In this document: piece after piece, positions 1 through 64,000 of the stretch
Position numbering within the stretch: the stretch's first letter is position 1
How the letters are laid out: each line of letters starts with the position of its first letter
Source of the DNA: an uncultured Chloroflexia bacterium
GTDB lineage: Bacteria > Chloroflexota > Limnocylindria > Limnocylindrales > CSP1-4
Length of the DNA: 64,000 nt
Reading direction: 5' to 3'
NCBI GenBank assembly: GCA_963712745.1
Contig: CAVQJC010000007.1
Span: 13,110-77,109 of the forward strand
Translations under genes and position numbers: made by a program
The notes under the pieces: model-generated
The model's database searches: none
The model's input: only the letters and a program-made list of their open reading frames with translations
What the model was told of the DNA's origin: nothing

Positions 1-207
1 GGCCTCGATGAGGCGGTTCCACCAGGACGTGCCCGCCTTCTGGGCGCCGACACCGACGTAGTGCGGCGGTCCGATGCGCCAGCCCTCAGGGCATCTGGGT
101 GGCTCCGGCGGTCCCGGCTGCCGAGGGCCACGATAGCGGTACCAGGCCCGAGAGCCGCGCACGGCCAGGCGGCGGAGGCGCGCCTTCGCCTCTCGCCTGA
201 TGGTCAT
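1..207 (-). CDS. Sulfotransferase family protein (5' part; runs off window)
   Basis: Manual translation MTIRREAKAR...GPPHYVGVGAQKAGTSWWNRLIEA contains the PAPS-binding 5'PSB loop; ATG overlaps the stop of the upstream paralogue. Confidence 0.85.
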   Translation of the reverse strand, partial: MTIRREAKARLRRLAVRGSRAWYRYRGPRQPGPPEPPRCPEGWRIGPPHYVGVGAQKAGTSWWNRLIEA

Positions 208-977
208 CGCGGCGACCGCCACAGCGACAGGTCCAGCTCCGGCACGAGCGCGGCCAGGCGCGCGTTCTCCGGTTCGTAGCGTCGCACGAGCTGCTCCTCC
301 TGCCAGTCGCTGAGGCTGACCTTGGGACCGCGCGACTCGTTGACACGGCCAGCGAGGTCGATCCCGGCGGGCATCTCCGGGTCGAGGCCGATGAAGGCGT
401 AGGTGCGCGCCAGTTGCTCCGTGGGCTCGAGGACGCAGCGCTCGTACTGCAGCACCAGCACCTGCTCGCGGGGGTAGGCGCTCCACAGCCGAAGCAGCTG
501 GTCCGCGTAGACCCCCCGGTTGAAGGCGGCGTTGGCGGCTGCCCGGGCCGTGGAACCGACCGTCAGGCGGTTCTCGGCCAGCGTTCGGCCCGAGCGGAAC
601 CGTGCCACCGGGTCACGCAGCAGTACCAGCAGCCGGGCGTCAGGAGCGGTCCGCCGAAGCAGCCCCGGTGTCCAGGCGTCGAGCATGTAGCCGGGTGTCC
701 ATTCGCCCGACAGGTGGCCCTCCGGCCGCGCGAAGAAGGCGTGGTAGCGCTCGACGACGCCCTCGCCGAGGCCATGCTCCCAGAGGCCGTCGAAGAAGTG
801 GACCTCCTTGGGCGTCCCCGACGGCCGGCTGACGCGGGGATGCGCGTTGACGAGGCTGTCCCACCAGCTGGTACCCGAGCGAGCGGTCCCGACGCCGACG
901 TAGTCGGGCGGTCCGGTCTGCCAACCCGCTGGGACAGGGGGCGGCTGGGGCAGGGCCTCGCGCTCGGGGTCTGGCAT
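204..977 (-). CDS. Sulfotransferase family protein
   Basis: GVGTARSGTSW, KEVHFFD, GEWTPGY and LLRDPVARFRS motifs; start moved to MPDPERE. Confidence 0.85.
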   Translation of the reverse strand: MPDPEREALPQPPPVPAGWQTGPPDYVGVGTARSGTSWWDSLVNAHPRVSRPSGTPKEVHFFDGLWEHGLGEGVVERYHAFFARPEGHLSGEWTPGYMLDAWTPGLLRRTAPDARLLVLLRDPVARFRSGRTLAENRLTVGSTARAAANAAFNRGVYADQLLRLWSAYPREQVLVLQYERCVLEPTEQLARTYAFIGLDPEMPAGIDLAGRVNESRGPKVSLSDWQEEQLVRRYEPENARLAALVPELDLSLWRSPR

Positions 978-987
978 GGCAGCGATT

Positions 988-1668
988 CTAGGTGGCCGGC
1001 TCGTCGAGGCGGCGGTCCTCGATCTCCCAGGCGTGGTGGATGGTGTGCCACGCTGCGTAGCGGACGTACCAGCGCGGGGTCCAGCGATCCCTGGCTCGGC
1101 TAGGGTCGCGCAAGGGCCTGTCGGCTGCCCGGTCGAAGAAGGCCTCGACGGCACGTGCGCGCATGGCGGCCATGACCTCTTGCAGGTCGTTGCCGGCCAC
1201 CTTCGGTCTCTTCGATCCAAGCTTGGAGAGGTAGGCCTGGTCGGCCCCGAGGCAGTGATCGATGATCCCGCGCAGGTCGCGGCCGCCCCCTCGAGGACCC
1301 TTGCGCAGCTCGCGGCCTTGGGCCGCGACGATGGCCCTGTCGAAGGCTGCCCACATCGCTTGCAGGATGGCCGCCAGGCGTGCCGACTCGCGCTCGTCGA
1401 GCGGGCGGAGATCGGCTGCGGGGACGACCGAGGGAACGCCCCACTCGGTGCCGCTGTTGCCGGTCAGCTCCTCCGTCACTTCCAGATCGGCCGACGGCTC
1501 GAAGGCCATGCCGCTCGCGCCGAGTGCCGTGGCGTAGCGGGGCCCGAAGGCCACCAGCTCGGCCACCGGGTCCTCGGCGCCCCTGGCGTGGCGGCACCAG
1601 CCGGGCCACTCCTCGGCGCTCGCGAAACTCCACTTGTGGCCGCGCTCGATGTAGATCGGCTCCGACAT
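988..1668 (-). CDS. Hypothetical protein, DinB-like C-terminus
   Basis: 226 aa ORF; IIDH...WHTIHHAWEIEDR His pattern typical of the DinB superfamily. Confidence 0.6.
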   Translation of the reverse strand: MSEPIYIERGHKWSFASAEEWPGWCRHARGAEDPVAELVAFGPRYATALGASGMAFEPSADLEVTEELTGNSGTEWGVPSVVPAADLRPLDERESARLAAILQAMWAAFDRAIVAAQGRELRKGPRGGGRDLRGIIDHCLGADQAYLSKLGSKRPKVAGNDLQEVMAAMRARAVEAFFDRAADRPLRDPSRARDRWTPRWYVRYAAWHTIHHAWEIEDRRLDEPAT

Positions 1669-1710
1669 GAGCTCGACTCTAGCCCACTGATGCCGCGGCC
1701 GGACATGAAG

Positions 1711-1742
1711 AAACGGCCCGTCCCTGGAGGGACGGGCCGTTT
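1711..1742 (-). terminator. Intrinsic terminator after Flp pilin
   Basis: Inverted repeat AAACGGCCCGTCCCT-GG-AGGGACGGGCCGTTT, ending in TTTCTTC on the minus strand, just after the pilin stop. Confidence 0.8.
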
Positions 1743-1767
1743 GCGAAGCTCTTGAAGAGCGGCGGCT

Positions 1768-1923
1768 CTAGATCTGTGCGCCGATCGCCGAGAGGATCTT
1801 GGAGATCTCGCCACCCAGGAAGATGAGGGCGGTGATCGCGATGATGGCGATGAGCGCCAGGATCAGCGCGTACTCGGCAAGGCCCTGGCCTTCCTCGTCG
1901 CGGCGAAGCAGGAAGTCGACCAT
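1768..1923 (-). CDS. flp: Flp family type IVb pilin (51 aa, absent from ORF track)
   Basis: MVDFLLRRDEEGQGLAEYALILALIAIIAITALIFLGGEISKILSAIGAQI; G/xxxxEY motif; AGGAGG RBS. Confidence 0.92.
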   Translation of the reverse strand: MVDFLLRRDEEGQGLAEYALILALIAIIAITALIFLGGEISKILSAIGAQI

Positions 1924-2226
1924 GTGCTGGTCCTCCTAAATCGATGGCTCCCCGACTAAGCGGTTTGCCGGTGATGGATGAATGCGCTCGGTCGCCCATC
2001 GGGCTTCCGTGCTCGGCGGATGTTACAGCCCCGCCGCCAACTGTCCACTGGGACGGCCGGCAGGCCAGCTGCACGTCCTCAGTGCCGAGGATGATGATGG
2101 TGGCACTGAGGAGTTTCCATGGCACCTCTGGGGGGCATGGAACCGGACTTTCGGTGGTGCCAGCGCACCAATCCCAGTAGAGCTATGTGAGGTTGGTCCT
2201 GTTGAGGTGTCCTCTGGTGGACTCGG

Positions 2227-2418
2227 TCAGTTCGTGGCGTTGTCGACCGTGGAACCGATGAATGACATCAGGTCCGCGATGGTACCGCCAAGGAACGTGA
2301 GCGAGATGACGGCCACGATGGCGATCAGCGCCAGGATAAGCGCGTACTCGGCCAGCCCCTGGCCTTCTTCATCGTTCGCCGACCGCCACGCGGCCAGCAG
2401 GTGGATGAGTTCAGTCAA
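2227..2418 (-). CDS. flp: Flp family type IVb pilin
   Basis: EEGQGLAEYALILALIAIVAV motif; GGGAGG RBS before TTG. Confidence 0.9.
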   Translation of the reverse strand: MTELIHLLAAWRSANDEEGQGLAEYALILALIAIVAVISLTFLGGTIADLMSFIGSTVDNATN

Positions 2419-2644
2419 CGCGTCACTGTCCTCCCTGTGATCTGTCCTGGTTGGACGAGGCGTCCGACCCCGATGCCTGAAGCCAGATCAGCGCTTCTCA
2501 CATCGGCAGCATCTCAGAGTGATCGGCGGACTGGTACCGACAGGCACGCCTTGGGCAGTAGGCCCACGTGCGAGCGGTCGCTGCGGTTCGGCCGGTGGCT
2601 CCGGCCGTGCCCGACCCGGGCGATCGAGAGGCTTGAGTCGCCTC

Positions 2645-3040
2645 CTACTCTCCGATGACCGACCAGATGAAACCCATGAAGATGAAGATGCCGGCAAAGA
2701 GCCCGACCAGCGCCGGGACACCGACGGTGTTCACCTCCAGGTTCATGCTCGCCAGGAACCCCATCGCCAGCGCCCACGCGATGATGAGCACGAGGAAGAG
2801 GTACTTGGCATTGACGGTCGTGATGGCCTCGACCCAGGCGGTTCGCCGTCGTTCCGGAACGAGCATGATGATGAGCAGGAATGCCACCATCACTGCGCCC
2901 AGCAGGACGCCGCCGCCAAAGCCGATGAACTGGCTCGCTTCCAGCTCGGTGCGGAAGGCGCCGTACAGCGCCGTGATCACCGCGCCCAGCAAGAGGAAGG
3001 CGGAGACGTAACCGAGTACTCGCAGTCGCTCCCAAGTCAT
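2645..3040 (-). CDS. Hypothetical membrane protein (~4 TM)
   Basis: Four hydrophobic segments; start MTWERLR. Confidence 0.7.
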   Translation of the reverse strand: MTWERLRVLGYVSAFLLLGAVITALYGAFRTELEASQFIGFGGGVLLGAVMVAFLLIIMLVPERRRTAWVEAITTVNAKYLFLVLIIAWALAMGFLASMNLEVNTVGVPALVGLFAGIFIFMGFIWSVIGE

Positions 3041-3306
3041 AAGGACCGGAATCCTAGCAAAACTGCCAGCCGCAAGAACATCATTCCTGCGGATCCCCAC
3101 GACCCGGGTCGCGAACGACCATGTGGGGACGGCCGTCAGACAGTACCTATGGCGTGCCCATATGGGAAGGGTGGACTACCCCTCGCGCGGCCAAGTCGTT
3201 GATTGGCGACAACGCGGAACGCCGGGATGAGCGTGCGGCACGCAGACCGAAACGGCCACACCTTGCCGATGCGGCCGTTGGCCCCGGGATCGATGTCTCG
3301 CGCGGG

Positions 3307-3576
3307 CTAGAGGCCCAGGCTCGAGAGGATCTCGCCGAATTCATGGTTGATCGGCGCCCAGAACAGGTCGCTGATGGTCCCTCCCAGGAAGATCAGCGAG
3401 GCGATCGCCACGATGGCGATGCCGGCGAGGATGAGCGCGTACTCGGCGAGGCCCTGACCCCGCTGCCGCCCGGAGTCAACCGGGTGGCGGTGGACGACGG
3501 CCAGCATGGCCATCGCGGGCCGCGAGCTGGCGGCCCTCCCGGCGACGCTTGTCACCGCGGCTCGTAGCTTGTCCAT
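3307..3576 (-). CDS. flp: Flp family type IVb pilin with long leader
   Basis: QRGQGLAEYALILAGIAIVAI motif; GGAG RBS before MDKLRAA. Confidence 0.85.
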   Translation of the reverse strand: MDKLRAAVTSVAGRAASSRPAMAMLAVVHRHPVDSGRQRGQGLAEYALILAGIAIVAIASLIFLGGTISDLFWAPINHEFGEILSSLGL

Positions 3577-3958
3577 CAGGTATCTCCGATGGGGAGGAAC
3601 TGGTGGCGACCGACTCGGCCGCGTCCGCTGCCACTGCTTGTGCCACCCAGAGAAGATGATGAGCGGGTGACGCCTTCGTGGACGGGTTCGGCAGGGAGTG
3701 GGGCCCGATACTCGGTCGGCGAGGCCCCGTCGGTCGTATCCAGCTGCTCCATGGATAGGGATGAATGCGCCGGCACCGCAACCTGGGCCGAAACTGGCCA
3801 CGCGGGTTCAGCCAGGGCAACGTAACGCAGTGTGTCTCCCCCGGCTATGGCACTAAAGAGTCACGGGGGTCGTTGCCGGCGGACACCAACCGATCACCGT
3901 CGGCTGGACGGGTACGAGCTCGGTGCGGAGTATCATCGCGGACCACGCAGGAGGGCCT

Positions 3959-5482
3959 GTGGCTACCACCAACGACCAAGAGACCTGGATCAATCCGCGC
4001 GACCCGGCACTGGCGCTCGGGCCCGATGGCCGAGCGGCCCGTAGCCGCCGATCGCCCTTTTACGCCGACGTGCCAGACGCGCAGTGGGACGACTGGAAGT
4101 GGCAGCTCTCGAACCGGGTCAATGAGCTCGAGACGTTCGCCCAGATCCTGGAGCTGACCGACAACGAGCGCGAAGGACTCGGCGCCCCGGACAAGTTCCG
4201 CGTCGACATCACCCCGTACTTCATCAGTCTCATCGATCCGGAGGACCCGGACGACCCCATCCGCCGGCAGGTGATGCCGCTGGGTGACGAGCAGCAGGCG
4301 TTCACCGCGATGATGGAGGACTCCCTGCGCGAGGACCAGCACTCGCCGGTCCCCGGCCTGGTCCACCGCTATCCCGACCGTGTGCTGATGCTGGTGACCA
4401 CCCAGTGTGCCTCGTATTGCCGCTACTGCACCCGGTCGCGCATCGTCGGTGACGCCACCCAGAACTTCAACACGCGCGACTTCGAGGCTCAGCTCGACTA
4501 CCTGCGCCGGACTCCCCAGGTGCGCGACGTGCTGCTGTCGGGTGGTGACCCGCTGACGATGTCGCCCAAGCTGCTCGAGCGGGTGTTGCGTGGGCTGCGC
4601 GAGATCGAGCACATCGAGATCATCCGGCTGGGCACGCGTGTGCCGGTGTTCATGCCCCAGCGCGTCGACGACGACCTCTGCGCGATGCTGGAGCGGTATC
4701 ACCCGCTGTGGGTCAACCTGCACTTCAACCACCCCAACGAGATCACGCCGGAGGTTTCGCGCGCGGTCGACAAGCTCAGCCGCACCGGCGTACCCATCGG
4801 CAACCAGTCGGTGCTGCTGGCGGGCGTCAACGACTGCGTGCACATCCAGCGCGAGCTCGTCCACCGGCTGGTCGAGAACCGCATCCGGCCGTACTACCTC
4901 TACCAGTGCGACCTGGTCGCGGGCGCCGGCCACTTCCGGACACCCGTGGGCAAGGGCCTCGAGATCATCGAGGGCCTGCGTGGTCACACCTCGGGCTATG
5001 CGGTTCCGACCTACGTGGTCGATGCCCCCGGAGGCGGCGGCAAGATCCCGGTCATGCCCAACTACCTCATCAGCTACTCCGACCACAAGGTCGTGCTGCG
5101 CAACTACGAGGGCTACATCACCACCTACGAGGAGCCGCTCGAGTACAAGCCCCACGACCGACGAGCGTGCCGGTACTGCCGCCACGAGCGCTCCGAGCCC
5201 GGTCAGTCCGGTGTCCACGGCCTGCTCCAGGGCGACGCCATGTGGATCGAGCCGGCCGGTCACGCCGAGATCCACACCCGCGGCAACACCGAGGCCCATC
5301 GCCTCCAATCGCCCGAGAAGTGGGTGCCCTTCGGCGTGGGGGCCATCGAGGGCGAGACGGCGCCGGCGCCGTCTCGGCTGGGTGCGGGGAAAGAGGTATC
5401 GGAGCCCGTCTACGGACCGGGCGAGGAGCCGCGTCCGCGGGAGGGCGAGCCCACCGGCGCTGCGCACGGAGAGCTGCTCTAG
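3959..5482 (+). CDS. kamA: KamA-family radical SAM protein (lysine 2,3-aminomutase-like)
   Basis: WDDWKWQL, GLVHRYPDRVL, CASYCRYC, LLSGGDPL, DAPGGGGKIP (PLP lysine). Confidence 0.92.
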   Translation: MATTNDQETWINPRDPALALGPDGRAARSRRSPFYADVPDAQWDDWKWQLSNRVNELETFAQILELTDNEREGLGAPDKFRVDITPYFISLIDPEDPDDPIRRQVMPLGDEQQAFTAMMEDSLREDQHSPVPGLVHRYPDRVLMLVTTQCASYCRYCTRSRIVGDATQNFNTRDFEAQLDYLRRTPQVRDVLLSGGDPLTMSPKLLERVLRGLREIEHIEIIRLGTRVPVFMPQRVDDDLCAMLERYHPLWVNLHFNHPNEITPEVSRAVDKLSRTGVPIGNQSVLLAGVNDCVHIQRELVHRLVENRIRPYYLYQCDLVAGAGHFRTPVGKGLEIIEGLRGHTSGYAVPTYVVDAPGGGGKIPVMPNYLISYSDHKVVLRNYEGYITTYEEPLEYKPHDRRACRYCRHERSEPGQSGVHGLLQGDAMWIEPAGHAEIHTRGNTEAHRLQSPEKWVPFGVGAIEGETAPAPSRLGAGKEVSEPVYGPGEEPRPREGEPTGAAHGELL

Positions 5483-5484
5483 AA

Positions 5485-5931
5485 GTGGGTATCCTGAAGC
5501 GCCTCTTCGGCAGCGGTGGCAACGACGATGGCGCGAGCGGCATGGGCGGCGGGCCGGCCGACGACGCGGAGTGGCGCCAGTCGGCCGAGGCCACCTTTGA
5601 GGCCCACGCGGACAAGCAGCGCGTGACCGTCTGGCTGCGGCTCTACGACCCCAGCTTCGAGACCTCGCGTGAGCAGCAGCGGGCGTTCGCGCTGGAGAAC
5701 CGACTGATGCGCGCGCTCGACGAGGCCGGTGCCGGTGAGCACGACACCAACTCGCTCGAGCGGGGCTACCTGGCCATGCGCCTGGTGGGCGAGGACGCCG
5801 ATGCCATGGTGGCCGTCGTTCTGCCCTTTCTCGACGAGGCGCCCGAGGGCAGCTACCTGGCCGTGCGGCGCGGCCCAGCCGGTACGGGCGAGGACCGGCT
5901 GGAGGTCGGCATCGGCGCTGACCTGGCCTGA
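5485..5931 (+). CDS. Hypothetical protein
   Basis: GTG 2 nt after kamA stop (MGILKRLFG...); coding-like GC3 bias. Confidence 0.7.
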   Translation: MGILKRLFGSGGNDDGASGMGGGPADDAEWRQSAEATFEAHADKQRVTVWLRLYDPSFETSREQQRAFALENRLMRALDEAGAGEHDTNSLERGYLAMRLVGEDADAMVAVVLPFLDEAPEGSYLAVRRGPAGTGEDRLEVGIGADLA

Positions 5932-5954
5932 ACGACCGAGCGGCGAGGACGACG

Positions 5955-6368
5955 TTGGAGCTGCGTGACACACCGGGCCTGCCCGACCCGACCATCCAGC
6001 CACCGGTCGTGGCCGAGGTCGGAGATCCGTTCGCAGCGCTGCGCGTGGTACACCTGCTGGCGCGTATGCCCCGCGGCACAGCCGTGCGCGTGCGTGCCAT
6101 CGTCGACCGGCTCGACGCCGACTACCTGGACTGGTCCTTCTCGCCCGACGTGGTCATCGCGGTCGCGCTGCAACTGCAGGCCAACTGGCTGGCCGACTAC
6201 CGCAACAGCGACGGCATCGTGCTCCGCGACGGCCTCGCCGGACCGGAGCTGACCATCGAGGACAGCTCGCGCGTCGACCCCTGGATCGTGCGCCAGGCGG
6301 AGCGACTGGCCGGGGCCTGCGACGAGCGGCTGCGTGCATTCGCCGTGGAGGAGGGCGGCCTGGCCTGA
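5955..6368 (+). CDS. Hypothetical protein
   Basis: 137 aa ORF co-oriented with kamA; GAGG RBS. Confidence 0.7.
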   Translation: MELRDTPGLPDPTIQPPVVAEVGDPFAALRVVHLLARMPRGTAVRVRAIVDRLDADYLDWSFSPDVVIAVALQLQANWLADYRNSDGIVLRDGLAGPELTIEDSSRVDPWIVRQAERLAGACDERLRAFAVEEGGLA

Positions 6369-6390
6369 GCGTCTGCCGCCAGCGCTGTCA

Positions 6391-7446
6391 TCAGCGGTGT
6401 GCTCGGTAGACCTCCTCGAGCACGGCGATGGCCGCCGCTGACGAGACGCCCCAGACGTTGGTCAGGAAGGCGAAGGCGAAGCCTCGTTCAGGATCGATCC
6501 ACAAGCGTGAGCCCGACCGTCCTCCGTGGGTCAGGACGGTGTCACCATCGGGCCATCCGCCGCCGGACTTGCGCCAGCCGAGGCCCTGCTGCAGGTACGA
6601 GATGCTGCCGTCCTCGGCGATGTGCGGGATGCCGTCGATCTGCTGCTCGGCCATGGCCCTCACCGAGGAGCGGGAGAGCAAGGCCGACCCCAGGACGGCA
6701 TGGCCCAGGCGAAGCAGATCGGGGACGGTCCCAAAGAGGCCGCCGCCGGGCAGGCTCACTCGCGCCAGGAACCAGAGCAGCACTTCCGCCACCAGGCGGT
6801 TGCCGGCATCGACCCCGTCCACGGCCACGACCCGCCTGCGCGATCCCCGCGCATCGAACGTCGTGTCGAACATCCCCAGTGGTTCGAGCAGGCGTTGGGT
6901 CAGCACGGCCGGCCAGCTGGAGCTCGAGAGGCGGGCCATCGTCTCCGAGAGCAGGCACCACGCGGACGAGTTGTACTCGTAACGTGTGCCCGGCTCCCAG
7001 CGCGGGGCCGTAGTGAGCGTCTCGGCCAGCACCTGGCGGTATCTCGGCCGCTCGGAGCGGAGCCGTTCGACGGGCATGTCCGGCAGGCCCGAGGTGTGCG
7101 TCAGCACGTGCCACGCGGTCACGGCCGCTCGCTCGTCCCCGGCGAACTCGGGAACGTAGCGCGATAGCGGTGCCCGCAGGTCGAGCCGGCCCTCGTCAAC
7201 GTATTGCATGATGGCGGTGGCCACCACGCCCTTCGTCACCGACGCCATGAAGAAGACCGAATCGTCGTGCACATCGGCACGCTCACTGCTGACGGCGAAG
7301 ACCTGGCTGCGGCCGGCCTCGTCGACGACCCCGAAGACGATGCAGGGCAGCGTGCCGTCGGCCACGAAGCGGGTGGCCACGTCGAGCGCGTCCTCGAGGT
7401 CCCAGTCGAGATCGGCGGAACTGGGCGACTGGGCAGGAGAGGTCAT
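6391..7446 (-). CDS. Serine hydrolase / beta-lactamase class C family
   Basis: SVTK (SxxK), LTHTSGL, YEYNS, HGGRSG, WIDPER motifs. Confidence 0.88.
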   Translation of the reverse strand: MTSPAQSPSSADLDWDLEDALDVATRFVADGTLPCIVFGVVDEAGRSQVFAVSSERADVHDDSVFFMASVTKGVVATAIMQYVDEGRLDLRAPLSRYVPEFAGDERAAVTAWHVLTHTSGLPDMPVERLRSERPRYRQVLAETLTTAPRWEPGTRYEYNSSAWCLLSETMARLSSSSWPAVLTQRLLEPLGMFDTTFDARGSRRRVVAVDGVDAGNRLVAEVLLWFLARVSLPGGGLFGTVPDLLRLGHAVLGSALLSRSSVRAMAEQQIDGIPHIAEDGSISYLQQGLGWRKSGGGWPDGDTVLTHGGRSGSRLWIDPERGFAFAFLTNVWGVSSAAAIAVLEEVYRAHR

Positions 7447-7454
7447 CTGCGCCG

Positions 7455-7799
7455 ATGATAGGGCGCGTGACACGAGACGAGTACATCGCCGCCGCACGCG
7501 GCCTCATCGCCGAGGGCGAGCGGCTGGTCGCCCACCCCTCGATGGCTGCCCTGCGCACCTGGATCGCCGGCTCCGACGAGTTGCTGCGCAACGCCTGGGG
7601 CTCGATGGACCGCTATCACCTCTCGTGGCTGATGGTAGGGCGACCGACCGATGCCATCCGCGGGCGGGCCATGACCTCGGACGAGGAGTCCGAGTACGTG
7701 CGAGAAGTGGCCGCGGCCAAGACCGCGGCTCTGCGCATGAGCCTCAAGGCCGTCGAGGAGGACGGCATGCCCTTCCTGGGGGAAGCCGCCGGCTCGTAG
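7455..7799 (+). CDS. Hypothetical protein
   Basis: 114 aa ORF with coding-like composition. Confidence 0.65.
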   Translation: MIGRVTRDEYIAAARGLIAEGERLVAHPSMAALRTWIAGSDELLRNAWGSMDRYHLSWLMVGRPTDAIRGRAMTSDEESEYVREVAAAKTAALRMSLKAVEEDGMPFLGEAAGS

Positions 7800-7823
7800 C
7801 GCCTCCGCCTGGGCAGGGCCCGG

Positions 7824-8297
7824 TCAGCTGCGCGGGCGGGCACCGTAGAGGGCGGCGATGACGTAGAGCACCAGGCCGGCCATCTCCAGCGGTCCGAACT
7901 GCGGGCTCAGCCAGTCAAGGAACGGCGTGGTCTCGACGCGCTCGAAGAACGGGCGAGACGAGTCGGGCAGGATGGCCATGGCCAGCAGCCAGGTGAGCAG
8001 CAGCCCGAGCAGCCAGGCGCCAGCCGCGATGAGGGCCGCCAGGATTGGGGACGCGCGCACCTGCCAGAGCAGCAGGCCGATGGCCCAGCCGCCCGCCACC
8101 GCCACCGCCAGCACGCCGGGAAACTCGAGGATGCCCTTGAGCAGGGCCCACGCCATCGCCGCAGCCAGCGCCACCAACAGGGCCTCGGCGATGGCCATGG
8201 CCCGAGAACGCGGCCGCAGTCGGTCCCCAAGGCTGGGCTGGCGTACCGCTGAAGGCACGACTGTCGAGGCGGGGCGTCGGTCACCCGGTTCGGCCAT
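7824..8297 (-). CDS. Hypothetical membrane protein
   Basis: Several hydrophobic helices; start uncertain. Confidence 0.65.
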   Translation of the reverse strand: MAEPGDRRPASTVVPSAVRQPSLGDRLRPRSRAMAIAEALLVALAAAMAWALLKGILEFPGVLAVAVAGGWAIGLLLWQVRASPILAALIAAGAWLLGLLLTWLLAMAILPDSSRPFFERVETTPFLDWLSPQFGPLEMAGLVLYVIAALYGARPRS

Positions 8298-8352
8298 GGC
8301 CACAACTCTAGCCGTGCACCACACGACGAGGTCGCTAGACTGATGCACGCTC

Positions 8353-8853
8353 ATGCCACATCCAGCCCTTGGACTGCCGCCCGCCGACGCCACCGCCGGC
8401 CGCCCCGACGTGGCCGCGAGACTGCGTGCCGCCGGTCGCCTCCCGGCCCTGGCCCTGGCTACCGCCTTCCGCCTCGACGAGACGCTGCCGCAGCGCCATG
8501 ACGAACTCATGCAGCGCCGGTTCCTGCGCGACTACGAGCGCCATATCGAACAGCTGGCGCGCGCGGTCGAGACCGCTGAGGACCGTTTCGTGGTGACCTA
8601 CGGTGAGACGCTGGTGCCCATCTACCGTCGGCGCGGCGTGCGCATGAACGACGTCGTCACCCTGCTGCTCGGGCTGCAGGAGGTCGCGGTGGCGCAGGGT
8701 CCGGCGGCCGATGCCCGGCTCGTGCGTGAGCCGATGGGGGCGTGGGTCGAGCGCATGCGCCACCACCGCCGCCTGGCCGGCGACCACGAGGGCAACAAGG
8801 CCGTCCGCTTCGTCTGGAAGGGCGCCGGATTCGGCGACGACTCGGTCGTCTGA
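8353..8853 (+). CDS. Hypothetical protein
   Basis: 166 aa ORF whose stop overlaps the next start (TGATG). Confidence 0.65.
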
Positions 8854-9143
8854 TGACCATCAAGTGGGTCAAGTCGGACCCGTTGGTGATGAACGGCGAG
8901 CCCTTCTGCTACGGCACGCGCCTGACCGTGCGCAACCTGCTCGAGATGCGCAGCAAGGGGCTGACTCCGGCCGAGATGATGGGCCAGCATCCCGAGCTCA
9001 AGCGCGTCGGCATCGCCGAGGCCTTCCGCTACGCCGCCGACCATCGCGAGCGCTACCAGAGCTTCTTCGAGACCGACGGCTCGCTCAAGGGCCCGGGGTT
9101 CGACGCGGAGACGGCCGAGACCCTGCCCGAGTACCTGCGCTAG
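8853..9143 (+). CDS. DUF433 domain protein
   Basis: [25 protein letters not shown]...HPEL...IAEAFRYA matches the DUF433 pattern. Confidence 0.85.
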
Positions 9144-9163
9144 GCGCCGGGCGAGGCCGCGTC

Positions 9164-10312
9164 ATGAGCAAGACGATCGGCATCCTCACCGCCGGCGGTG
9201 ACAGCCCCGGCCTCAACGCCGCCATCCGGGGCGTGGGCAAGACCGCCATCGGCAGCTATGACATGCACGTCATCGGCTTCCGCGACGGCTTCCGCGGGCT
9301 GATGGAGAACCGGGTGGTGGCGCTCGACAAGGCCCAGCTCTCGGGCATCCTGACCATCGGCGGCACGATCCTCGGCACCAGCCGGGACAAGCCCCACCGC
9401 ATGGCCGTCGGCCAGCAGGTGCTGGACATGACCGACGCCATCGTCCAGAACTACCACGACCACAACCTCGACGCGCTTGTCTGCCTCGGTGGCGGAGGGA
9501 CCCAGAAGAACGCCTTTCGGCTGGCCAAAGCGGGGCTCGACGTGGTGACCCTGCCCAAGACCATCGACAACGACGTCTTTGGCACCGACGTGACGTTCGG
9601 CTTCGACACCGCCCTGGGCATCGCCACCGAGGCCATCGACCGCTTGCACAGCACCGCCCACAGCCATCACCGCATCATCGTGGTCGAGGTCATGGGCCAC
9701 AACACCGGCTGGCTGGCGCTCGGCGCCGGCATCGCCGGCGGCGCCGACGTCATCCTCATCCCCGAGATTCCCTACGACATCGACGCGGTCGCCGAGGCTA
9801 TCCGCCAGCGGCACCGCAAGGGCGCCTCGTTCAGCATCATCGCCGTCTCCGAGGGGGCGGTGCCACGCGACCGGGCAGCCGCCCTGCAGGCTGCGGAGGA
9901 GGCGCTGGCCCGGGCCAAGCGGAGCAAGAAGGCGGGGCGGGGCAGCGAGAAGGCCATCAAGGATGCGCGGGCCACCGTCAGCGACATCCACGGCCACCTG
10001 GGCAGTGACACGCTGGCTCTTTCCGAGGAGCTTGAGCGGCGGACGAATCTCGAGTCACGCGTGACCATCCTGGGACACCTCCAGCGTGGCGGCACACCCT
10101 CTGCTGCCGACCGTTTGCTGGCCACACGGCTCGGTGCCGCGTGCGCTCGTTTCATCGAGGAGGGCCGCTTCGGCGTGATGATCGCGGCCCGCGGCGAGGA
10201 GGCCGTGGCCGTACCGCTGGAGGAGGTGGTGGGCAAGCGCAAGACGGTGCCGCTCGATCATGCCTGGATCGAGACCGTCCGCGCCATCGGGGTATCGCTG
10301 GGCGACGCCTGA
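9164..10312 (+). CDS. pfkA: 6-phosphofructokinase
   Basis: [47 protein letters not shown]. Confidence 0.95.
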
Positions 10313-10434
10313 TCCGTGGCCTCCGGCGACGGTCGAGAAGCGTGAAACTGCTTTGCCCTGCGGCGCTGACACTCGTATGATTGTGCCTGCGCCGTTAGCC
10401 GGCGCAGGCACAAGAGAATACGGAGGAGGACGTT

Positions 10435-11778
10435 ATGCGTAGATCCAGACTGCTGGTGGCCGCGGCCGCAGCGGCCCTGATGGTAGTACCTCTGGGAGCC
10501 AGCGCTCAGGATGAAGTCGACGTCTCAGGCACGTCGTTCACGCTCTTCGGCGCACCGACCGGCGTGGAGGGCGACGCCATCGACGGCTACCTCGACGTCT
10601 ACAACGCCGAGAAGGGCACGGACATCGCATACACCGGTACCGATGACTTCGAGGCGCAGCTGCGCATCCAGGTCGACGGCGGCAACCCTCCGGCGGTCGC
10701 CTTCGCTCCGCAGCCGAGCTCGATCTGTGAGTTTGCGGCTACAGGGCAACTCGCGTCACTGGAGGACATGGGCTTCGACATCGCGGAGATGTCGGCCAAC
10801 CGCTCCGCGAACCTGGTGGAGCTGGGGCTTTGCGAAGACGGGAAGCACTACGGCATCCCGTGGTTCCCGAACTTCAAGTCCATCATCTTCTATCACAAGC
10901 CGACCTTCGAGGAGAAGGGCTACGCGATCCCCGAGACCTACGACGACCTGGTTGCGCTGTCCGAACAGATCGTGGCGGATGGCATGACGCCGTGGTGCTT
11001 TGGCTTCGAGAACGCGAGTGCGACCGGCTGGCCGGGCACCGACTGGATCGAGGACATCGTGCTGCGCGAGGCCGGCCCTGAGGTGTACCAGGCCTGGTGG
11101 AAGCACGAGATCCCCTTCAACGACCCGCAGATCGTCCAGGCGTTCGACACGTTCGGCCAGATCGTGTTCGGCGAGGGGTTCGTGCTCGGCGGCCCCGAGA
11201 ACATCTCGAGCATCAACTTCCAGGACTCACCGGGCCCGCTGTTCAACGACCCGCCTGGCTGCCTCATGCTCAAGCAGGGCTCGTTCATCGCCAACTTCTT
11301 CTCGCAGGCCCCAGGCTATGAAGCGGGCGAGGAGTCGGAGATCGCCGTCTTCCCGTTCCCGGACATCAACGGCAACAGCGGTGCGCTCGGTGGCGGCGAC
11401 ACCATCCTGGTGTTCGATCCCTCGCCCGAGAACATCCAGATCGTGAAGGACTGGCTCACCCCTGACTGGATGTGCACACTGGCCTCGGCCTCGGGTGGCG
11501 GGGTTGCCCCGTACGGCGGCCATGGCGTGGCCGGCGTCGAGCGGCTACCGGGTCACAAGGATGTCGACCCGAACTGCTACGAGACCGAGAATGCCAAGAT
11601 CTTCGCTGAGGTCGTGGCCGACGCGCTCGGAGCTAACACCTTCGCGTACGACGGCGGTGACCTGATGCCATCGGCGGTGGGACAGGGCACCTTCTGGACC
11701 GGCATGGTCGACTTCACCCAGGGCAAGTCAGCCCAGGAAGTGACTGACACCATCGAGGCCAACTGGCCGACCGAGTAA
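10435..11778 (+). CDS. Sugar ABC transporter substrate-binding protein (alpha-glucoside AglE-like)
   Basis: Signal peptide; PWCFGFE..ATGWPGTDWIED and DLMPSAVG motifs. Confidence 0.88.
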   Translation: MRRSRLLVAAAAAALMVVPLGASAQDEVDVSGTSFTLFGAPTGVEGDAIDGYLDVYNAEKGTDIAYTGTDDFEAQLRIQVDGGNPPAVAFAPQPSSICEFAATGQLASLEDMGFDIAEMSANRSANLVELGLCEDGKHYGIPWFPNFKSIIFYHKPTFEEKGYAIPETYDDLVALSEQIVADGMTPWCFGFENASATGWPGTDWIEDIVLREAGPEVYQAWWKHEIPFNDPQIVQAFDTFGQIVFGEGFVLGGPENISSINFQDSPGPLFNDPPGCLMLKQGSFIANFFSQAPGYEAGEESEIAVFPFPDINGNSGALGGGDTILVFDPSPENIQIVKDWLTPDWMCTLASASGGGVAPYGGHGVAGVERLPGHKDVDPNCYETENAKIFAEVVADALGANTFAYDGGDLMPSAVGQGTFWTGMVDFTQGKSAQEVTDTIEANWPTE

Positions 11779-11797
11779 TCGTCAGTAGCTTGGGTCT

Positions 11798-11825
11798 GGC
11801 GGGCGGCGCATGAGTGCCGCCCGCC
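11798..11825 (+). terminator. Stem-loop after SBP gene (mRNA stabiliser or partial terminator)
   Basis: GC-rich inverted repeat GGCGGGCGGCGC-ATGA-GTGCCGCCCGCC; no U tract. Confidence 0.5.
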
Positions 11826-11874
11826 CGCCCGCCCCCCAACGCACTCGTGTGACCCGTAGCGGAATGGGAGGGAG

Positions 11875-13014
11875 ATGACCGCACCACTGTCGAGCCCTGA
11901 TTACGACACCACGAGTGAAGGGCTCGATCCAACGAGTCCAGCAAGGCGGCGGTTCGTCAAGGCCGTGACAGTCCTGGCGATCCCCACCATCCTCGTGGTC
12001 TTCGTCCTGGCGGTGCAGCTGTCCAAGGACGAGGGCATCCCCAAGTTCCTTCAGGTCGCGGTGGCGCTCGTCCTGGGCATCCTGGGCGTGTGGGCCCTCT
12101 TCTGGGCCATGGACCGCACAGTCGGCCTGTTCTCACAGAAGTGGGCGGCGAGGTTGCGGCCGTGGGTGTTCGTGGGCCCGGCCATCTTCGCCCTCGGCGC
12201 CTTCCTGGTCTACCCGGCCATCAACACCACGGTCATCTCGTTCCTCGACAACGGCGGCAAGGCGTTCGTCGGCCTGGACAACTACGTGACGATCTTCACC
12301 GAGCAGCAGTACCTGACCGGCATCCTCAACAGCATCCTGTGGGTCCTGGTCGTTCCGCTGCTGTCCGTGGTCATCGGCCTCGGCTACGCGACGCTCGCCG
12401 ACAAGCTGTCGCGTCGAACCGAGACCGTGGCCAAGTCCCTGATCTTCCTGCCCATGGCCATCTCGTTCGTCGGGGCCAGCGTCGTGTGGGCCTTCGTGTA
12501 CTACTACCGGGTCGCCGGCTTTGGCGAACAGATCGGTCTGTTCAACGGCATCCTCGTGGCATTGGGCCTCGAGCCGGTTAACTGGATCACCCAGCAGCCG
12601 TGGAACAACGGCCTCCTGATGTGGATCCTCATCTGGCTTCAGGTCGGCTTCTCCATGGTCATCCTTTCCTCGGCCATCAAGGGCGTGCCCGCAGACCTGC
12701 AGGAGGCCGCGCGCATCGATGGCGCGAACGAGTGGCAGACGTTCCGCAGGATCACCATCCCGGTCATCGCCTCCACCATCGTGGTGGTGTGGACCACGGT
12801 CGCGATCACGACCTGGAAGGTCTTCGATATCGTGAAGGTGATGACAGGCGGGCGCAACGGCACCCAGGTCATCGCGCAGCAGATGGTGCAGGAGTTCTTT
12901 GACTTCGGCAGGGACGGCATCGGCGCCGCTCTCGCCGTCATCCTGTTCATCGCCGTCATCCCCATCCTCGTGGTGAACATCCGCCGCTTCCAGGCGCAGG
13001 AGGAGATGCGGTGA
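11875..13014 (+). CDS. Sugar ABC transporter permease
   Basis: EAARIDGA (EAA loop); multiple TM. Confidence 0.92.
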   Translation: MTAPLSSPDYDTTSEGLDPTSPARRRFVKAVTVLAIPTILVVFVLAVQLSKDEGIPKFLQVAVALVLGILGVWALFWAMDRTVGLFSQKWAARLRPWVFVGPAIFALGAFLVYPAINTTVISFLDNGGKAFVGLDNYVTIFTEQQYLTGILNSILWVLVVPLLSVVIGLGYATLADKLSRRTETVAKSLIFLPMAISFVGASVVWAFVYYYRVAGFGEQIGLFNGILVALGLEPVNWITQQPWNNGLLMWILIWLQVGFSMVILSSAIKGVPADLQEAARIDGANEWQTFRRITIPVIASTIVVVWTTVAITTWKVFDIVKVMTGGRNGTQVIAQQMVQEFFDFGRDGIGAALAVILFIAVIPILVVNIRRFQAQEEMR

Positions 13015-13889
13015 GCGCGATGAACAGCGAGCCAGTCCCGGGCCAGGGCCGGATGCCTCGAAAGGCGCTGGTCTACGCGGCCATCTCGATCATCACCATC
13101 GTGTGGGTGCTGCCCACGCTTGGCCTGCTCATCAACTCCTTCCGCACTCCGCAGGCCATCCGCACATCGGGCTGGTGGACGATCCTCGGAGAGGTCCTTG
13201 ATCCCTCGACGTGGACGCTGCAGAACTACCAGACCGTTCTGGACGAGGGCTTCGGCAACGCCTTCCTCAACACGCTGGCAGTGACCGTCCCGGCGGTCGT
13301 CATCCCGCTGACCATCGCGGCCTTCGCAGCCTATGCGTTCGCATGGATGAACTTCCCGGGCCGCAACCTCCTCTTCCTGGTCGTGGTGGGCCTCATGGTC
13401 GTGCCGCTGCAGATGGCGCTGATCCCCATCTTGCGGATGTACACAGCGCTCGACCTGACCGGCACGTTCCCGGCTATCTGGCTGGCACACACCGGATTCG
13501 GCCTGCCGCTGGCGGTGTACCTGCTACGTAACTACATGGGATCCTTGCCCTCGGAGATCATGGAATTGGCCCGGGTCGATGGCGCCAACCACTGGCTCAT
13601 CTTCACCAGGATCATCCTGCCGCTGTCGGTGCCGGTGCTGGCCTCCTTCGCCATCTTCCAGTTCCTGTGGGTCTGGAACGACTACCTGGTGGCCCTGGTC
13701 TTCCTCGGTATCGACCCCGACAAGCGCGTGCTCAACGTCGAGCTGGCCGACCTCGCCGGACGTGGCGAGGGTGCGCTGAACCTGCTACCTGCAGCCGCGT
13801 TCGTGACCATGCTGCTGCCACTGGCGGTCTTCTTCGGCCTGCAGCGCTACTTCGTGCGCGGCCTGACGGCCGGGTCGGTCAAGGGCTAG
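13011..13889 (+). CDS. Sugar ABC transporter permease
   Basis: ELARVDGA, WVWNDYL, QRYFVRGLTAGSVKG. Confidence 0.92.
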   Translation: MSAMNSEPVPGQGRMPRKALVYAAISIITIVWVLPTLGLLINSFRTPQAIRTSGWWTILGEVLDPSTWTLQNYQTVLDEGFGNAFLNTLAVTVPAVVIPLTIAAFAAYAFAWMNFPGRNLLFLVVVGLMVVPLQMALIPILRMYTALDLTGTFPAIWLAHTGFGLPLAVYLLRNYMGSLPSEIMELARVDGANHWLIFTRIILPLSVPVLASFAIFQFLWVWNDYLVALVFLGIDPDKRVLNVELADLAGRGEGALNLLPAAAFVTMLLPLAVFFGLQRYFVRGLTAGSVKG

Positions 13890-14012
13890 GCATCGCGTCT
13901 CGGACAGGGATAGCGCCTCGCGCGGCCGCTGCCTTCGAAGGCTCGTCCGCGCGGGTAGCGCCATCGATCTGTCATCGGCCCCTCGAGACCTCCGGTGTAC
14001 GATGGCGCGACC

Positions 14013-14372
14013 ATGCCTGACCCGACCATCACCAACGACGCCATCGGCCCCACCATCGCAGCCTCCGACGATGCCGCGCCGGCCTTCGACCCGGTGCAGC
14101 GCTCGCGAGAGCTGGCCGTGCTCGACGCCCTCCGCTCCGTAGTCGACCCGGAGATCGGCATGAACGTGGTCGAGCTGGCCCTCATCAAGCAGGTCATCCT
14201 CGGGGACGAGTCGACCGAGATCAAGATGATCCTGACCACGCCCTTCTGTCCGTACGCCGGTTCCATGATCCAGCAGGTCAAGGAGGCAGCCGAGGAAGCG
14301 GAGGGGCATGAGGTCAAGGTCACCCTCCTGGCCGAACGCTGGGATCCTCGCGACGCGGGCCTGACCTGGTAG
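14013..14372 (+). CDS. Metal-sulfur cluster assembly factor (DUF59/SufT-like)
   Basis: LRSVVDPEIGMNVVEL...LTTPFCP motif. Confidence 0.88.
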   Translation: MPDPTITNDAIGPTIAASDDAAPAFDPVQRSRELAVLDALRSVVDPEIGMNVVELALIKQVILGDESTEIKMILTTPFCPYAGSMIQQVKEAAEEAEGHEVKVTLLAERWDPRDAGLTW

Positions 14373-14394
14373 AGACCGCCGCGAGCCCAGTCAC

Positions 14395-15027
14395 ATGAGC
14401 CCCTCGGAAGCCCGCGCTCGGCGCGAGGCCATCGCCGACAGTGCCGTCGCTACGGGCAAGGGCGACGACGGCACCACCGGACTGCTTTACGGGGGCCGAA
14501 TCGCCAAGGACGACGCGCGGGCGGAGGCCTACGGCACCATCGACGAGGCCGTCTCCGCGCTGGGGCTGGCCCGTGCCGAGATCGCCACCATGGCCCGGGC
14601 TGGAGCGCTGGCCGCACCGCTGGCCGAGATGGGACGGACCCTGCTCCACCTCCAGCGCGACCTATTCGTGGCCGGCGCGGAGCTGGCCACGAACCCGGAT
14701 GCCTGGGACCGGCTGCGCGACGGTGAGACCAGGGTCGACGAGGACATGCTCACGGCGCTCGAGAAGCTGCTGCGGAGCACCGAGGCACAGGTCGAGATGC
14801 CGCGGGAGTTCGTGGTGCCCGGCTCGGACCGGCTGTCGGCAGCACTCGAGCTGGCGCGGACCGTGGTGCGCCGGGCGGAGCGCCGGGTCATCGCTCTGGA
14901 CCACGAGCGCCTGGTGCCCGGCGCCTGGCTGATGCCCTACCTCAACCGTCTCGCCGACCTGCTGTGGGTGCTTGCGCGCCTGGCCGAGCAGAACGGCGAG
15001 GGCGACACCACCAGGGTCCGCACCTAG
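14395..15027 (+). CDS. pduO: Cob(I)alamin adenosyltransferase, PduO type
   Basis: TGKGDDGTT, EAYGTIDE, ARTVVRRAERR, YLNRLADLLWVLAR. Confidence 0.9.
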   Translation: MSPSEARARREAIADSAVATGKGDDGTTGLLYGGRIAKDDARAEAYGTIDEAVSALGLARAEIATMARAGALAAPLAEMGRTLLHLQRDLFVAGAELATNPDAWDRLRDGETRVDEDMLTALEKLLRSTEAQVEMPREFVVPGSDRLSAALELARTVVRRAERRVIALDHERLVPGAWLMPYLNRLADLLWVLARLAEQNGEGDTTRVRT

Positions 15028-15106
15028 GCCTCTTCCTCGGCGCTCGCTAGAATTACTGCGCATGTGCCCGATGGCTCGGGCACCCTCTCGAAAGGAAACG
15101 ACGCTC

Positions 15107-15895
15107 GTGCACCCCTCTGACAGCGATCCCGTCAACCGCTCCCAGGCGCCGACCACCATGTCGGAGCGCGACAAGACCATCCAGACGCTCGGCGGCGTCA
15201 TCGAGTCGAGCGCGCCACGCGAAGGCTTCCTGACCGGCAGCTTCGTGTGGATGTTCGTAGGTGTCGTGCTCTCTGCCATCTCGGCGCTCTTCGTGATGAC
15301 CAACGAGAGCCTGCTGGCGACGGTCACGGACTACTGGCTCCTGCTGCTCATCGGCCAGCTGGGCGTGGTCTTCGGCATCACCTTCCTCATCAACCGTATC
15401 TCGTCGGTCGTCGCACTCGGCCTGTTCTTCGTCTACGCCCTGCTCATGGGCCTGGTCCTCGGTGTCATCGTCTTCAACTTCACCTACGACCCGACCGCTC
15501 CGGGCAACGTCTCCGCCAGCGGCATGGGCGGCGTGGTCTCGGCCTTCCTCGGCGCGGCGGCCATCTTCGGCGGGGCGGCCGTCTACGGCTACGCCACCAA
15601 GCGCGACCTGACCAGCCTCGGCGGCATCCTCTTCATGGGCCTGATCGGGCTCATCGTGGTCATGATCGTGCAGCTGTTCTTCTTCGCCGAGAGCAGCCTC
15701 ATGAACCTCGCCATCGGTGTCATCGGCGTCATCATCTTCACCGGCCTCACCGCCTGGGACGTGCAGCGGCTGAAGAACGGCGCCATGCCCAACATCAACA
15801 AGGACTCGGCCACCGTCATGGGCGCGCTGATGCTCTACCTCGACTTCATCAACCTGTTCCTGTTCATGCTCAGGATCTTCGGCAGCAGCCGCTGA
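15107..15895 (+). CDS. Bax inhibitor-1/YccA family membrane protein
   Basis: TKRDLTSLG, TAWDVQRLK, ALMLYLDFINLFL. Confidence 0.92.
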   Translation: MHPSDSDPVNRSQAPTTMSERDKTIQTLGGVIESSAPREGFLTGSFVWMFVGVVLSAISALFVMTNESLLATVTDYWLLLLIGQLGVVFGITFLINRISSVVALGLFFVYALLMGLVLGVIVFNFTYDPTAPGNVSASGMGGVVSAFLGAAAIFGGAAVYGYATKRDLTSLGGILFMGLIGLIVVMIVQLFFFAESSLMNLAIGVIGVIIFTGLTAWDVQRLKNGAMPNINKDSATVMGALMLYLDFINLFLFMLRIFGSSR

Positions 15896-15939
15896 CCAAC
15901 GGCCGCACCGGCCGGCGTCGGCCACGGCCGGGACCTGAC

Positions 15940-17199
15940 GTGAGCGAGACCGACAGCGCCGGCAGGACTGTCCCTGGAGCCGCGGCCCTCGAGCGTGCGG
16001 ACGTGGCGGTCATCGGCGCCGGCATCATCGGCCTGGCCACGACATTGCGGCTCCTGGAGCAGCGGCCGGACCTGTCGGTCGTTCTCCTCGAGAAGGAAAG
16101 CACGGTGGCCTCGCACCAGACGGGCCACAACAGCGGTGTCCTGCACGCGGGTCTCTATTACGAGCCCGGTTCACTCAAGGCACGCCTGTGCCGCGAGGGC
16201 AAGGCGGACCTGGAGGCATACTGCGAGGCACACGGGGTGCCCATCGAGCACACCGGCAAGCTGGTCATCGCCTCGGACGAGTCGGAGCTGGGACGGCTGG
16301 CGGCGATCAAAGAGCGGGGCCTGGCCAACGAGGTGCCCGGACTCGAGGAAGTCGGACCCGAGCGCATCCGCGAGCTGGAGCCACACGCGGTCGGACTCAG
16401 GGCCCTGTGGAGCCCCGGCACCGCCATCGTCGACTTCCTGGCCGTGGCCCTGGCCCTGGCCCATGACATCGTCGAGCGCGGTGCGGTCATCGAGACTCGC
16501 CGCGCGGCGACCTCGCTCGAGTCCCGCGCTGGGGATACCGTCGTCGGCACTTCTCGCGGGGACCTGCTGGCGCGACGGGTCATCGCCTGTGCCGGGCTGC
16601 AGGCCGATCGCGTGGCCGCCATGAGCGGCGACGTCCACGGGGAGCAGCCTCGGATCGTGCCCTTCCGCGGCGACTACTACACGCTCAAGCCGGAGGCGCG
16701 CCACCTGGTGAAGGGTCTCATCTACCCGGTGCCCGACCCGCAGTTCCCCTTCCTCGGGGTGCACCTCTCGCGGCGCATCGACGGGTCCGTGTTGGCCGGC
16801 CCCAACGCGGTCCTGGCCACGGCGCGTGAGGGCTATGGGCGCCTGCACGTCTCGCCGCGAGACCTGGCCGAGACGCTGGGCGACCCCGGATTCCGCAGGC
16901 TGGCCCGGCGGTTCTGGCGGGTCGGAGCCGCGGAGTTGTGGCGCGACTGGTCCAAGCGTGCGTTCCTGGCCGGCCTGCGCCGGTACGTGCCGGCTCTGAG
17001 CTCGCAGCATCTCGTCTTCGGCCCCTCCGGCGTGCGGGCACAGGCGCTCCGGCCCGACGGCTCGCTGGTCGACGACTTCCTGCTGGGCGGCTCGGAGCGG
17101 GTGCTCCATGTGCTCAACGCGCCCTCGCCGGCGGCGACCTCCTCGCTGGCCATCGGGAGCGTGCTCGCGGGTGAGGCCATCGAGCGGTTCAGCCTGTAG
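15940..17199 (+). CDS. lhgO: L-2-hydroxyglutarate oxidase
   Basis: IGAGIIG, HQTGHNSGVLHAGLYY, YPVPDPQFPFLGVH, NAPSPAATSSL. Confidence 0.92.
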   Translation: MSETDSAGRTVPGAAALERADVAVIGAGIIGLATTLRLLEQRPDLSVVLLEKESTVASHQTGHNSGVLHAGLYYEPGSLKARLCREGKADLEAYCEAHGVPIEHTGKLVIASDESELGRLAAIKERGLANEVPGLEEVGPERIRELEPHAVGLRALWSPGTAIVDFLAVALALAHDIVERGAVIETRRAATSLESRAGDTVVGTSRGDLLARRVIACAGLQADRVAAMSGDVHGEQPRIVPFRGDYYTLKPEARHLVKGLIYPVPDPQFPFLGVHLSRRIDGSVLAGPNAVLATAREGYGRLHVSPRDLAETLGDPGFRRLARRFWRVGAAELWRDWSKRAFLAGLRRYVPALSSQHLVFGPSGVRAQALRPDGSLVDDFLLGGSERVLHVLNAPSPAATSSLAIGSVLAGEAIERFSL

Positions 17200-17300
17200 G
17201 CCAGGGGTGGACCGCCGTCCCATCGATTCGTACGGCTGCGGTCGGCAGTGAGATACGTGTACGCTGTCATCTGCCTGTCAACCAACGATGAGGTTGTGAC

Positions 17301-18194
17301 ATGACGTGGGAATCCCAGGGCCCCCAGACGCCGCAAGACCCGCGTGCGCCCGGTGCCCAGCAGCCTGGGCAGCCACTGCCGCCCGGATACCAGCCACCAC
17401 CACCGGGTTACGCTCCGCCGCCTCCGGTCGACCCGTGGGCGCAGCCACAGCCGGGCCAGGCGCCGCCCCCGGGCTACGCGCCCCCGCCACCCGGCTATGG
17501 GCCGCCCCCGGGCTACGGGGCACCGCCGCCTCCAGACCCGATGTGGCGGCCGCCGCCCGCCTATCCGCTGGCGCCCGACGCGTACGCGGTCAACGTGTCC
17601 TTCGACCGGCAGGCCCGCATCAACCGCCTGTGGGGCATCCCGTTCGTCGGCCAGTTCGTCCGCTTCATCATGCTCATCCCGCACTTCATCGTGCTCTTCC
17701 TGGTCGCTATCGTGGCCGCCATCCAGATCCTCGTGGCCTGGATCCCGGTGCTGTTGCTGGGCCGCTTCCCCGGCTGGGGCTACCGCTGGATCGGCGGTCT
17801 GCTGGGCTACACGTTGCGGGTCCAGGCATACGCCATGCTCATGACCGACACCTACCCGCCGTTCTCGCTGTCCGGCGAGGAGCATCCCGTCAGCGTCCGC
17901 TATGACGAGGGTGTGCGCATCAACCGCCTTTGGGGCATCCCGCTCATCGGCCAGCTCGTGCGTGGCATCCTGCTCATCCCCCACTTCATCATCCTCTGGC
18001 TCCTTAGCATCCTGGCCTTCTTCCTGTACCTGGTGGTGTGGGTGCCCGTGCTCGTCCTGGGCCGGCAGGCGGACGTGATCTATACCATCGTCGGCGGCCT
18101 CTACCGATGGCAGCTGCGCGTGAGCACCTATCTGCTGCTTATGGTGGACCGCTACCCACCCTTCTCACTCGGCGAGGACGATCCGCGACTGTGA
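17301..18194 (+). CDS. DUF4389-like membrane protein with Pro/Gly/Tyr-rich N-terminus
   Basis: Two internal repeats INRLWGIP..LIPHFI..D.YPPFSL. Confidence 0.85.
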   Translation: MTWESQGPQTPQDPRAPGAQQPGQPLPPGYQPPPPGYAPPPPVDPWAQPQPGQAPPPGYAPPPPGYGPPPGYGAPPPPDPMWRPPPAYPLAPDAYAVNVSFDRQARINRLWGIPFVGQFVRFIMLIPHFIVLFLVAIVAAIQILVAWIPVLLLGRFPGWGYRWIGGLLGYTLRVQAYAMLMTDTYPPFSLSGEEHPVSVRYDEGVRINRLWGIPLIGQLVRGILLIPHFIILWLLSILAFFLYLVVWVPVLVLGRQADVIYTIVGGLYRWQLRVSTYLLLMVDRYPPFSLGEDDPRL

Positions 18195-18730
18195 CCGACA
18201 ACGACGACGAGAGTCGAGCGACACCCTCTGACGACGACGCCCCTGGCGAGGCCTCGCCCGATCAGCTGGAGGGTGCGCTCGAGGCCGCCGAGGCCACCCT
18301 TACGCGAACGCCGGAGGTCGACTACCTGCTGGTTGCCGACCGGGCCGAGGTGGTCAACGGCAAGCTCTACCTGATGGGCGGCAGCTGGGACCGCATCCAG
18401 CCGCAGCAGTTCCCGCACCGCATGATGCTGGGCATCGCGCTGGGCGTGCGCATCCCCTTCGCCTACACCGATGACGAGCACACGGTGGCTATCGAGCTGC
18501 TACACGACCACACGCGCATGATCGGCTTCGAGGCCAAGCTGGCCACGGGCCGGCCCCCGGGCATGGCCGGCATGGACATGCTGGTTCCGATGGCCTTCAA
18601 CATCCCGGTCGCGATCCCCGGCGAGGGCCAGGTCACGCTGCGCGCCGTGATCGACGGCAAGTCCGGCCGCCGACACGAGATCAAGGTCATCCAGCGTCCG
18701 CAGCAGGGCCAGCAGATCCGACCGGCCTAG
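18191..18730 (+). CDS. Hypothetical protein (DUF6941-like)
   Basis: LLVADRAEVVNGKLYLMGGSWD; GTG overlaps the previous stop. Confidence 0.7.
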   Translation: MTDNDDESRATPSDDDAPGEASPDQLEGALEAAEATLTRTPEVDYLLVADRAEVVNGKLYLMGGSWDRIQPQQFPHRMMLGIALGVRIPFAYTDDEHTVAIELLHDHTRMIGFEAKLATGRPPGMAGMDMLVPMAFNIPVAIPGEGQVTLRAVIDGKSGRRHEIKVIQRPQQGQQIRPA

Positions 18731-19410
18731 GCGCAGAGGCCAAGGTCACCGACACAGGGCTGGGTCCGTCCAAGAGGCCGGTCCGCTGCGCCCGGAGGCC
18801 GGTCATGCCCCCGGACCTGACCCCGCCCAGCCGGGCGATCCACTCTCGGCCAGGCGGTTCTTCGCAACCATTGCAGAACATCGGCCCTGTCGCGCGGTCC
18901 CTGCTGTCTATTCGGGCCTGACCCGGGCCGTATCCGATATCCCACGCTCCGCCAGGCAGGACGCGGGGCAGGGCACGGTCCCACGAGCGCCCAGACGTTG
19001 TCGAAAGTGGCACGGGACGCGGGGTCTGTTCGATGACTGCAAAGATCCGTCGGGCTACGGTACGCCGGACGCCGGGAAGGGCTCAGCATTCAGTCGGGGT
19101 CGACAGGCTGGCCGACCTCGGCCACGATGTGAACGTCGATGCCATCTGGTACCTCGCCCCGCACGGGCTCCACTCGTTGGCGTAGTCGACAGAGCTGCCT
19201 TGCGGCGATCCACGCGGATCGCAGGGAGAGTGGCGGCGTAGCCGGGATGGTGACGCTGAGACCAGCGCCGATTCGAATGATTGCTTCAACGTTTGCGTGC
19301 TCCTGATGTCGGCCGCCGGGGATGCAGGCTCGATGGCTGCCCCAGTCAGCTCGTACCGGCCGCGGACGGCCGCGCCAGGCGATGGGAAACGGTCAGTCCG
19401 CGCCCTCGCG

Positions 19411-19980
19411 TCAACCGAGCTGCGGGACCTGCTGTCGCTCGGCGTGCTCCTCTAGCTCGGCGTACGTCCGCTCCGCGTGGCGGATCACGAAGGCGGCGTC
19501 CTCACCAAGCAGCTCAGTCATCCGATTCACCAGATCGTCGGCGTCACCGCCCACATGACCACGGGCATCCACCGCCGCTCGCGGCCGGTGTGGAGCAAGA
19601 CGCCGGAGAAGTCCGGTAGCGTGGAGATTCGTCCGAGGCTCGCAAGCAGGACCGGCAGCTCGTCGGTGTCGGGGAGCCTGGACCCCTCGCTGACGAACGG
19701 CGTCGGCTCCAGCGAGGCCGAGGCTGCGGGATCCTGCTGACGGTCGTCGAGCACCCTGACCTCGCCGACGAGGAACAGGGTCGTCGGACACCACGGGGCG
19801 GGGGATCGGACCAGAAGCTCCTCGAGCCAGGCGGCCGATCGCTCGGCCGCTTCGGGCGTGTCCTCCGCCAACGGCACGCCCCGAACGTGGCGCGGTCCCC
19901 GTCGGATACCAGCAGGCCTTCGACGACAGCAGCACCGTCACGCCGGCATCGCCGTACCTCGCCTCCCGGACCTCGGAGGT
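19411..19980 (-). pseudogene. Frameshifted or truncated hypothetical gene
   Basis: Protein-like text split across frames (19527-19877 and 19411-~19560); no clear start. Confidence 0.45.
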
Positions 19981-20491
19981 GGGCGACTTCGATCAGCTGT
20001 CCATCGACTTCGACGTCTACGCGCTCGTGGACGGGACCGTGCGCCGCCACCAGTCCGGCATCCGCGACGAGTCCTCCGCGCTCGAGCGACCACCGGGCGA
20101 GGCTGCGCCGGACTACCGTCTTGTCGACGGCTCGGGGCGTGACGTGAGCGACGGTCGACTGTATCTCCATGACGCGGCCGCCGATAGCATCGTCGCCTTC
20201 GGCAAGATCGACGGCCGATACCTGGGTGGGTGGGTCACGAGCGGCGGCGAGATTGACGACATCCGCGGCATGTACGTCATCGAGGGCGGCCTGACCACGG
20301 AGGGCCAGCGCAAGGACGACACCCTCGTGTGGATCACGCCGGCGGCCATCTACCGGGCATCGCTCCCGCTGACGGCAGCACGGGCCGACGACCCCGCGCC
20401 CGACCCGTCCCCGGCTCCGCTGGTGGACGCGGCGCGTGACGACTTGCTCGAGCTCTCCATCACGACATCGCGATCCACCTGGACTCGATGA
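19979..20491 (+). pseudogene. Probable C-terminal fragment of a beta-propeller-like protein
   Basis: GRLYLHD...SIVAFGKIDGRYLG beta-strand pattern; begins abruptly back-to-back with the minus-strand fragment. Confidence 0.4.
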
Positions 20492-20840
20492 CCCGCTCCT
20501 GCGACCCCCGGCCGGCACCTACCGGCTCTTCGTCGAGGCCAGATACGGATGGCCCGACCGTGGCGATGGCTCGACGCTCGCCGCGGAGGCGACGGTCGAG
20601 GTCGTGGAGACGTCCGATGCGCGGGCTGCCAGCGCCCCGCCCGTCACGCCGGACGACCCCGTCTCGACGACGTCACCGCAGCCGTAGGGCAGCCCGATCG
20701 CGAAAGTGCCCTGATCTTTCCGCTATCACACGGCCGGCTCGGCCTCCGCTCACCACCCGCTGTGGACTGCTGAGACTATGGGACCAGCGATGTCAGCAAG
20801 GGCATCGTTCACTGAAGGCGCTTCGCCCGTACCCCTCGGC

Positions 20841-20885
20841 CTCGTCGACGCCTCGCTCGTCGACGCCTCGCTCGTTGACGCCTGC
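20841..20885. repeat. 15 bp tandem repeat x3
   Basis: CTCGTCGACGCCTCG CTCGTCGACGCCTCG CTCGTTGACGCCTGC. Confidence 0.85.
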
Positions 20886-20904
20886 GGCGCGCACGTCTAG
20901 ACTT

Positions 20905-20929
20905 AATCCTGACGAAATCAGTCAGGATT
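20905..20929. promoter_or_regulatory. Palindromic Rrf2/IscR-type operator
   Basis: AATCCTGAC-GAAATCA-GTCAGGATT, AT-rich, directly upstream of the Rrf2 gene; resembles the IscR type 1 GAC-N7-GTC box. Confidence 0.8.
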
Positions 20930-20993
20930 GCCGGTGCCGCATGCCTTCGCGGCGACCCCAGTCGGCCCGGCGACCAGGAGACCAGCCAGCATC

Positions 20994-21523
20994 GTGCCTA
21001 CGACCGTCCCGAGTTCGGGAGCCCTTCACTTCTCCACCCGCGGAGAGTACGGCGTGCGCCTCATGGTCGAGCTGGCATACCACTACGGCAGTGGTCCCGT
21101 GAGCCTGTCCGAGATGGCCGATCACGAATCGCTGCCGCGGCCCTACCTGGAACAGTTGGTAGTGAACCTGCGCGAGGCAGGCCTGGTGATCAGCACCCGC
21201 GGAGCCCGGGGCGGCTACGAGCTGTCTCGTGCGCCTGCCCAGATCCACATGAGCGAGGTCATCACGGCCTTGGAGGGGCCCATCGCTCCGATGATGTGCG
21301 CAGTCGATGACCCCGGTCACGCGGAGACCTGCCAGCGTCTGGATTTCTGCAACGTCGAACGCCTGTGGTTGCGCGTCCGCGACGCCATCGTGGCGGCGCT
21401 CGACTCCATGACCCTCGAGGAACTCGCCGAGCCCCGGCCCGGCCATCCCGCCCATCCACGTCAGGCCCTCGTGGCCGTCCAGCCGCTTAACGAGCGATCT
21501 ACCAAGGAGCCCGTCGCCCAGCC

Positions 21524-21527
<4 letters not shown>
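20994..21527 (+). CDS. Rrf2 family regulator (IscR-like, three Cys)
   Basis: FSTRGEYG, YLEQL, STRGARGGYEL, C-x10-C-x5-C; start uncertain. Confidence 0.9.
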
Positions 21528-22441
<914 letters not shown>

Positions 22442-22508
22442 CGCGACCATTCGATACCGGCCCGCGGAGCCATCCCGCCCCGCCTGACCGAAGTCGGAGA
22501 CGCGACCG

Positions 22509-23798
<1,290 letters not shown>

Positions 23799-23835
23799 GT
23801 AAGCCCCCACCGCATCGAGTACCCTGCACAAGCCC

Positions 23836-24240
<405 letters not shown>

Positions 24241-24246
<6 letters not shown>

Positions 24247-24284
24247 CCCCCGTGCTCCTCGGCATGATGGCCAGGGGGTCATGC
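24241..24284 (+). other. Stem-loop between sufU and moeZ
   Basis: 11 bp perfect stem GCATGACCCCC...GGGGGTCATGC. Confidence 0.5.
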
Positions 24285-24381
24285 GCGTGTCGTCGGCCGG
24301 CCAGCGAGGCCGGCGCCTGACGACCATCCATCTCCTCCTCATCGACAGCCCGAGTCGATCCAGCACGGAGCAACACCCCCG

Positions 24382-25566
24382 ATGACCAAGTCATACCGAG
24401 ACCTCCTCGCCGAGGCGCGAGCGCAGGTTCCCGAGGTGACCGCGGCGCAGGCCGAGCTCGCGGCCGAGCGTGGCGCCATCCTCCTCGACTGCCGCGAGGA
24501 CAGCGAGTGGGAGCAGGGCCACGCGGCCGGCGCCAGGCACCTCTCCAAGTCCTACATCGAGCAGGACATCGAGGCGCTCGCGCCGGACCGCACCACTTCC
24601 ATCGTGGTCTACTGCGCGGGCGGCATCCGCTCGCTGTTCGCGGCCCAGACACTCAAGACCATGGGCTATGCCGAGGTCAGCTCGATGAGTGGCGGCTTCC
24701 AGGCCTGGAAGTCCGAAGGGCGTGCCTGGGAGCAGCCGACCGTGCTCACGCCTGCGCAGAAGTCTCGCTACTCGCGCCACCTGCTGATCCCCGAGGTGGG
24801 CGCCGAGGGCCAGACCAGGCTGCTCGACTCCAAGGTGCTCTTCATCGGTGCCGGCGGCCTGGGCAGCCCGGCCATGCTCTACATGGCGGCTGCCGGCGTG
24901 GGCACAATCGGCATCGTCGACTTCGACGTCGTCGACGCCTCCAACCTGCAGCGCCAGATCATCCACCGCACCGATCGTGTAGGCATGCGCAAGGTGGAGT
25001 CGGCGGAGATGACCATCACCGACCTCAATCCCGACGTGAAGGTGGTGGCCCACGAGGTCATGCTGGGGCCCGACAACGTCGAGGAGCTCATCGCCGGTTA
25101 CGACCTCATCTTCGACGGCACGGACACGTTCGAGACGCGCTACGTGCTCAACGACGCGGCGGTCGAGGCCGGCATCCCGGTGGTGCATGCCTCGGTCTTC
25201 CGTTTCGAGGGCCAGCTCACGGTGTTCAAGCCCTATGAGGGCCCCTGCTACCGCTGCCTCTATCCCACGCCCCCGCCGCCCGAGCTGGCACCCGGCTGCT
25301 CGGTGGCCGGAGTGCTGGGTGTCGTGCCCGGCGTGATGGGCTTGCTCCAGGCCACCGAGGGCCTCAAGGTCCTGCTCGACATCGGCGACTCGCTGGCGGG
25401 CCGTCTGCTCATCTACGACGCGCTCGACGGGGCCTTCAGCGAGCTCCAGCTCCAGCGCGACCCGAAGTGCCCGGCCTGCGGCGACGGCGAGCTCACCGAG
25501 CCGGCTGGCGACGGCGTCTTCGCTCTGCCCACCACACCAGCTGCCACGACGGGGGTGAACGCATGA
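24382..25566 (+). CDS. moeB: Rhodanese-ThiF/MoeB adenylyltransferase (MoeZ-like)
   Basis: N-terminal rhodanese YCAGGIRS; RYSRHLL, GAGGLG, SNLQRQ, CYRC, CPAC. Confidence 0.92.
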   Translation: MTKSYRDLLAEARAQVPEVTAAQAELAAERGAILLDCREDSEWEQGHAAGARHLSKSYIEQDIEALAPDRTTSIVVYCAGGIRSLFAAQTLKTMGYAEVSSMSGGFQAWKSEGRAWEQPTVLTPAQKSRYSRHLLIPEVGAEGQTRLLDSKVLFIGAGGLGSPAMLYMAAAGVGTIGIVDFDVVDASNLQRQIIHRTDRVGMRKVESAEMTITDLNPDVKVVAHEVMLGPDNVEELIAGYDLIFDGTDTFETRYVLNDAAVEAGIPVVHASVFRFEGQLTVFKPYEGPCYRCLYPTPPPPELAPGCSVAGVLGVVPGVMGLLQATEGLKVLLDIGDSLAGRLLIYDALDGAFSELQLQRDPKCPACGDGELTEPAGDGVFALPTTPAATTGVNA

Positions 25567-25838
25567 CTGCGGTCCGGATCCCGCCGGTGCTGCGCGCGCA
25601 GGCCGGCAACCAGAAGAAGGTCGAGGTCACCGGCTCCACGGTCGGCGACGCCCTCGCCTCGCTGCTCGAGCAGTTCCCCGGCCTGCGAGCGCAGATCTTC
25701 ACCGAGGACGGTTCGCTCAATCGCTTCGTCAACGTCTATGTCAACGGCCGCGACGTGCGCTACGAGCAGGAGCTGGCCACCCCGGTAGGGGAGAGCGACG
25801 AGGTCATCCTGCTGCCGGCCATGGCCGGGGGTCGCTAG
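25563..25838 (+). CDS. cysO: Ubiquitin-like sulfur carrier (CysO/MoaD)
   Basis: VRIPPVLR...FVNVYVNGRDVR...LPAMAGGR; directly upstream of cysM. Confidence 0.85.
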   Translation: MTAVRIPPVLRAQAGNQKKVEVTGSTVGDALASLLEQFPGLRAQIFTEDGSLNRFVNVYVNGRDVRYEQELATPVGESDEVILLPAMAGGR

Positions 25839-25847
25839 CGAGGGCAG

Positions 25848-26870
25848 TTGGTCGTGACCACGACCGAACGACAGTCCGGTACCGAGATCGACGCCCTGCG
25901 CCCGCATGCCCACGGCGGGAATGCCCGCCACGGAGGGCGCTTCCCCAGCATCGTCGACGCCATCGGCTTCACGCCGCTGGTCGAGGTGGCCCTGATCTGT
26001 CCCAATCCCAACGTGAGGCTGTACGTCAAGCTCGAGTTCATGAACCCCACCGGGTCGGTCAAGGACCGCGTGGCCAAGTACCTGATGGAGGATCTCGAGG
26101 CCTCCGGCCGGCTGTCGCCGGACTCGATCATCATCGAGCCGACCAGCGGCAACACCGGCATCGGCCTGGCCATGATCGCGCGCCGCAAGGGCTATCGCGT
26201 GGCCGTGGTGGTGCCCGACAACGTGACCATGGAACGGCGCCAGCTACTGGCGCTGTTCGGGGCCGAGGTCATCGACTCGCCGGGCCACCTCGGATCGAAC
26301 GGTGCGGTGGCGCTGGCCAAGCACCTGGTGCAGAAGGATCCCCGCTTCGTGATGCCCTACCAGTACGGCAACCCGGCCAATCCTCGCGCCCACGAGGAGA
26401 CGACCGCCGAGGAGATCATCGCCGACTGTCCCGAGGTCGACGCCTTCGTGGCCGGCCTGGGCACGGGCGGCACGCTCATGGGCGTGGGCCGGCGACTGCG
26501 CCGTCACAACCCCGACGTGCGCGTGTACGCGGCCGAGCCGCTGCCTGGTGAGAGGGTGCAGGGACTGCGCTCGCTCGACGAAGGCTTCATCCCCGAGATC
26601 TTCGACCCCACCGGCATCGACGGCAAGTTCCTCGTCTCCAACACCGAGGCCATCGAGGCGGTACGCGAGCTGACCGAGAAGGAGGGTATCTTCGCCGGCG
26701 TCTCCTGTGGTGCGGTCATGGTGGCGGCCAAGCAGCTGGCCCGCGAGATGGAGCGCGGCACCATCGTGGCGTTGCTCGCCGACGGCGGCTGGAAGTACCT
26801 CTCCGAAGACATCTGGACCCGCGACCTCGAGGCCGACGAGGACGAGATCGACAGTCTCAACCTATGGTGA
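25848..26870 (+). CDS. cysM: PLP-dependent cysteine synthase, CysM type
   Basis: NPTGSVKDR, EPTSGNTG, GLGTGGT, ADGGWKYLS. Confidence 0.88.
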   Translation: MVVTTTERQSGTEIDALRPHAHGGNARHGGRFPSIVDAIGFTPLVEVALICPNPNVRLYVKLEFMNPTGSVKDRVAKYLMEDLEASGRLSPDSIIIEPTSGNTGIGLAMIARRKGYRVAVVVPDNVTMERRQLLALFGAEVIDSPGHLGSNGAVALAKHLVQKDPRFVMPYQYGNPANPRAHEETTAEEIIADCPEVDAFVAGLGTGGTLMGVGRRLRRHNPDVRVYAAEPLPGERVQGLRSLDEGFIPEIFDPTGIDGKFLVSNTEAIEAVRELTEKEGIFAGVSCGAVMVAAKQLAREMERGTIVALLADGGWKYLSEDIWTRDLEADEDEIDSLNLW

Positions 26871-27472
26871 GCGACGAGCGCGGGCCCAGCCGCGCCCCCG
26901 AGGTCCCGTCGTCGGCCGATGAGCCTGCGTCCGCGGGCGAGAGGGGAGTGGTGCCCGAGGTCGACGCCTGGCAGCGTGCCGCCGACAGCGGCGCGGCTGC
27001 CCACCAGCGTGCCGTCGGCGTCGGTGCCGGCCGCGGCGCCGGGCCACCGTGGGTGCCTGCGTCTGCGCGCATCCCCGCGCCCATCCGGGAGGAGGTCGTC
27101 GACTGGCTCCGCGCGGCCCTGCCCAACGAGGGCTGCGGCGTGCTCGTGGCAGAGCGCGTGGCCGAGGATGGCGGTGTGCCCTCGCGTTTCGTAGGCATGC
27201 GCAACGTCGCCGAGTCGCCCTTCCGCTACCTGATGGATCCCATCGAACAGCTGGAGATGCTCGAGGAGATCGACGAACGGGATGAGGTGGTCTGGGCCAT
27301 CGTCCACTCCCACGTGGCTTCGCCGCCCTATCCCTCACCGACCGACATCGGCCTGGCCGCCTTTCCTGAGGCCATCTACCTGCTCGCCTCGTTCGCGGGC
27401 GAAGCGCCGGAGATCCGCGCCTGGACCATCGTCGACGGGGCCGTCAACGAGGTCGTGCTCGAGCGCACCTGA
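26864..27472 (+). CDS. mec: JAMM/M67 metallopeptidase (Mec-like)
   Basis: PNEGCG...HSH-x7-S-x2-D JAMM motif. Confidence 0.85.
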   Translation: MVSDERGPSRAPEVPSSADEPASAGERGVVPEVDAWQRAADSGAAAHQRAVGVGAGRGAGPPWVPASARIPAPIREEVVDWLRAALPNEGCGVLVAERVAEDGGVPSRFVGMRNVAESPFRYLMDPIEQLEMLEEIDERDEVVWAIVHSHVASPPYPSPTDIGLAAFPEAIYLLASFAGEAPEIRAWTIVDGAVNEVVLERT

Positions 27473-27561
27473 GTCCTCGGCCGAGGGAGCTTGGGGCATC
27501 GCCCGGCTGCGCGATGATCGGGGGCAGTACACTCGCCTCCAATCGCAGCGGAGAACATCTC

Positions 27562-28050
27562 ATGAGCCAACTCCTGGTCATCACCTTCGAGAAGCGCGAG
27601 ACCGCCGGCCAGGCCGCCGAGCGGCTCAAGGGCCTGCAGGGGGCCCACGGCGTCGACATCAACGACATGGCCGTGGTGGAGAAGGATGAGGACGGCAAGG
27701 TCCAAGTCCACCACGGCGTCGATACGACCACGGCCGGCGGAGCCATCGTGGGTGGTGCGCTCGGTCTTCTGCTGGGCATCGTCTTCTTCCCCGTGGCGGG
27801 TCTTGCCATCGGCGCTCTCGCCGGTGGGTTCATCGGCCGCTCCCTGCACCAGAACGTGGACAAGGGCCTCGTCCAAGACGTGACCAACGACCTGAGCGAG
27901 AACACCTCGGCCCTCTTCGTGATCGGCAGCTCCGCCTCACCGTCGGCCGTCATCGGCGCCCTTGAGCCGTACAAGGGCAAGGTCTACCAGACCACCCTCG
28001 ATGCGGAGACCGAGGCACAGATCCAGGCCGCTCTCGACAAGGAAGGCTAG
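27562..28050 (+). CDS. DUF1269 family protein
   Basis: DMAVVEKDEDGKV, glycine-zipper segment, TSALFV, GKVYQTTL. Confidence 0.85.
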   Translation: MSQLLVITFEKRETAGQAAERLKGLQGAHGVDINDMAVVEKDEDGKVQVHHGVDTTTAGGAIVGGALGLLLGIVFFPVAGLAIGALAGGFIGRSLHQNVDKGLVQDVTNDLSENTSALFVIGSSASPSAVIGALEPYKGKVYQTTLDAETEAQIQAALDKEG

Positions 28051-28108
28051 GCCTAGGCCAGGCGCGTGGCGCGGGTGGTCGGAGGGGCGACGGCCTGACC
28101 CTGCTCGG

Positions 28109-30508
28109 TTACGCCGGGCGGAGCGTGATGAGTTGGACCGGCCCGCGTTCGCTGTTGCGGCCGTTGAGGGCCAGGAAGTCCGTGCGCCCGTCGGCGTCGT
28201 AGTCGAGGGCGATGACCTCGTCCTCGCTGCCGCCCTTCACCTCCGGCACTTCCACTGACCCGAACGAGCGTCCGTCGCCGTCATTGAGCAGGATCCGGTC
28301 GCGCGCGCCGTCCTTTGACTTGCCCTGCAGGACGTAGACATCCGCATCGCCGTCGCCATCCGCGTCGCCGGTGGCCAGCGCTCGACCCTCGGTCACGCTT
28401 CGCTCGAAGACGCGCTTGAAGCGCCCGTCGCGTGACAGCGAGACCACGAGCCGCTCCTCCGACAGCTGGATGAGGTCGGGCCGGCCGTCGCCGTCGAGAT
28501 CGGTCAGCGCAGCGTCTCGCTCGCCGATGGTCTCGATGCCGGTCGCGTCGGTGACATCGGTGAAGGCCACTCCCTCCTCGTTGCGGTAGAGCCGCAGACC
28601 CGACTTGGGCGAGGTTGCGCGCAGGTCCCAGTAGACCAGCAGGATGTCCTCGCGTCCGTCTCCGTCGTAGTCGGTGATGCCGAGCGACTCGGTCGCGAGG
28701 CCGGTGTCGATGCCGGGGACCGCGGCCGCCTCGAAGGCGGCGGGGCCGGTGCGCAGGTAGGCCTGGTTCAGCGATGGCCGTCCGTCCATGCGCTTGGTCT
28801 CCTGGCCCAGGAAGAGGTCCTCGTCACCGTCCTCGTCGATATCGAGGAAGCGTGCCTCCCGTCCACGACCGAGCGGCTCCGTAGCGCCGCCGGCGAGCGG
28901 ATGGAGGCTCGCTTCCGGCCCGCCCGGGTCCAGCCACAGCTGGTTGGCCTTGGTGCCGGTCCCGCGTGAGGCCCCGAACGAGCAGTAGAGGTCCGCCAGC
29001 CCGCTGCCGTCGACGTCCGCAGCCGCGCAGCCGTGACGGTCACCGCCTCCGAACTTGCGCTCGGTGTCGACGAATGTCCCGCCCTGGTTGAGGAAGAGCC
29101 GGGCCCGCGCGCCGTGGCGGCCGAGGAAGATGTCATCGAGACCGTCGCCGTCGAAGTCGGCCGCGACCGAACCCCAGCTCTGGCTGGCCGTGGGCAAGCC
29201 TGCCTTCGCGGCCACGTCCACGGCCCGGAGCTCACCCTTGATGGGGCCGGCCGGGGAAGGGCTCCTGGCGCCTGCGGCGGCGGCCGGGGTCGTGGTTGTG
29301 GAAGCGGCGTCGGCAGCCGGCTCGACCGGTTCGACCGGCTCGAGGGAGCCATCCGGCGCGCCACAGACCCGTCCGACCAGCCCTTGGTCCATGCGCCCCA
29401 CGCTCCAGCCGTTCCTGCCTGGGTCGCCGTCGAGATCGGTGATGGTGCCCATGCCCCAGCTGCGCCGGCCCCGCGAGATGGTCCAGCCCGAACCGTCGTC
29501 ACGGGCGGCGAAAGCGCTGTAGCGACGCCTCTCGGGATCCCAGCTGCTACCGCCCACGCTGAGCACGCCGTCCTCGGCAGAGACGCTGCTGAGCAGCGTC
29601 GGGCCCGCTCCCGGCTCGGGGCCCGGGAACTCAGTCCAGGTTGAGCCATCCCAGTGGAGGAGGAGCGGCTCGATGGTCGGTCCCGCGAGGCGATGCCCCA
29701 CGGCCCAGCCGTCGTTCACCGCGGGAACGTCGATGTCGGCCAGCGCAGCCCCGGCCAGCCCCGCGACCTCGTGGCGCACCCACCGGCCATCCTCGAGGTG
29801 GACCAGGTACGGGTGCATGCGGGGATCGTCGAGCGCGGTGCCCGCGGCCCACACGCCAGCGTCGGCAGCGGCCGAGATGGCCGCCAGTGTGGCGCGTTCG
29901 CCCGCCTCGATCGGCGGCCTGGAGCGCTCCCACTCGCCGCCGCTGCGCTCAAGGATCCAGGGCTGTTGTTGGCCGGGTGGGCCCTGGATGAAGCCGACCG
30001 CCCACACGCCTGCCTCCGGGTCGGCGGCCACGTCGGTCAGCGTGGCGCTGTCGCCTCCCGGCCGCATGGTGTTCGTCAGCTTCCAGCCCTTGTCGTCACG
30101 CACGGCGGTGATGGCAGCGACATAGTCGGTCTCGCGCGCGAAGCCGACCGCCCACACCCTGTCGCCGGGGCCGGCGCTGGCGATGCCCATGAAGCCGGAG
30201 TCGCGGGTGTCGGGTTGGGGTGGCAACTCCAGCGTCCACTCGCCGTCGCTACCGTGGAGTGCCACGGCCTGCCGGCGACCGCCGCCCAGCATCGAGCCGC
30301 CGCCGACCCAGACTTCCTGGGGCGAGAGCACGGCCACGGTCTCAGGAGCGATGTCCTCGCGCCACTCGAGATCGGACCAGCCGGCCTCGCAGGTCGGTGC
30401 CTCCACATCCTGAGCCAGTCCGGCTGCCGGGAGCGCGGTGAGCGCCACCGCCAGGGCCAGCGTCGGCGCCAGCGGGCGGAACGGGCGATGCGAGGAAGTC
30501 GGTCTCAC
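28109..30508 (-). CDS. Secreted beta-propeller + FG-GAP/VCBS repeat protein
   Basis: Signal peptide; N-terminal WAVG repeats; many D-x-D-G-D-G-x-x-D motifs. Confidence 0.85.
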   Translation of the reverse strand: MRPTSSHRPFRPLAPTLALAVALTALPAAGLAQDVEAPTCEAGWSDLEWREDIAPETVAVLSPQEVWVGGGSMLGGGRRQAVALHGSDGEWTLELPPQPDTRDSGFMGIASAGPGDRVWAVGFARETDYVAAITAVRDDKGWKLTNTMRPGGDSATLTDVAADPEAGVWAVGFIQGPPGQQQPWILERSGGEWERSRPPIEAGERATLAAISAAADAGVWAAGTALDDPRMHPYLVHLEDGRWVRHEVAGLAGAALADIDVPAVNDGWAVGHRLAGPTIEPLLLHWDGSTWTEFPGPEPGAGPTLLSSVSAEDGVLSVGGSSWDPERRRYSAFAARDDGSGWTISRGRRSWGMGTITDLDGDPGRNGWSVGRMDQGLVGRVCGAPDGSLEPVEPVEPAADAASTTTTPAAAAGARSPSPAGPIKGELRAVDVAAKAGLPTASQSWGSVAADFDGDGLDDIFLGRHGARARLFLNQGGTFVDTERKFGGGDRHGCAAADVDGSGLADLYCSFGASRGTGTKANQLWLDPGGPEASLHPLAGGATEPLGRGREARFLDIDEDGDEDLFLGQETKRMDGRPSLNQAYLRTGPAAFEAAAVPGIDTGLATESLGITDYDGDGREDILLVYWDLRATSPKSGLRLYRNEEGVAFTDVTDATGIETIGERDAALTDLDGDGRPDLIQLSEERLVVSLSRDGRFKRVFERSVTEGRALATGDADGDGDADVYVLQGKSKDGARDRILLNDGDGRSFGSVEVPEVKGGSEDEVIALDYDADGRTDFLALNGRNSERGPVQLITLRPA

Positions 30509-30546
30509 GATCCGCAGTGTGGCACGGACGGCAGAACGACCTCCGA

Positions 30547-31005
30547 CTAGCGCGCGTGTGCCTCGAGCGGGGCCAGCACGACGTCCCAGCCGGGATCGTA
30601 GCCGGCGCGCAACTCTGCACCCTGCTCGGTGCCGAACTCTTCCCAGTCGCGATGCTCGAGGATCAGGCGCGACCCGCTACCGTCGGCCTCGATGCGGGTG
30701 TCGATGGTGGAGGCGGCCACGGGTTCGGGCGTGGGGTGCCAGGAGAGCACCACGCGATGCGGCGGGTCCCAGGTCAGCACGTCGGCCCAGTCGTATTCGG
30801 AACCGTCGGCCGCGATCTCGACGACGCGCCCCCCGACATGCCCTTCGAAGCGTATGCCGACCGCGTCCGCGCCTGCCACGGAATGCGACTCGAGCGGCCA
30901 CCACGTGGCCATCCCGTGGGTGAACAGCTCGAAGGCCTCGTCGGGTGACAACGGCAGCCAGCGTTCCTTGCGCACCGGTTCGATGGGGGTGTCGCTACGT
31001 CGCAT
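30547..31005 (-). CDS. SRPBCC/AHSA1 domain protein
   Basis: AFELFT..MATWWP, WDPPHRVVLSW, LEHRDWE, GWDVVL. Confidence 0.85.
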   Translation of the reverse strand: MRRSDTPIEPVRKERWLPLSPDEAFELFTHGMATWWPLESHSVAGADAVGIRFEGHVGGRVVEIAADGSEYDWADVLTWDPPHRVVLSWHPTPEPVAASTIDTRIEADGSGSRLILEHRDWEEFGTEQGAELRAGYDPGWDVVLAPLEAHAR

Positions 31006-31038
31006 GGCACTCCTCCGCGGGTCGACAGGCGCCCGAGT

Positions 31039-31485
31039 CTACTCCTCGCCGATGTCCTCGTTCCAGATCTCGGGATAGCGCTCGATGAACTCGGTCATGA
31101 GCGCCTTGCACTCGGGCGAATCGAGGTTGATGACCTCAACGCCGCGGGAGCGCAGGTAGTCCTCGCCGCCTATGAACGTCTCGTTCTCGCCGATGACCAC
31201 GCGCGGGATGCCGTAGAGCAGGATGGCGCCGGTGCACATGTCGCAGGGGGAGAGCGTGGTGTACATCGTGGCCCGCCTGTAGACCGAGGCGTGCAACCGG
31301 CCGATGTTCTCGAGGCAATCGGTCTCGCCGTGACGGATGACCGAGCCCCCCTGGACGCGGCGGTTGTGGCCGGAGCCCAGGACCTTGCCGTCGGCCACGA
31401 GCGCGGCGCCCACCGGCACGCCGCCTTCGGCGAGGCCGCGGGCGCCCTCGTCGATGGCGATCTTCATGAATGCCTGGTCGTCCAT
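31039..31485 (-). CDS. Cytosine/nucleoside deaminase (yeast Fcy1-like)
   Basis: HGE...SPCDMC zinc motif; WNEDIGE C-terminus. Confidence 0.9.
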   Translation of the reverse strand: MDDQAFMKIAIDEGARGLAEGGVPVGAALVADGKVLGSGHNRRVQGGSVIRHGETDCLENIGRLHASVYRRATMYTTLSPCDMCTGAILLYGIPRVVIGENETFIGGEDYLRSRGVEVINLDSPECKALMTEFIERYPEIWNEDIGEE

Positions 31486-31513
31486 GCTTCCTCCTCTGGT
31501 CTGGTCGTGCGGT

Positions 31514-32464
31514 TCAGGAACGTCGGTATGGCTTGAGGTAGGCGCCCGGGTAGGGCACGTTGCGGCCGGACAGCGCCAGCGCCAGGATGACGATGACATA
31601 GGGCAGCGCCAGCATGACCTCGTTGGGGATGTCCTCGAAGCCCGGCGTGATGCGCAGGCGCAGGCCCAGCGAGTAGACGGCCGCGAAGATGAGCGCGCCG
31701 AGCACACCGCGGAAGATGCGCCAGCGACCGAAGATGACGAGGGCGATGACCACCCAGCCGCGGCCGGCGATGATGTCGAGCGTGAACGTGCCCAGCATGG
31801 CCAGCGTGATGAAGGCACCGCCGATGGCCATGAAGGCGCCACCGATCATGAGCGCCACGTAGCGCACGCGGAAGACGTTGATGCCGGCCACGTCGGCCGC
31901 CTCCGGGTTCTCGCCGACGGCCCGGATCGAGAGGCCCAGGGGCGTCTTCATCAGCACCCACCAGGCGATGGGCACGACGAGGAAGAAGGCTACGTAGGTC
32001 AGCCCGTACTGGTTCGCGACCTTGCCCAGCTCGCCCAGGCCGGCGAAGGGGTCGAGCAGCGGCATCGGTTCGATGCGGTCGAGGGTGTCGCCGGTGAAGA
32101 TGAGCCGGTTGGCGAACTCGCTGACGCCGATGAGCACGATGGTCAGGCCCAGGCCGCTGACATGCTGGTTGGCACCGAGCGTGACCGTGAGCAGGGCCAT
32201 GAGTCCGCCCGCGATGAGGCCGACGACGATGGCGCCCAGGACGCCGATCCAGGGCGCCGCCATGCCGGCACCTGCGTCGGCCGCGTAGAAGGCGGTGGCG
32301 AAGCCGAAGAAGGCGCCCGCGTACATCGTGCCTTCGATGCCAAGGTTGAGGACGCCGGCGCGCTCGGAGTAGGTCTCGCCGACCGTGCCATAGACGAGTG
32401 GCGTGGCGTTGCGGAAGGTGCCACGTATGATGTCGGCCCAGAAGATGGGATCGAAGAAGATCAT
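31514..32464 (-). CDS. Nucleoside ABC transporter permease
   Basis: SERAGVLNLGIEG, AVGENPEAADVAGINV. Confidence 0.9.
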   Translation of the reverse strand: MIFFDPIFWADIIRGTFRNATPLVYGTVGETYSERAGVLNLGIEGTMYAGAFFGFATAFYAADAGAGMAAPWIGVLGAIVVGLIAGGLMALLTVTLGANQHVSGLGLTIVLIGVSEFANRLIFTGDTLDRIEPMPLLDPFAGLGELGKVANQYGLTYVAFFLVVPIAWWVLMKTPLGLSIRAVGENPEAADVAGINVFRVRYVALMIGGAFMAIGGAFITLAMLGTFTLDIIAGRGWVVIALVIFGRWRIFRGVLGALIFAAVYSLGLRLRITPGFEDIPNEVMLALPYVIVILALALSGRNVPYPGAYLKPYRRS

Positions 32465-33609
32465 CGGGGCGGTGGCTCCGCTGGGGCCCGGCCCTCGGGC
32501 TCATCGGGCGGGGGCTCGCCTTCATCGGCGGGGCGTTCGTCCTCTCGCGTCGTGCGCCAGCGATAGACCGCCACCGCGCCGATGGTCACCAGCAGCAGCA
32601 CGCCCTGGACGACATCGCCCAGCTGGCTCGGGATCTGCAGGGTGCGGACCGCGGAGGTCGCGCCCACGCTGATATCACTCAACAGCAGCGCCGCCAGCAG
32701 CACACCCGGCATGACCAGGCCACCCAGCATGGCCACCACGATGCCGGTGTAGCCGAAGCCGGGCGAGAGGCCCTCTGTCAAGCGGAACTGGATGCCTGCC
32801 ACCTCGCTGACGCCCGCGATGCCTGCGACCGCACCGCTCACGAGCGCCACCCGCAGCAGCGTGCGCTCCACCTTGATGCCGGCGAACCGCGCAGCGTGCG
32901 GTGACAGGCCGACCGCGCGAACGCGCAAGCCGGTACTGGTCCGGCTGAATACCCACCAGGCCAGGATGATGATGACCACGGCCACGACGAAGCCGAGGTG
33001 CAGCCGCGAACGGTCGATGAACGGCAGCACCTCTGAGAGCTTGGGGAACTCGGCTGCTTCGGCGATACGAGGTGACTCGGGGGAGCCGGTCTCTGGATCC
33101 TTCCAGGGACCCTGGAGTAGCGCCTGGACGACGAGCAACGCGACCGGGTTGAGCAACAGCGTGGTCACCACCTCGTCGATGCCCATGCGCACTCGCAGCA
33201 GCGCCGGTACCAGCGCCCAGGCGGCGCCCGCCAGCGCGCCTCCGGCGATCATCAGCGGCAGCACGAGGACCGATGGCCAGCCATGGACCAGCTGGCCGAT
33301 GCCGGCGGCGGCGACGGCGCCCATGAGCAGCTGTCCCTCCACGCCGATGTTCCAGTATCCGGCCCGGAACGCGATGGCGACCGCAGTGCCCGCGAAGAGC
33401 AGCGGGGTGGACCTGGTGAGCACCTCCAGCAATGTGAACTCGCGGGTCAGCGGCTGCACGAAGTATGCGTAGGCGGCGTCGAGCGGGTTCGCGCCGGCGA
33501 TGACGACGGCCGAGCCCGTCACCGCCAGGATGGTGACGATGCCGCCGACGATGATGGCGCCGAGACGACCGCTGCGCGTCTCGAGCGCCCGGCGCGCGCC
33601 GACGGTCAC
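32461..33609 (-). CDS. Nucleoside ABC transporter permease
   Basis: [32 protein letters not shown]. Confidence 0.9.
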
Positions 33610-35126
33610 GCGGCCTTCCGTCCCCGGCCTGCCATGAGCATGCCCAGCTGCTCGGCGTCAGCGGACGGCGCGTCCATCTGGCCCACGATCCGGCCCTCGT
33701 ACAGCACCACCAGCCGGTCCGACAGCGAGATGAGTTCGTCGAGGTCCTCGGACATGAGCAGGATGGCGGCACCGTCGCGGCGCTGGGCGAGCAGCTCGCC
33801 GCGGACGTACTCGCTGGCACCCACATCCAGCCCCCGGGTGGGCTGCGAGACGATGACCACGCGCGGATCGCGCGAGAGGACACGTGCGAGCAGCACCTTC
33901 TGGATATTGCCGCCCGAAAGCGTGGCTACCCGGTCTCCCGGCCTGGCCTTGATGTCGAAGCGCTCGATGAGTTCCCGGGCATGTGCGTCGACGCGCACGC
34001 GATCGAGCCCGCCGCGGCCAGCGAAGTCGTCGATGCGCTCCAAGATGAGATTGAGCGAGACCGGCAGGTCGAGCACGAGGCTCGCGTGGCGGTCCTCGGG
34101 GACGCGCCCCACTCCAGCGGCCATGACCTCCTGAGGGTCGACGCCCGTGATCGCAATGCCGTCGACGGTGGCGCTGCCGGCGCTGACCGGCCGCATGCCG
34201 CTGAGCGCCTCGGCCAGCTCTGTCTGGCCGTTGCCCGATACCCCGGCCACACCCACGATCTCGCCGGCATGGACCTCCAGGTCGATATCGGAGAGGGCCG
34301 GCAGCCCGTGTGCGCCGGGGGCGCTGAGGCCGCAGATCTGCAGCCGAGCCTCACCACCGCGCTGCGGTGCGTCCTGTCGGCCGACACCGAAGGTAGGTCT
34401 GCCGACCATCATGCGCGCCAGCTCTCGCTCGTCGGTGTCGCCCGGAGCGGTGCCAACCATGCGTCCCTGGCGCATGACCGACACGCGCTGGCTGATGGCC
34501 CGCACCTCGCCCAGCTTGTGGCTGATGAACACGACCGAGAGGCCCTCGTCGACGAGGCGACGAAGCGTCTCGAAGAGCGCATCGACCTCCTGGGGGACCA
34601 GCACCGCGGTGGGCTCGTCGAGGATGAGCAGGCGACAGTCCCGTGCGAGCGCTTTGACGATCTCGACCCGCTGCTGCTCGCCGACGCTGAGCTCGCTCAC
34701 GACGGCGTCGGGGCTGATAGCGATCCCGAAGCGGCCGGCGGCAGCCTCCACCGAGGTCCTGGCCGAGGCCAGGTCGAGTCGGGCACCCGTGGCCCGGCCG
34801 AGGATGACGTTCTCGGTCACGGTCATCGGCTGCACCAGGCTGAAGTGCTGGGTGACCATCCCGACTCCGGCGTCGATGGCATCGCTCGGGGCCCTGAGGT
34901 CGACCGGGCGTCCGTCGACACGGATGCCGCCTGCGTCAGGGCGGGTGAGTCCGTAGAGGACCCGCATCAGCGTCGTCTTGCCGGCGCCGTTCTCGCCGAG
35001 CAGGGCGTGGACCTCGCCGCGCTCGATGGTGAGATCCACTGCGTCATTGGCGACCAGGTCGCCGAAGCGCTTGGTGATGCCGGAAAGCTCGGCGGCCAGG
35101 TGGCCCTGGCCGCCGCTGTCGGTCAT
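33606..35126 (-). CDS. Nucleoside ABC transporter ATPase (two NBDs)
   Basis: [31 protein letters not shown]. Confidence 0.93.
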
Positions 35127-35153
35127 CGGATGATGTCGGGGACTAGCCGAGGG

Positions 35154-36179
35154 TCACTCCGAGCCCGCGGGAACGGCCTCGTTGATGGAGACGCGGAAGA
35201 GACCCGACTTGATGTCGGCCTCGCGTGCAACGACCTGGTCGACCAACTCGGCCGGAACCTCCTTGACGAGGTCGGTGTTGATGGGTGCCAGCGCTGCACC
35301 ACCCTTGCCGACCATGCTGAAGTCCTTGAGGTCCTGGGCCACGTACGCCCCGCCCGAGACCTGCTCTAGGACGTGCTCGACCGTCGGCGTCATGTTCCAG
35401 GTGACGCTCGAGACCACGTTGTCCAGGGCGCTGTGATCTTCTGGCAGCTGAGCCCGCTGGTCGCTCATGTTGCCGACGGCGATGATGTCGTTCTCATCGG
35501 CAGCCGCGATGACACCCGCGCGCTCGGCGTACAGCACATCTGCGCCGGCATCGATCTGGGCCAGTGCTGCTTCCTTGGCGGCGGCCGGATCGTACCAGCT
35601 GTTGATGAAGCTGACCTTGGCCTCGACCTCGGGGTTCACATCCTTGGCACCTGCGATGAACGCGTTCGTGATGCGGTTGACCTCCGGGATGGCGATGCCA
35701 CCCACGACCCCGACGATATTCGACTCGGTCAGGCCGCCGGCGAGCATGCCGGCGAGGTAGGCAGGCTCGTGGATCCAGTTGTCGAAGACGCTGAGGTTGG
35801 GCTCGGAAGGCCCGCCCTCGGAGCCGAAGACGAAGGCGATGTTCGGGTACGCAGCCGCCACGTTGCGGACTGCCTCCTCGTTGAGGAATGCGTCGCCGAA
35901 GATGATGTCCGGCTGTTCCAGCTCGGCGATCTCAGTGAGCTGGAACTCCATGCTGCCGTCGTAGCCGATGGCGTCGACGAAGTCGTAGGAGATGTGGCCG
36001 GCATCCTCCTGGGCCTGGAGCGCGGTGTGGATGACACCGTCCCACGGCTCCTCGATCTCCGTTGCGTATGCGCCGAAGACCTTGAGGGGTTCATCCTGGG
36101 CTACGACTGCGGCTGAGCTCGCGGTCACGGTGAGAGCAAGCAGCGCAGTGGCTGCGAGCATGGGGCGACGCCTGATCAT
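35154..36179 (-). CDS. BMP family substrate-binding protein
   Basis: Signal peptide; HEPAYLAGMLAG, SWYDPAAAKEAA. Confidence 0.9.
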   Translation of the reverse strand: MIRRRPMLAATALLALTVTASSAAVVAQDEPLKVFGAYATEIEEPWDGVIHTALQAQEDAGHISYDFVDAIGYDGSMEFQLTEIAELEQPDIIFGDAFLNEEAVRNVAAAYPNIAFVFGSEGGPSEPNLSVFDNWIHEPAYLAGMLAGGLTESNIVGVVGGIAIPEVNRITNAFIAGAKDVNPEVEAKVSFINSWYDPAAAKEAALAQIDAGADVLYAERAGVIAAADENDIIAVGNMSDQRAQLPEDHSALDNVVSSVTWNMTPTVEHVLEQVSGGAYVAQDLKDFSMVGKGGAALAPINTDLVKEVPAELVDQVVAREADIKSGLFRVSINEAVPAGSE

Positions 36180-36406
36180 CGATAGAACCTCCCTGGTGCC
36201 GGTGACAGGCGCACCCGGGCGGGCGACGTCCCGGCCTCTCTCGCTCGCGGAATGGTACACGGGCCCGGGCTGGCGTGGTCAAGTGTCCGCGGGGTTGCGA
36301 TGTGGGCACGAAAGCCGCGGACCGCGACGAGCCGCCCGAGCGACCGTCCGGGTGCGCTGCCCGGACGCTGGGATCTGGGGAGTCGAGGCCTGCTGCGGCG
36401 AGGCCG

Positions 36407-38275
36407 CTACGTGGAGACGAAGCCGCTGGTGTCGACTTCGCCACCGGGTCCCTTGCCCTTGAACTGGCTCATGAAGAGGTTGTAGTAGAGCCCCTCTTCG
36501 GCCATCAGCTCGTCGTGGGACGCCAGCTCCACGATGACCCCGCCATTGACGACCATGATGCGGTTCGAGTCACGGATAGTGGCCAGGCGGTGGGCGATGG
36601 AGAAGCTGGTCTTGCCCTCCATCAGCTTGCGCAGGCCGTCCTGGATGAGCTTCTCGGTGCGGGTGTCGACGTTGGAGGTGGCCTCGTCGAGGATCATGAT
36701 CTTGGGGTCGGCCACCATGGCCCGCGCGATGGTGATCATCTGCCGCTGACCCTGGCTGAGGTTGGCGCCGCGCTCGGTGAGCATGGTCTGGTAGCCCTGT
36801 GGCAGGTTCTCGATGAACTCGTGCGCGTTAGCCTGTTTGGCCGCCTCGATGCACTCCTCGTCGGTGGCACCTTCACGGGCGTACCTGAGATTGTTCATGA
36901 CCGTGTCGCTGAAGAGGAAGGCCTCCTGCAGCACCACGCCCACCTGCTGACGCAGCGACTGCTGGGTCAGCTTGCTGATGTCCTGGCCGTCGATGAGGAT
37001 CCTGCCGCTGTCGATGTCGTAGTAGCGGGTCAGGATGTTGATGATCGTCGACTTGCCGGCACCGGTCGGGCCACAGATGCCGATCTTCTCGCCGGGTGCT
37101 GCCTCGAACGTGTTGTGCCGCAGGATCTTGCGGCCGGGCACGTAGCTGAAGTCGACATCCTCGAAGGTGATCTCTCCACCCTTGAACTCGTAGTCGGTGG
37201 CGTCCGGAGCATCGACCACGGTGGGCTCCTCGTCCATGATGGCGAAGACGCGCCGGCCGCCGGCGACGGCGTTGAGCGTGGTGGCCATGAGGTTGGCGAT
37301 GTCTGAGAGCGGGCTCGCCAGCAGGTATACGAAGCCCATGAAGGTGATGACCGTACCCAGCTGGACGTCGCCATCGAAGACCATGAGCGAGCCCACCATG
37401 AGCACGATGGTGACCTGCAGGATGGTCAGCGTCTGGGTCAGCGGGAACTGCAGCACCGAGGTGAAGAAGGCGTGCGTCGCCGTCTCGTAGACCGACTCGG
37501 CCTGGTCGTCCTGCTGCTCCGCGGCCCACATCTGGCGACGACTGGCGATGACCACCTTGTGGCCGGAGATGGTTTCCTCCTGGAAGCCGGAGAGCTCGCC
37601 CATCTCTTCGCCCATCTTGCGGAAGGCTGGCGTCGAGATGCGCTGCACGATGCCCGTGAGCACCAGCATGGTAGGGATGATGATCACGCCCACCAGCGCC
37701 AAGCGCCAGTCGATGAGGAACATCACGATGACGATGATGACGATACGGAAGAAGGACCGGATGAGTTGCGATACGGCCTGCTCGTAGAAGAGCGCCACGA
37801 ACTCGGTGTCGTTGGTGATGCGGCTCATGAGCTGGCCCAGCGGCTGCCGGTCGAAGAAGCTCAGGCTCAGCGTCTGCATATGGTCGAAGAGCGCCGTCTG
37901 GAGGCGGGAGAGACCGAGCGTGGCCAGGTCGGCGAACTGCCGTTCCGCGTACCAGGCGGTCAGCAGGAAGACGACGCCCGCGATCATCGCCGCGCCGACG
38001 AGCATCAGCAGGTCCGCCTGGCTGGCGCTGCCGTCCCCGAGGATGTTGAGGGCCAGGCCGGTGAAGACCGGCACGAGGATGAGCGAGATGTCGCCGACCA
38101 GGCGCACCACGAGGGCGATGATGAAGCGTCGTCGGTCCGCCTCGATCATGTAGTCGATCAGCCGCCTCGCCACGTCGCCGGTGTCGCTGGGCTTCTCGGG
38201 CGTCTGGGCCGGCAGCTTGCGCTGCTGCAGCTTCTCACGCAGGCTCGCGGGGAAGGCCCGTTCGCTCACCGTCAT
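36407..38275 (-). CDS. ABC exporter TMD-NBD subunit
   Basis: GPTGAGKS, LSQGQRQ, LDEATS, IAHRL. Confidence 0.93.
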   Translation of the reverse strand: MTVSERAFPASLREKLQQRKLPAQTPEKPSDTGDVARRLIDYMIEADRRRFIIALVVRLVGDISLILVPVFTGLALNILGDGSASQADLLMLVGAAMIAGVVFLLTAWYAERQFADLATLGLSRLQTALFDHMQTLSLSFFDRQPLGQLMSRITNDTEFVALFYEQAVSQLIRSFFRIVIIVIVMFLIDWRLALVGVIIIPTMLVLTGIVQRISTPAFRKMGEEMGELSGFQEETISGHKVVIASRRQMWAAEQQDDQAESVYETATHAFFTSVLQFPLTQTLTILQVTIVLMVGSLMVFDGDVQLGTVITFMGFVYLLASPLSDIANLMATTLNAVAGGRRVFAIMDEEPTVVDAPDATDYEFKGGEITFEDVDFSYVPGRKILRHNTFEAAPGEKIGICGPTGAGKSTIINILTRYYDIDSGRILIDGQDISKLTQQSLRQQVGVVLQEAFLFSDTVMNNLRYAREGATDEECIEAAKQANAHEFIENLPQGYQTMLTERGANLSQGQRQMITIARAMVADPKIMILDEATSNVDTRTEKLIQDGLRKLMEGKTSFSIAHRLATIRDSNRIMVVNGGVIVELASHDELMAEEGLYYNLFMSQFKGKGPGGEVDTSGFVST

Positions 38276-40056
38276 GCCCTCTCCTCCGTCCCGGCCTTGA
38301 CGCCGCTGCCGAGCTGTGACTCGTAGATCTCCCCGTATAGCTCGCTCGACTCCATCAGCTCCTCGTGCGTGCCGGTGGCGATGATCTCGCCGTTCTCCAT
38401 GAGCACGACGCGATCGAGGTCGATGACCGCGCTGATGCGCTGGGCGATGTAGATGGTGGTGACGTCCTCGTACAGCTCCGGGATGGCGCTCTGCACGCGG
38501 CTCTCGGTGGCCACGTCGAGGGCACTGGTGCTGTCATCGAGGATGAGCACCCGGGGCGCTGCGGTCAGGGTCCGCGCGATGGCCAGGCGCTGGCGCTGGC
38601 CGCCGGAGAAGTTGTAGCCGCGCCTCGCGACCGGGGCATCCCACGTCTGGGGCAGGCCGCTCACGAAGCCGTGCGCGTCGGCTGCCTTGGCCGCCTCGAA
38701 CATCTGCTTGTCCTCGGCGTCGGGGGCGGCGAACTTCAGGTTGAAGCGCACGTCGCCCCCGAAGAGCATGGCTTCCTGCAGGGCGATGCCCACGATCTGC
38801 CGCAGCTGGTCCTGGGGGATGTCGCGCACGTCGCGGCCGTCGATGGTGATGCGGCCCTCGGTCACGTCATAGAAGCGTGGCACCAGGTTCACCAGCGCCG
38901 ACTTGCCGGCACCGGTGGCGCCGAGGATGCCGATGCGCTCGCCCGGTTCGACGATGAGGTCGATGTTCTTGATGGCCGGCGGATCGAGCTCCCCGTCGGG
39001 CCGCCTGAAGGCGAAGGTGACGTTCTCGAAGGCCACCCGACCCTTGATGTCGGCTGCGTCGACCGCGGTCACGTCGGCGCCGTCCCGGACATCGGGCTCA
39101 TCATCGATGACCTCCCAGACGCGGCCGGCCGAGGCATTGCCACGGAGAACGAAGGGGACCAGGATGGCCATCAGGGCCAGCGGCGTGACCACCAGGGCGA
39201 GGTACTGCGTGAAGGCCACGATCTCGCCGACCTGGATGCCACTGGCGTCGAGCAGCTGCAATCCGCCGACGCCGATGGCCAGGGCCACGGAGATCTGGGC
39301 GATGCCGGTGAGGATGGGGTTGAGCATGGCCACCAGGAAGGCCGCCGTGAAGGCCGGCTTGCGCAGCGCGGTGGCGCGCTCGGCGAAGCGTTTCTTCTCC
39401 AGCCCCTCACGCGTGAAGGCCTTGACCACGCGGATGCCGGTGAGGTTCTCCTGCAGCCGGTTGTTGAGGCCGTCGAGCTTCTCCTGCCGCTCGTCGTAGG
39501 CGGCGAAGACCTTGGGCACGACGAAGGCCATGATGACCAGCACGAGCGCGGCCACGACCGCCATGATCCAGACCAGGCTGGGCGTGAAGAGCAGCGCCAG
39601 GACGAAGGCGATGATGAGCATGAAGGGTGCGTACAGCGTCAGCAGCACCGCGTACATGATGGCGTTGGCGATGTTGTTGACGTCCGCATTGAGGCGGACC
39701 ATCAGCTGCGAGGTGCGGAAGCGGTCGAAGTTGCCGAACGACATGGTCTGCACCTTGGTGTAGAGCCCGTCGCGGACGTAGAAGGCCGTGCCCTGGGCGA
39801 AGAACACGGCGAAGGCGGCCGTGCCCGCGAGGGTGCCGCCGGCGATGAGTGCCAGCACCACCATGGCGATGCCGGTATCGACGATGACCTCGAGGTTCCC
39901 GGCCACGAGGCCGTCGTTGATCATGCGCTGCGTCAACGTAGCCACGGCCACCGAGCAGACTGCCGAGACCATCAGCAACAGCTGCGACACGAGCAGTCGC
40001 CCGCGATAGCCCTTGAACACGAAGAACATGCGCGCGAGGTGACCGATAGCGTTCAC
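38272..40056 (-). CDS. ABC exporter TMD-NBD subunit (degenerate site of heterodimer)
   Basis: GATGAGKS, FSGGQRQR, LDDSTS, IAQRI. Confidence 0.93.
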   Translation of the reverse strand: MNAIGHLARMFFVFKGYRGRLLVSQLLLMVSAVCSVAVATLTQRMINDGLVAGNLEVIVDTGIAMVVLALIAGGTLAGTAAFAVFFAQGTAFYVRDGLYTKVQTMSFGNFDRFRTSQLMVRLNADVNNIANAIMYAVLLTLYAPFMLIIAFVLALLFTPSLVWIMAVVAALVLVIMAFVVPKVFAAYDERQEKLDGLNNRLQENLTGIRVVKAFTREGLEKKRFAERATALRKPAFTAAFLVAMLNPILTGIAQISVALAIGVGGLQLLDASGIQVGEIVAFTQYLALVVTPLALMAILVPFVLRGNASAGRVWEVIDDEPDVRDGADVTAVDAADIKGRVAFENVTFAFRRPDGELDPPAIKNIDLIVEPGERIGILGATGAGKSALVNLVPRFYDVTEGRITIDGRDVRDIPQDQLRQIVGIALQEAMLFGGDVRFNLKFAAPDAEDKQMFEAAKAADAHGFVSGLPQTWDAPVARRGYNFSGGQRQRLAIARTLTAAPRVLILDDSTSALDVATESRVQSAIPELYEDVTTIYIAQRISAVIDLDRVVLMENGEIIATGTHEELMESSELYGEIYESQLGSGVKAGTEERA

Positions 40057-40111
40057 CGCCGCAGTCTACTGTCCCTCAGGGGCCGGTTTCGCCGCCGCGC
40101 CCGCCCGCTGG

Positions 40112-40921
40112 TCAGGAGCGGGCCTCGAGGGCGGCCACGAGATCGTCCTCGGTGGGCGTCGAGCCTAGGCCCATGCGGGCGCCGATGCGGGCCGCCGCCG
40201 GCGGCTCGAGGCGCGCCGCGCGCAGCGTCGGCCAGACCGCCTCGGCGAAGACCTCCGCGGGTGGGCCATCGAGGACGACCCGGCCGCGGTCGAGCAGCAC
40301 TACCCGCTCGAACGTCTCAGCCACGAAGCGCAGGTCGTGGCTGGCCACGATCACCGTCCGTCCCTCGGCGTGCAGGTCACTGACGATGCGCTGCACGCAG
40401 GCGATGCCCCCGCTGTCGAGTCCGGTGGTAGGTTCGTCCAGCGCCACGACCGGCGTCTCCATGGCCAGCACGGCCGCGATCGTGAGCAGCTTGCGCTGGG
40501 TCTCTCCAAGGTCGTCCGGATGTCGCCCGAGGTCGCCGGCCATGCCCACAGCCCCGAGCGCAGCCTGGACTCGTGCGAACGCCTCTTCGATCGTCAGGCC
40601 CTGGTGACTCGGCCCGAACTCGACCTCGTCGCGTACGCTGCCGGCGAAGATCTGGCGGTCCGGATGCTGGAAGCCGAGGCCCACGATGCGCGCCAGCCGA
40701 GCAACGTGCAGGCGGGCAGCATCCTTGCCCTCCACCAGTACTCGCCCCCTGGCTGGGCGCAGCAGGCCGTCGAGATGACGCAGGAGCGTGGTCTTGCCGC
40801 TGCCGTTGGCCCCGATGAGTGCCACCGTCTGCCCCCCGGGGATGGCCAGGTCGACCCCGTCGAGAGCAGATACGCCGTCCTCGAACTCGTAGGCCAGGCC
40901 CTCCAGGCGTAACTCCGTCAT
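40112..40921 (-). CDS. ECF transporter ATPase
   Basis: GANGSGKT, FQHPDRQIF, LDEPTTGLD. Confidence 0.88.
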   Translation of the reverse strand: MTELRLEGLAYEFEDGVSALDGVDLAIPGGQTVALIGANGSGKTTLLRHLDGLLRPARGRVLVEGKDAARLHVARLARIVGLGFQHPDRQIFAGSVRDEVEFGPSHQGLTIEEAFARVQAALGAVGMAGDLGRHPDDLGETQRKLLTIAAVLAMETPVVALDEPTTGLDSGGIACVQRIVSDLHAEGRTVIVASHDLRFVAETFERVVLLDRGRVVLDGPPAEVFAEAVWPTLRAARLEPPAAARIGARMGLGSTPTEDDLVAALEARS

Positions 40922-41721
40922 GTGCCGGACTCCAGCCGCCCCGGGTCAAGCCCGGCCGCGACGAGGCGACGGCGGAGGCGTGCCTCGGCCAGCGGTTCCA
41001 CCCCCAGCGCGGCCACGCCCGCGTCAGCCAGTACCTCGGCCGCGGGTCCTCGAGCCACGATGTTGCCGGCCGCGATGATGGCGACGGTGTCGCAGACCGA
41101 GGCCAGCATGTCCGTGCGCTGCTCGGCCACGAGCACCGAGGTCCCGGCGGCGGCGATGGCCCCGATCGCCTCAAGCACGGCGCCGGCCCCCGCCGCGTCG
41201 AGGTGCGCGACCGGCTCGTCGAGGATGAGGTGACGCGGGCGCATGGCCAGCAGACCGGCGATGACCACGAGCTGCTGCTGGCCGCCGGAGAGCCGCTCGG
41301 GCTGGCGCTCGCGCAGGTCCGCGATACCGACCGCCTCGATGGCCTCTTCAGCCCTGGCCAGGACCTCCGGCCGAGGCAGGCCCAGGTTGGCAGGTCCGAA
41401 GGCGACCTCGTCGAACACCGTGTCGGCGATGAGCGACAGCTGACCGGTCGGATCCTGTAATCCCGTGACGATGTGCTCGGTGAGCCGGTGCATGGGCCAA
41501 CGCTTCACGTCCTCGCCGTCGAGGCTGATGTCGCCGACCACACTCCCACCCGTGACCCGTGGAGCCAGGCCGCCGGCCACCAGGCAGAGCGTGGACTTGC
41601 CGCCCTCCGAGGGACCGGCGAGACCGGTGACGGTGCCGTCCATCAACTGCAGGTCGACTGCGTGGAGCGACTCGCCGGACGCTCCGGGGTAGCGGTAGGA
41701 GACGCCGCGGAGGTTCAGCAT
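40918..41721 (-). CDS. ECF transporter ATPase
   Basis: GPSEGGKS, EVAFGPANLG, LSGGQQQ; start MLNLRG. Confidence 0.88.
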   Translation of the reverse strand: MLNLRGVSYRYPGASGESLHAVDLQLMDGTVTGLAGPSEGGKSTLCLVAGGLAPRVTGGSVVGDISLDGEDVKRWPMHRLTEHIVTGLQDPTGQLSLIADTVFDEVAFGPANLGLPRPEVLARAEEAIEAVGIADLRERQPERLSGGQQQLVVIAGLLAMRPRHLILDEPVAHLDAAGAGAVLEAIGAIAAAGTSVLVAEQRTDMLASVCDTVAIIAAGNIVARGPAAEVLADAGVAALGVEPLAEARLRRRLVAAGLDPGRLESGT

Positions 41722-42467
41722 GGCAGCGTTCCAGCCAGACGCGCCAGCCCCAGCAGCACGAGCCCGGCCGCGACCCCCCATCGAGCCAGGCGCTGCAGTG
41801 GGCTGTCGGGGGGTGGATGCATCACGGTCGGGCGGCCGGGCCGGGTGAAGCCGCGCGTCTCCAGGGCCAGCGTTCGCGTCTCCACCTCGCGTATGGCGGA
41901 GAGCACGGTGGGCGCCGCGACCGCGACCACTCCGCGACCACGCCGCAGCCAGCTGCCCTCGGTGTCGAGGCCTCGCGCACGCTGTGCCTGAGTGACCTCG
42001 CCTGCCCGTTCGGCCAGTCGCGGGATCATGGCCACGCCGTTGTGGATGACGAACGTCGCCCGTGCTGACAGGCCATGGTGCTGCAGGCTGGCCACCAGCT
42101 CCGACGGCCGGGTGGTGGCGTAGAAGAGCACCGCGGCTCCGGCCATGGTCAGGACGCGAGCTACCACCTCCGCCGCCAGCCACATGCCCTGCTCCGTGGT
42201 GCCGACCGCGAAGAGCACGTTGACGATGACGACGCTGAGCGCCAGTGGCAGGGCCAGCAGCAGCGAGGTGGTGAGCACCGCTCGCAGCTCTCGTGCCACG
42301 AGGGCCGGCAGCACCACCGCGACCAGGGCCAGGGCAGCCGTGCAGGCGACCCCGCTGAGGAGGGCCGCCGCCGCGAGGGTGCCCACGGCCACCACCAGCC
42401 GGGTCAGCGGGTCCAGGCCCTGCCAGGCAGAGCCCGTGTGCCGGCTACGCGACGCGGTCGCCGACAT
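41715..42467 (-). CDS. ecfT: ECF transporter T component
   Basis: LDPLTRL, AQRARG and LETRGF motifs. Confidence 0.88.
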   Translation of the reverse strand: MSATASRSRHTGSAWQGLDPLTRLVVAVGTLAAAALLSGVACTAALALVAVVLPALVARELRAVLTTSLLLALPLALSVVIVNVLFAVGTTEQGMWLAAEVVARVLTMAGAAVLFYATTRPSELVASLQHHGLSARATFVIHNGVAMIPRLAERAGEVTQAQRARGLDTEGSWLRRGRGVVAVAAPTVLSAIREVETRTLALETRGFTRPGRPTVMHPPPDSPLQRLARWGVAAGLVLLGLARLAGTLPC

Positions 42468-43509
42468 CCTCGCCATCGGGCAACGGGAGCAGGTATTCGC
42501 CCTGTGGGAAACGAGCCTTGGTACGTGTGGCCATGGCCCCAAGGATGAGGTAGACCACGAAGTACGTGATGACCTTGTCGACCGGGTCGGAGATCAGGCT
42601 CTGGCCCAACACCGCCTGCTGCAGGTCCGCACCGGCCTGCCGGAAGGCGGCGATGACGAAGTCTGCGCCGGAGCCGGTCACGCCTCCGAAGAGGCCGGCC
42701 GCGATGGGTGCGGCGATGAAGGCCGCGACCACGCCGGTGATGACGCCGGCCAGGACGATGTAGGCGGCTCCCAGGTCGCGCCAGCGGACGAGCAGGACGA
42801 CGAGGCCCACGGCCGTGCCCACCACCAGCAGCAGGGCCACCCAGCCGAGGATGACGAAGGCCGTCTCGTCGGCAGCAGGCGCGAGGCCCTCGCCGTCAGC
42901 AGCCGCCAGCCACGCCCGCAGCGCGAGCACCACCATGACCACCACCGCGCCGACGGTCAGCGCGCCGCCGATCGCCAGCCGCCGGCCGGAGGTGCCGCGT
43001 CGCGGCCGTAGCCAGCCCCAGCGCGCGAATGAGCCGGCCAGCAGCCCGACCACCACGGCCACCACCGCGAACGGCACCGCGAAGGGGCTGCTGAAGGGAG
43101 GGGGTGCGAGATAGGTCCAGATGACGTTGGAGAGGAACCCGGTGGCGGCGCCCGCCAGAGGGCCGGCCAGGGCAGCCACCAGGATGGTGCCGACGGAATC
43201 GAGGTAGATGGGGATCTTGAGCGCGCTGGCGACAGCGGTGCCGAGCACGATGTTGAGGGCCATGGCCACCGGCATCAGCACCAGCGTGCGCGTGTCGAAC
43301 TGGCGCGTGATGGAGTCGATGCGGCGGGTCTGCGCGTATTCCACCAGGGCATAGGCGACGACACCTGCGGGGATGGCCACGACCATCACCAGCGTGAACC
43401 GGTCGAGCGCATCCTCGAGGGTGAGCCCACCCAGGGCGGCCAGGCCGGCCAGCGCGATGAGGCCGAAGACGGCGAGGCCGGCACCGACCCGCAGCCACGT
43501 CTGCGACAC
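42445..43509 (-). CDS. ECF transporter S component (extended)
   Basis: KIPIYLDSVGT...AGPLAG, GGVTGSG, DPVDK; GAGGAGG RBS before GTG. Confidence 0.8.
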   Translation of the reverse strand: MSQTWLRVGAGLAVFGLIALAGLAALGGLTLEDALDRFTLVMVVAIPAGVVAYALVEYAQTRRIDSITRQFDTRTLVLMPVAMALNIVLGTAVASALKIPIYLDSVGTILVAALAGPLAGAATGFLSNVIWTYLAPPPFSSPFAVPFAVVAVVVGLLAGSFARWGWLRPRRGTSGRRLAIGGALTVGAVVVMVVLALRAWLAAADGEGLAPAADETAFVILGWVALLLVVGTAVGLVVLLVRWRDLGAAYIVLAGVITGVVAAFIAAPIAAGLFGGVTGSGADFVIAAFRQAGADLQQAVLGQSLISDPVDKVITYFVVYLILGAMATRTKARFPQGEYLLPLPDGEDVGDRVA

Positions 43510-43592
43510 GCCCACCTCCTCGCTCGATCTCGCTCCCTCTCCCGCGCGACAGAGTGCCACGAACCCACCGACGCAGCGTCTAGCATCGAGGC

Positions 43593-44960
43593 ATCAGCTT
43601 CACGACCGTCGCCTTCGCCCTCTTCCTCGTGGCCGTCGTCGCGGGCCACTGGCTCCTCCCGCGTCGCCTTCGGCCGTGGTGGCTGCTGGGCGCGAGCATC
43701 CTCTTCTACGCCACCTGGAACGTGGTCTACGTGCCCGGGTTCCTGCTGCTCATCGGCGCCAACTACCTGCTCGGCATCGCGGCCGCCGGACGGCACGCCA
43801 GGGCCGCGACCATCGCCGCGGTGGTCCTGGACCTGGTCATCCTGGGTGTCTTCAAGTACCTCGACCTGGCCCTCGGCAGCAGCGCTTCGCTGCTCAGCTG
43901 GATCAGCGGTGAGACCGTCGACTGGGGCGGCCTCGGGTTCGTGCTGCCGTTGGCCATCAGCTTCGTCACCTTCACGCTCATCGCCTACGTCGTCGATATC
44001 TACCGTGGTGCGGAGCCGGAGCGGAACATCGTCCACTTCGCGGTCTTCATCGCCTTCTTCCCGCGCGTCCTGGCCGGTCCCATCATGCGCGGCAGCCAGT
44101 TCCTGCCCCAGCTGCGCTTCGGGCGCGGATTCAGCCTGCCGCTCGTCCACATGGCCGTGCCGCTCATCGTCAGCGGCCTCTTCAAGAAGTCGCTGGCGGA
44201 CCAGCTCGGACCGGTGGTCCGCGACGGCTTCAGCGACAGCGGGTCCTACTCGTCGATCGCGCTCTTTGCCATCGCCGCGGCCTGGACCTTCCAGCTCTAC
44301 CTCGATTTCGCCGGCTACACCGACCTCGCCAGGGGATCTGCCCGCCTGCTCGGCATCGGCATGCCGCGCAACTTCGACTGGCCCTACCGCTCCCTGTCGA
44401 TGGCCGAGTTCTGGCGGCGCTGGCACATGACCCTGGGGACCTGGCTCCGCGACTACCTTTACTTCCCGCTGGGCGGCTCGCGCAAGGGCTCGGTCCGTAC
44501 CTACGTCAACCTCATGATCACCATGACCCTGGCCGGCGTGTGGCACGGGGCCGGGCCCGGGTTCGCGGTCTGGGGCGTGCTCCAGGGCGTGGGCCTCTCG
44601 GTCAACCGCTGGTGGCGGCGCCTGCCCTCGCACCCGGTACTGCCGGTCCTGCTCTCGTGGGCCGTCACCTTCACCTTCGTCGTCCTCGCGCGCGTGCCCT
44701 TCGTGGCGCCGGACCTCGAGACCGCCGCCGAGTATTACACCCGCATGCTCATCCCCCACGGCGGCGCCCTGCCCAGCCTGGCGCTCGTGGGCACCCTGGC
44801 GGTGATGATGATCGGCCAGTGGAGTGGCTGGGTCAGCCTCGCCCGGCGCGCCGCCCCGCGGCGATCGGCCCGGCGCTGGCTGGCCTATGGTGTAGCCCTT
44901 GCCATCGCCGTCGTCCTGCTCCCCGCCGGGGCGCCCGACTTCATCTACCAGCAGTTCTAG
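43593..44960 (+). CDS. MBOAT O-acyltransferase (AlgI/PatA/DltB-like)
   Basis: FKY, LPLAISF, AGPI, QLYLDFAGY, NFDWPY, FWRRWHMTL, WHGA; start possibly ATC 43593 or GTG 43629. Confidence 0.9.
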   Translation: MSFTTVAFALFLVAVVAGHWLLPRRLRPWWLLGASILFYATWNVVYVPGFLLLIGANYLLGIAAAGRHARAATIAAVVLDLVILGVFKYLDLALGSSASLLSWISGETVDWGGLGFVLPLAISFVTFTLIAYVVDIYRGAEPERNIVHFAVFIAFFPRVLAGPIMRGSQFLPQLRFGRGFSLPLVHMAVPLIVSGLFKKSLADQLGPVVRDGFSDSGSYSSIALFAIAAAWTFQLYLDFAGYTDLARGSARLLGIGMPRNFDWPYRSLSMAEFWRRWHMTLGTWLRDYLYFPLGGSRKGSVRTYVNLMITMTLAGVWHGAGPGFAVWGVLQGVGLSVNRWWRRLPSHPVLPVLLSWAVTFTFVVLARVPFVAPDLETAAEYYTRMLIPHGGALPSLALVGTLAVMMIGQWSGWVSLARRAAPRRSARRWLAYGVALAIAVVLLPAGAPDFIYQQF

Positions 44961-44981
44961 AGGACCAACCCGAGGCTCTAC

Positions 44982-46022
44982 GTGATCAAGCCGAGCACCA
45001 TCTTCCTGGCCGCCGTCCTCCTGCTGGGCCCGCTCGTCGCAGCCGAGCTGGCCGTGCGCGCGCTCATCGAGTCGGGGCGGCTGCCGTATGCCTCGACCTC
45101 GAGCGAGGCGGCCGACATCGGCTTCGCCAACCTGGCCCGCTTGGGCAGGCCGGACGTGCTCGTCCTGGGCACCTCCTCCATCCGCAATGCCCTGCACCCC
45201 GATACCCTCGAGCGGCTGGCCTCGGAGGAGCTGGGGCGCCCAGTGCGCGTGCAGAGCGTGGCCCAGGGTGGCCTGAGCCTGGCCGACCAGCAGCTCATCG
45301 TCGAGAGCCTGTCCGAGCAGGATTTGTTGCCTGAGGCTCTGATCCTGGGCCTGTCCCCCAGCACCATCACCGGCCAGGGCCTGACCAACCGCTGGTTCTC
45401 GAACTCCGAGCTGGGCCAGGCCTGGAGCGGTTGCGCCGACCTCGACGAGCCGGAGGCGTCCATCTGCCGGCTGGGTCAGCAGTCCGCCCTCTGGCGCTGG
45501 CGGGGCCGGCCCAAGCGGCTCATCGAAGCTGTGGCCGAGCCCATGCCCACCACGTTGCGCAGCGGACAGCGGATCCTCCACGAGGACGGCTGGACGTCCG
45601 AGCCAGGTGCCAGCGCCAAGCGCTTCGAGCGCATGCTCAAGGGCTACGTGGAGCGGTTCCCCGAGGGCGTGCCCCAGGCGGCGGGTATGAGCGCCGCTTT
45701 CGCCCAACTCATCGCTGCGCTCCGCGACCGGGGCACCACGGTCATCCCCACGGCGCTGCCCTACGCCCCGCCGCTGGAGGAGGCGTTGGTGGAGAGGAAC
45801 CCGGCCTGGCGCCAGGAGCTGGCAGCCGGCTACGACGGGCTCGTCGAAGCCGCCGGCATCGACATCGTGCGCGTGCATCGTTTCGGTGACTGGTGGCGGC
45901 CACGGTCGAGCAACGACCCGCGCCACCTGAGCGCGGAGGGCGCAGCCGCCCTCACCGAGCAGCTGTGGACGATGCCTGAGTTCCGCGAACCGCTCCTTGA
46001 GAGCCTGCGCTCAGACGGCTGA
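44982..46022 (+). CDS. SGNH-like acyltransferase partner (DltD/AlgJ-like)
   Basis: N-terminal TM, LGTSS and DPRHL motifs; directly downstream of the MBOAT gene. Confidence 0.7.
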   Translation: MIKPSTIFLAAVLLLGPLVAAELAVRALIESGRLPYASTSSEAADIGFANLARLGRPDVLVLGTSSIRNALHPDTLERLASEELGRPVRVQSVAQGGLSLADQQLIVESLSEQDLLPEALILGLSPSTITGQGLTNRWFSNSELGQAWSGCADLDEPEASICRLGQQSALWRWRGRPKRLIEAVAEPMPTTLRSGQRILHEDGWTSEPGASAKRFERMLKGYVERFPEGVPQAAGMSAAFAQLIAALRDRGTTVIPTALPYAPPLEEALVERNPAWRQELAAGYDGLVEAAGIDIVRVHRFGDWWRPRSSNDPRHLSAEGAAALTEQLWTMPEFREPLLESLRSDG

Positions 46023-47009
46023 GCGACGCTCCCGGGCCAGCCGCCCGAGTCGTTCCACGAAACGCTCGAAGAAGGTCTCGCTGTCCGCTTCGACGGCGAC
46101 CTCGAGGTTGGGTGGCCGGCCCCAATGGCGGCGCCAGTCGGTGACCGTCTCGCCGCTGGTCCAACGGCCCTCGAGCTCGACCTCCACGGTGAGTGCCTCG
46201 GTCCGGGCCAGCGCCGGGTCGAGCGCTGCGGCTACCACCAGGGCGTCGTGGATGAAGGCGCCGTAGAAGCCGTCGTGGCGGCTGTGGAACTCGAAGTAGA
46301 AGCGCAGCGCGTCTTCGACGAAACCGACGATGGGGTCGTCCCCGGACCCGGCGGCTTCGGCCAGCCGGTCGAGGTGCGAGGGTGTCATCTTCGCGCGCTC
46401 GGTCACATCCAGGCCGAAGGCTACCGGGCGCGGCGCATCAGTCGCCTCCCAGCCCTTGATGGTGGCGCTCAGCGCCTCCGGGTCGACACCGGCGTTCCAC
46501 TCCATGGTCGGTGCCGTGTTGCCCGGGGAGCGGTAGGCGCCGACCATCATCATCAGCCGGCGCAGCATCATCGGCAGTGCCGGTTCGCGCTCCAGCGCCA
46601 CGGCCACGTTCGACAGCGGGCCCAGCGTGACCAGCGTCAGCTCGCCCGGGCGCGCCCGGGCCTCGGCCACGATCATGTCGGCGGCCTCGCGGTCGCGGGA
46701 CCCCCTCGCCGGCGCCGGCAGCTCGGCGTGACCCAGGCCCGTCGGTCCGTGGGTATCAGCGGCCGTGCGCAAGGGCCGCACGATGGGAGCGTCGCGACCT
46801 GCGGCTACCTCGACGTCGCCGCGCCCGGCCAGCTCCAGCACCGCCAGCGTGTTGCGTACGACGTGGGGCAGCTCCACGTTGCCGGCCACGCAGCCGACAC
46901 CGACCATCTCGGCACCCGGAGTGGCGGCCGCGTAGAGCAGGGCCAGGGCATCGTCGATGCCGGTGTCGCAGTCGATGAGCAGTGGCGTGCGGGTCGTCGC
47001 GTCGGTCAT
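46011..47009 (-). CDS. Nucleoside hydrolase (IUNH family)
   Basis: DCDTGIDDA, HGPTGLG, LGPLSNVA, EWN..DPEA, HDA. Confidence 0.92.
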   Translation of the reverse strand: MTDATTRTPLLIDCDTGIDDALALLYAAATPGAEMVGVGCVAGNVELPHVVRNTLAVLELAGRGDVEVAAGRDAPIVRPLRTAADTHGPTGLGHAELPAPARGSRDREAADMIVAEARARPGELTLVTLGPLSNVAVALEREPALPMMLRRLMMMVGAYRSPGNTAPTMEWNAGVDPEALSATIKGWEATDAPRPVAFGLDVTERAKMTPSHLDRLAEAAGSGDDPIVGFVEDALRFYFEFHSRHDGFYGAFIHDALVVAAALDPALARTEALTVEVELEGRWTSGETVTDWRRHWGRPPNLEVAVEADSETFFERFVERLGRLARERRSAV

Positions 47010-47266
47010 CAGCGGCCACGCCTGGGCGCCACGATGTAGCCACCGACCGGTCCGCTGGGCCGGGTCGCCGCCACCATCGTCACCCACAGCCGTGATGGCC
47101 ATGGGCTTGCCCGTCTCATGAGGGCAGTATGCGATGGCGCTCGCGATGTGTGTCGCCTTGCGTGGCCCCGTGTAGCATTCGTTGCGACCCGCAGGCAGCA
47201 CGGGAGCTTCAGCGCCGCGGGACCCACGCCCTAACCACGATCGACGACACACTTCTCGGAGGAAGC

Positions 47267-48725
47267 ATGAGCCACCGCGTCACTCTCATTCCCGGCGACG
47301 GGGTGGGGCCGGAGATCACCGCCGCCACGCGCCGCATCATCGAGGCGGCCGGCGTGGCTATCGAGTGGGAGGAGGCCATCGCGGGCGAGGCCGTGTTCCG
47401 TGCCGGCGACAGCTCGGGCGTACCGCGCGAGACGGCCGACTCGATCGCGCGTACGGGCGTCGCGCTCAAGGGCCCCCTGGCCACACCCATCGGCTTCGGT
47501 GAGAAGTCGGCCAACGTGACCCTGCGCAAGCTCTTCGAGACCTACGCCAACCTGCGCCCGGCGCGGCAGATCCCGGGGGTTCCCACGCGCTACGACGGCG
47601 AAGGCATCGATTTCATCGTGGTCCGCGAGAACATCGAGGACCTCTACGCCGGCGTCGAGTACATGGACTCCCGCGACGTGGCCGTGGCGCTCAAGATCGA
47701 TCACCCGGCGAGGGTCGGAGAAGATCATCCGCTACGCCTTCGAGCTGGCTCGCCGCGAGGGCCGCCAGAAGGTCACATGCGCCACCAAGTCGAACATCCT
47801 CAAGCTCAGCGAGGGCCTCTTCCAGCGCGTCTTCGAGGAGATGGCGCCCGAGTATCCCGACATCGAGCCGCAGCACCTCATCATCGACAACGTCGCTCAC
47901 CAGATGGTCAAGGACCCCGCGCAGTTCGACATCATCGTCACCACCAACCTCGCGGGCGACATCATCAGCGACCTCGCCTCCGGCCTCGTCGGCGGCCTGG
48001 GTTTCGCAGCTTCGGGCAACTTTGGTGACGAGGTCGCCATCTTCGAGGCGGTGCATGGCTCGGCGCCCAAGTACGCCGGCAAGGACGTCATCAATCCCGC
48101 CGCGCTCATCCTCAGTTCCGTGCTCATGCTCAAGCACCTCGGTGAAGCCGAGGCCGCGCAGCAGATCGAGGACGCTGTCTACGTGACCCTCGAGGAGGGC
48201 CAGGCCGTGACCCTCGACGTGGCCCGCCAGGCGGGTGACGTGGAGCGGGCCACGTCCACCTCGGGCTTCACTGACGCCATCATCGAGAACCTGGGACGCG
48301 CCCCGGCCACCCGCTACCCGACCAAGGCGCGACCGCCCGCGTCGGTACCGGCGCCCCAGGCGCGGTGGGAGCTGCGACCGGTCATCCCCGCCGACACACG
48401 GCTCATCGGCGTCGACATCTACACCGAGATGGACGGCGACCCACAGCCGGTAGGCCGCGCCCTTGACGAGGCGGCCGGGCCGGAGTTCAAGCTGCTGCTG
48501 ATGTCCGCCCGCGGAACGGTCGTCTATCCGCAGGGCAGCTCCTACACCGACACCGTGGGCTGGTGGCGTTGCCGTTTCGTGGCCGCGGAGGAGGGCGGCC
48601 TTGTCGATGACGCGGCCATCCTGCGACTGCTCGCCCGCGTCGGCGAGCGCATGACCTGGGCGCACGTGCAGAAGCTGCGGATCATGGACGGCGACCCGGG
48701 CTTCACCAAGGCACAAGGGCAGTAA
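47267..48725 (+). CDS. icd: Isocitrate dehydrogenase (frameshift at ~47699, probably assembly error)
   Basis: IPGDGVGPEI, LKGPLATP, SANVTLRK, RENIED in one frame; KSNILK, GDIISD, FEAVHGSAP after removing one base. Confidence 0.85.
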
Positions 48726-48753
48726 CCAGCCGAGGGGGCAGACTGGACGGACC

Positions 48754-49168
48754 GTGGAAGAGGAGCTCGAGGGCGTCCCGCAGCTCGATCGCCAGGAGCG
48801 ATCGGTGCCGGTGGATGTGCACGGCCGTCCACTGGTGCCCCAGCGCGTGCCCGAGCTGGCGCCGACGCCGCTGCAGTCGAGCTTCATCTACCTCTCCATC
48901 GTGGTCCTCGTCTGCGGCGTCATCGCCATCGGCGCACTCGAGCTGGGCACGCCGATGTCGTCGCTGTGGGTCAAGATCCCCGTGCTCCTGGGCGGCGCAG
49001 TGCTGCTGGCGGTCACGGCCGATGCACTCGTGCGCGTCTGGCGCTCGGTCGGCGCATGGTGGGACGTCGACCGTGGCCGGGCTCTCTTCCGCGTGGTGTG
49101 GGCCGCCGTGCTGGCCGCCTCGCTCCTGGTCATCGGCGCGATCATCATCGACCGTGCTGGCGGCCTAG
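48754..49168 (+). CDS. Hypothetical membrane protein (extra base near 49150)
   Basis: 3 TM; removing one G restores ...IITVLAA* just before the NUDIX ATG. Confidence 0.6.
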
Positions 49169-49172
49169 ACCG

Positions 49173-49794
49173 ATGGCCAGGCTCGACGATCCCGCAGCCC
49201 GCCACCCGGTCCGCGGGTTCGCCCGGGGTGCACCCGAGTGGATGGCGCCCTTCCTGCACAACTGCTCGCGTTGCGGTGGTCGCCTGGCCTACGGGCCTGC
49301 TGCCCGGTGAGGACCGTGAGCGCTACCACTGCACCGACTGCAGCTACGTCACCTACGTCAACCCGCGCCTGGTGGCAACCTGCCTGCCGGTCACCGACGA
49401 GGGCAGGGTCGTGCTCATCCGCCGGGCCATCCCGCCGGGGGTGGGGACGTGGGCACAACCGGGCGGGTTCCTGGAGGCAGACGAGACGGTCATCCAGGGC
49501 GCCGTGCGCGAGACGTTCGAGGAGACGCGCCTGGTCGTGGAGCCGACCGGCATCGTGGGTGTCTACCCGCAGCCCCGCGCGTCGGTAGTGGTGATCGTGT
49601 ACACCGCAGCCATCGTCGGCGGCGAGATGCAGGCGACCCCGGAGGCGCTGGAGGTCCGCGCGTTCGAGGTCGACGACATCCCCTGGGACGGCCTCGCCTT
49701 CAACACCTCACTGTGGGCGGTCCGCGATTGGGTCCGCTCAGTGCGACCGGATATCGACGTCGACGCCATGGGCAGCGAGCATCTCGACTTCTAG
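49173..49794 (+). CDS. NUDIX hydrolase with zinc ribbon (frameshift at ~49294)
   Basis: CSRC...CTDC zinc ribbon split across frames; PGGFLE..E....AVRETFEET Nudix box. Confidence 0.85.
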
Positions 49795-49885
49795 CCTCGA
49801 TCGACAGCTGGCCCGCCCCCCGGGTCGTGGAGCGGCGGGCCGCTCCCTGGATGATGGCCAGGCTCCCCGGGATGGTGCCCGTCTC

Positions 49886-50179
49886 CTAGATGGTGGCCAG
49901 GTTGGAGGCAGCGCCAAGGCCGCCGATGAGGATGCCGAACACCAGCACCGTCGCCGCCACGCGCGGGCGGGAGCGGCTGACGATGAGGAAGGTGGCGGCC
50001 ACCAGCAGCACCGTCGCGAACTTGGCGATGGTCAGCAGGGCCAGGCCCCAGTCCTCCACGATGGTGGCCACCAGAGGGTTCAGCTCCGAGTCGAGGCCGT
50101 GGCGCGCGACCATCACCACGAAGGTGGTGTAGTCCGCGATGTGGGCCATGATGAGGATGGCGATGCCGGCAGCCGACAA
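49886..50179 (-). CDS. Small membrane protein (DUF5658-like)
   Basis: D..T...ELNPL...K motif; GGAGGG RBS before TTG. Confidence 0.65.
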   Translation of the reverse strand: MSAAGIAILIMAHIADYTTFVVMVARHGLDSELNPLVATIVEDWGLALLTIAKFATVLLVAATFLIVSRSRPRVAATVLVFGILIGGLGAASNLATI

Positions 50180-50467
50180 ATCTGTCCCTCCGCGCCCCTG
50201 GGGGCTGCGTTTCGCTCGCGACACGGGACCGGGCTCGCCACTGCTCAGCGTGATCCGGCTCGGCGACCGTCGGTGGATCACGCGTCTTCGCTTCCCGTCT
50301 TGGACTAGGCTCGGATGCTCGCTTCCGAGTCTATCGAGAAGCCATCAAGGATTCGTGACGGACGACTACATCAGAGCGCAGCGGACCGCACTTTGTGGTG
50401 CGTGCGGTCACCAACCCCTCGTGCTGCCCATCGGGCCGTGCCGCTGGCCCTGCCGGCGCTTGCCGTG

Positions 50468-50527
50468 GCCGTCAGCCGCTCGGCCTGGCCGTCAGGCGCT
50501 CGCTGTAGCCGTCAGCCGCTCGGCCTG
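50468..50527. repeat. 20 bp tandem repeat (~3 copies) at MarR 3' end
   Basis: GCCGTCAGCCGCTCGGCCTG at 50468 and 50508, with a degenerate middle copy. Confidence 0.7.
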
Positions 50528-51126
50528 TCGCCCTCCCAGGCGGCGTCCCGCAGGACCCGGCCGAGCAGGTCGGCGGCGTCCTCGAGCTGCGTCCGCTCTA
50601 CGCGCTCGAGATCGGAGATCGTCTCCGCCAGCGGCGCGATCTGGCGTGCCCGGCCGAGCTCCAGTTGCTCTATGCCCTTGGGCGTGGCCCGCAGCACGAT
50701 CGAGCGTCCGTCGTCGGGGTTCTTCTCACGTTCCACGAGCCCGTCGGCCTCCATGGCATGGATGAGGCGGGTCATGGTGGGCGGCCGGACGTGCTCGGCG
50801 GCAGCCAGGTCACCGAGCGTGCGCGGTCCGCCAAGCACCAACAGTGTCAGCGCCGACAACCGTGCCCGCGTCAGGCCCTCACCCGCGTCGACCCGGGAGA
50901 GGTGACGCTGCAGGACCGTTGACAGGCTGGCCAGGCGGGCGGCCAGTTCGGTGGCGTCGACCGAGCGGCGCCGAGGCTCCCCGCCGGTGTCGAGAGTCGG
51001 GCTCACGAGTTCGGTCGGCGCCAGACCTGGGATCGAGACCGAAGCTTCGGCCTCGGCCGTAGCCAGTCGCAGGGCCTTCTTGCGGCCCTTCTTGTCCTTG
51101 CCTTTGCCCTTGGACTTCTTGCCCAT
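50512..51126 (-). CDS. MarR family regulator with Lys-rich N-terminus
   Basis: LGDLAAAEHVRPPTMTRLI..MEADGLVER..PDDGRS. Confidence 0.88.
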   Translation of the reverse strand: MGKKSKGKGKDKKGRKKALRLATAEAEASVSIPGLAPTELVSPTLDTGGEPRRRSVDATELAARLASLSTVLQRHLSRVDAGEGLTRARLSALTLLVLGGPRTLGDLAAAEHVRPPTMTRLIHAMEADGLVEREKNPDDGRSIVLRATPKGIEQLELGRARQIAPLAETISDLERVERTQLEDAADLLGRVLRDAAWEGDRPSG

Positions 51127-51225
51127 CGGTGTCTCGTCGTGGCCCACGCTCGCTGATGGCAGTGGCAGGCAGGACTGCAGGACGCAATCGTAACGGCGCC
51201 GCGGCCCCGAGGCGGGCCACTCTGG

Positions 51226-51801
51226 TCAGTGTCGAGGGTGGCGGAAGCAGCTCACGAGATGGTCGTTGACGAGGCCGGTCGACTGCATGTAGGCGTAGAT
51301 GATGACCGGACCGACGAAGCCGAAGCCGCGCCCCTTGAGGTCCGCCGAGAGATCGTCCGCCAGTGGTGTCGAAGCAGGCACCTGCGCCATCGACTCGAAG
51401 CGGTTGACGATGGGTGCGCCGCCCACGAAACCCCAGAGGTAGGTGTCGAGACTGCCGGCCTCCTCGCGCAGCTGGAGCACGGCGCGCGCGTTGTCCCGGA
51501 ACGCACGCACCTTGGCCCGATTGCGGATGATGCGCCGGTCGGCCAGCAGGCGAGTCTGGCGCGCGTCGTCGTAGGCCGCCATGAGCTCGGCGTCGAAGCC
51601 GTCGTACGCGTCGCGATAGCCGTCGCGTCGCTTGAGGATGGTCGACCATGCGAGGCCTGCCTGTGCGCCCTCGAGACAGAGCATCTCGAAGAGTCGCCGC
51701 TCGTCGTGGAGCGGCAGACCCCATTCCTCGTCGTGATAGGTGACCATCAGCGGGTCGTCGCCCGCCCAATCGCAGCGGTGTCCCCCCGGCTGCCCGCTCA
51801 G
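51226..51801 (-). CDS. tag: DNA-3-methyladenine glycosylase I
   Basis: RCDW, YHDEEWG, LEGAQAGLAW, IIRNRAK, NDHLVSC; start probably CTG overlapping the upstream stop. Confidence 0.92.
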   Translation of the reverse strand: MSGQPGGHRCDWAGDDPLMVTYHDEEWGLPLHDERRLFEMLCLEGAQAGLAWSTILKRRDGYRDAYDGFDAELMAAYDDARQTRLLADRRIIRNRAKVRAFRDNARAVLQLREEAGSLDTYLWGFVGGAPIVNRFESMAQVPASTPLADDLSADLKGRGFGFVGPVIIYAYMQSTGLVNDHLVSCFRHPRH

Positions 51802-52559
51802 TAGATCCGGCGCACGTCCGCCGGCAGCTTGATCTCGAAGGCGGAGTCGAAGATGACGGGATCGATCTCGAGCGAAGTCACCTCGGCGTGACGGGTGACG
51901 GTGTCACCGATGCGCTCGATCAGCAGCAGCACGAAGCCACTGTCGCGGCCGATGCCCACATCGATCGAGCGATCGGGCCGGTCGACCAGCACCTTCGCGG
52001 AGCGCGGATGCCGGGCCCGCACGACGACGGCCTCGCGGTCGGCCACCGGCTGCACGCCGACCAGGGCGAGCGGTCCCGTCACGAGCACGTTGCGGAAGAG
52101 TCCGTGAGGATGGATGAAGGCGTCGGCGAGGCTGCCGTGGGGCAGCGCTGTGAGTGGCGCGTAACCCTGCGCGAACGGTGGCAGGCCGGGTTCGTCGGAG
52201 CCCTGCAACCTGGGCCGGGGCTTGCGCACGCTGACGATGCGGTTGCTGGCCTCGTAGGCGGTGATGGACTCTCCATCGCTGAGCCAGATGTCGTAGTCGC
52301 GGGTCAGAGGCTCCGAGCTGCGCTTGGTCGCGACGCGGGCGTGGCCGGGATGCTTGAGCTGGATCTCGTGGACGATGGTGTCGGCGCCCTTGGCCGTGAC
52401 CACGCGCTCCTCGATGGACATGCGCAGGGTCTTCACCCGCAGCTCGGACTCGCGTGCGAAGGAGAACAGCTCCTCGACGCTGGGCACGTCGTCGGCCATG
52501 GCCACGCGGACCGGGGCCGGCACGCTCGCTGCAGGACCCGCAGGGGTGAGGTCTGACAT
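51798..52559 (-). CDS. Hypothetical protein (LolA-like fold possible)
   Basis: IWLSDGESITAYE; C-terminal DSAFEIKLPADV. Confidence 0.6.
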   Translation of the reverse strand: MSDLTPAGPAASVPAPVRVAMADDVPSVEELFSFARESELRVKTLRMSIEERVVTAKGADTIVHEIQLKHPGHARVATKRSSEPLTRDYDIWLSDGESITAYEASNRIVSVRKPRPRLQGSDEPGLPPFAQGYAPLTALPHGSLADAFIHPHGLFRNVLVTGPLALVGVQPVADREAVVVRARHPRSAKVLVDRPDRSIDVGIGRDSGFVLLLIERIGDTVTRHAEVTSLEIDPVIFDSAFEIKLPADVRRIY

Positions 52560-52569
52560 CGGCCGGATG

Positions 52570-53256
52570 CTACCCGATGTGGCCGGTAGGCGGAAGGGCG
52601 CGGCGCACGGCGACGACCTCGATGAGGTGGAAGTGGTGGGGCTCGCCGAGGGCGGTCTCGCCGTCCTCCTCCTTCTCGGTCCAGTGCTCGATCTCGAATC
52701 CGTCGAGGTAGCGGCGCATTACCTCCGGGCTGGGGCAAGTCATCCCGGGTTCGCCCGCGGCGTCGTCCCGGTGGCCAAAGAGCATGCCGCTGAAGCGGCC
52801 GTCGATGCCGATGCCCCCCCGGATGCGCTCCCAGGCGGCGTCGTACTCGTCTGGCGGCAGGAAGGGCAGGATGAGGTTGGCGTTGACCAGGTCACACTGC
52901 GGGATTTCGAACTCGGCCAGGTCTGCAAGCTCCGTCTGCAGGCGGGGCAGGTCGTGCTCGGGAGTGAGGTGCCGCAGCGTGTTGAGGGCCTCGGGCGTCA
53001 TGTCCGTGGCCAGCACGCGCCAACCTCTGCGCAGCAGCTCGCGCGTGTCCCGGCCGGCGCCGCAGCCAAGGTCCACGGCGAAGCGGGGACCGTCCGCTGG
53101 ATGCTCTCCGAAGGCCTCGGCCGCCATCTTCGTCGTCGTCCACGACGGGCGCTCGGCTGTGACCTCGTAGTAGTCGGGCCAGTGCGTTGCGGACGCCCCG
53201 GCGCCGTTCGGGCGGGCCTGGGCCTCGGCGGGCCGGATCGTCGAGTGCTGGGTCAT
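52570..53256 (-). CDS. Class I SAM-dependent methyltransferase
   Basis: VDLGCGAGRD motif I. Confidence 0.88.
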   Translation of the reverse strand: MTQHSTIRPAEAQARPNGAGASATHWPDYYEVTAERPSWTTTKMAAEAFGEHPADGPRFAVDLGCGAGRDTRELLRRGWRVLATDMTPEALNTLRHLTPEHDLPRLQTELADLAEFEIPQCDLVNANLILPFLPPDEYDAAWERIRGGIGIDGRFSGMLFGHRDDAAGEPGMTCPSPEVMRRYLDGFEIEHWTEKEEDGETALGEPHHFHLIEVVAVRRALPPTGHIG

Positions 53257-53343
53257 GGCCGAGCCAGCCTAGCGCTATGCTCGGAAGCAGTGGCGTCGCC
53301 GACCCATGGATCCGACTCGTGGCGCCCGGAAGGAGCCCAATTC

Positions 53344-53973
53344 ATGCGCATTGCCGTGGTCAACGAGAGCAGCGCGGTCGACAAGCACCCCTTCATCATG
53401 TCTGCCCTGGCGGGCCGTGGCCACGACGTCGTCAACGCCGGCATGGCCGAGCGAGGCGAGGACCCGGAGCTGCTGTACATCCACACCGGGCTGATCTCGG
53501 CGCTGCTGCTGGCGGCAGACCGCGTGGACATGGTCATCGGCGGCTGCGGCACCGGGCAGGGCTACATGAACTCGGTGATGCAGTATCCGGGAGTCTCGTG
53601 TGGCCACCTGCTGACCTCGCTCGATGCGTTCCTGTTCGCGCGCATCAACGCGGGCAATGTCGTCTCGCTCGCGCTCAACCAGGGCTGGGGCTGGGCCGGT
53701 GACGAGAACCTGCGCCTGCTGTTCGACCAACTGTTCACCGACGAGCAGGGGTCGGGCTTCCCGCCGCATCGCGAGGAGCCTCAGCGCCAGTCACGTGAGG
53801 GTCTCCAGGTCGTCTCCGGGGCCACGCATCGCACCATGGCCGAGATCGTGGCGCGACTGCCCGACAAGGTCATCGCGCCGGCCATCACCCACCCCGCCGC
53901 GGCCGCGGTGCTGGACATCCCCACCATCGCCGATGTCGAGCTACGCGAGGCGCTGCAGGTGCGCCTGCCATAG
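53344..53973 (+). CDS. RpiB/LacA/LacB family sugar-phosphate isomerase
   Basis: GGCGTGQG, PGVSCG, INAGN, GWGWAG. Confidence 0.85.
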   Translation: MRIAVVNESSAVDKHPFIMSALAGRGHDVVNAGMAERGEDPELLYIHTGLISALLLAADRVDMVIGGCGTGQGYMNSVMQYPGVSCGHLLTSLDAFLFARINAGNVVSLALNQGWGWAGDENLRLLFDQLFTDEQGSGFPPHREEPQRQSREGLQVVSGATHRTMAEIVARLPDKVIAPAITHPAAAAVLDIPTIADVELREALQVRLP

Positions 53974-53984
53974 CGCCTCTGGCC

Positions 53985-54047
53985 GAATCGCCAGGCGTAC
54001 GATGTCTGGTCGTCGTCGCCATGGCGCAGGCAGCCGAGGCGGCGCGA
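53985..54047 (+). repeat. Array repeat R0 (terminal copy, divergent left half)
   Basis: GAATCGCCAggcgtacgatGTCTGGTCGTCGTCGCCATGGCgcaGGCAGCCGAGGCGGCGCGA. Confidence 0.85.
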
Positions 54048-54208
54048 GCAAATCAGCCGGTGGGCACGGCTGGTCGCCGACTCCTAGCTCTCGCCTACTC
54101 CTTGGTCTCGGCCCACGCTCCAGCCGGGTGCGCTTGCGCTGGCGCCGCGTATCTCTTCAACTCGCTCTGGGTTCGCCGTCCATCGAGCCGCCATCGACCG
54201 GTCGGTCA

Positions 54209-55108
54209 TCACTCCTCTGGATGGAGTTGGTAGACGAGGAACGTCTCGGTGAGCGGCAGGGTCGGGGGCTGCTCGAAGATGTCGAAGTGGTCGGCGTCTA
54301 TCTCGGCGTAGACGAACTCCCGGTCGACCTCGGCGAGGGCTGCCGCCAGGTTCCGGGACGCCTGAACGTCGACGTTGGTGTCGCGGGTGCCGTGGATGAT
54401 GAGGATGGGCACGGTCTCCGCATCGACGAGGTAGGCGGGCGAGACCGCACGCCACGCGGCGGGGTCATCCTCGTAGCTGGCGCCCAGCAGGCTCTCGTAG
54501 ACCGCCGTCTGCTCCGGGTACGGGTTGCCGATCGTGAGGTCGACGTCGCCCGAGACGCTGACGACGCAGGTGACGCGGCTCGAGATGCCCGCCATGTCAG
54601 GGTCACTCGTGTCGCGGGCATCGGTCATGCCGACCAGCGACGCGAGGTGGCCACCGGAGGAATGGCCGAGGGCGCAGATCCGGTCGGGGTCGACGCCGTA
54701 GTCCGCCGCGTGAGCGCGGATCCAGCGGACCGCTGCCTGGGCATCCTCGAGTTGTGCCGGCCATGGGTTCGTGCCCGTCGACGGATCGTGGAGGCGGTAG
54801 CCCGCCGCAAAGGCCACGTAGCCAGCCTCGGCCATCTGGCGTGCAGAGTCGAGGACCCACAGCGGATCCCCGATGTCGTATCCGCCGCCGGAGAAGAAGA
54901 CGACGGCGGGCCGTGGCGCGGTCCGAGGCTCTGGCTCGTAGGCATGGATAACCTGCTTTGGGTCTTCGCCGTACTCGAGGGACGTCGTGAGGCTCGGCCA
55001 CGCGCTCTGTTGGTTCGGCTCCTCCGACTGAGCCACGACCGCACTGCCCAGTCCGCTGAGCAGTGCCAAGATGACCGTCACCGACAGGGACAGTCGCAAC
55101 GTCCGCAT
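54209..55108 (-). CDS. Cassette 1: secreted alpha/beta hydrolase (esterase)
   Basis: Signal MRTLRLSLSVTVILALL; GHSSGG nucleophile, HGTRD, DADHF. Confidence 0.9.
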   Translation of the reverse strand: MRTLRLSLSVTVILALLSGLGSAVVAQSEEPNQQSAWPSLTTSLEYGEDPKQVIHAYEPEPRTAPRPAVVFFSGGGYDIGDPLWVLDSARQMAEAGYVAFAAGYRLHDPSTGTNPWPAQLEDAQAAVRWIRAHAADYGVDPDRICALGHSSGGHLASLVGMTDARDTSDPDMAGISSRVTCVVSVSGDVDLTIGNPYPEQTAVYESLLGASYEDDPAAWRAVSPAYLVDAETVPILIIHGTRDTNVDVQASRNLAAALAEVDREFVYAEIDADHFDIFEQPPTLPLTETFLVYQLHPEE

Positions 55109-55249
55109 GACATCCCCCTTTGCTGCGCGGGCCGGTTTCGCCAGTGGCTCGGCGCGGTCCTCGGCGGCCAGGATGTGGGCCGCGCGTCAGAGCCTCCCGC
55201 TACTGGTGATTCTCTCGCGGGCGTCTATCCGCTCCGCAGCCACTATCCG
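55109..55249 (-). promoter_or_regulatory. Conserved cassette leader L1
   Basis: Homologous to five other leaders; ends in GGGGG RBS. Confidence 0.8.
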
Positions 55250-55295
55250 GAATCGCCATGAATAGCGGGTTATGTCTGGTCGTCGCCGCCCTGGC
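55250..55295 (+). repeat. Array repeat R1
   Basis: GAATCGCCATGAATAGCGGGTTATGTCTGGTCGTCGCCGCCCTGGC. Confidence 0.95.
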
Positions 55296-55364
55296 GTCAG
55301 GCTGCTGGGCCGTCCCGGCCCTCGACTGCCGAGCGTCGCAGGCAGCGGAGGTGGCGCGAGGGGT

Positions 55365-55886
55365 CTACTCGGCAGGTAGTCCTGGCATCTCGCCCGAGAC
55401 GATGACGCCGTTCCACGAGTCCAATCCGCGGAAGCCGAACTCCGGATCGGCATAGAGGATGGCCGTGAGGCCGCCGTATCCACCGGCCCCGCTGAGTACG
55501 AGTTGCTCGATATCGATCCCCGGATCTCCGTCGATGAAGACCCTGGTGCCGTTGCCCGACCACGACCCTCCTTCGTTGGCGATCTCCACCCTCGAGGAGA
55601 TCAGGCCGAAGCCGTCGTACGCCCGCTCAGCCATGACGACGGAGCCGTCGCCGGTGAGCCGTGGATCGTCCATCACGAGACCGAAGCACCAGGTCCAGCT
55701 GGCCGTGCCGTCGTCGAGTTCGGTGAAATCCTCCTCCAGCTCGCACGGCACGCTCGCGCCGCCAATCGGACTCATACCCCCGCTCACGACGACGGCTTCA
55801 TCGTCCTGCGCTGCGACACTGACCGCTGAGCCCGCCAGCTGGCCGATGGTGAGGAGCGTGATGATGCCGATCCTGATCGTTCCCAT
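55365..55886 (-). CDS. Cassette 2: secreted hypothetical protein (DPRL/GxYxGL family)
   Basis: Signal peptide ending AAQ; DPRLTG, GSWSG, GAGGYGGL. Confidence 0.8.
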   Translation of the reverse strand: MGTIRIGIITLLTIGQLAGSAVSVAAQDDEAVVVSGGMSPIGGASVPCELEEDFTELDDGTASWTWCFGLVMDDPRLTGDGSVVMAERAYDGFGLISSRVEIANEGGSWSGNGTRVFIDGDPGIDIEQLVLSGAGGYGGLTAILYADPEFGFRGLDSWNGVIVSGEMPGLPAE

Positions 55887-55996
55887 GGTCTCTCCCTCGA
55901 TACTCACGCTGGCGAGTCGATCCCGCCTGTACCAGGTAGACGATTCTCGAGGCGCAGGCGTCCCACGAGCCGTTGCTGCAACGCCGCCCCATGCGA

Positions 55997-56042
55997 GAAT
56001 CGCCATGAATAGCGGGTTTGGTCTGGTCATCGCCGCCATGGC
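55997..56042 (+). repeat. Array repeat R2
   Basis: GAATCGCCATGAATAGCGGGTTTGGTCTGGTCATCGCCGCCATGGC. Confidence 0.95.
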
Positions 56043-56095
56043 CGCGCACGCCACGGGCGCCACCATGGCGACGCCAGCCGAGGCGGCGCGATGGG

Positions 56096-56608
56096 TTAGT
56101 CGGTGGGAAGCGGCAGCGGTGGCGGGTCACCGGCGTAGACGATGCCCTCGACAGTCCCGGGTTCGCCGAAGTCGGCCACGGCGCGACCGACGAAGACGAG
56201 GCCGTCGTATGCATCGGTCCCGCTGTACACGACGTAGCTGTTGGCTCGTTGCTCGGGGTCGTGGGTGCCCGCATAGGCGCCCACCCACGTGCCATCGGGA
56301 CCAGCGATTTCTTGGGTGCCCCAGTAGGTGCACGGCCATTCGCTGAAGCAGTCCTCGTTGTAGACCTTCGTGGCGACACCGCTCAGTCGGGGATCGGACA
56401 TCTCCGAGGTGCACACGAGGCCCATGCCACGGTAGCTCTTCACCTCACCTTCGGTGGTGACCTCAGGGCCTTGTTCGACGATGCAGTCGACATCAGTCCC
56501 GGTCACCCAGATGGCTGCCTCCTCGTCCTGCGCCAGGACCGCTCCGCTCACATCAGCGGCCAGCGCCAAGATGACCGTCACCGCCAGGGACAGTCGCAAC
56601 GTACGCAT
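56096..56608 (-). CDS. Cassette 3: secreted hypothetical protein (DPRL/GxYxGL family)
   Basis: Signal MRTLRLSLAVTVILAL; DPRLSG, GTWVG, GTDAYDGL. Confidence 0.82.
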   Translation of the reverse strand: MRTLRLSLAVTVILALAADVSGAVLAQDEEAAIWVTGTDVDCIVEQGPEVTTEGEVKSYRGMGLVCTSEMSDPRLSGVATKVYNEDCFSEWPCTYWGTQEIAGPDGTWVGAYAGTHDPEQRANSYVVYSGTDAYDGLVFVGRAVADFGEPGTVEGIVYAGDPPPLPLPTD

Positions 56609-56738
56609 GTCATTCCCCCTCACGCGCGGGTCGGGTTCGCCAGTGGCTCAGCGCGGCCCCGGCGGCCATAGTCAGGGACCTGCGCGTCACAGCCTCCCAC
56701 TACGGACGATTCTCTCGCGGGCGTCCATCGCCTCGCTG
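56609..56738 (-). promoter_or_regulatory. Conserved cassette leader L3
   Basis: + strand GGGTTCGCCAGTGGCTC...GCCTCCCACTAC...GATTCTCTCGCGGGCGTCC. Confidence 0.8.
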
Positions 56739-56785
56739 GTATCGCCATGAAGAGCGGGTCTTGATCTGGTCGTCGCTGCCATGGC
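56739..56785 (+). repeat. Array repeat R3
   Basis: GTATCGCCATGAAGAGCGGGTCTTGATCTGGTCGTCGCTGCCATGGC. Confidence 0.92.
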
Positions 56786-56812
56786 GCAGACAGCCGAGGT
56801 GGCGCGATGGGG

Positions 56813-57928
56813 TTACTCGGCGGGCGGCTCCACGGGGTCGGGCATCGGCGCCACCAGCTCGCTGGGCACGATCATACCCCACGAACTCATGCTGAGGCGG
56901 TCGGCGGACTCGTGAAGGAAGAGGGTCAGGCCGTCATAGCCGGCCTCGCCCGTCATCTTAGTCATGCTCGCGATCCCCCCGACCTGGTCGGAGCTAGCCG
57001 CGATGATCTGCGATGAGCCCGACCAGGCGCCGTCGTCATTGACGAGCCGTGCCGTGATCGACCAGTTCTGCACTTGGGTGTGTTCGGATCCGAACCCGGT
57101 CCGGTTCTGCCACGTCGTCATCAGCCCGGATGCTCGCGGGTCGGTCGCTGTGATCCGGTCCACCTGCACCACCCCGCGCGACTCGGTCACCGAACCGTCC
57201 GCGCTCTCGTTGTCGGTGCCCCAGTCCGGCTCTTCGGCCTGCTCGGACGTGAAGACGAAGGCCGCCGGTGCCATCGGGTCCGCCGGTCCCTCAGCGGACG
57301 AGGACGCGATGGCCTCGGGATCGGGTGCCATCTGCATCAGGAACCCTTCTCCGGGCACGGCCTCAGCCGGCTCGGGGAAACCAGGAACCTCACCCTCGAA
57401 GATCCAGCCGTCGTACGCGACATCCCAGGGTCCGTGGGCATCCACGTCGGGCGTACCGCGCAGGAACGCGTGCAGGCCGTCGTAGGCACCCTCCCCCACC
57501 AGTTGGTAGTAGCTGTCGCGATCGTCAGGCGACTCGAAGGCCCGACCCGTTCCGCGCCAGATCCCTTCGTCATCGACGAGCAGGTGGCTCGTCTCGAGCG
57601 TCATCACGCCGGCCTCGGGGTCGTCGCCGTAGATGGCGAGGTTGAGCCGGATCCAGTGCTCGCTCGGGAGGCGTGGGTCGCTCCACTCCACGCGCTGTCC
57701 GAAGGTGTGGCCCTGTTCGCGCAGGACGCCCGCCTCGTCACTGGACGTGACGGTGTCTTCCGCTTGCTGCTCGACGTACTCGCCCGTCTCGGTGGACAGC
57801 TCTAGGACCGTGCCGGTCACATAGGCGGGCGTGGATGGTTCCTCGCTCTGGGCGGCCGCCTCCATCGCTGTGCCGACGAGCATCGCCGCGATGACCGGCC
57901 CCACCAGGAATGCTGGTGCCGTACGCAT
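56813..57928 (-). CDS. Cassette 4: secreted protein with two DPRL/GxYxGL domains
   Basis: Signal peptide; SDPRL..GIWRG..GEGAYDGL and TDPRA..GAWSG..GEAGYDGL. Confidence 0.82.
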   Translation of the reverse strand: MRTAPAFLVGPVIAAMLVGTAMEAAAQSEEPSTPAYVTGTVLELSTETGEYVEQQAEDTVTSSDEAGVLREQGHTFGQRVEWSDPRLPSEHWIRLNLAIYGDDPEAGVMTLETSHLLVDDEGIWRGTGRAFESPDDRDSYYQLVGEGAYDGLHAFLRGTPDVDAHGPWDVAYDGWIFEGEVPGFPEPAEAVPGEGFLMQMAPDPEAIASSSAEGPADPMAPAAFVFTSEQAEEPDWGTDNESADGSVTESRGVVQVDRITATDPRASGLMTTWQNRTGFGSEHTQVQNWSITARLVNDDGAWSGSSQIIAASSDQVGGIASMTKMTGEAGYDGLTLFLHESADRLSMSSWGMIVPSELVAPMPDPVEPPAE

Positions 57929-58058
57929 GACATCCCCTTTGCATGCGCGGGTCGGGTTCGCCAGTGGCTCGGCGCGGTCCAGGCGGCCATTGCTGGGGCC
58001 GCGTCTCATCGCCTCCCGCTACGAACGATTCTCTCGCGGACGTCCAACAGCGATCCCA
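57929..58058 (-). promoter_or_regulatory. Conserved cassette leader L4
   Basis: Homologous to L1 and L3. Confidence 0.8.
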
Positions 58059-58104
58059 GAATCGCCATGAATAGCGGGTCATGTCTGGTCGTCGCCGCCA
58101 TGGC
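58059..58104 (+). repeat. Array repeat R4
   Basis: GAATCGCCATGAATAGCGGGTCATGTCTGGTCGTCGCCGCCATGGC. Confidence 0.95.
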
Positions 58105-58184
58105 ACGCGCATACGGCCAGGCCGACCTGCGACCAACCGGGGCGTGAGGCGCCAAGGGCGTCGCGGCGATGTTCGGCAACCGTC

Positions 58185-58379
58185 CTACGACGCTGGGACC
58201 TTCTCGATCACGAGAAGGAAGTCCACGCGGGGCATCCACAGGAACCCTATGGTGACGTTCGGGACGATGCTCACGACCTCTCCCTCCAGGTCGTTGAGGA
58301 AGCGCTCGAGGTTCGCCTCATCCTTCGTCATCGAGACATCGATGCGATGCACTCGGTACCGGTGGCCGGTGGCTGCCAT
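58185..58379 (-). CDS. Cassette 5: small hypothetical protein (64 aa)
   Basis: MAATGHRYRVHRIDV...LEGEVVSIVPNV...VDFLLVIEK; GAGGGGG RBS. Confidence 0.75.
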   Translation of the reverse strand: MAATGHRYRVHRIDVSMTKDEANLERFLNDLEGEVVSIVPNVTIGFLWMPRVDFLLVIEKVPAS

Positions 58380-58524
58380 GTGGATGCCCCCTCGTATGCG
58401 CGGGCTGGGTTCGCCAGTGGTTCGACGCGGCCCAAGGCGGCCATCGTCGACGGACCGCGCGTCAGCGCCTCCCGCTGCGTCGATTCTCTCGCGGGCGTCC
58501 ATGGGCTCGCGATGGCGCTCGGCG
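58380..58524 (-). promoter_or_regulatory. Conserved cassette leader L5
   Basis: Homologous to L1, L3 and L4. Confidence 0.8.
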
Positions 58525-58570
58525 AGATCGCCATGTATAGAGGGTCATGGCTGGTCGTCGCTGCCATGGT
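58525..58570 (+). repeat. Array repeat R5
   Basis: AGATCGCCATGTATAGAGGGTCATGGCTGGTCGTCGCTGCCATGGT. Confidence 0.9.
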
Positions 58571-58698
58571 GATGCACACGGGTCGGCGTCCAGCCCATGA
58601 CCTGAGGAACGGCCCGCCGTCTGAACGGCCCGACGTCTGACCGGCGCTGGACGATCGCAGCATCCAACGAGCGGGCGGCGTCCAGATGGAGGTGACTC

Positions 58699-59142
58699 TT
58701 GGCCGCCAGCGGCCGCATCACGGTTCACCTCGATCGCCCAGCCGAGGATGTCTTCGACTACGTCAGCAACGTCGAGAACAACCCACGATGGCGCACCGCG
58801 GTCATCGAGACGAGATGGCTCGATCCGGGACCCAACAGGCCCGGGCGTCGCGGCGAGCAGACATCGAGGATCCTCGGTCGCCGGCACACCGTCACGGCGG
58901 AGGTCGTCGACTGGGACCCGCCTCGACACGTCAGCTGGGCGACGACGGCTGGCGGCGCGGATGTCCGCACCCACTGTCGCGTCGATGCGGACGGCGACAG
59001 GTGCACCCTCACGCTCGAGTCGGAAGGGCAGTTCACCGGCGTGTGGCGACTCTTGACCCCGGTCGCGGCGGCGATGCTGCGCCGGCAGTCGATAGCTGAC
59101 ATCGAGCGCCTCCGGGCGGTCCTGGGGGACCGCCCAGGCTGA
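58699..59142 (+). CDS. Cassette 6: SRPBCC family protein
   Basis: DRPAEDVFDYVSNVENNPRW; GGAGGTGA RBS before TTG. Confidence 0.85.
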   Translation: MAASGRITVHLDRPAEDVFDYVSNVENNPRWRTAVIETRWLDPGPNRPGRRGEQTSRILGRRHTVTAEVVDWDPPRHVSWATTAGGADVRTHCRVDADGDRCTLTLESEGQFTGVWRLLTPVAAAMLRRQSIADIERLRAVLGDRPG

Positions 59143-59191
59143 CCCTGGGCCCGGCCATCTGCCGCCTCTGACGTAGCGATGGCGCTCTGCG

Positions 59192-59236
59192 GAACCGCCA
59201 TGGATGGCGGGTGGACCTGGTCGTCGCCGCCATGGC
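59192..59236 (+). repeat. Array repeat R6
   Basis: GAACCGCCATGGATGGCGGGTGGACCTGGTCGTCGCCGCCATGGC. Confidence 0.9.
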
Positions 59237-59319
59237 TGTGGGTTACAGCGGTCGGCGTCCGCTCCAGGGCGAACCTCGGGAGTCCCGCCGCCACAGTCGA
59301 CAAGACCACGCGGACCCTG

Positions 59320-59892
59320 TCACCTCTCCGCCGCTTCCGGCGAGGTTGGTTTCTCGAACCACACCAATCGATAGCGCATGACCTTGGGCTCGTCCTCCGC
59401 TTCGATGATGTCCTCGAACAGTTCATCGATGCGATGTTGCAGCTGCTGCTGGACGGTCTCGGGTTCCGCCTGGACCGTCTCTGCCTCGACGAGGTGCGCC
59501 GCCTTTACGCGCTCGATCATCGCGTTCCCGAGCGCCAGAGCGACGTCGCGGGCGGTCGTCGCGTCGTCGTCGCGAACCTCGATCCGCACCGTCAATGCAT
59601 CAGCGCGACTCGTCGCCGAGATCCGCTCGAGCAGACTCTCGGGGCGTTCGTCGAGGCCGAGCTTCTCGATGACCCGGGCAGCGACGGGCCGGGACCGGGC
59701 CAGCTGCGCGTAGCGCTCGGCACGCGCCTCTGCCTCGCGGAAGTCGGCGACGCTCGGAGCGGGCCCTGGGTCGACGCGCAGCAACGCCGTAGCCTCGTGG
59801 CCCAGCTGGGCGCGCGGCCCGCATGTGAGCACCATCGCAGCCAGGAGGGCCACGGGGGCCCCGGCGGCAGCGAGCCTGTGCGGTACGGACAT
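59320..59892 (-). CDS. Cassette 7: Wzz/YveK-like periplasmic-domain protein
   Basis: ATALLRV...YAQLARSRPVAARVIEKLGL...IEVRDDD..ARDVA resembles a chain-length regulator domain; lacks the C-terminal TM. Confidence 0.6.
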   Translation of the reverse strand: MSVPHRLAAAGAPVALLAAMVLTCGPRAQLGHEATALLRVDPGPAPSVADFREAEARAERYAQLARSRPVAARVIEKLGLDERPESLLERISATSRADALTVRIEVRDDDATTARDVALALGNAMIERVKAAHLVEAETVQAEPETVQQQLQHRIDELFEDIIEAEDEPKVMRYRLVWFEKPTSPEAAER

Positions 59893-60046
59893 CGGCTCCC
59901 CTTGGTGGCAGCATGCGGATACGCGGCTGCCTTCATGCTACGCCGCGGCTACGGGCACGGCGGCAGGCGTGGAGCATGCACCCGTTGTGCTCTTGGACGG
60001 TGACCGCGATGGGGCCCGGCTGGAACAGGCCAGCCTTGACACAGAC

Positions 60047-60092
60047 GAATCGCCATGCATAGCGGGTGATGTCTGGTCGTCGCCGCCATGGT
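60047..60092 (+). repeat. Array repeat R7
   Basis: GAATCGCCATGCATAGCGGGTGATGTCTGGTCGTCGCCGCCATGGT. Confidence 0.95.
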
Positions 60093-60118
60093 GCAGGCAG
60101 CCGAGAAGCGCGATCGGG

Positions 60119-60991
60119 TCAGTCGGCAGGCGTGGCCTCAGTGGGCCCATCGACATGCGTCAGCGTGGCGCTCAGCATGATCGCCAGCTCGTCCGAATCG
60201 TTTCGGATCACATGGACCGTGTCGTCCGCGAAGGATTCCGACGTGAGCTGGTCGGCGTCGGGCGCAATGAACCTGACCGAGTTGGTCAGCGCCGCGTCGA
60301 TCTCGGATGGGGCAGCGAAACCGCTCTCCAAGCGACCTGCTTCGAGCACCAGGAGGCGCAGCAACCCGGCCTCGTCAGACCCAAGCACGAGCTGGCCGCC
60401 GGGGTCGAACGTGAGTCGCTCGAACGTGACCGCGACCGGTGTCGCGAACAGGAGATCCACGGTCTCGGGTGGCAGCACGTTGAGGTCGAGGAGTCGCCAG
60501 TCCATGCCGGTGGGCAGGACCGGTGGCTCCGCGGGGTCATCACTGTCGCCGACCGACAGGGCATACGACACGAACGTCTCGGGCCCCTCGTTCGTGAAGC
60601 TCCTCCCGGCCCCACCGTTGTAGAAGAGCACGAGATCCCCGGCGTCCGCGCTGGCAGTCGTCCCGGCGGGAAGGTCCTCGGTCGCCCCGTCCGCTCGCCA
60701 GATCACCGCCCGGTCATTGTCCGTCCACGTGATCGAGCCGCGCTCGACGTACTCCAGGCTGGCCCATTCATGGGGCTGGGCCGAGCCGACTTCGCCGGTC
60801 ACGCCCGGCTCGATGCTGGTCCGAGCAATCCCGAGACGGACGGCGTCCTCGGGGATGGCCTCGCCAGGGATGACGCCGTGGTCGGCCAAGACCTTGACGC
60901 TGGCGCGGGGCACCTCTTCCTGTGCCAGCGCCGCGCTGCCCAGCAGCACCAGGATGACCGTCCCTGCCAGGGACAAGCGCAACGTACGCAT
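60119..60991 (-). CDS. Cassette 8: secreted tandem cupin-like protein
   Basis: Signal MRTLRLSLAGTVILVLL; IEPG..EYVERGSI..AGDLVLF..FTNEG and FDPG..LEAGRL..IRNDSDE. Confidence 0.75.
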   Translation of the reverse strand: MRTLRLSLAGTVILVLLGSAALAQEEVPRASVKVLADHGVIPGEAIPEDAVRLGIARTSIEPGVTGEVGSAQPHEWASLEYVERGSITWTDNDRAVIWRADGATEDLPAGTTASADAGDLVLFYNGGAGRSFTNEGPETFVSYALSVGDSDDPAEPPVLPTGMDWRLLDLNVLPPETVDLLFATPVAVTFERLTFDPGGQLVLGSDEAGLLRLLVLEAGRLESGFAAPSEIDAALTNSVRFIAPDADQLTSESFADDTVHVIRNDSDELAIMLSATLTHVDGPTEATPAD

Positions 60992-61130
60992 GCTGTTCCC
61001 CCTCGCTCACGCGGGCTGGGCCCGCCAGTCGCTCGGCACGGTCCAGGCGGCCACTGCTGGGACCGCGCATCATCGCCTCCCGCTACATGTGATTCTCGCG
61101 GCCGTCTATCGGCTCCGCAGCCACTCTCCA
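60992..61130 (-). promoter_or_regulatory. Conserved cassette leader L8
   Basis: Homologous leader; shares the GTCTATC.GCTCCGCAGCCACT segment with L1. Confidence 0.8.
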
Positions 61131-61176
61131 GAATCGCCATGTAGAGAGGGTTTGGTCTGGTCGTCGCCGCCATGGC
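61131..61176 (+). repeat. Array repeat R8
   Basis: GAATCGCCATGTAGAGAGGGTTTGGTCTGGTCGTCGCCGCCATGGC. Confidence 0.93.
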
Positions 61177-61230
61177 TAGGCACACCACAGGCAGCCGAGG
61201 CGGCGCGATGGATTACTCGGTGAGATCGCT

Positions 61231-62125
61231 TCAGGCACCCTTCTCCACCGGGTTCGAGGATCACTCGTCCACTCCTCCAGCGCTCCGTCGTACATGGCCA
61301 CGTCCTCGAAGCCCATGAGGTGCAGGACCAGCGCCGCGAAGGCGCCGTAGTAGCCGCCACCGCAGTAGGTGATGGTCGACTGCGCGGATCGAGCCCGGTC
61401 TCCTCCAGCATGACGGCGAGGTCCCCGGCCCCCTTGACCACGCCCGTGACGTCGAGCAGCTCGGGTGCCGGGAGGCTCACCGCACTGGGGATGTGCTCGT
61501 AGTCGTAGCTGCCGGAGGGTAGGGCGTCCACGATGTTGACGGCAGGATCGTCGATGGCGGCCCTGACCTCGTCCATCGCCACATACCACTCCGGTCGCAC
61601 CTCGGCCGTGAAGACGGCCGGCCCGATGACCGGCGCCTCCGTCTCGAGTGGCAGGCCCTCGGCCTCCCAGGCATCGATGCCGCCATCGAGGAGCTTGGCG
61701 TCCTCGTGGCCGTAGTACCGCAGCGCCCACCACACACGGGCTCCCCACAGCCCACCCTCATCGTCGTAGATGACAACGGTCGTGTCGTCCCCGATGCCCT
61801 TCTCGCCCATGAGCTCGGCGAACGGCTCGGCGTCCATGATGTCGGAGGGGCAACAGAGCTCATCGAAGATGTCGACGAGGACGGCTCCGGGGATGTGCCC
61901 TTGCGAGTAGAGGATCGGCCCATCCGCGCGAGCATCCACGATCCGCACGGACGGATCATCCAGGTGCTCAGCCAGCCGATCCGAGTCCACCAGGACCTCG
62001 GGATGGACGTATTCCACTGGGAGCTCGAAGGCGCCGCTCGACGAAGCCTCCTGCCCGACGGCCGGTACGCCCCCAAGCGCCAGGCACAGCACGACGGCCG
62101 CTCCCGCGGTCCAAAGCCTACGCAT
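61231..62125 (-). CDS. Cassette 9: secreted double-domain sulfurtransferase (rhodanese), frameshifted near 61385 and 61258
   Basis: GHIPGAV, RVWWALRYYGH, LDGG, HIPSA; ITYCGGG and YDGALEEW in the shifted frame. Confidence 0.85.
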
Positions 62126-62271
62126 CGCGATACCCCCTCTCCTGCATGCGGGCCGGGTTCGCCAGTGGCTCTGCACGGTCCAGGCGGCCATGATCAGCAG
62201 GCCGTGCTTCGGAGCCGCCCGCTACACCGATTCTCCCGCTGGCGTCCATCAAGTCCGCCTGAGCAGCGCAG
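62126..62271 (-). promoter_or_regulatory. Conserved cassette leader L9
   Basis: + strand GGGTTCGCCAGTGGCTC...CAGGCGGCCA...CCCGCTAC..GATTCTC. Confidence 0.8.
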
Positions 62272-62317
62272 GAATCGCCATGAATAGCGGGTTTGGCCTG
62301 GTCGCCGCCGCCATGGC
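62272..62317 (+). repeat. Array repeat R9
   Basis: GAATCGCCATGAATAGCGGGTTTGGCCTGGTCGCCGCCGCCATGGC. Confidence 0.93.
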
Positions 62318-62485
62318 TATCGCGGAGGCGGCCGAGGCGGCGCGGCGCAACCTATCCCCCGCTGGCGTCGGGGTGTAGACTGCCGCGCCTTGGGGGCCGT
62401 CACACGAGGAAGGTCAGCTCGCCACCATCTACTCGCGAGCCACATTCGGACCGAGCGGTCCGGCCAGGGTCCAGGGAGGTTCTCC

Positions 62486-62903
62486 ATGTCTGACAACAAG
62501 GCCACGATGCTTCGCCTCTACGACGAGGTCTTCAGCCAGGGCGATTTCGACCTCGGCGACGAGCTCCTGGCGGACGACTTCGTCGAGCACGAGGAGCTTC
62601 CGCCCGGGATCCGCCGGGCAAGGCGGCGCCGCAGTACTCATGACCATGATGCGTGCCGCCTTCCCCGACTTCCACGCGGCGGCCGAGGAGCTGCTCGAGG
62701 ACGGGGACAAGGTGATCGCCCGGGCACGCTTCTCCGGCACCGACCAAGGCGAGTTCATGGGCATCGCCGCGACCGGCAAGAGGTTCGACATCGCCGTCAT
62801 CGACATCATCGAGTTCCGCGATGGCAAGGCGATCGCCCACTGGGGGGTCATGGACATGGCCGGGATGATGGAGCAGCTCGGCATCGGCGGGCCGCCCGCG
62901 TAG
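62486..62903 (+). CDS. Cassette 10: SnoaL-like ester cyclase (frameshift ~62610-62640)
   Basis: LYDEVFSQGD..DELLADDFVEH, then AAFPD..EDGDKV..GEFMGIAATGK..FRDGK..HW..D. Confidence 0.85.
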
Positions 62904-62946
62904 GCCTCCCCACTGGGCCGCCCAATCGCCGGCGAGCGCTTCCCCA

Positions 62947-62995
62947 GGATCGCCACCGTGAATGATGGGTTGGGTCTGGTCGTCGCCGCCATGGC
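62947..62995 (+). repeat. Array repeat R10
   Basis: GGATCGCCACCGTGAATGATGGGTTGGGTCTGGTCGTCGCCGCCATGGC. Confidence 0.88.
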
Positions 62996-63274
62996 CACAC
63001 ACGCTGCCGGTCCGTCCGGCCCTGACTCCGCTGACCCGGGTGCGGAGGATGGAGGGCGTGATGCGCATGTGAGTCGGACACTGTCAGGGTTGTTGGTCCT
63101 GGGTGCAGGCGACCTGGGGGCGACATAGCCGGGATCTGCGGCCGGAAACCCAGTGAGGGCCAGAAGATGTCGCAGTGATTCCGATTCGCTCATCCCTGGA
63201 CCGTGGGTCCGGAAAGTGGGCGCTCCGGTGACCTTCAGCCCTGTGTCGATCTCGCCCTGCCGGCCGACCTTGTC

Positions 63275-63756
63275 ATGATGACAAGCCGCCTCAGTCGCAA
63301 GGAGAGCGTCGGCCTCTGGCTGTACCGCAACCTCGACAAGCGCTTCAGTCGGCCTCAGCGTGGCTCTCTTTCGTCGCACCAGGGTGGGTTGACCGAGCGC
63401 GTGAACGTCGATGCCCTCGTCCTGACGACGGTCGGACGGAAGAGCGGCCGCCGCCGCAGGTCCTGCTGCAGTACTTCCGTGATGGTGACGACATGCTGCT
63501 GGTGGCGGCCGACGGTGAAGCAGTTCGCCATCCCGGCTGGTTCGACAACCTCATGGCGGTACGAGACGCCAGGGGCTGAGATGCGTGGCCAGGCCGGGTT
63601 GGTGCATGCGACGAAGCTGTACCAAACGGAAGCCGAGGACGCTGGCCAGCGTTTCCTCGCCGCTCTCCTGACTACGAGCGATACCTTCGCGCTACCGAGC
63701 GCAGTATCCCGATCGTCCGCCTGCACCCGGCATATGCCGCGACCTCAGATGTCTGA
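63275..63756 (+). pseudogene. Cassette 11: deazaflavin (F420)-dependent nitroreductase family, multiply frameshifted
   Basis: LVLTTVGRKSG, DGDDMLLVAADG..HPGWFDNL and RSIPIVRL lie in different frames. Confidence 0.75.
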
Positions 63757-63862
63757 TCGTGACGCGGCGATGCTGGTCGAAGCTCGCCGAGCCCTCGAGC
63801 TGAGCCGGACGAAGCGTCCGCCGCCATGTTGCCGCCCGTCATGCCGAGGTGGGGGTTACCCG

Positions 63863-63908
63863 GTTACGCCATGAATAGCGGGTGCGGTCTGGTCGTCGCC
63901 GCCACAGC
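63863..63908 (+). repeat. Array repeat R11
   Basis: GTTACGCCATGAATAGCGGGTGCGGTCTGGTCGTCGCCGCCACAGC. Confidence 0.92.
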
Positions 63909-64000
63909 CACGCACGCCGCTGGGCCGTCTGTGCCCTGAGCCTGGCGCGAGCGGGGGTGACGGATCGGGGTGGAGGATCGCTGATGCCGCACTCGGCCAA

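Follow-up and report, generated by a model that had tools for sequence, protein, structure and literature searches.

The window, a stretch of 64,000 nucleotides from a soil Chloroflexota bacterium with a genome of 4.2 Mb (labelled G000, with contigs that include C1, C7, C10 and C17), carries 12 direct copies of a highly conserved site of roughly 46 bases between positions 53988 and 63908. At least three gene-cassette arrays are present on the chromosome, and this region forms the proximal part of one. Copies were detected with the 21-nucleotide right half TCTGGTCGTCGCCGCCATGGC, allowing at most three mismatches, and their right halves begin at positions 54005, 55275, 56022, 56765, 58084, 58550, 59216, 60072, 61156, 62297, 62975 and 63888. 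An earlier note on this DNA had claimed 12 direct copies of a repeat of about 46 bp. All 12 were found in direct orientation, and the starts given for them agree with these positions after addition of a left half of 23 to 25 nucleotides. As was also claimed, the first 54 kb contain no copy in a genome-wide site search, and the array runs to the edge of the window; the contig itself stops 92 bases past the last copy. A reversed-pattern control yielded no matches across all genomes searched, which excludes chance as the source of the copies.

Copy 1 (53988 to 54025, plus strand), which the earlier note lists with the others, is a distinct variant, termed I-type, in which another left half, TCGCCAGGCGTACGATG, is followed by the core TCTGGT and the shared right half. 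This array-start site is an imperfect palindrome located 15 nucleotides past the stop codon of an rpiB-like gene. The internal sites, all on the plus strand, consist of a left (L) and a right (R) half, and site 2 (55250 to 55295) reads GAATCGCCATGAATAGCGGGTnnnG and then TCTGGTCGTCGCCGCCCTGGC. Further L+R sites are found at 55997 to 56042 (site 3), 56740 to 56785 (site 4), 58059 to 58104 (site 5, an exact match to the 44-nucleotide search pattern), 58525 to 58570 (site 6, with three mismatches in the right half), 59192 to 59236 (site 7), 60047 to 60092 (site 8), 61131 to 61176 (site 9) and 62272 to 62317 (site 10). Site 11 (62947 to 62995) has an exact right half and a degenerate left half with seven mismatches, and site 12 (63863 to 63908) is the last copy ahead of the contig end at position 64000.

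Every interval of the window array holds one gene unit, eight on the minus strand and three on the plus strand, and the functions are unrelated between cassettes, all as the earlier note had described. Cassette 1 encodes a secreted esterase of 299 amino acids (BD-FAE / alpha-beta hydrolase; Pfam, 1.4e-41; 54209 to 55108, minus strand), and a 100% identical protein is present in the C17 array. The gene is led by a c-di-GMP-II-GAG variant riboswitch aptamer (55122 to 55206, minus strand; 65.5 bits, gathering score 40). Cassettes 2 (173 amino acids, 55365 to 55886), 3 (170 amino acids, 56096 to 56608), 4 (371 amino acids, 56813 to 57928), 5 (64 amino acids, 58185 to 58379) and 7 (190 amino acids, 59320 to 59892) are on the minus strand and lack a Pfam family, so the earlier Wzz-like call for cassette 7 finds no match. 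By eye, cassette 2 has a signal-peptide-like N-terminus, and it is 98% identical over 180 amino acids to a gene of the C17 array; the cassette 3 product begins MRTLRLSL. Aptamers lead cassettes 3 (56620 to 56706, minus strand; 53.9 bits) and 4 (a GCG variant, 57940 to 58025, minus strand; 64.5 bits), and the riboswitch-like leader of cassette 5 (58395 to 58481, minus strand) scores 46.6 bits, slightly below the gathering score of 47.9.

Cassette 6 encodes an SRPBCC protein (Polyketide_cyc2; Pfam, 1.4e-21) of 147 amino acids (58699 to 59142, plus strand). The product of cassette 8 (290 amino acids; 60119 to 60991, minus strand) carries the MRTLRLSL signal and has a 76% identical paralogue in the C17 array; the cupin call made for it corresponds to a weak Cupin_2 match (E 0.015). 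Cassette 9 encodes a secreted rhodanese-domain protein (Pfam, 1.1e-24; 61106 to 62125, minus strand), and Pfam thus upholds this call as well as those of the esterase and SRPBCC. Cassettes 8 and 9 are led by aptamers at 61005 to 61089 (61.5 bits) and 62143 to 62228 (56.5 bits), both on the minus strand. The gene of cassette 10 (62486 to 62902, plus strand) is SnoaL-like, as had been proposed, but it is not intact, being split over two reading frames by either a frameshift or an assembly error. Cassette 11 is an open frame (63203 to 63874, plus strand) with a partial match of 15 bits to F420H2-dependent quinone reductase, which is how far the F420 nitroreductase call holds; it is probably a decayed gene. 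Variant aptamers of the c-di-GMP-II-GAG/GCG type, absent from the earlier reading, therefore precede six minus-strand genes in the window, and 5 of the 11 cassettes are without one.

Three arrays are present in G000 (12 sites on C7, 9 on C10 and 14 on C17), together with a mini-array of one site on C1. All 36 site matches with at most three mismatches in the whole 4.2-Mb genome lie in these arrays or the mini-array, and the remaining 24 matches all have exactly four mismatches. The site is therefore array-restricted and not dispersed in the manner of REP elements. Of the 49 species in the genus, approximately 15 have similar arrays, which are all but absent elsewhere. Each array starts directly downstream of a housekeeping gene that is conserved (the rpiB-like gene, the hisA region or the ornithine carbamoyltransferase (OTC) gene). 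The gap between the OTC and DUF4139 genes is about 450 bp in two array-less species, versus an array of about 18 kb in G000. Cassette units have a median length of 1.1 kb, and the one-gene rule is imperfect across all arrays examined, where 32 of 96 intervals do not have exactly one predicted gene.

The I-type site is an imperfect palindrome of about 35 bp, CGCCAGGCGTACGAyG - TCTGGT - CGTCGCCGCC, and its DNA fold is significant (z -3.85 and -3.32, with none of 200 shuffles equally stable). Later modules each end in a 46-bp site that retains the core and right arm (TCTGGT CGTCGCCGCCATGGC) and has a different left arm (ATCGCCATGAATAGCGGGTnnnG). Internal sites thus keep just the right half of the palindrome around TCTGGT. 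In all eight arrays found with the internal-site pattern, independently of the I-type site, the first site, beside the conserved flank, is I-type, and the sequence switches exactly before TCTGG. Genomes carry one to five I-type sites, all located where an array starts. Two MAGs have a solo palindrome without a cassette upstream of the M20 peptidase gene (near position 5700 in L011 and near 1724 in L021).

The orientation of the site is constant: all 111 sites from 15 arrays or loci face in a single direction, and the sole match in the opposite orientation has four mismatches and lies within a gene. Sites are located at gene junctions of all four types (++ 29, -- 27, +- 19 and -+ 19), and at 15 convergent junctions, which have no adjoining promoter, the median is 3 mismatches in 40 positions, versus 2 to 5 at the other types. 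Presence at every junction type, equal conservation and a single direction imply that the site is not a transcription signal. The 41 specified bases occur free of mismatches in G005, G014, G021 and G022 as well as in G000, whereas hisA DNA is merely 75 to 79% identical among G000, G021 and G005. The site is conserved beyond coding DNA. Each cassette is an expression unit in itself: it has either a sigma-70-like promoter block or a promoter with a c-di-GMP-II-variant riboswitch, and a shared signal peptide is frequent. The promoter, riboswitch and 3' blocks also occur site-free outside arrays, as do 34 of 47 riboswitch matches.

As had been claimed, the sites are not attC: none of the 12 carries RYYYAAC together with GTTRRRY, and no significant hairpin forms in the internal site (site 3, 55997 to 56042, z -0.4 and -0.8 relative to shuffles). 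The best match to the IntI model TIGR02249 in the whole genome scores 84.9 bits, versus a cut-off of 265 bits. The lack of attC motifs, hairpin, IntI and array-linked recombinase leads us to reject an integron proper. The site was also rejected as dif, because the canonical dif of this genome (C10:83915) differs in sequence. A recombinase had been expected outside the window; beside the arrays examined there is no enzyme of the tyrosine, serine, IS110 or HUH type, and Pfam searches revealed no recombinase in the arrays and their flanks (81, 115 and 66 ORFs) or within the window's initial 53 kb. None of these four families tracks the arrays among the 49 genomes, and no Y1/RAYT transposase was detected. 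Among MAGs that are 58 to 90% complete, array-bearing G014, G048, G049 and G009 yielded no tyrosine recombinases beyond two that are probably XerC and XerD; serine recombinases were not detected in G014, G055, G056, G049 and G051, nor IS110 in G048 and G053, although the latter two carry array sites.

Arrays are polar and their contents differ between species. The farther a site ranks from the I end, the more mismatches it tends to have (Spearman 0.33, n=94, a value reached by 2 of 5000 within-array permutations); the trend is negative in three of nine arrays. Within the window, the two genes farthest from the I end look decayed. Cassette content varies at the same chromosomal loci, in contrast to an identical order of cargo: at the hisA locus, G000 and G021 have only two distal cassettes in common, with their order preserved (9.4 and 13.6 kb versus 18.1 and 23.3 kb from the array start), and at the OTC locus a GYD unit ends the array of G000 and occupies the second position in L022 and L019. 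Proteins of cassettes common to different species are 50 to 94% identical, so exchange between species looks old. Two cassettes are 98 to 100% identical between the C7 and C17 arrays of G000, suggesting recent movement or copying. The ends of duplicated segments lie partly away from sites, for example inside a riboswitch, and thus homologous recombination and ordinary deletions also shape the arrays. Neither excised circles nor the gain or loss of cassettes between strains were seen; in public runs, 27% of the window's words at most are present, as short contigs with unusable joints.

The arrays may well be built by integron-like, site-specific recombination of gene cassettes, an explanation to which we assign about an even chance. 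The palindromic first site in eight of eight arrays, site decay from that end, distal-only synteny and constant orientation all point this way, and the decay and synteny fit integron-like growth at one end. The sites would be substrates of a conservative site-specific recombinase, with strand exchange within TCTGGT. The palindromic first site would be the main entry point for new modules, which would displace older ones outward, and any two direct sites could delete or exchange the DNA between them. The enzyme would act in trans, and might be a housekeeping recombinase, as Xer is for dif modules, or belong to an unknown family. The earlier proposal of an undescribed platform for gene capture or shuffling accordingly stands as to array restriction, a non-attC site, unrelated cargo and between-species turnover, and not as to a nearby recombinase; mobility itself we infer.

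A doubtful, though serious, alternative is that the site is a conserved cis element bound by a nucleoid, insulator or regulatory protein, and that the arrays are accessory secretome islands changing by duplication, deletion and homologous recombination between repeated blocks (sites, riboswitch leaders, promoter and 3' blocks). No recombinase adjoins or tracks the arrays, repeated leaders and 3' blocks provide ample homology and contain some duplication breakpoints, and site-free clusters of the same kinds of gene exist. The palindromic first site also lies directly past stop codons, as a terminator hairpin would. However, a regulatory element should follow transcription context, and this site keeps one orientation and the same degree of conservation whether the junction is convergent, divergent or tandem; lying upstream of promoters, it is presumably not transcribed with either class of cassette. 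Homologous recombination predicts no special first site, distance decay or distal-only synteny, and a generic terminator is not expected to be limited to array starts at so few copies per genome.

It is improbable that the cassettes are instead non-autonomous transposable units, with the R half as left end and the L half as right end, inserted in tandem beside existing ends by a transposase encoded elsewhere, such as an IS110/IS1111-type guide-RNA recombinase. IS110-family genes, found in 32 of the 49 genomes, are widespread in the genus and occur in or beside arrays (G022 and G013, with fragments in C10 of G000). They recognize the L half precisely, being located at one same spot within the left arm of the site in two species. 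By eye, a sub-terminal inverted CATGGCG is common to both cassette ends, and the IS1111 group is described as having subterminal inverted repeats and such enzymes as inserting site- and orientation-specifically (PMC11187229). The ends of in-array IS110 copies are, by eye, unlike the L and R halves, so an IS110 guide RNA would not be expected to recognize cassette ends. Moreover, intact L and R sites nowhere enclose a full IS110 that would be an autonomous master copy, and the two array-bearing MAGs without detected IS110 argue against such a mover. Least probable is that the arrays are fossils of a lost dedicated recombinase, in which nothing moves today: the negative search of arrays and flanks, the old look of interspecies exchange and the report that half of CALINs lie in IntI-less genomes (PMC4889954) would agree with this, yet disused noncoding sites should drift, and these are far better conserved than hisA, whereas the near-identical C7 and C17 cassettes point to recent events.

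If integron-like recombination does string single genes together here, with a different site and no recognizable integrase, the arrays may represent an undescribed route by which bacteria collect genes. Among known systems, REP/BIME elements are likewise short conserved intergenic repeats that IS110/IS1111 can target (PMC11187229), but REP is genome-wide, whereas the site here is confined to arrays and is not a significant hairpin. Six window cassettes resemble members of the c-di-GMP-II-GAG/GCG variant riboswitch regulon in being led by an aptamer, and such gene clusters also occur elsewhere in the genome; riboswitch unit and 46-bp site are nonetheless separate things, as the off-array, site-free majority of riboswitch matches indicates. 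The ssrA-specific islands of Dehalococcoides, also Chloroflexota, gather accessory DNA site-specifically at a single chromosomal position and contribute much strain diversity, but as described they are about 12 kb long, many with their own integration-gene module, and target the tmRNA gene (PMC3146451). The much shorter units here have no integration genes and no RNA-gene target.

The dif modules of Acinetobacter plasmids (pdif, XerC/XerD) are, according to published accounts, small gene modules bounded by a short recombination site, with no dedicated recombinase in the element, shuffling inferred by comparison, and site-targeting insertion sequences (PMC6449649, PMC13141974, PMC10132070). The present arrays differ in being chromosomal and polar, in starting at a special palindromic site, and in having a site unlike the genome's own dif. 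Sites of pdif modules alternate in orientation, whereas all sites here are direct.

Compared with integrons, the arrays lack a genomic IntI, RYYYAAC/GTTRRRY cores and the hairpin, and crossover would occur in the middle of a palindrome-like core rather than at the outer end of a folded strand. Their cassettes come with promoters or riboswitches of their own and occur in both orientations, and several arrays per genome occupy several conserved loci. Even so, sedentary chromosomal integrons and CALINs, the integrase-less attC clusters for many of which integrase loss is proposed, are described as mostly single-gene, unrelated units between direct copies of a conserved site, with a distinct first site where growth appears to occur, older decaying units further off and, for CALINs, no integrase nearby (PMC4889954). 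Further likenesses are sites that are very similar within and between arrays and insertion sequences that target them: IS1111 elements target integron attC sites (PMC11187229), comparable to the IS110 elements in the left arm here.

The repeat that delimits the cassettes of the window array is real, and it is placed much as an earlier note, made from the sequence alone, had described it. A repeat search of window positions 53000-64000 recovers families of 6 to 10 direct copies, and a script that allows up to three mismatches finds R, the 21-nucleotide right half of the site (TCTGGTCGTCGCCGCCATGGC), at 12 positions from 54005 to 63888. The window corresponds to positions 13110-77109 of contig C7 of the source genome, and this contig ends 92 bases past the last copy. 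The 4.2-Mb source genome (G000; 20 contigs) contains 60 R matches with four or fewer mismatches. All 36 of those with at most three mismatches are located in three arrays, on contigs C7 (67114-76997, 12 matches), C10 (37596-52694, 9 matches) and C17 (157968-175906, 14 matches), or at a single site on contig C1 (113276), and the remaining 24 have exactly four mismatches each. Reversed-pattern controls gave no matches across all genomes searched. Because the good matches are confined in this way, the repeat is not dispersed through the genome in the manner of REP elements; such dispersal is what the earlier note had said would count against its reading.

An alignment of 103 distinct site copies, drawn from G000 and from 14 loci in its relatives, reveals a conserved core that spans 24 bases on the left and 21 on the right of a fixed point (gaATCGCCATGaATAGCGGGtnnnG followed by TCTGGTCGTCGCCGCCATGGC). 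The copies comprise 75 of the 46-bp internal type (left half L joined to R, with TCTGGT as the core), 14 of a variant termed I-type and 14 that are too degenerate to be classed. I-type copies carry CGCCAGGCGTACGAyG as the left half, and I+R is an imperfect palindrome whose arms, ...CGACG and CGTCG..., flank TCTGGT. As single-stranded DNA, I+R is more stable than its shuffles (z of -3.85 and -3.32; none of 200 shuffles was equally stable), and L+R does not fold above shuffles (z of -0.4 to -1.5). A small open reading frame running from an ATG in L to a TGA in the class-A extension was rejected, as several copies have, by eye, an in-frame TGA in a variable triplet.

The I-type site marks one end of each array. 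In all eight arrays found by the internal-site pattern (those of C7, C10 and C17 in G000, and those of the related genomes G021, G005, G022, G014 and G013), it adjoins the conserved flank, and the sequence switches exactly before TCTGG. The first site of the C10 array is degenerate, with three mismatches to the 29-nucleotide pattern, and within G000 an I-type copy occurs internally just once, as site 2 of the C17 array. A solo palindrome upstream of an M20 peptidase gene in two metagenome-assembled genomes (MAGs; loci L011 and L021) has 13 bases of R and no cassette, and is a candidate unoccupied site.

Sites decay with rank from the I-type end (pooled Spearman 0.33, n = 94), a statistic that is indicative only, because the kin genomes are not independent. 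The observed value was reached in 2 of 5000 within-array permutations, and the trend is positive in six of nine arrays and negative in three. At the hisA locus, the only two cassettes common to G000 and G021 (77% and 73% protein identity) occur in the same order in the distal parts of both arrays, 9.4 and 13.6 kb from the start in G000 versus 18.1 and 23.3 kb in G021. The arrays of the OTC locus share a GYD-domain unit (94% identical), which closes the array of G000 at 17.6 kb from its start and stands second in loci L022 and L019. In these two loci the unit is followed by a 944-amino acid protein (L019:2446-5277 and L022:5382-8213, 95% identical) with an adenylate/guanylate cyclase domain, an NB-ARC/AAA_16 STAND module and TPR repeats, which is absent there in G000.

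The reading that we consider best supported, with about an even chance of being correct, is that these cassette arrays are built and reshuffled by site-specific recombination, in an integron-like manner. Conservative exchange within TCTGGT would join and rearrange the cassettes, and the palindromic first site would be their preferred point of entry.

Comparison with species that lack an array is consistent with gain of DNA at the OTC locus. In the array-less genomes G060 and G008, OTC and DUF4139 genes are approximately 450 bp apart with no site between them, whereas an array of approximately 18 kb separates them in G000. The array-less species have unrelated DNA in this interval, so that the comparison shows insertion, and not a pre-existing target sequence. 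The G060 intergenic region (L040, approximately 1030-1400) contains tandem GGGCTGCTGGCACGC-type repeats and longer GGCACACCGGGCGTGCCA units. Elsewhere, in three metagenome contigs (L059, L062 and L068), the array begins directly at the stop codon of a membrane-protein gene (TGA followed by TCGCCAGG...). The G000 orthologue of this gene (C20:287200-287700) is followed by a degenerate inverted site copy and one riboswitch-led gene. A heliorhodopsin gene (L010:4082-5149 in G014; PF18761, 8.1e-75) is located a few kilobases past the distal end of the array of that genome, beside an IS21-type istA/istB pair.

The sites show little regard for the genes around them. In a survey of 111 sites from 15 arrays or loci, site orientation is constant within each array, and the lone opposite-strand match has four mismatches and lies inside a gene. 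Gene junctions at sites are tandem on the plus strand (29), tandem on the minus strand (27), convergent (19) or divergent (19). Exactly one gene is predicted in 64 of 96 intervals, and cassette genes point in both directions. Fifteen internal sites at convergent junctions, with no adjacent promoter, have a median of 3 mismatches in 40 positions, compared with 2 to 5 elsewhere. The 41 specified bases occur without mismatch in G005, G014, G021, G022 and G000, and hisA DNA identity among G000, G021 and G005 is 75-79%. The site is conserved across species better than coding DNA. The 46-bp site is not a transcription signal. A consensus scan for simple promoters and terminators returned no promoter-like and three terminator-like matches (2.1 expected), none at the repeats. 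Nor is the site the promoter block of the riboswitch genes, since outside arrays these genes keep their CCGCGAGAGAATC block without the site.

The 11 intervals of the window array hold 11 gene units, eight on the minus strand and three on the plus strand, as called by our own GC3-based ORF picker rather than a gene finder. The cargo proposed from sequence alone stands in part: Pfam supports the esterase (BD-FAE), SRPBCC and rhodanese genes, but the "Wzz-like" protein has no match and the "cupin" reaches only E = 0.015. The SnoaL-like gene is split across two frames, and the F420-type remnant scores only 15 bits; frameshifts may reflect errors of assembly. For the remaining six cassette genes, no convincing Pfam family was found. 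Several cassette proteins share, by eye, the signal-peptide-like N-terminus MRTLRLSL.

Six minus-strand genes of the array have leaders that match Rfam covariance models of the variant c-di-GMP-II-GAG/GCG riboswitches (RF03169 and RF03170), five above the gathering score and one just under it. The leaders alone, and not the 46-bp site, belong to these families, and the Rfam scan gave no other convincing match. The riboswitch-led array genes that we looked at encode secreted-looking proteins with the MRTLRLSL N-terminus in common. Riboswitch matches total 47 in G000, of which 32 exceed the gathering score and 13 are in arrays. Further clusters are found on C5 (76-112 kb), C10 (168-175 kb), C15, C20, C2 and C4, and one copy lies outside the array at window positions 50217-50304, on the minus strand. 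We know of no ligand for these variants, and for an orphan riboswitch, 47 matches in one 4.2-Mb genome amount to a very large regulon.

To the right of R is one of two blocks. The first, GGGCCGTCCGGCCC-TTGACC-N16/17-GAGGAT, lies about 30 bases ahead of the start codon of a plus-strand gene and is probably a sigma-70-type promoter, one that the simple consensus scan did not call. The second, GCAGGCAGCCGAGGCGGCGCGA, adjoins the stop codon of a minus-strand gene. A third block, CCGCGAGAGAATC, stands in front of the riboswitches. All three have many copies outside arrays, where they lack the site. Because these expression blocks and most riboswitches also occur outside arrays, nothing but the 46-bp site is specific to the arrays, and each cassette is an expression unit in its own right.

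The promoter-like module is strongly conserved before many secreted-protein genes, both inside arrays and outside them (for example, at C2:104324, C8:4555 and C17:17952 of G000), and the 3' block comes after genes whose products end in ...PAE. Reuse of the two suggests modular shuffling of expression signals. The C1 site is part of a mini-array (C1:113059-113312) in which a 22-nucleotide unit, TCTGG plus the I-type left half, is repeated in tandem approximately 2.5 times. After the repeats come R, then an emptied cassette in which the promoter block runs straight into a 3' block, and then a degenerate L+R site; an IS110 gene is 3.5 kb away.

The C17 array contains further copies of the window's first two cassettes, at 99% and 98.4% DNA identity and with different material between them, which at this level of identity is apparently recent copying within G000. 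Some duplication ends fall in a riboswitch, and in one cassette the gene between the promoter block and the following 3' block has been lost; homologous recombination of the ordinary kind and deletions are clearly also at work on the arrays.

The earlier note had supposed a recombinase outside the window, and none is present in or beside any array examined (81, 115 and 66 ORFs of arrays and flanks) or in the 53 kb upstream within the window. Tyrosine recombinases (PF00589) have four matches in G000: two XerC/XerD-like, a third (on C12) found in G000 alone among 49 genomes, and one partial on C17. The best match to the integron-integrase model TIGR02249 in G000 scores 84.9 bits against a cut-off of 265, and the proteins matched are XerC/XerD-like. 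G000 also has one serine recombinase match and one weak one, and seven IS110-family matches; no Y1 HUH transposase (PF01797) was found in this genome, which is 84.6% complete. Serine recombinases (24 of 49 genomes, G000 included) and IS110 elements (32 of 49) do not track the arrays, and the array-bearing genomes include some with just two tyrosine recombinases, some in which no serine recombinase is seen and some in which IS110 is not detected. By the identities of their DUF4139 orthologues, the array-bearing genomes (roughly 15, as against 34 without arrays) seem to belong to a single sub-clade of the genus. Because the genomes are MAGs, 58-95% complete, these searches do not prove that a recombinase is absent.

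A missing enzyme would be accounted for if the site were a protein-binding cis element and the arrays were shaped only by homologous recombination. However, the special first site, the polarity and the independence of context would then have no explanation, and we consider this rather unlikely. It is less probable still that the cassettes are non-autonomous and that an IS-type enzyme moves them in trans. IS110-family elements do occur at one identical point inside the L half in two species, between GAATAG and CGGGT (L009:13270-14705 and L011 at about 13700-15010), each running against the array direction and encoding a DEDD transposase (PF01548 and PF02371). It is these interrupting elements that belong to the IS110/IS1111 group, not the cassettes, which encode no transposase. 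Their position parallels the targeting of integron attC sites by IS1111 elements, as described in one report (PMC11187229). That the arrays are fossils is a slightly poorer prospect again, and fits the missing enzyme badly given the strong conservation of the site.

When 24 other species of the genus were sampled, 7 had the internal-site pattern, as did none of 16 from a sister family. For the I-type pattern, 15 of the 49 genomes in the genus are positive, with one to five copies each. Among 185,579 species, represented by one genome each, the exact I-type 23-mer occurs in 12 stretches, all from Chloroflexota MAGs (titled as uncultured Chloroflexia, Candidatus Limnocylindrales or Chloroflexota bacterium), and in 400 further genomes sampled from the class there were two single matches with one mismatch. 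Arrays recur at the hisA, OTC, methyladenine-glycosylase/MarR (the window neighbourhood) and M20 peptidase loci across species. Because the same loci are used in different species, the arrays seem to be ancient and passed on vertically while their content changes. Ten metagenome contigs with the I-type pattern are short and, at 68-87% identity to G000, too distant for strain-level comparison. At least 20 public runs contain part of the stretch, each at most 27% of its words. Four runs yielded only short contigs of 90-99% likeness, and the joints in them, with sides under 45 letters and mostly between repeated leaders, are uninformative on excision or order. Neither the public reads nor the metagenome contigs gave direct evidence that cassettes move.

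More tentatively, one lineage of Chloroflexota from soil and sediment may have an analogue of the integron that works independently of an integrase, in which several chromosomal platforms, each a bare palindromic attachment site, stack self-expressing modules that end in a 46-bp site, through TCTGGT exchange; the catalyst would be an unrecognised recombinase family or a re-used housekeeping enzyme. If so, gene-cassette capture would have evolved more than once, this system being the second and of independent origin. Research and genome engineering would gain another site, perhaps with a new recombinase, and the system would help to explain how secreted proteins diversify in an abundant uncultured soil lineage. 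The arrays also link the c-di-GMP-II-variant riboswitches, a large orphan family, to a fast-turnover secretome. Because the L/R junction provides a defined sequence with which to seek excised cassettes in metagenomes, the capture idea is directly testable.

Integrons are the textbook means for bacteria to gather and rearrange genes one by one, and every known integron depends on IntI and attC. In an integron the gene for IntI, a tyrosine recombinase with a characteristic insert, is beside the array, whereas no ORF of any array or flank here matches PF00589. As the earlier note proposed, the repeat is not an attC site: GTTRRRY is at the junction in 1 of 12 sites, RYYYAAC is upstream in 1 of 12, both are present in none, and L+R lacks a significant hairpin, whereas in attC these two cores bound an imperfect palindrome that folds into one. 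Integron cassettes are mostly promoterless, carry a single ORF each, share one orientation and are expressed from Pc, whereas these cassettes face both ways and have promoter-like or riboswitch leaders. For these reasons the arrays do not belong among integrons. All eight arrays have a distinct palindromic first site that may be a counterpart of attI, where new cassettes enter integrons; the decay and synteny polarity fit entry there, and no integrase is adjacent.

The canonical dif candidate of G000 (ACTTCCGATAA-TGCAAG-TTATGTAACAT, C10:83915-83942) is the only such match in the genome. Because the array site has, by eye, no arm or spacer in common with it, the cassettes are not dif modules, which have the 11-6-11 arms of XerC/XerD sites. 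The dif-like site is itself useful as an Xer reference for the lineage. REP and BIME elements are dispersed, form hairpins and often accompany a RAYT; the array site, not being dispersed (36 of 36 good matches confined), is not among them, and has neither a significant hairpin nor a PF01797 match. No description of the 46-bp repeat was found in the accessible portions of the literature on c-di-GMP-II variants, Chloroflexi integrons, Limnocylindria, IS1111/attC and dif modules, which is not proof that it is unpublished. In such a system the logic of integrons would operate with another site and without an integrase gene, on cassettes that express themselves and at several platforms in one genome.

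Follow-up and report, generated by a model that had tools for sequence, protein, structure and literature searches.

Organization of the cassette array

The window, by which we mean the whole 64,000-nt stretch of DNA analyzed, contains an array of gene cassettes separated by copies of a 45-nt repeat (repeat B), in places joined to a second repeat (module A), and many of the genes are preceded by a match to a riboswitch aptamer. SDPRL is the name used here for a DPR-motif barrel family, after its ..SDPRL.. motif. The features are as follows.

50217-50304, minus strand: variant aptamer, not part of the array, ahead of a gene for a DUF5658 membrane protein (covariance model)
53988-54070, minus strand: terminal array element, module A plus a 5-nt-shorter variant of repeat B (..CCAGACATCGTACGCCTGGCGA); last array repeat, with native flank beyond; identity to the C17 copy stops at 53988
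54209-55108, minus strand: BD-FAE alpha/beta hydrolase, 299 aa (PF20434); signal peptide MRTLRLSLSVTVILALLSGLGSAVVAQSEEP coded by 55019-55108
55122-55206, minus strand: c-di-GMP-II-GAG/GCG variant aptamer, 65.5 bits (gathering score 40), ending 13 nt before the ATG with the Shine-Dalgarno (SD) sequence GGGGGA between
55208-55225, minus strand: P box GACGCCCGCGAGAGAATC, promoter-like, abutting the 5' end of the aptamer
55250-55294, minus strand: array repeat B, 45 nt
55343-55367, minus strand: module A; the upstream cassette gene's stop codon abuts it
55365-55886, minus strand: SDPRL-family paralogue with its own signal peptide (MGTIRIG..), without aptamer; 98% identical DNA copy in the C17 array
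55997-56041, minus strand: array repeat B
56096-56608, minus strand: SDPRL barrel protein, 170 aa, signal peptide MRTLRLSLAVTVILALAADVSGAVLAQDEEA (AF2 model and alignment)
56620-56706, minus strand: variant aptamer, 53.9 bits
56739-56815, minus strand: repeat B plus module A, no spacer
56813-57928, minus strand: two-domain SDPRL protein, 371 aa, signal peptide MRTAPAFLVG..AAAQSEEP
57940-58025, minus strand: variant aptamer, 64.5 bits
58059-58103, minus strand: array repeat B
58185-58481, minus strand: small ORF, 64 aa, lacking a signal peptide; preceded by an aptamer (58395-58481)
58525-58569, minus strand: array repeat B
58699-59142, plus strand: SRPBCC/polyketide-cyclase cassette gene, antisense to the repeat orientation (PF10604, E 1.4e-21)
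59192-59235, minus strand: array repeat B
59320-59892, minus strand: cassette ORF, 190 aa, without Pfam match or aptamer
60047-60122, minus strand: repeat B with module A; overlaps the bicupin-like gene at its stop codon
60119-60991, minus strand: bicupin-like protein, 290 aa, signal peptide MRTLRLSLAGTVILVLLGSAALAQEEVP
61005-61089, minus strand: variant aptamer, 61.5 bits
61106-62228, minus strand: rhodanese cassette (Pfam) carrying a frameshift near 61380; signal peptide of the MRRLW type, aptamer at 62143-62228
61131-61215, minus strand: repeat B plus module A
62272-62316, minus strand: array repeat B; more copies at 62976-62994 and 63889-63907, the array running off the contig end at 64000

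Three genes begin with related signal-peptide DNA

The 44-mer at 55065-55108 was found again at 56565-56608 with 2 mismatches (42/44 identical), as the preliminary description had reported, and 0 of 100 dinucleotide shuffles gave any match. This search returned two sites only; the third copy (60948-60991), previously called a close variant, lies beyond 3 mismatches of the first and is indeed an 82 to 86% variant in the codon table (36/44 identical to the first copy and 38/44 to the second). Each copy opens a minus-strand ORF (54209-55108, 56096-56608, or 60119-60991), supplying its first 44 nt, and the signal peptide common to the three is of the type MRTLRLSL..AQ(S/D/E)EE. The putative Sec-type layout, read from the sequence rather than scored by a predictor, is MRTLR, then LSLAGTVILALLGGL, then ..AVVA/Q. 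The AF2 model of the 56096-56608 protein has a low-confidence helix (residues 2 to 28) ahead of its barrel. The MRRLW.. peptides, a second type, had an AQ(S/D/E)EE end as well.

The 44-nt match belongs to a larger block that includes a riboswitch aptamer

Homology extended over ~320 nt, with the 44-nt match at its 3' end; in gene sense, this block runs from an array repeat through a promoter-like box, a c-di-GMP-II-GCG/GAG variant aptamer, an SD sequence, and the ATG into the signal peptide. Identity between the heads extended ~230 to 300 nt upstream in multiple and pairwise alignments; in the latter it was ~80% from −120 to +75 of the ATG and ~50%, the noise level, past ~+90. Breakpoint mapping, proposed in the preliminary description, thus placed the loss of identity at the signal-peptidase region, at ~+90 nt. 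That description had overlooked the upstream identity, the correspondence of the leader to a catalogued riboswitch aptamer, and the neighboring genes 55365-55886 and 56813-57928, which are paralogues of the SDPRL barrel gene 56096-56608.

Seven aptamers in the window scored above gathering score (RF03170/RF03169, clan CL00127; 43.5 to 65.5 bits over model positions 1 to 85/86; gathering scores of the two models, 40 and 47.9), all of them 10 to 20 nt before a start codon. Genome-wide, 48 (RF03170) and 45 (RF03169) matches were found at an E value of ≤0.01; most of the 48 lay in sense orientation with an SD sequence and a start codon 10 to 20 nt past the aptamer end, the SD sequence beginning 0 to 8 nt past that end. 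These variants were reportedly proposed by Weinberg et al. in 2017 (PNAS) and, to our knowledge, have no validated ligand. The P box occurred in 23 copies genome-wide at ≤3 mismatches, 16 of which adjoin aptamers as read off the map; a promoter role is inferred, and a sigma-70 scan found no promoter.

The mature proteins lack detectable homology

With the signal peptides trimmed, hhalign gave 0.2%, 0.3%, and 0.1% for the three pairwise comparisons of the mature parts, and the predicted folds differed, which speaks against the homology of mature regions that the preliminary description had named as a possible objection. When the signal peptide was kept, the SDPRL and bicupin families were matched at 97% probability, via the first columns only. 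The 54209-55108 product matched the BD-FAE alpha/beta hydrolases (PF20434, E 1.4e-41, 142.9 bits versus a cut-off of 26.8), and Pfam gave no match for the products of 56096-56608 and 60119-60991. The former was modeled by AF2 (pLDDT 84.7) as an 8-stranded barrel nearest to DUF3224, allene-oxide-cyclase (AOC), and AbyU-type barrels (best E 1.7e-3, target-normalized TM ≤0.72). For the latter (AF2 pLDDT 68), Foldseek matched bicupins such as MncA and pirin at an E of 5e-7 with a TM of only 0.2 to 0.4, and a paralogue had a Cupin_2 match (E 1.4e-5) below cut-off; paralogues were found at C17:165150 (79% amino acid identity) and C10:172687 (38%). The hydrolase named earlier is therefore confirmed by Pfam, what had been called an unknown domain is predicted by its model to be an AOC/DUF3224-like barrel, and the cupin-like protein appears bicupin-like in its model. 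By BLASTP, 30 signal-peptide-bearing riboswitch genes fell into 14 clusters. The head copies are thus homologous at the DNA level and linked to a riboswitch, on mature domains without detectable homology.

Spread and common descent of the heads

Between 0 and 30 aptamers per genome were found in 24 other genomes of the genus and none in 16 of 16 sister-family genomes. About 31 of the 48 aptamers in the genome under study precede proteins with an apparent signal peptide, by reading of translations. A search with an nhmmer profile that spans 63 nt of the signal-peptide DNA gave 22 matches at an E of <1e-3 (14 of which had been used to build the profile), and 19 of the 22 lay immediately downstream of an aptamer; of the remaining three, one begins a contig, so that no call is possible for it. 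Leu4 was encoded by TTG in 12 of 14 M-R-(T/R)-L starts, a codon that makes up 4.5% of Leu codons in 1,741 long ORFs, and the rare CGA (8.8% of Arg codons) likewise recurred at Arg5. The shared TTG points to descent rather than to convergence at the protein level.

All head copies were ~75 to 84% alike over aptamer and signal peptide, whatever the passenger, in a star-like pattern, and the three heads first noticed were accordingly rejected as products of fresh recombination or conversion. The aptamer tree (87 columns) was nearly unresolved, with the TLR label needing 18 changes over 32 rows, and gave no sign that aptamer and peptide type travel together. Heads of species whose housekeeping DNA is 79 to 85% identical to that of the genome under study (G000) start with almost the same 30 nt, so near-identity may reflect strong selection on the sequence and not exchange.

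Hydrolase homologues down to ~45% protein identity keep the MRTLRLSL-type peptide or head, which makes the hydrolase fusion ancient. The preliminary description had proposed testing whether the closest homologues of the mature domains lack the signal peptide or carry a different one; among hydrolase relatives, four loci have both aptamer and signal peptide, one (L034) has the signal peptide without the aptamer, and in a sister species (L038) the same hydrolase follows a periplasmic binding protein, the two being joined at ..GAAQSEEPD...

Alternative explanations for the likeness of the heads and for the arrays

Signal peptides are short and compositionally constrained, and the AQ(S/D/E)EE end is also found on the MRRLW.. 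type, as would be expected if the likeness were protein-level convergence or a genome-wide signal-peptide style without shared DNA ancestry. The rare TTG codon at one fixed position, the location of 19 of 22 DNA-level copies behind a riboswitch, and the unbroken homology through the SD sequence and aptamer make this bias, already considered in the preliminary description, highly improbable, and we disfavor it. Recent gene conversion between neighboring cassettes of this array could explain why the hydrolase and SDPRL genes, 1.5 kb apart, have 42 of 44 nt in common and both encode Val at codon 10, a position filled by Gly or Ala in the other tabulated copies. However, over 66 nt this pair is 82% identical, no higher than to heads on other contigs (0.83 to 0.84), their aptamers are 78% identical, and Val likewise occupies this codon in P0006, a hydrolase homologue from a metagenome, so that such conversion seems unlikely to have made the heads alike.

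A dedicated new integron-like site-specific system might have built the arrays and carried out the shuffling, with repeat B as the recombination site, the variant last repeat as the primary chromosomal site, and the recombinase encoded elsewhere. The 35 copies of repeat B in G000 (a genome bin, 84.6% complete, with 5% contamination) are confined to three arrays; the repeat is also present in the sister species, and at least 5 copies occur in 12 of 49 genomes of the genus, most others having 0 or 1. Repeats are uniformly oriented per array despite genes on both strands, and also precede genes without a riboswitch; the arrays occupy conserved positions (beside hisA or beside icd-nudix) and hold mostly different cassettes from one species to the next, and 7 of 7 arrays examined close with the same 5-nt-shorter variant repeat, one composite site also existing. 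Two arrays on one contig of G014 share an entire unit at 99.5% identity, and its borders coincide exactly with those of the repeats. Against such a system, no integron integrase was found in G000 and five relatives (best TIGR02249 hits of 85 to 87 bits versus a 265-bit cut-off, Xer-like and far from the arrays), and no recombinase gene adjoins the arrays, an IS21 pair beside array a of G014 being the sole mobile-element gene nearby. The hydrolase protein is 100% identical to one at C17:173680-174576 of G000, and its cassette (C7:68310-67097) equals C17:173587-174800 at 99%, with the 5' crossover within the aptamer and the 3' end within the terminal repeat; a second cassette shared by C7 and C17 (98%) runs from the B core to mid module A. 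Given the 5% contamination of the bin, these duplicates could in principle stem from two strains. Each of the three shared cassettes has its end at a different point inside the repeats, which homologous recombination fits better than a fixed crossover. Folded as single-stranded DNA, seven repeat copies did no better than shuffles on either strand (z −1.6 to +0.95), and the copy alignment revealed no compensatory changes between the repeat B arms. An ordinary integron remnant (CALIN) with attC sites would account for the array architecture, the variable cassettes, and the lack of a neighboring integrase, all matching the description of CALIN (PMC4889954), but the same foldings offer no attC-like R''/R' inverted-repeat hairpin, no GTTRRRY box was seen at the repeat B end by reading of the alignment, and Rfam returned nothing at an E of ≤5 over four copies; on the foldings, the alignment, and the Rfam search, we regard this origin as very unlikely. 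Tentatively, and with more doubt than confidence, the genus may carry an undescribed cassette system with fixed loci, a non-hairpin 45-nt site, and a distinct terminal site, serviced in trans by a non-integron recombinase or the two Xer proteins, in which many cassettes have orphan-riboswitch and peptide heads, so that newly captured domains would be ligand regulated and secreted from the outset.

Comparison with known systems

The seven leaders resemble c-di-GMP-II-GCG/GAG variants in score, in covering the full model, and in their position before start codons, but differ in their very high copy number (48 in 4.2 Mb) and in that 19 are fused to one homologous signal-peptide segment. In the Borrelia erp genes (OspE/F-related, "upstream homology box"), a conserved promoter/operator and leader peptide derive from one sequence while the ORF remainders are independent and recombining (PMC10016077). 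The logic is the same, with one ancestral upstream and leader-peptide sequence on independent mature parts; here a riboswitch takes the place of the protein operator, the peptide (..AVVAQSEEP) lacks a lipobox Cys, the genes are chromosomal cassettes of an environmental bacterium whereas erp genes lie on cp32 prophages, and the passenger folds include enzymes. The likeness would be one of working principle, and membership is not claimed. Sedentary chromosomal integrons and CALIN likewise have tandem cassettes with a uniformly oriented site, many unknown or accessory genes, content varying at a conserved locus, and, in CALIN, no integrase nearby (PMC4889954). In contrast, no IntI was found anywhere in the six genomes here, the repeat does not form a hairpin, both strands bear genes, many cassettes come with a riboswitch head, and the special variant repeat closes the array at its far (3') end, whereas the integron attI is at the 5' end. 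Runs of the DUF1874 motif (Weinberg et al. 2017, NAR, PMC5737381) place a structured element in consecutive intergenic regions (RNA, ORF, RNA, ORF), and the authors asked whether it might be an unusual attC site and saw no integrase; that is another motif, and here riboswitch and repeat B alternate as two separate elements.

A probable portable gene head

We consider it probable that the 44-nt match marks the best-conserved part of a portable head made up of P box, aptamer, SD sequence, ATG, and a Sec-type peptide ending in ..A-x-x-A-Q-(S/D/E)-E-E, and that its combinations arose via recombination in conserved segments, in favor of which we count the cassettes shared by C7 and C17, the duplicated G014 unit, and the differing heads of the hydrolase relatives. 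The reusable expression and export module of the preliminary description holds insofar as a homologous block of leader, SD sequence, and peptide stands on unrelated mature parts; its fresh recombination does not, as the fusions are old, and the riboswitch and repeats had been overlooked. The array repeats A and B and the riboswitch are the likelier recombination substrates. New pairs of head and passenger would arise by recombination in the aptamer, in the signal-peptide end, and in the repeats A and B flanking the passenger, most likely through homologous recombination or gene conversion, and the fusions in the window would be old ones kept by selection. Only 10 to 20 nt separate aptamer and ATG, too short for a terminator, so the aptamer would control translation start, and the peptide would route the product through the Sec pathway. 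Together, a translational aptamer and a Sec peptide would place any passenger under one ligand-controlled, secreted regulon.

The repeated signal-peptide DNA ends a longer block

Near identity between the DNA at 55065-55108 and 56565-56608, asserted in the preliminary description, was borne out: the two 44-nt stretches differed at 2 positions, and shuffles gave 0 matches. The stretch at 60948-60991, taken there for a close variant, was identical at 36 to 38 of 44 positions (counted from the codon table). All three sites are the opening codons of minus-strand ORFs.

54209-55108, minus strand: hydrolase
56096-56608, minus strand: barrel of the SDPRL (DPR-motif) family
60119-60991, minus strand: bicupin-like protein (predicted)

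The 44-nt match was merely the terminal part of a longer block, the order of which was read from a multiple alignment of twelve intergenic regions at 54.0 to 64.0 kb. Breakpoints were mapped by pairwise alignment, in which the three genes were ~80% identical from -120 to +75 and fell to noise (~50%) past about +90.

Order of the block parts, in gene sense
Part 1: stop codon of the preceding gene, abutted by module A (..CCCCATCGCGCCRCCTCGGCTG..)
Part 2: spacer of variable length
Part 3: repeat B, 45 nt
Part 4: second spacer of variable length
Part 5: P box (GACGCCCGCGAGAGAATC)
Part 6: structured leader, 85 nt, then Shine-Dalgarno sequence (SD) and ATG
Part 7: signal peptide with an AQ(S/D/E)EE end

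We refer to parts 5 to 7 as the head and to the mature protein as the passenger. A sigma-70 promoter scan returned 0 sites, so the P box is treated only as a putative promoter.

The leader matches an orphan riboswitch

Seven full-length matches to the c-di-GMP-II-GAG/-GCG variant aptamers (RF03169/RF03170) were found in the window with Rfam, all above the gathering score; to judge by sequence, the leader of the focal genes is a catalogued riboswitch. Every aptamer in the window stops 10 to 20 nt 5' of the start codon, with the SD between, a gap too short for a terminator, and translational control is therefore the likely mode. Across the whole genome (4.2 Mb, 68% GC, 84.6% complete), 48 RF03170 and 45 RF03169 matches were obtained at E ≤ 0.01; other species of the genus carried 0 to 30 aptamers per genome, and 16 sister-family genomes carried none. 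By reading of gene starts, ~31 of the 48 aptamers precede signal-peptide-like protein starts, the others preceding SRPBCC, methyltransferase-like and small membrane proteins. To our knowledge, these variants have no known ligand. In a 2026 PNAS study of one c-di-GMP-II variant (PMC13715770), the aptamer is an engineered one from Bacillus halodurans, distinct from the natural variants here.

At one locus in another genome of the genus (L014, contig C4 of G001), two tandem SAM riboswitches (303-400 and 741-831) adjoin four tandem c-di-GMP-II-variant aptamers (4265-6689); that genome has 0 copies of repeat B, so riboswitch runs occur without the array repeat. In the genome holding the window, an identical aptamer with an identical 441-aa ORF was present on two contigs (C2:108374-108458 and C20:4101-4185), reflecting either a genuine duplication or redundancy within the bin, whose contamination is 5%.

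Public reads were examined as short Logan contigs. Pieces of 200 to 550 nt with 0 to 2 differences occurred in marine-sediment, estuary and soil runs, and one RNA library held three pieces (192 to 303 nt, 0 to 2 differences), which do not demonstrate transcription. Joints in these contigs had sides of 21 to 44 nt; such joints arise from repeats or other organisms and so weigh neither for nor against excision of cassettes. In three runs (X1 to X3; window 54000-63999), word depth reached a maximum of ~600x on aptamer and leader bins versus 2 to 20x on gene bodies; the peaks come from sediment and estuary metagenomes, where the head sequence must thus be very abundant, across many genes or organisms.

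The signal peptide belongs to the module by sequence descent

A profile of the signal-peptide DNA (first 63 nt) detected 22 genome sites at E < 1e-3, of which 19 lay directly 3' of an aptamer, 1 lay at a contig start and 2 had no aptamer. TTG, which accounts for just 4.5% of Leu codons, encoded Leu4 in 12 of 14 M-R-(T/R)-L starts; at Arg5 another rare codon, CGA, was found repeatedly. These data point to descent of the signal peptide as part of the riboswitch module; a signal-peptide bias at the protein level only, which had been named as the refuting alternative, is excluded by the shared rare codons together with the aptamer linkage. A second peptide type, MRRLWAAGAA.., was also carried by varied passengers (rhodanese, periplasmic binding proteins and others).

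We considered whether the signal-peptide codons form part of the expression platform by pairing with the SD. RNAalifold of 18 heads did not support this, conserved pairing being absent, and a GGGGG:UCCCU pairing followed by eye across heads was lost without compensation; no conserved RNA pairing was found to account for the constraint on the head.

Another multi-copy N-terminus, MFSALKF(I/V)AA.VIVALFGGFLLAG, occurred at no fewer than 10 places in the same genome as weak matches of the signal-peptide DNA profile, and is a distinct paralogous family or module.

Examples of the MFSALKF-type N-terminus
C20:649208-649234
C4:6988-7013
C8:6309-6333
C17:372171-372194

Unrelated passengers and old fusions

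The mature parts of 30 signal-peptide-bearing riboswitch genes formed 14 clusters by BLASTP. The biggest, SDPRL (named for a ..SDPRL.. motif), has 11 members with an invariant DPR motif, including 55365-55886, 56096-56608 and 56813-57928, and is modelled as an 8-stranded barrel resembling DUF3224, allene oxide cyclase and AbyU. The gene at 54209-55108 encodes a BD-FAE hydrolase, in agreement with its first assignment. The product of 60119-60991, which has two paralogues, looks bicupin-like in a model that is weak, as is its fit; its sole match against the genome contigs was irrelevant (20 residues). Further passengers included a sortilin/BNR propeller, a META domain, Peripla_BP_4 fused to SDPRL and a protein with a weak DUF4886 match under the cut-off. 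Profile comparison of the passenger families gave 97% probability with the signal peptide included, via the first columns alone, and only 0.1 to 0.3% without it, upholding the claim that the mature parts are unrelated.

An apparent frameshift shortly after the signal peptide was seen in several riboswitch-led ORFs (among them C4:295717, C17:172729 and C4:294836), which are either pseudogenes or assembly indels. The rhodanese cassette gene (61106-62191, minus strand) runs on through modules A and B; its real C-terminus lies in a different frame (61176-61748), which places a frameshift near 61380.

Metagenomic relatives of the hydrolase retained an MRTLRLSL-type peptide down to ~45% identity, and remoter ones bore Tat-like or different signals; two gene calls extend across the aptamer, showing its presence there as well. 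The family was found in 9 of 49 genomes of the genus, behind aptamer and peptide, behind the peptide with the aptamer missing, or as the rear part of a fusion with a binding protein, joined exactly at ..GAAQSEEPD... One such ORF (L038, contig C23 of G052, 1498-3330, minus strand; 606 aa) links the BD-FAE hydrolase to a periplasmic sugar-binding-protein domain that carries a separate MRRLW signal peptide, and the junction retains a remnant of the hydrolase signal peptide (..GAAGAAQSEEPD..).

Head copies were ~75 to 84% identical, aptamer and peptide alike, independent of passenger, and the first codons were nearly identical in species with 79 to 85% housekeeping identity, which argues for an old and strongly constrained module. 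On these sequence identities, the 42-of-44 match is the upper end of the head-identity distribution and no fresh event. An aptamer tree (87 columns) had only 2 well-supported branches; on this barely resolved tree, head-type labels changed 27 times versus 37.8 when shuffled and genome labels 33 versus 38.5, that is, clustering was weak for both. The initial observation is thus confirmed and its interpretation, a reusable module recombined onto new passengers, is supported in part: a homologous leader-to-peptide block does precede unrelated passengers, but the heads are not fresh recombinants and the fusions are old.

Integrase-less cassette arrays and evidence of exchange between them

Repeat B had 35 copies in the genome, all clustered in three regions.

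C7:67115 to the contig end (window end): repeat B cluster 1
C10:37597-52695: repeat B cluster 2
C17:157969-175907: repeat B cluster 3

Arrays of sister species are punctuated by this repeat as well, 12 of 49 genomes having at least 5 copies. Within the genus, truly variable arrays are thus marked by an element distinct from the riboswitch. Array loci are conserved, adjoining hisA or icd-nudix-DUF5658-MarR, and arrays of different species have few cassettes in common. The cassettes hold a diverse set of genes on either strand, whereas repeat B keeps a constant orientation that every riboswitch-led cassette gene follows. All 7 arrays examined close with a variant repeat that is 5 nt shorter; one instance of a composite repeat site was seen. 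No integron integrase was detected in six genomes searched, no recombinase genes flank the arrays, single-stranded repeat B folded no better than shuffles, and the repeat had no Rfam match. A classic attC/integron was accordingly rejected: with no integrase, single-stranded fold or Rfam match, these arrays are not attC arrays in the sense defined for integrons and CALIN (PMC4889954).

On contig C12 of G014, the DNA immediately upstream of array a (L015, 83-3699) encodes a heliorhodopsin and an IS21 pair, made up of IstB and a protein with the Mu-transposase C-terminal domain. Two arrays of opposite orientation stand 17 kb apart there (15923-22634, plus; 39793-44140, minus), separated by a conserved segment that contains icd and nudix (match at 31990-33968) and, near 34.3 kb, an aptamer followed by a DUF5658 gene.

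Three cassettes were common to different arrays at 98 to 99.5% identity, their edges lying within conserved segments, yet at differing points.

Edges of the shared cassettes
Cassette 1: mid-aptamer to end of terminal repeat
Cassette 2: B core to mid-module A
Cassette 3: module A first base to last base of the following B

Since the edges vary inside common homology, the sequences fit homologous recombination or gene conversion, with the head and the A and B repeats as putative arms. A site-specific mechanism may instead underlie the exchange, and would be favored by the polar terminal repeat of the arrays and by the exact edges of cassette 3.

Comparison and meaning

For the shared head, the nearest functional precedent comes from the erp genes of Borrelia, where a single ancestral promoter/operator and leader peptide head independently derived ORFs (PMC10016077). 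Unlike in erp, control here would fall to an orphan riboswitch, and the genes sit in a cassette array. The locus joins three usually separate topics: a large putative orphan-riboswitch regulon, a plug-in head and integrase-less arrays. The regulon, with 48 copies largely before predicted secreted proteins, offers strong gene-context clues to the ligand. The head is a natural plug-in that couples putative small-molecule control to predicted export on unrelated folds, a rare instance among bacteria in which domains are shuffled at a defined junction; it could become a ready-made expression and secretion part. The arrays have an integrase-less, polar repeat structure and, if mobile, would broaden the integron idea to another type of site and of enzyme; should they be only recombination-prone paralogue clusters, they would still show, in a clean and testable case, regulatory and targeting sequence being reused in concert.

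Follow-up and report, generated by a model that had tools for sequence, protein, structure and literature searches.

A multicopy leader of the c-di-GMP class II riboswitch fold upstream of mostly secreted-protein genes in a Chloroflexota genome

The window analysed here is a stretch of 64,000 nt from the genome of an uncultured Chloroflexia bacterium (contig CAVQJC010000007.1). On its minus strand, Rfam covariance models and a direct-repeat search (families D3, D7 and D9) place an element directly 5' of the gene starts at 55108, 56608, 57928, 58379, 60991 and 62125, which belong to cassettes 1, 3, 4, 5, 8 and 9 of an array of single-gene units (Table 1). A first-pass annotation of the sequence had claimed leader copies at these same six cassettes, and its sense-strand consensus is correct. 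The remnant it described before cassette 2 (ATG at 55886) is also present: the promoter-like block and a leader of 55 nt that lacks the aptamer, and the Rfam scan matched nothing at 55887–55965. A seventh copy (50217–50304) lies outside the array and outside the stretch that had been annotated (55109–62271). The leader is independent of the signal peptide, as had been suggested, since the 64-amino-acid product encoded after the 58395–58481 copy has no hydrophobic N-terminus. Genome-wide, at least 29 of 46 downstream open reading frames begin with a signal-peptide-like sequence by a crude rule.

Table 1. Leader elements and associated genes in the window (RBS, ribosome-binding site)
Feature	Position	Strand	Details
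DUF5658-like membrane protein gene, 3' of the seventh aptamer	49886–50179		Pfam DUF5658 24.5 bits, under the cut-off of 25.2
Seventh aptamer, outside the array	50217–50304	minus	RF03170 65.5 bits; pocket G-C-G; most divergent copy
RBS (AAGGGGGA), ATG 55108 and gene 1	54209–55121	minus	Secreted BD-FAE/alpha-beta hydrolase, 299 aa; PF20434, 1.4e-41
Aptamer, cassette 1	55122–55206	minus	RF03169 65.5 bits, E 2.6e-11; pocket A-A-G (parent-like)
Promoter-like block TAGACGCCCGCGAGAGAATCA	55207–55227	minus	Repeat family D9
Remnant, cassette 2	55887–55965	minus	Promoter-like block (55942–55965) and RBS kept; aptamer gone
RBS, ATG 56608 and gene 3	56096–56619	minus	Secreted protein, 170 aa, without family
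Aptamer, cassette 3	56620–56706	minus	RF03169 53.9 bits; pocket A-C-G
RBS, ATG 57928 and gene 4	56813–57939	minus	Secreted protein, 371 aa, without family
Aptamer, cassette 4	57940–58025	minus	RF03170 64.5 bits; pocket A-C-G
RBS, ATG 58379 and gene 5	58185–58394	minus	64 aa, without signal peptide
Aptamer, cassette 5	58395–58481	minus	RF03169 43.5 bits (above cut-off of 40); RF03170 46.6 bits (below cut-off of 47.9); pocket A-C-A
RBS, ATG 60991 and gene 8	60119–61004	minus	Secreted protein, 290 aa
Aptamer, cassette 8	61005–61089	minus	RF03170 61.5 bits; pocket G-C-A
RBS, ATG 62125 and gene 9	61106–62142	minus	Secreted rhodanese-domain protein, 339 aa; PF00581, 9e-25
Aptamer, cassette 9	62143–62228	minus	RF03170 56.5 bits; pocket A-C-G
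Equivalent promoter-like blocks	56707–56727, 58026–58046, 58482–58502, 61090–61109, 62229–62249	minus	

What kind of RNA is this leader? The first-pass annotation proposed a new cis-regulatory RNA and itself listed an Rfam match as the result that would speak against this. Such a match was found, to c-di-GMP-II-GAG/GCG (RF03169/RF03170, clan CL00127), and by its sequence the leader is a catalogued riboswitch type of the c-di-GMP class II fold, not a new RNA. All seven window copies reach the gathering score of one or both families (43.5–65.5 bits), and E-values from 1e-5 to 3e-11 rule out a chance match. The matches are full-length, with the P1-P2-P3 architecture and the conserved blocks GGGAGGC, GAGCCA and UGGCG of the two families, which were reportedly defined by Weinberg and colleagues in PNAS in 2017. 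In the 4.2-Mb assembly, which is 84.6% complete, RF03170 has 47 matches at E ≤ 1e-3 (32 over the cut-off) and RF03169 has 45 (37 over the cut-off). The parent model, RF01786, finds 37 of these places, none of them over its cut-off (best 49.5 bits against a gathering score of 53.5). Across the genus, 24 genomes were sampled and 23 contain at least one match, with copy numbers from 1 to 47 per genome. The leader family is ordinary in kind and unusual in copy number and in its ligand pocket.

Helices P1 and P3 are supported by the copies themselves. In an unfitted MAFFT alignment of 41 genome copies (39 distinct), double-sided changes are found in 6 of 10 pairs of P1 and 6 of 9 pairs of P3. The covariation score of 0.163 compares with a shuffle mean of 0.134 (none of 500 shuffles reaches the observed value) and with 0.03–0.07 for slid controls, and RNAalifold finds core P1 and P3 unaided. 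P2 is 97.4% paired and invariant, hence uninformative in this respect. The four core pairs of the putative pseudoknot, CGCC/GGCG, between the P3 loop and a strand 3' of P2, form in 38–39 of 39 rows with no double-sided changes, and a fifth pair forms in just 10 of the 39. The supported fold is P1-P2-P3 with this putative pseudoknot, and it replaces the two helices drawn earlier, GCGGYC/GGCCGC and CGCC/GGCG. These stems vary as the first-pass annotation described, being paired in 88.5% of cells with changes on one side only (C to U), but the genome alignment gives them no compensatory changes and nothing above shuffles; each combines one strand of P3 with a part of the pseudoknot, the 5' strand with its loop and the 3' strand with its partner. 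The earlier suggestion of a riboswitch-like RNA with a portable promoter was right in kind, as a riboswitch-type RNA with a separable promoter-like block, and wrong as to novelty and helices.

The geometry around the aptamer is fixed. Upstream, 29 genome copies have a GAnAAT hexamer, and in 26 of them it ends 7–8 nt 5' of the first G of core P1. A pattern scan of 49800–64000 gave no canonical sigma-70 site, which speaks against a promoter of that type, and the promoter reading derives entirely from the hexamer and its spacing. Downstream, 41 of 47 copies keep the same strand and spacing relative to the ribosome-binding site and start codon, a Shine-Dalgarno-like motif beginning −4 to +8 nt from the end of the aptamer model in 41 of 47. 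Because the aptamer ends right before the ribosome-binding site, control is probably translational. In predicted folds, the start codon of the native sequence has a mean unpaired probability of 0.37, against 0.72 when the segment comprising the 3' strand of P1 and the linker is blocked and 0.58 when this segment is shuffled. Of 40 copies, 20 fall below their shuffled versions by more than 0.15 and 3 lie above them (Wilcoxon p 2.5e-4, an overstatement, as the copies are kin). The gene 4 start codon, for example, is covered by the hairpin GCGCAUG/CAUGCGU. The start-codon hairpin overlaps core P1 by just about 2 nt and is absent from the remaining half, to which cassette 1 belongs. For the ribosome-binding site, the mean unpaired probability is 0.58 in the free fold and 0.66 with P1 and P2 forced (up in 14 of 39 copies, down in 1), and in local folds of 43 copies the site is more open than in shuffles for 12 and less open for 4; masking of this site as the switch is unsupported by these folds.

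To locate the ligand pocket, Rfam consensus lines were aligned with the 3Q3Z numbering in PMC13715770, whereby A69, A70 and G73 become alignment positions 70, 71 and 74. The family names GAG and GCG would appear to give the letters at these three positions. Among the 41 aligned genome copies, the first base, which reads G-alpha, is A in 39 and G in 2; the position of the intercalating A70 is C in 39; and the third base, which reads G-beta, is G in 38. The combination A-C-G is found in 35 copies and the parental A-A-G in 2, one of them at 55122–55206. In the window A-C-G occurs three times and A-A-G, A-C-A, G-C-A and G-C-G once each, the last only at 50217–50304. Read at these positions, the A-C-G pocket matches neither the Rfam variants, whose defining G at the first position is seen in only 2 of the 41 copies, nor the parent. 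With canonical c-di-GMP-II (RF01786, 3Q3Z, Clostridioides difficile) most copies nevertheless share the A that reads G-alpha and the G that reads G-beta, as well as the fold; all score under the RF01786 cut-off. c-di-GMP appears the likeliest ligand, since the bases reading both guanines are kept and the genome has eight GGDEF-domain genes.

We consider it fairly probable that these leaders are riboswitches with the c-di-GMP class II fold, each with its own promoter-like block, which bind c-di-GMP or a close cyclic dinucleotide and control translation initiation. Transcription would proceed from the promoter-like block, probably starting at or just 5' of core P1. The aptamer, consisting of P1, P2, P3 and the pseudoknot between the P3 loop (CGCC) and its partner (GGCG), ends 0–8 nt 5' of the ribosome-binding site of a single gene, and its most likely ligand is c-di-GMP or a near relative among the cyclic dinucleotides. 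Pairing of the start codon with the strand immediately 3' of P1 is predicted in roughly half of the copies, and P1 stabilised by ligand might free the AUG, turning the gene ON. Such a switch would head a regulon of about 47 genes in this genome, mostly for secreted proteins.

Could the same fold and regulatory role serve a different ligand? The A-C-G pocket might be a variant whose specificity is for some other cyclic dinucleotide or a metabolite, akin to the GAG and GCG variants that Rfam separates for their differing pocket. The variant models outscore the parent on every copy, with none at the parent cut-off, and position 70 of 3Q3Z is C in nearly all; changing a single nucleotide enables a c-di-GMP-II aptamer to bind cGAMP isomers (PMC13715770), and a literature search found no ligand report for RF03169/RF03170. 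We regard this as rather unlikely, however, given that A69 and G73 are kept and GGDEF genes occur in the genome. The A-A-G and A-C-G copies also occur in cassette contexts that are interchangeable, and this points to a neutral effect of A70C. A metagenome copy of high GC content that has the parent pocket (L105, 65.9 bits) is likewise scored highest by the variant models, so that the score follows the scaffold and not the pocket. The direction of the switch invites a similar question, as a compact, ligand-bound pseudoknot 0–8 nt from the ribosome-binding site might hinder 30S binding, ligand then lowering translation. An OFF switch of this kind, which we likewise judge improbable, would fit the closeness of aptamer and ribosome-binding site, the lack of clear ligand-dependent unmasking of that site in the folds, and the start-codon hairpin wanting in half of the copies. 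Against it, the segment made up of the P1 3' strand and the linker is predicted to pair with the AUG more often than its shuffled versions (20 of 40 copies versus 3), the ribosome-binding site becomes more accessible in 14 copies of 39 and less accessible in 1 when P1 and P2 are forced, and class II examples characterised in C. difficile turn genes ON, 5' of surface-protein genes (PMC11477304).

A further view is that the element senses no ligand and is a DNA repeat, either MITE-like or serving the cassette array as a recombination site, or a protein-binding or stability element that resembles a riboswitch. It sits within arrays of repeat-bounded cassettes, its copies are related by descent, and a comparison with a 99% twin on contig C17 reveals a recombination joint inside the cassette 1 aptamer. 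The arrays are like integron/attC clusters in having single-gene units split by a conserved repeat of about 50–130 nt, and in sharing cassettes between arrays, with insertions and deletions; unlike in integrons, the promoter-like block and the riboswitch are part of the cassettes. A classical integron appears unlikely. The best hit to the integron integrase model TIGR02249 is 84.9 bits against a cut-off of 265 (in an 84.6%-complete assembly, the window array running off the contig end), and no tyrosine recombinase lies within about 200 kb of any array, PF00589 occurring only on contigs C4 and C12 and at 376 kb on C17. The GTTRRRY core was not found in an alignment of 35 repeats, and as single-stranded DNA the cassette repeats fold weakly (z −1.0 to −2.1). 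The genome has three arrays, and most aptamer copies are outside them. This, the E-values down to 1e-11 against a curated structural model, the compensatory changes that keep P1 and P3, and the presence of the family in 23 of the 24 genomes make a non-sensor very improbable; the fixed sense orientation and start-codon distance (41 of 47 copies) argue against random, MITE-like insertion.

With the riboswitch reading preferred, a false lead of a new RNA is removed, and a lineage that appears Chloroflexota-like, and may be of soil or sediment, would place an unusually large set of mostly secreted and uncharacterised proteins under one second-messenger-type riboswitch. C. difficile 630 has 12 class I and 4 class II c-di-GMP riboswitches (PMC11477304), likewise one second-messenger aptamer class 5' of numerous unlinked genes with products at or outside the cell surface; the present genome, of a different phylum, has about three times as many copies (47). 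Canonical class II RNAs and the genome copies both precede genes for surface or secreted proteins, and those of C. difficile are mostly transcriptional ON switches, whereas the genome copies appear translational, without a terminator. A bolder and decidedly doubtful extension is that A-C-G represents a third pocket found in nature for the fold, fixed in one Chloroflexota genus and maybe with its own ligand preference, that it is a master switch over about 50 secretome genes, and that the aptamer is a homology joint at which arrays that lack an integrase reshuffle their promoters and genes. Natural A-A-G, A-C-G and G-C-G copies within a single genome offer direct material on how ligand choice depends on the class II pocket. 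A pattern scan of metagenomes gave at least 80 loci, and a strict upstream-motif filter keeps 22 as aptamer-like among the matches listed (13 G-A-G, 5 A-A-G, 3 A-C-G and 1 false), an arbitrary sample and not a frequency. In one metatranscriptome run, whose library may contain DNA, the contig pieces that match are short and cover the aptamer core only, at 90–95% likeness and with unlike flanks, and do not prove transcription. When this run (X20) and three DNA runs were compared with the window, two near-identical pieces were seen elsewhere, at 58563–58754 and 59217–59519.

The leader RNA ahead of cassettes 1, 3, 4, 5, 8 and 9 is a real, structured regulatory element and a member of a known riboswitch clan. 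The last part of the window, from about 53.9 kb onward, is a series of short genes, mostly on the minus strand, and the element lies directly 5' of six of these array genes, as seen in the sequence and in a direct-repeat search (families D3, D7 and D9). When the entire window was searched against Rfam with gathering cut-offs, seven matches came out and no other family. All are on the minus strand and belong to clan CL00127; each is either c-di-GMP-II-GAG (RF03169) or c-di-GMP-II-GCG (RF03170), scores 43.5-65.5 bits and covers the full model length. The repeat search and the Rfam matches thus agree with the first-pass annotation on the element before six cassettes, and its remnant ahead of cassette 2 is also present. 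Its proposal of a new RNA has to be given up, as the Rfam scan that it suggested returns RF03169 and RF03170, and a known family was an outcome it had itself named as contrary. What is noteworthy is the copy number, an A-C-G ligand pocket and the setting in cassettes that are bounded by repeats and whose promoter blocks can be exchanged.

Features of the cassette array and related loci (window coordinates unless a contig of the same assembly is named)
Feature	Position	Strand	Basis
Aptamer	55122-55206	-	Rfam match
Aptamer	56620-56706	-	Rfam match
Aptamer	57940-58025	-	Rfam match
Aptamer	58395-58481	-	Rfam match
Aptamer	61005-61089	-	Rfam match
Aptamer	62143-62228	-	Rfam match
Aptamer outside the range first annotated	50217-50304	-	Rfam match
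Remnant before cassette 2 (only upstream block and ribosome-binding site left)	55887-55965		sequence
Conserved gene-start stretches	55061-55128, 56561-56628, 57881-57948, 60944-61011		direct-repeat family D6
Intergenic repeat, 12 copies	54004-63907		direct-repeat families D1, D2, D4
Other repeat array	C10 37595-52693
Other repeat array	C17 157969-175927
Broken-looking cassette	62460-62903	+
ORFs of that cassette	62390-62965 and 62640-62903	+
Broken-looking cassette and its ORF	63203-63874	+

How widespread is the element? Searches of the window's assembly (4.22 Mb in 20 contigs, 84.6% complete, 5% contamination) gave 47 matches to RF03170 at E<=1e-3, with 32 above the cut-off, and 45 to RF03169, with 37 above it. 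Two pairs among the copies are nearly identical (contigs C2/C20, 99.2% over 1565 nt; C7/C17, 99.0% over 1215 nt) and could represent assembly redundancy. Under stricter filters, and with many of the genomes incomplete, 23 of 24 sampled relatives in the same genus carry 1 to 31 matches, and none of 16 genomes of a sister family (about 1.1 Mb each) carries any. In three DNA runs from sediment or soil, summed contig depth over aptamer bins (57701-57977 and others) exceeds that of neighbouring gene bodies 10- to 100-fold, and the aptamer of one cassette is joined to other flanks in many contigs; in those samples the aptamer is common to many loci or organisms.

The secondary structure was evaluated on 41 near-full-length genome copies (39 distinct rows), aligned with MAFFT and not fitted to any model; six of the 47 matches, with large indels or truncation, were omitted (C10:171855, C10:168118, C17:38849, C8:17716, C17:168518 and C20:50835). 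The Rfam fold, consisting of P1, P2, P3 and the pseudoknot CGCC/GGCG, pairs 81.7% of cells. Double-sided changes occur in 12 pairs (six of ten in P1, six of nine in P3), e.g. G-C to A-U in eight rows, and the covariation score of 0.163 compares with a shuffle mean of 0.134, no shuffle of 500 reaching it, and with 0.03-0.07 for slid controls. RNAalifold recovers core P1 and P3 unaided, but not P2. For P2 and the four core pseudoknot pairs, which are nearly invariant, covariation gives no evidence either way. The stems drawn in the first-pass annotation pair even in 88.5% of cells, yet show no double-sided change and do not exceed shuffles; their source is the pseudoknot loop GGCCGCC, which is complementary not only to GGCG, its true partner, but also to the 5' strand of P3.

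The ligand pocket can be read against the class II structure 3Q3Z, in which A13 forms the floor and A61 the ceiling, with the first pair of P2 set against the ligand backbone; G-alpha is read by A69 and G-beta by G73, while A70 intercalates (PMC13715770). The 14-nt strand after P2 has the consensus line AGUgGUGCAACCGg in the parent, canonical c-di-GMP-II (RF01786; locus L118, 81.8 bits), AgUGGCGAGACCGa in the GAG model and AgUGGCGAGCCCGa in the GCG model. With the first A of this strand set as A61, positions 9, 10 and 13 correspond to A69, A70 and G73, and the family names GAG and GCG appear to be these three letters. Among the 41 aligned copies the letters are A-C-G in 35, A-A-G in two, and G-C-G, G-C-A, A-C-A and A-C-C in one each; in the 11 best-scoring loci of relatives, a regular expression found 11 copies, ten A-C-G and one A-C-A. 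The standard pocket of this lineage therefore keeps the two guanine-reading bases of the parent and alters only the intercalating base. It differs from both catalogued variants in lacking the A69G change they share, and every genome copy falls under the RF01786 cut-off (best 49.5 against 53.5 bits). L105, a metagenome copy of high GC content that has the parent pocket, also scores highest with the GAG model (65.9 bits), so the choice of model reflects the GC-rich scaffold and not the pocket. The genome encodes eight GGDEF-domain proteins. A search of the accessible literature turned up no ligand reported for either RF03169 or RF03170; supplements or subscription papers may hold one.

At what level might the element act? 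A Shine-Dalgarno-like G-run begins -4 to +8 nt from the model 3' end in 41 of 47 copies (four of the others have no match and two have it farther off), the start codon lying 5-20 nt from the model end, and a pattern scan found no terminator-like site following the aptamers of the window. This arrangement points to translation initiation as the step most likely controlled. Folding did not show masking of the ribosome-binding site. A predicted hairpin recurs in which the stretch immediately 3' of core P1 (typically GCGCAUG) pairs with the start-codon region (CAUGCGN). Over 40 copies, which are related, the AUG has a mean unpaired probability of 0.37, rising to 0.72 with this stretch unavailable and 0.58 with it shuffled; the probability is more than 0.15 below the copy's own shuffle mean in 20 copies and above it in three, and lies in the lowest 5% of shuffles for 11 and the top 5% for one. 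The hairpin would fit an ON switch, as characterised class II riboswitches are (PMC11477304), and support is partial. The hairpin is absent from half of the copies, including cassette 1, and overlaps core P1 by about 2 nt. In the D6 stretches the first ~40 coding nt (signal peptide MRTLRLSL...) are 62-82% conserved at the nucleotide level between otherwise unrelated genes, and the CAUGCG around their start codon is part of the predicted hairpin.

Upstream, a hexamer of the GAGAAT, GATAAT or GACAAT type is present in 29 of 47 copies, ending 7-8 nt ahead of core P1's first G in 26 and 10 nt ahead of it in the other three, with diverging flanks; seven further copies have a TTGAMC...TCATAC arrangement and 11 neither motif. 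Such spacing is consistent with a -10 element and a transcription start at core P1. In 21-30 of 39 rows the outermost three pairs of Rfam P1 do not form, a loss that such a start would explain. A strict pattern scan found no sigma-70 sites. Cassette 1 and a cassette on C17 are 99.0% identical over 1215 nt (53988-55201 and C17 173587-174800). Almost every mismatch between them is located in the aptamer's 5' two thirds, and their upstream blocks belong one to each of the two types, which places a recombination joint within the riboswitch. This joint supports the first-pass annotation in calling the promoter part portable. The neighbouring cassette recurs as well (55345-56042 and C17 171219-171919, 98% identity), with one extra cassette between the two in the C17 array. 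Assembly redundancy is a possible source of these recurring cassettes.

The array genes are parted by a conserved intergenic repeat, with 35 copies in three genome arrays. The repeat has the core GTCTGGTCGTCGCCGCCATGG (plus strand) and, counting two hairpin-like blocks upstream of it, measures up to about 130 nt. It bounds single-gene cassettes, and the arrays have cassettes in common, with insertions and deletions between them. Exact copies of the 21-mer core were found in 42 stretches of public sequence records, mostly MAGs titled Chloroflexia, Chloroflexota or Limnocylindrales. Could the arrays be integrons? This was not adopted: the 84.6%-complete assembly yielded no integron integrase, the C17 array has no tyrosine recombinase within ~200 kb of it, the repeat has no conserved GTTRRRY core, and as single-stranded DNA it folds weakly. 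Near the contig end, two plus-strand cassettes appear broken into overlapping or adjacent ORFs; they have no Pfam family at 1e-5 and may be frameshifted genes.

Pfam scans left most of the 47 downstream ORFs without a family. Those assigned include BD-FAE esterase (two ORFs, the near-identical C7/C17 copies of the cassette-1 gene), SAM methyltransferase (four), SRPBCC (three), rhodanese, Peripla_BP_4, META, BNR/sortilin, GNAT, deaminase and a 4Fe-4S protein. Among the 46 ORFs of 60 aa or more, a crude rule assigns a signal-peptide-like N-terminus to at least 29, a lower bound because some frames were chosen wrongly. Outside the array, 20928-27469 carries ordinary chromosomal genes, including an Rrf2 regulator, ThiF-rhodanese, a PLP enzyme, a JAB domain protein and a suf-like cluster (ABC ATPase, class V aminotransferase, NifU-like).
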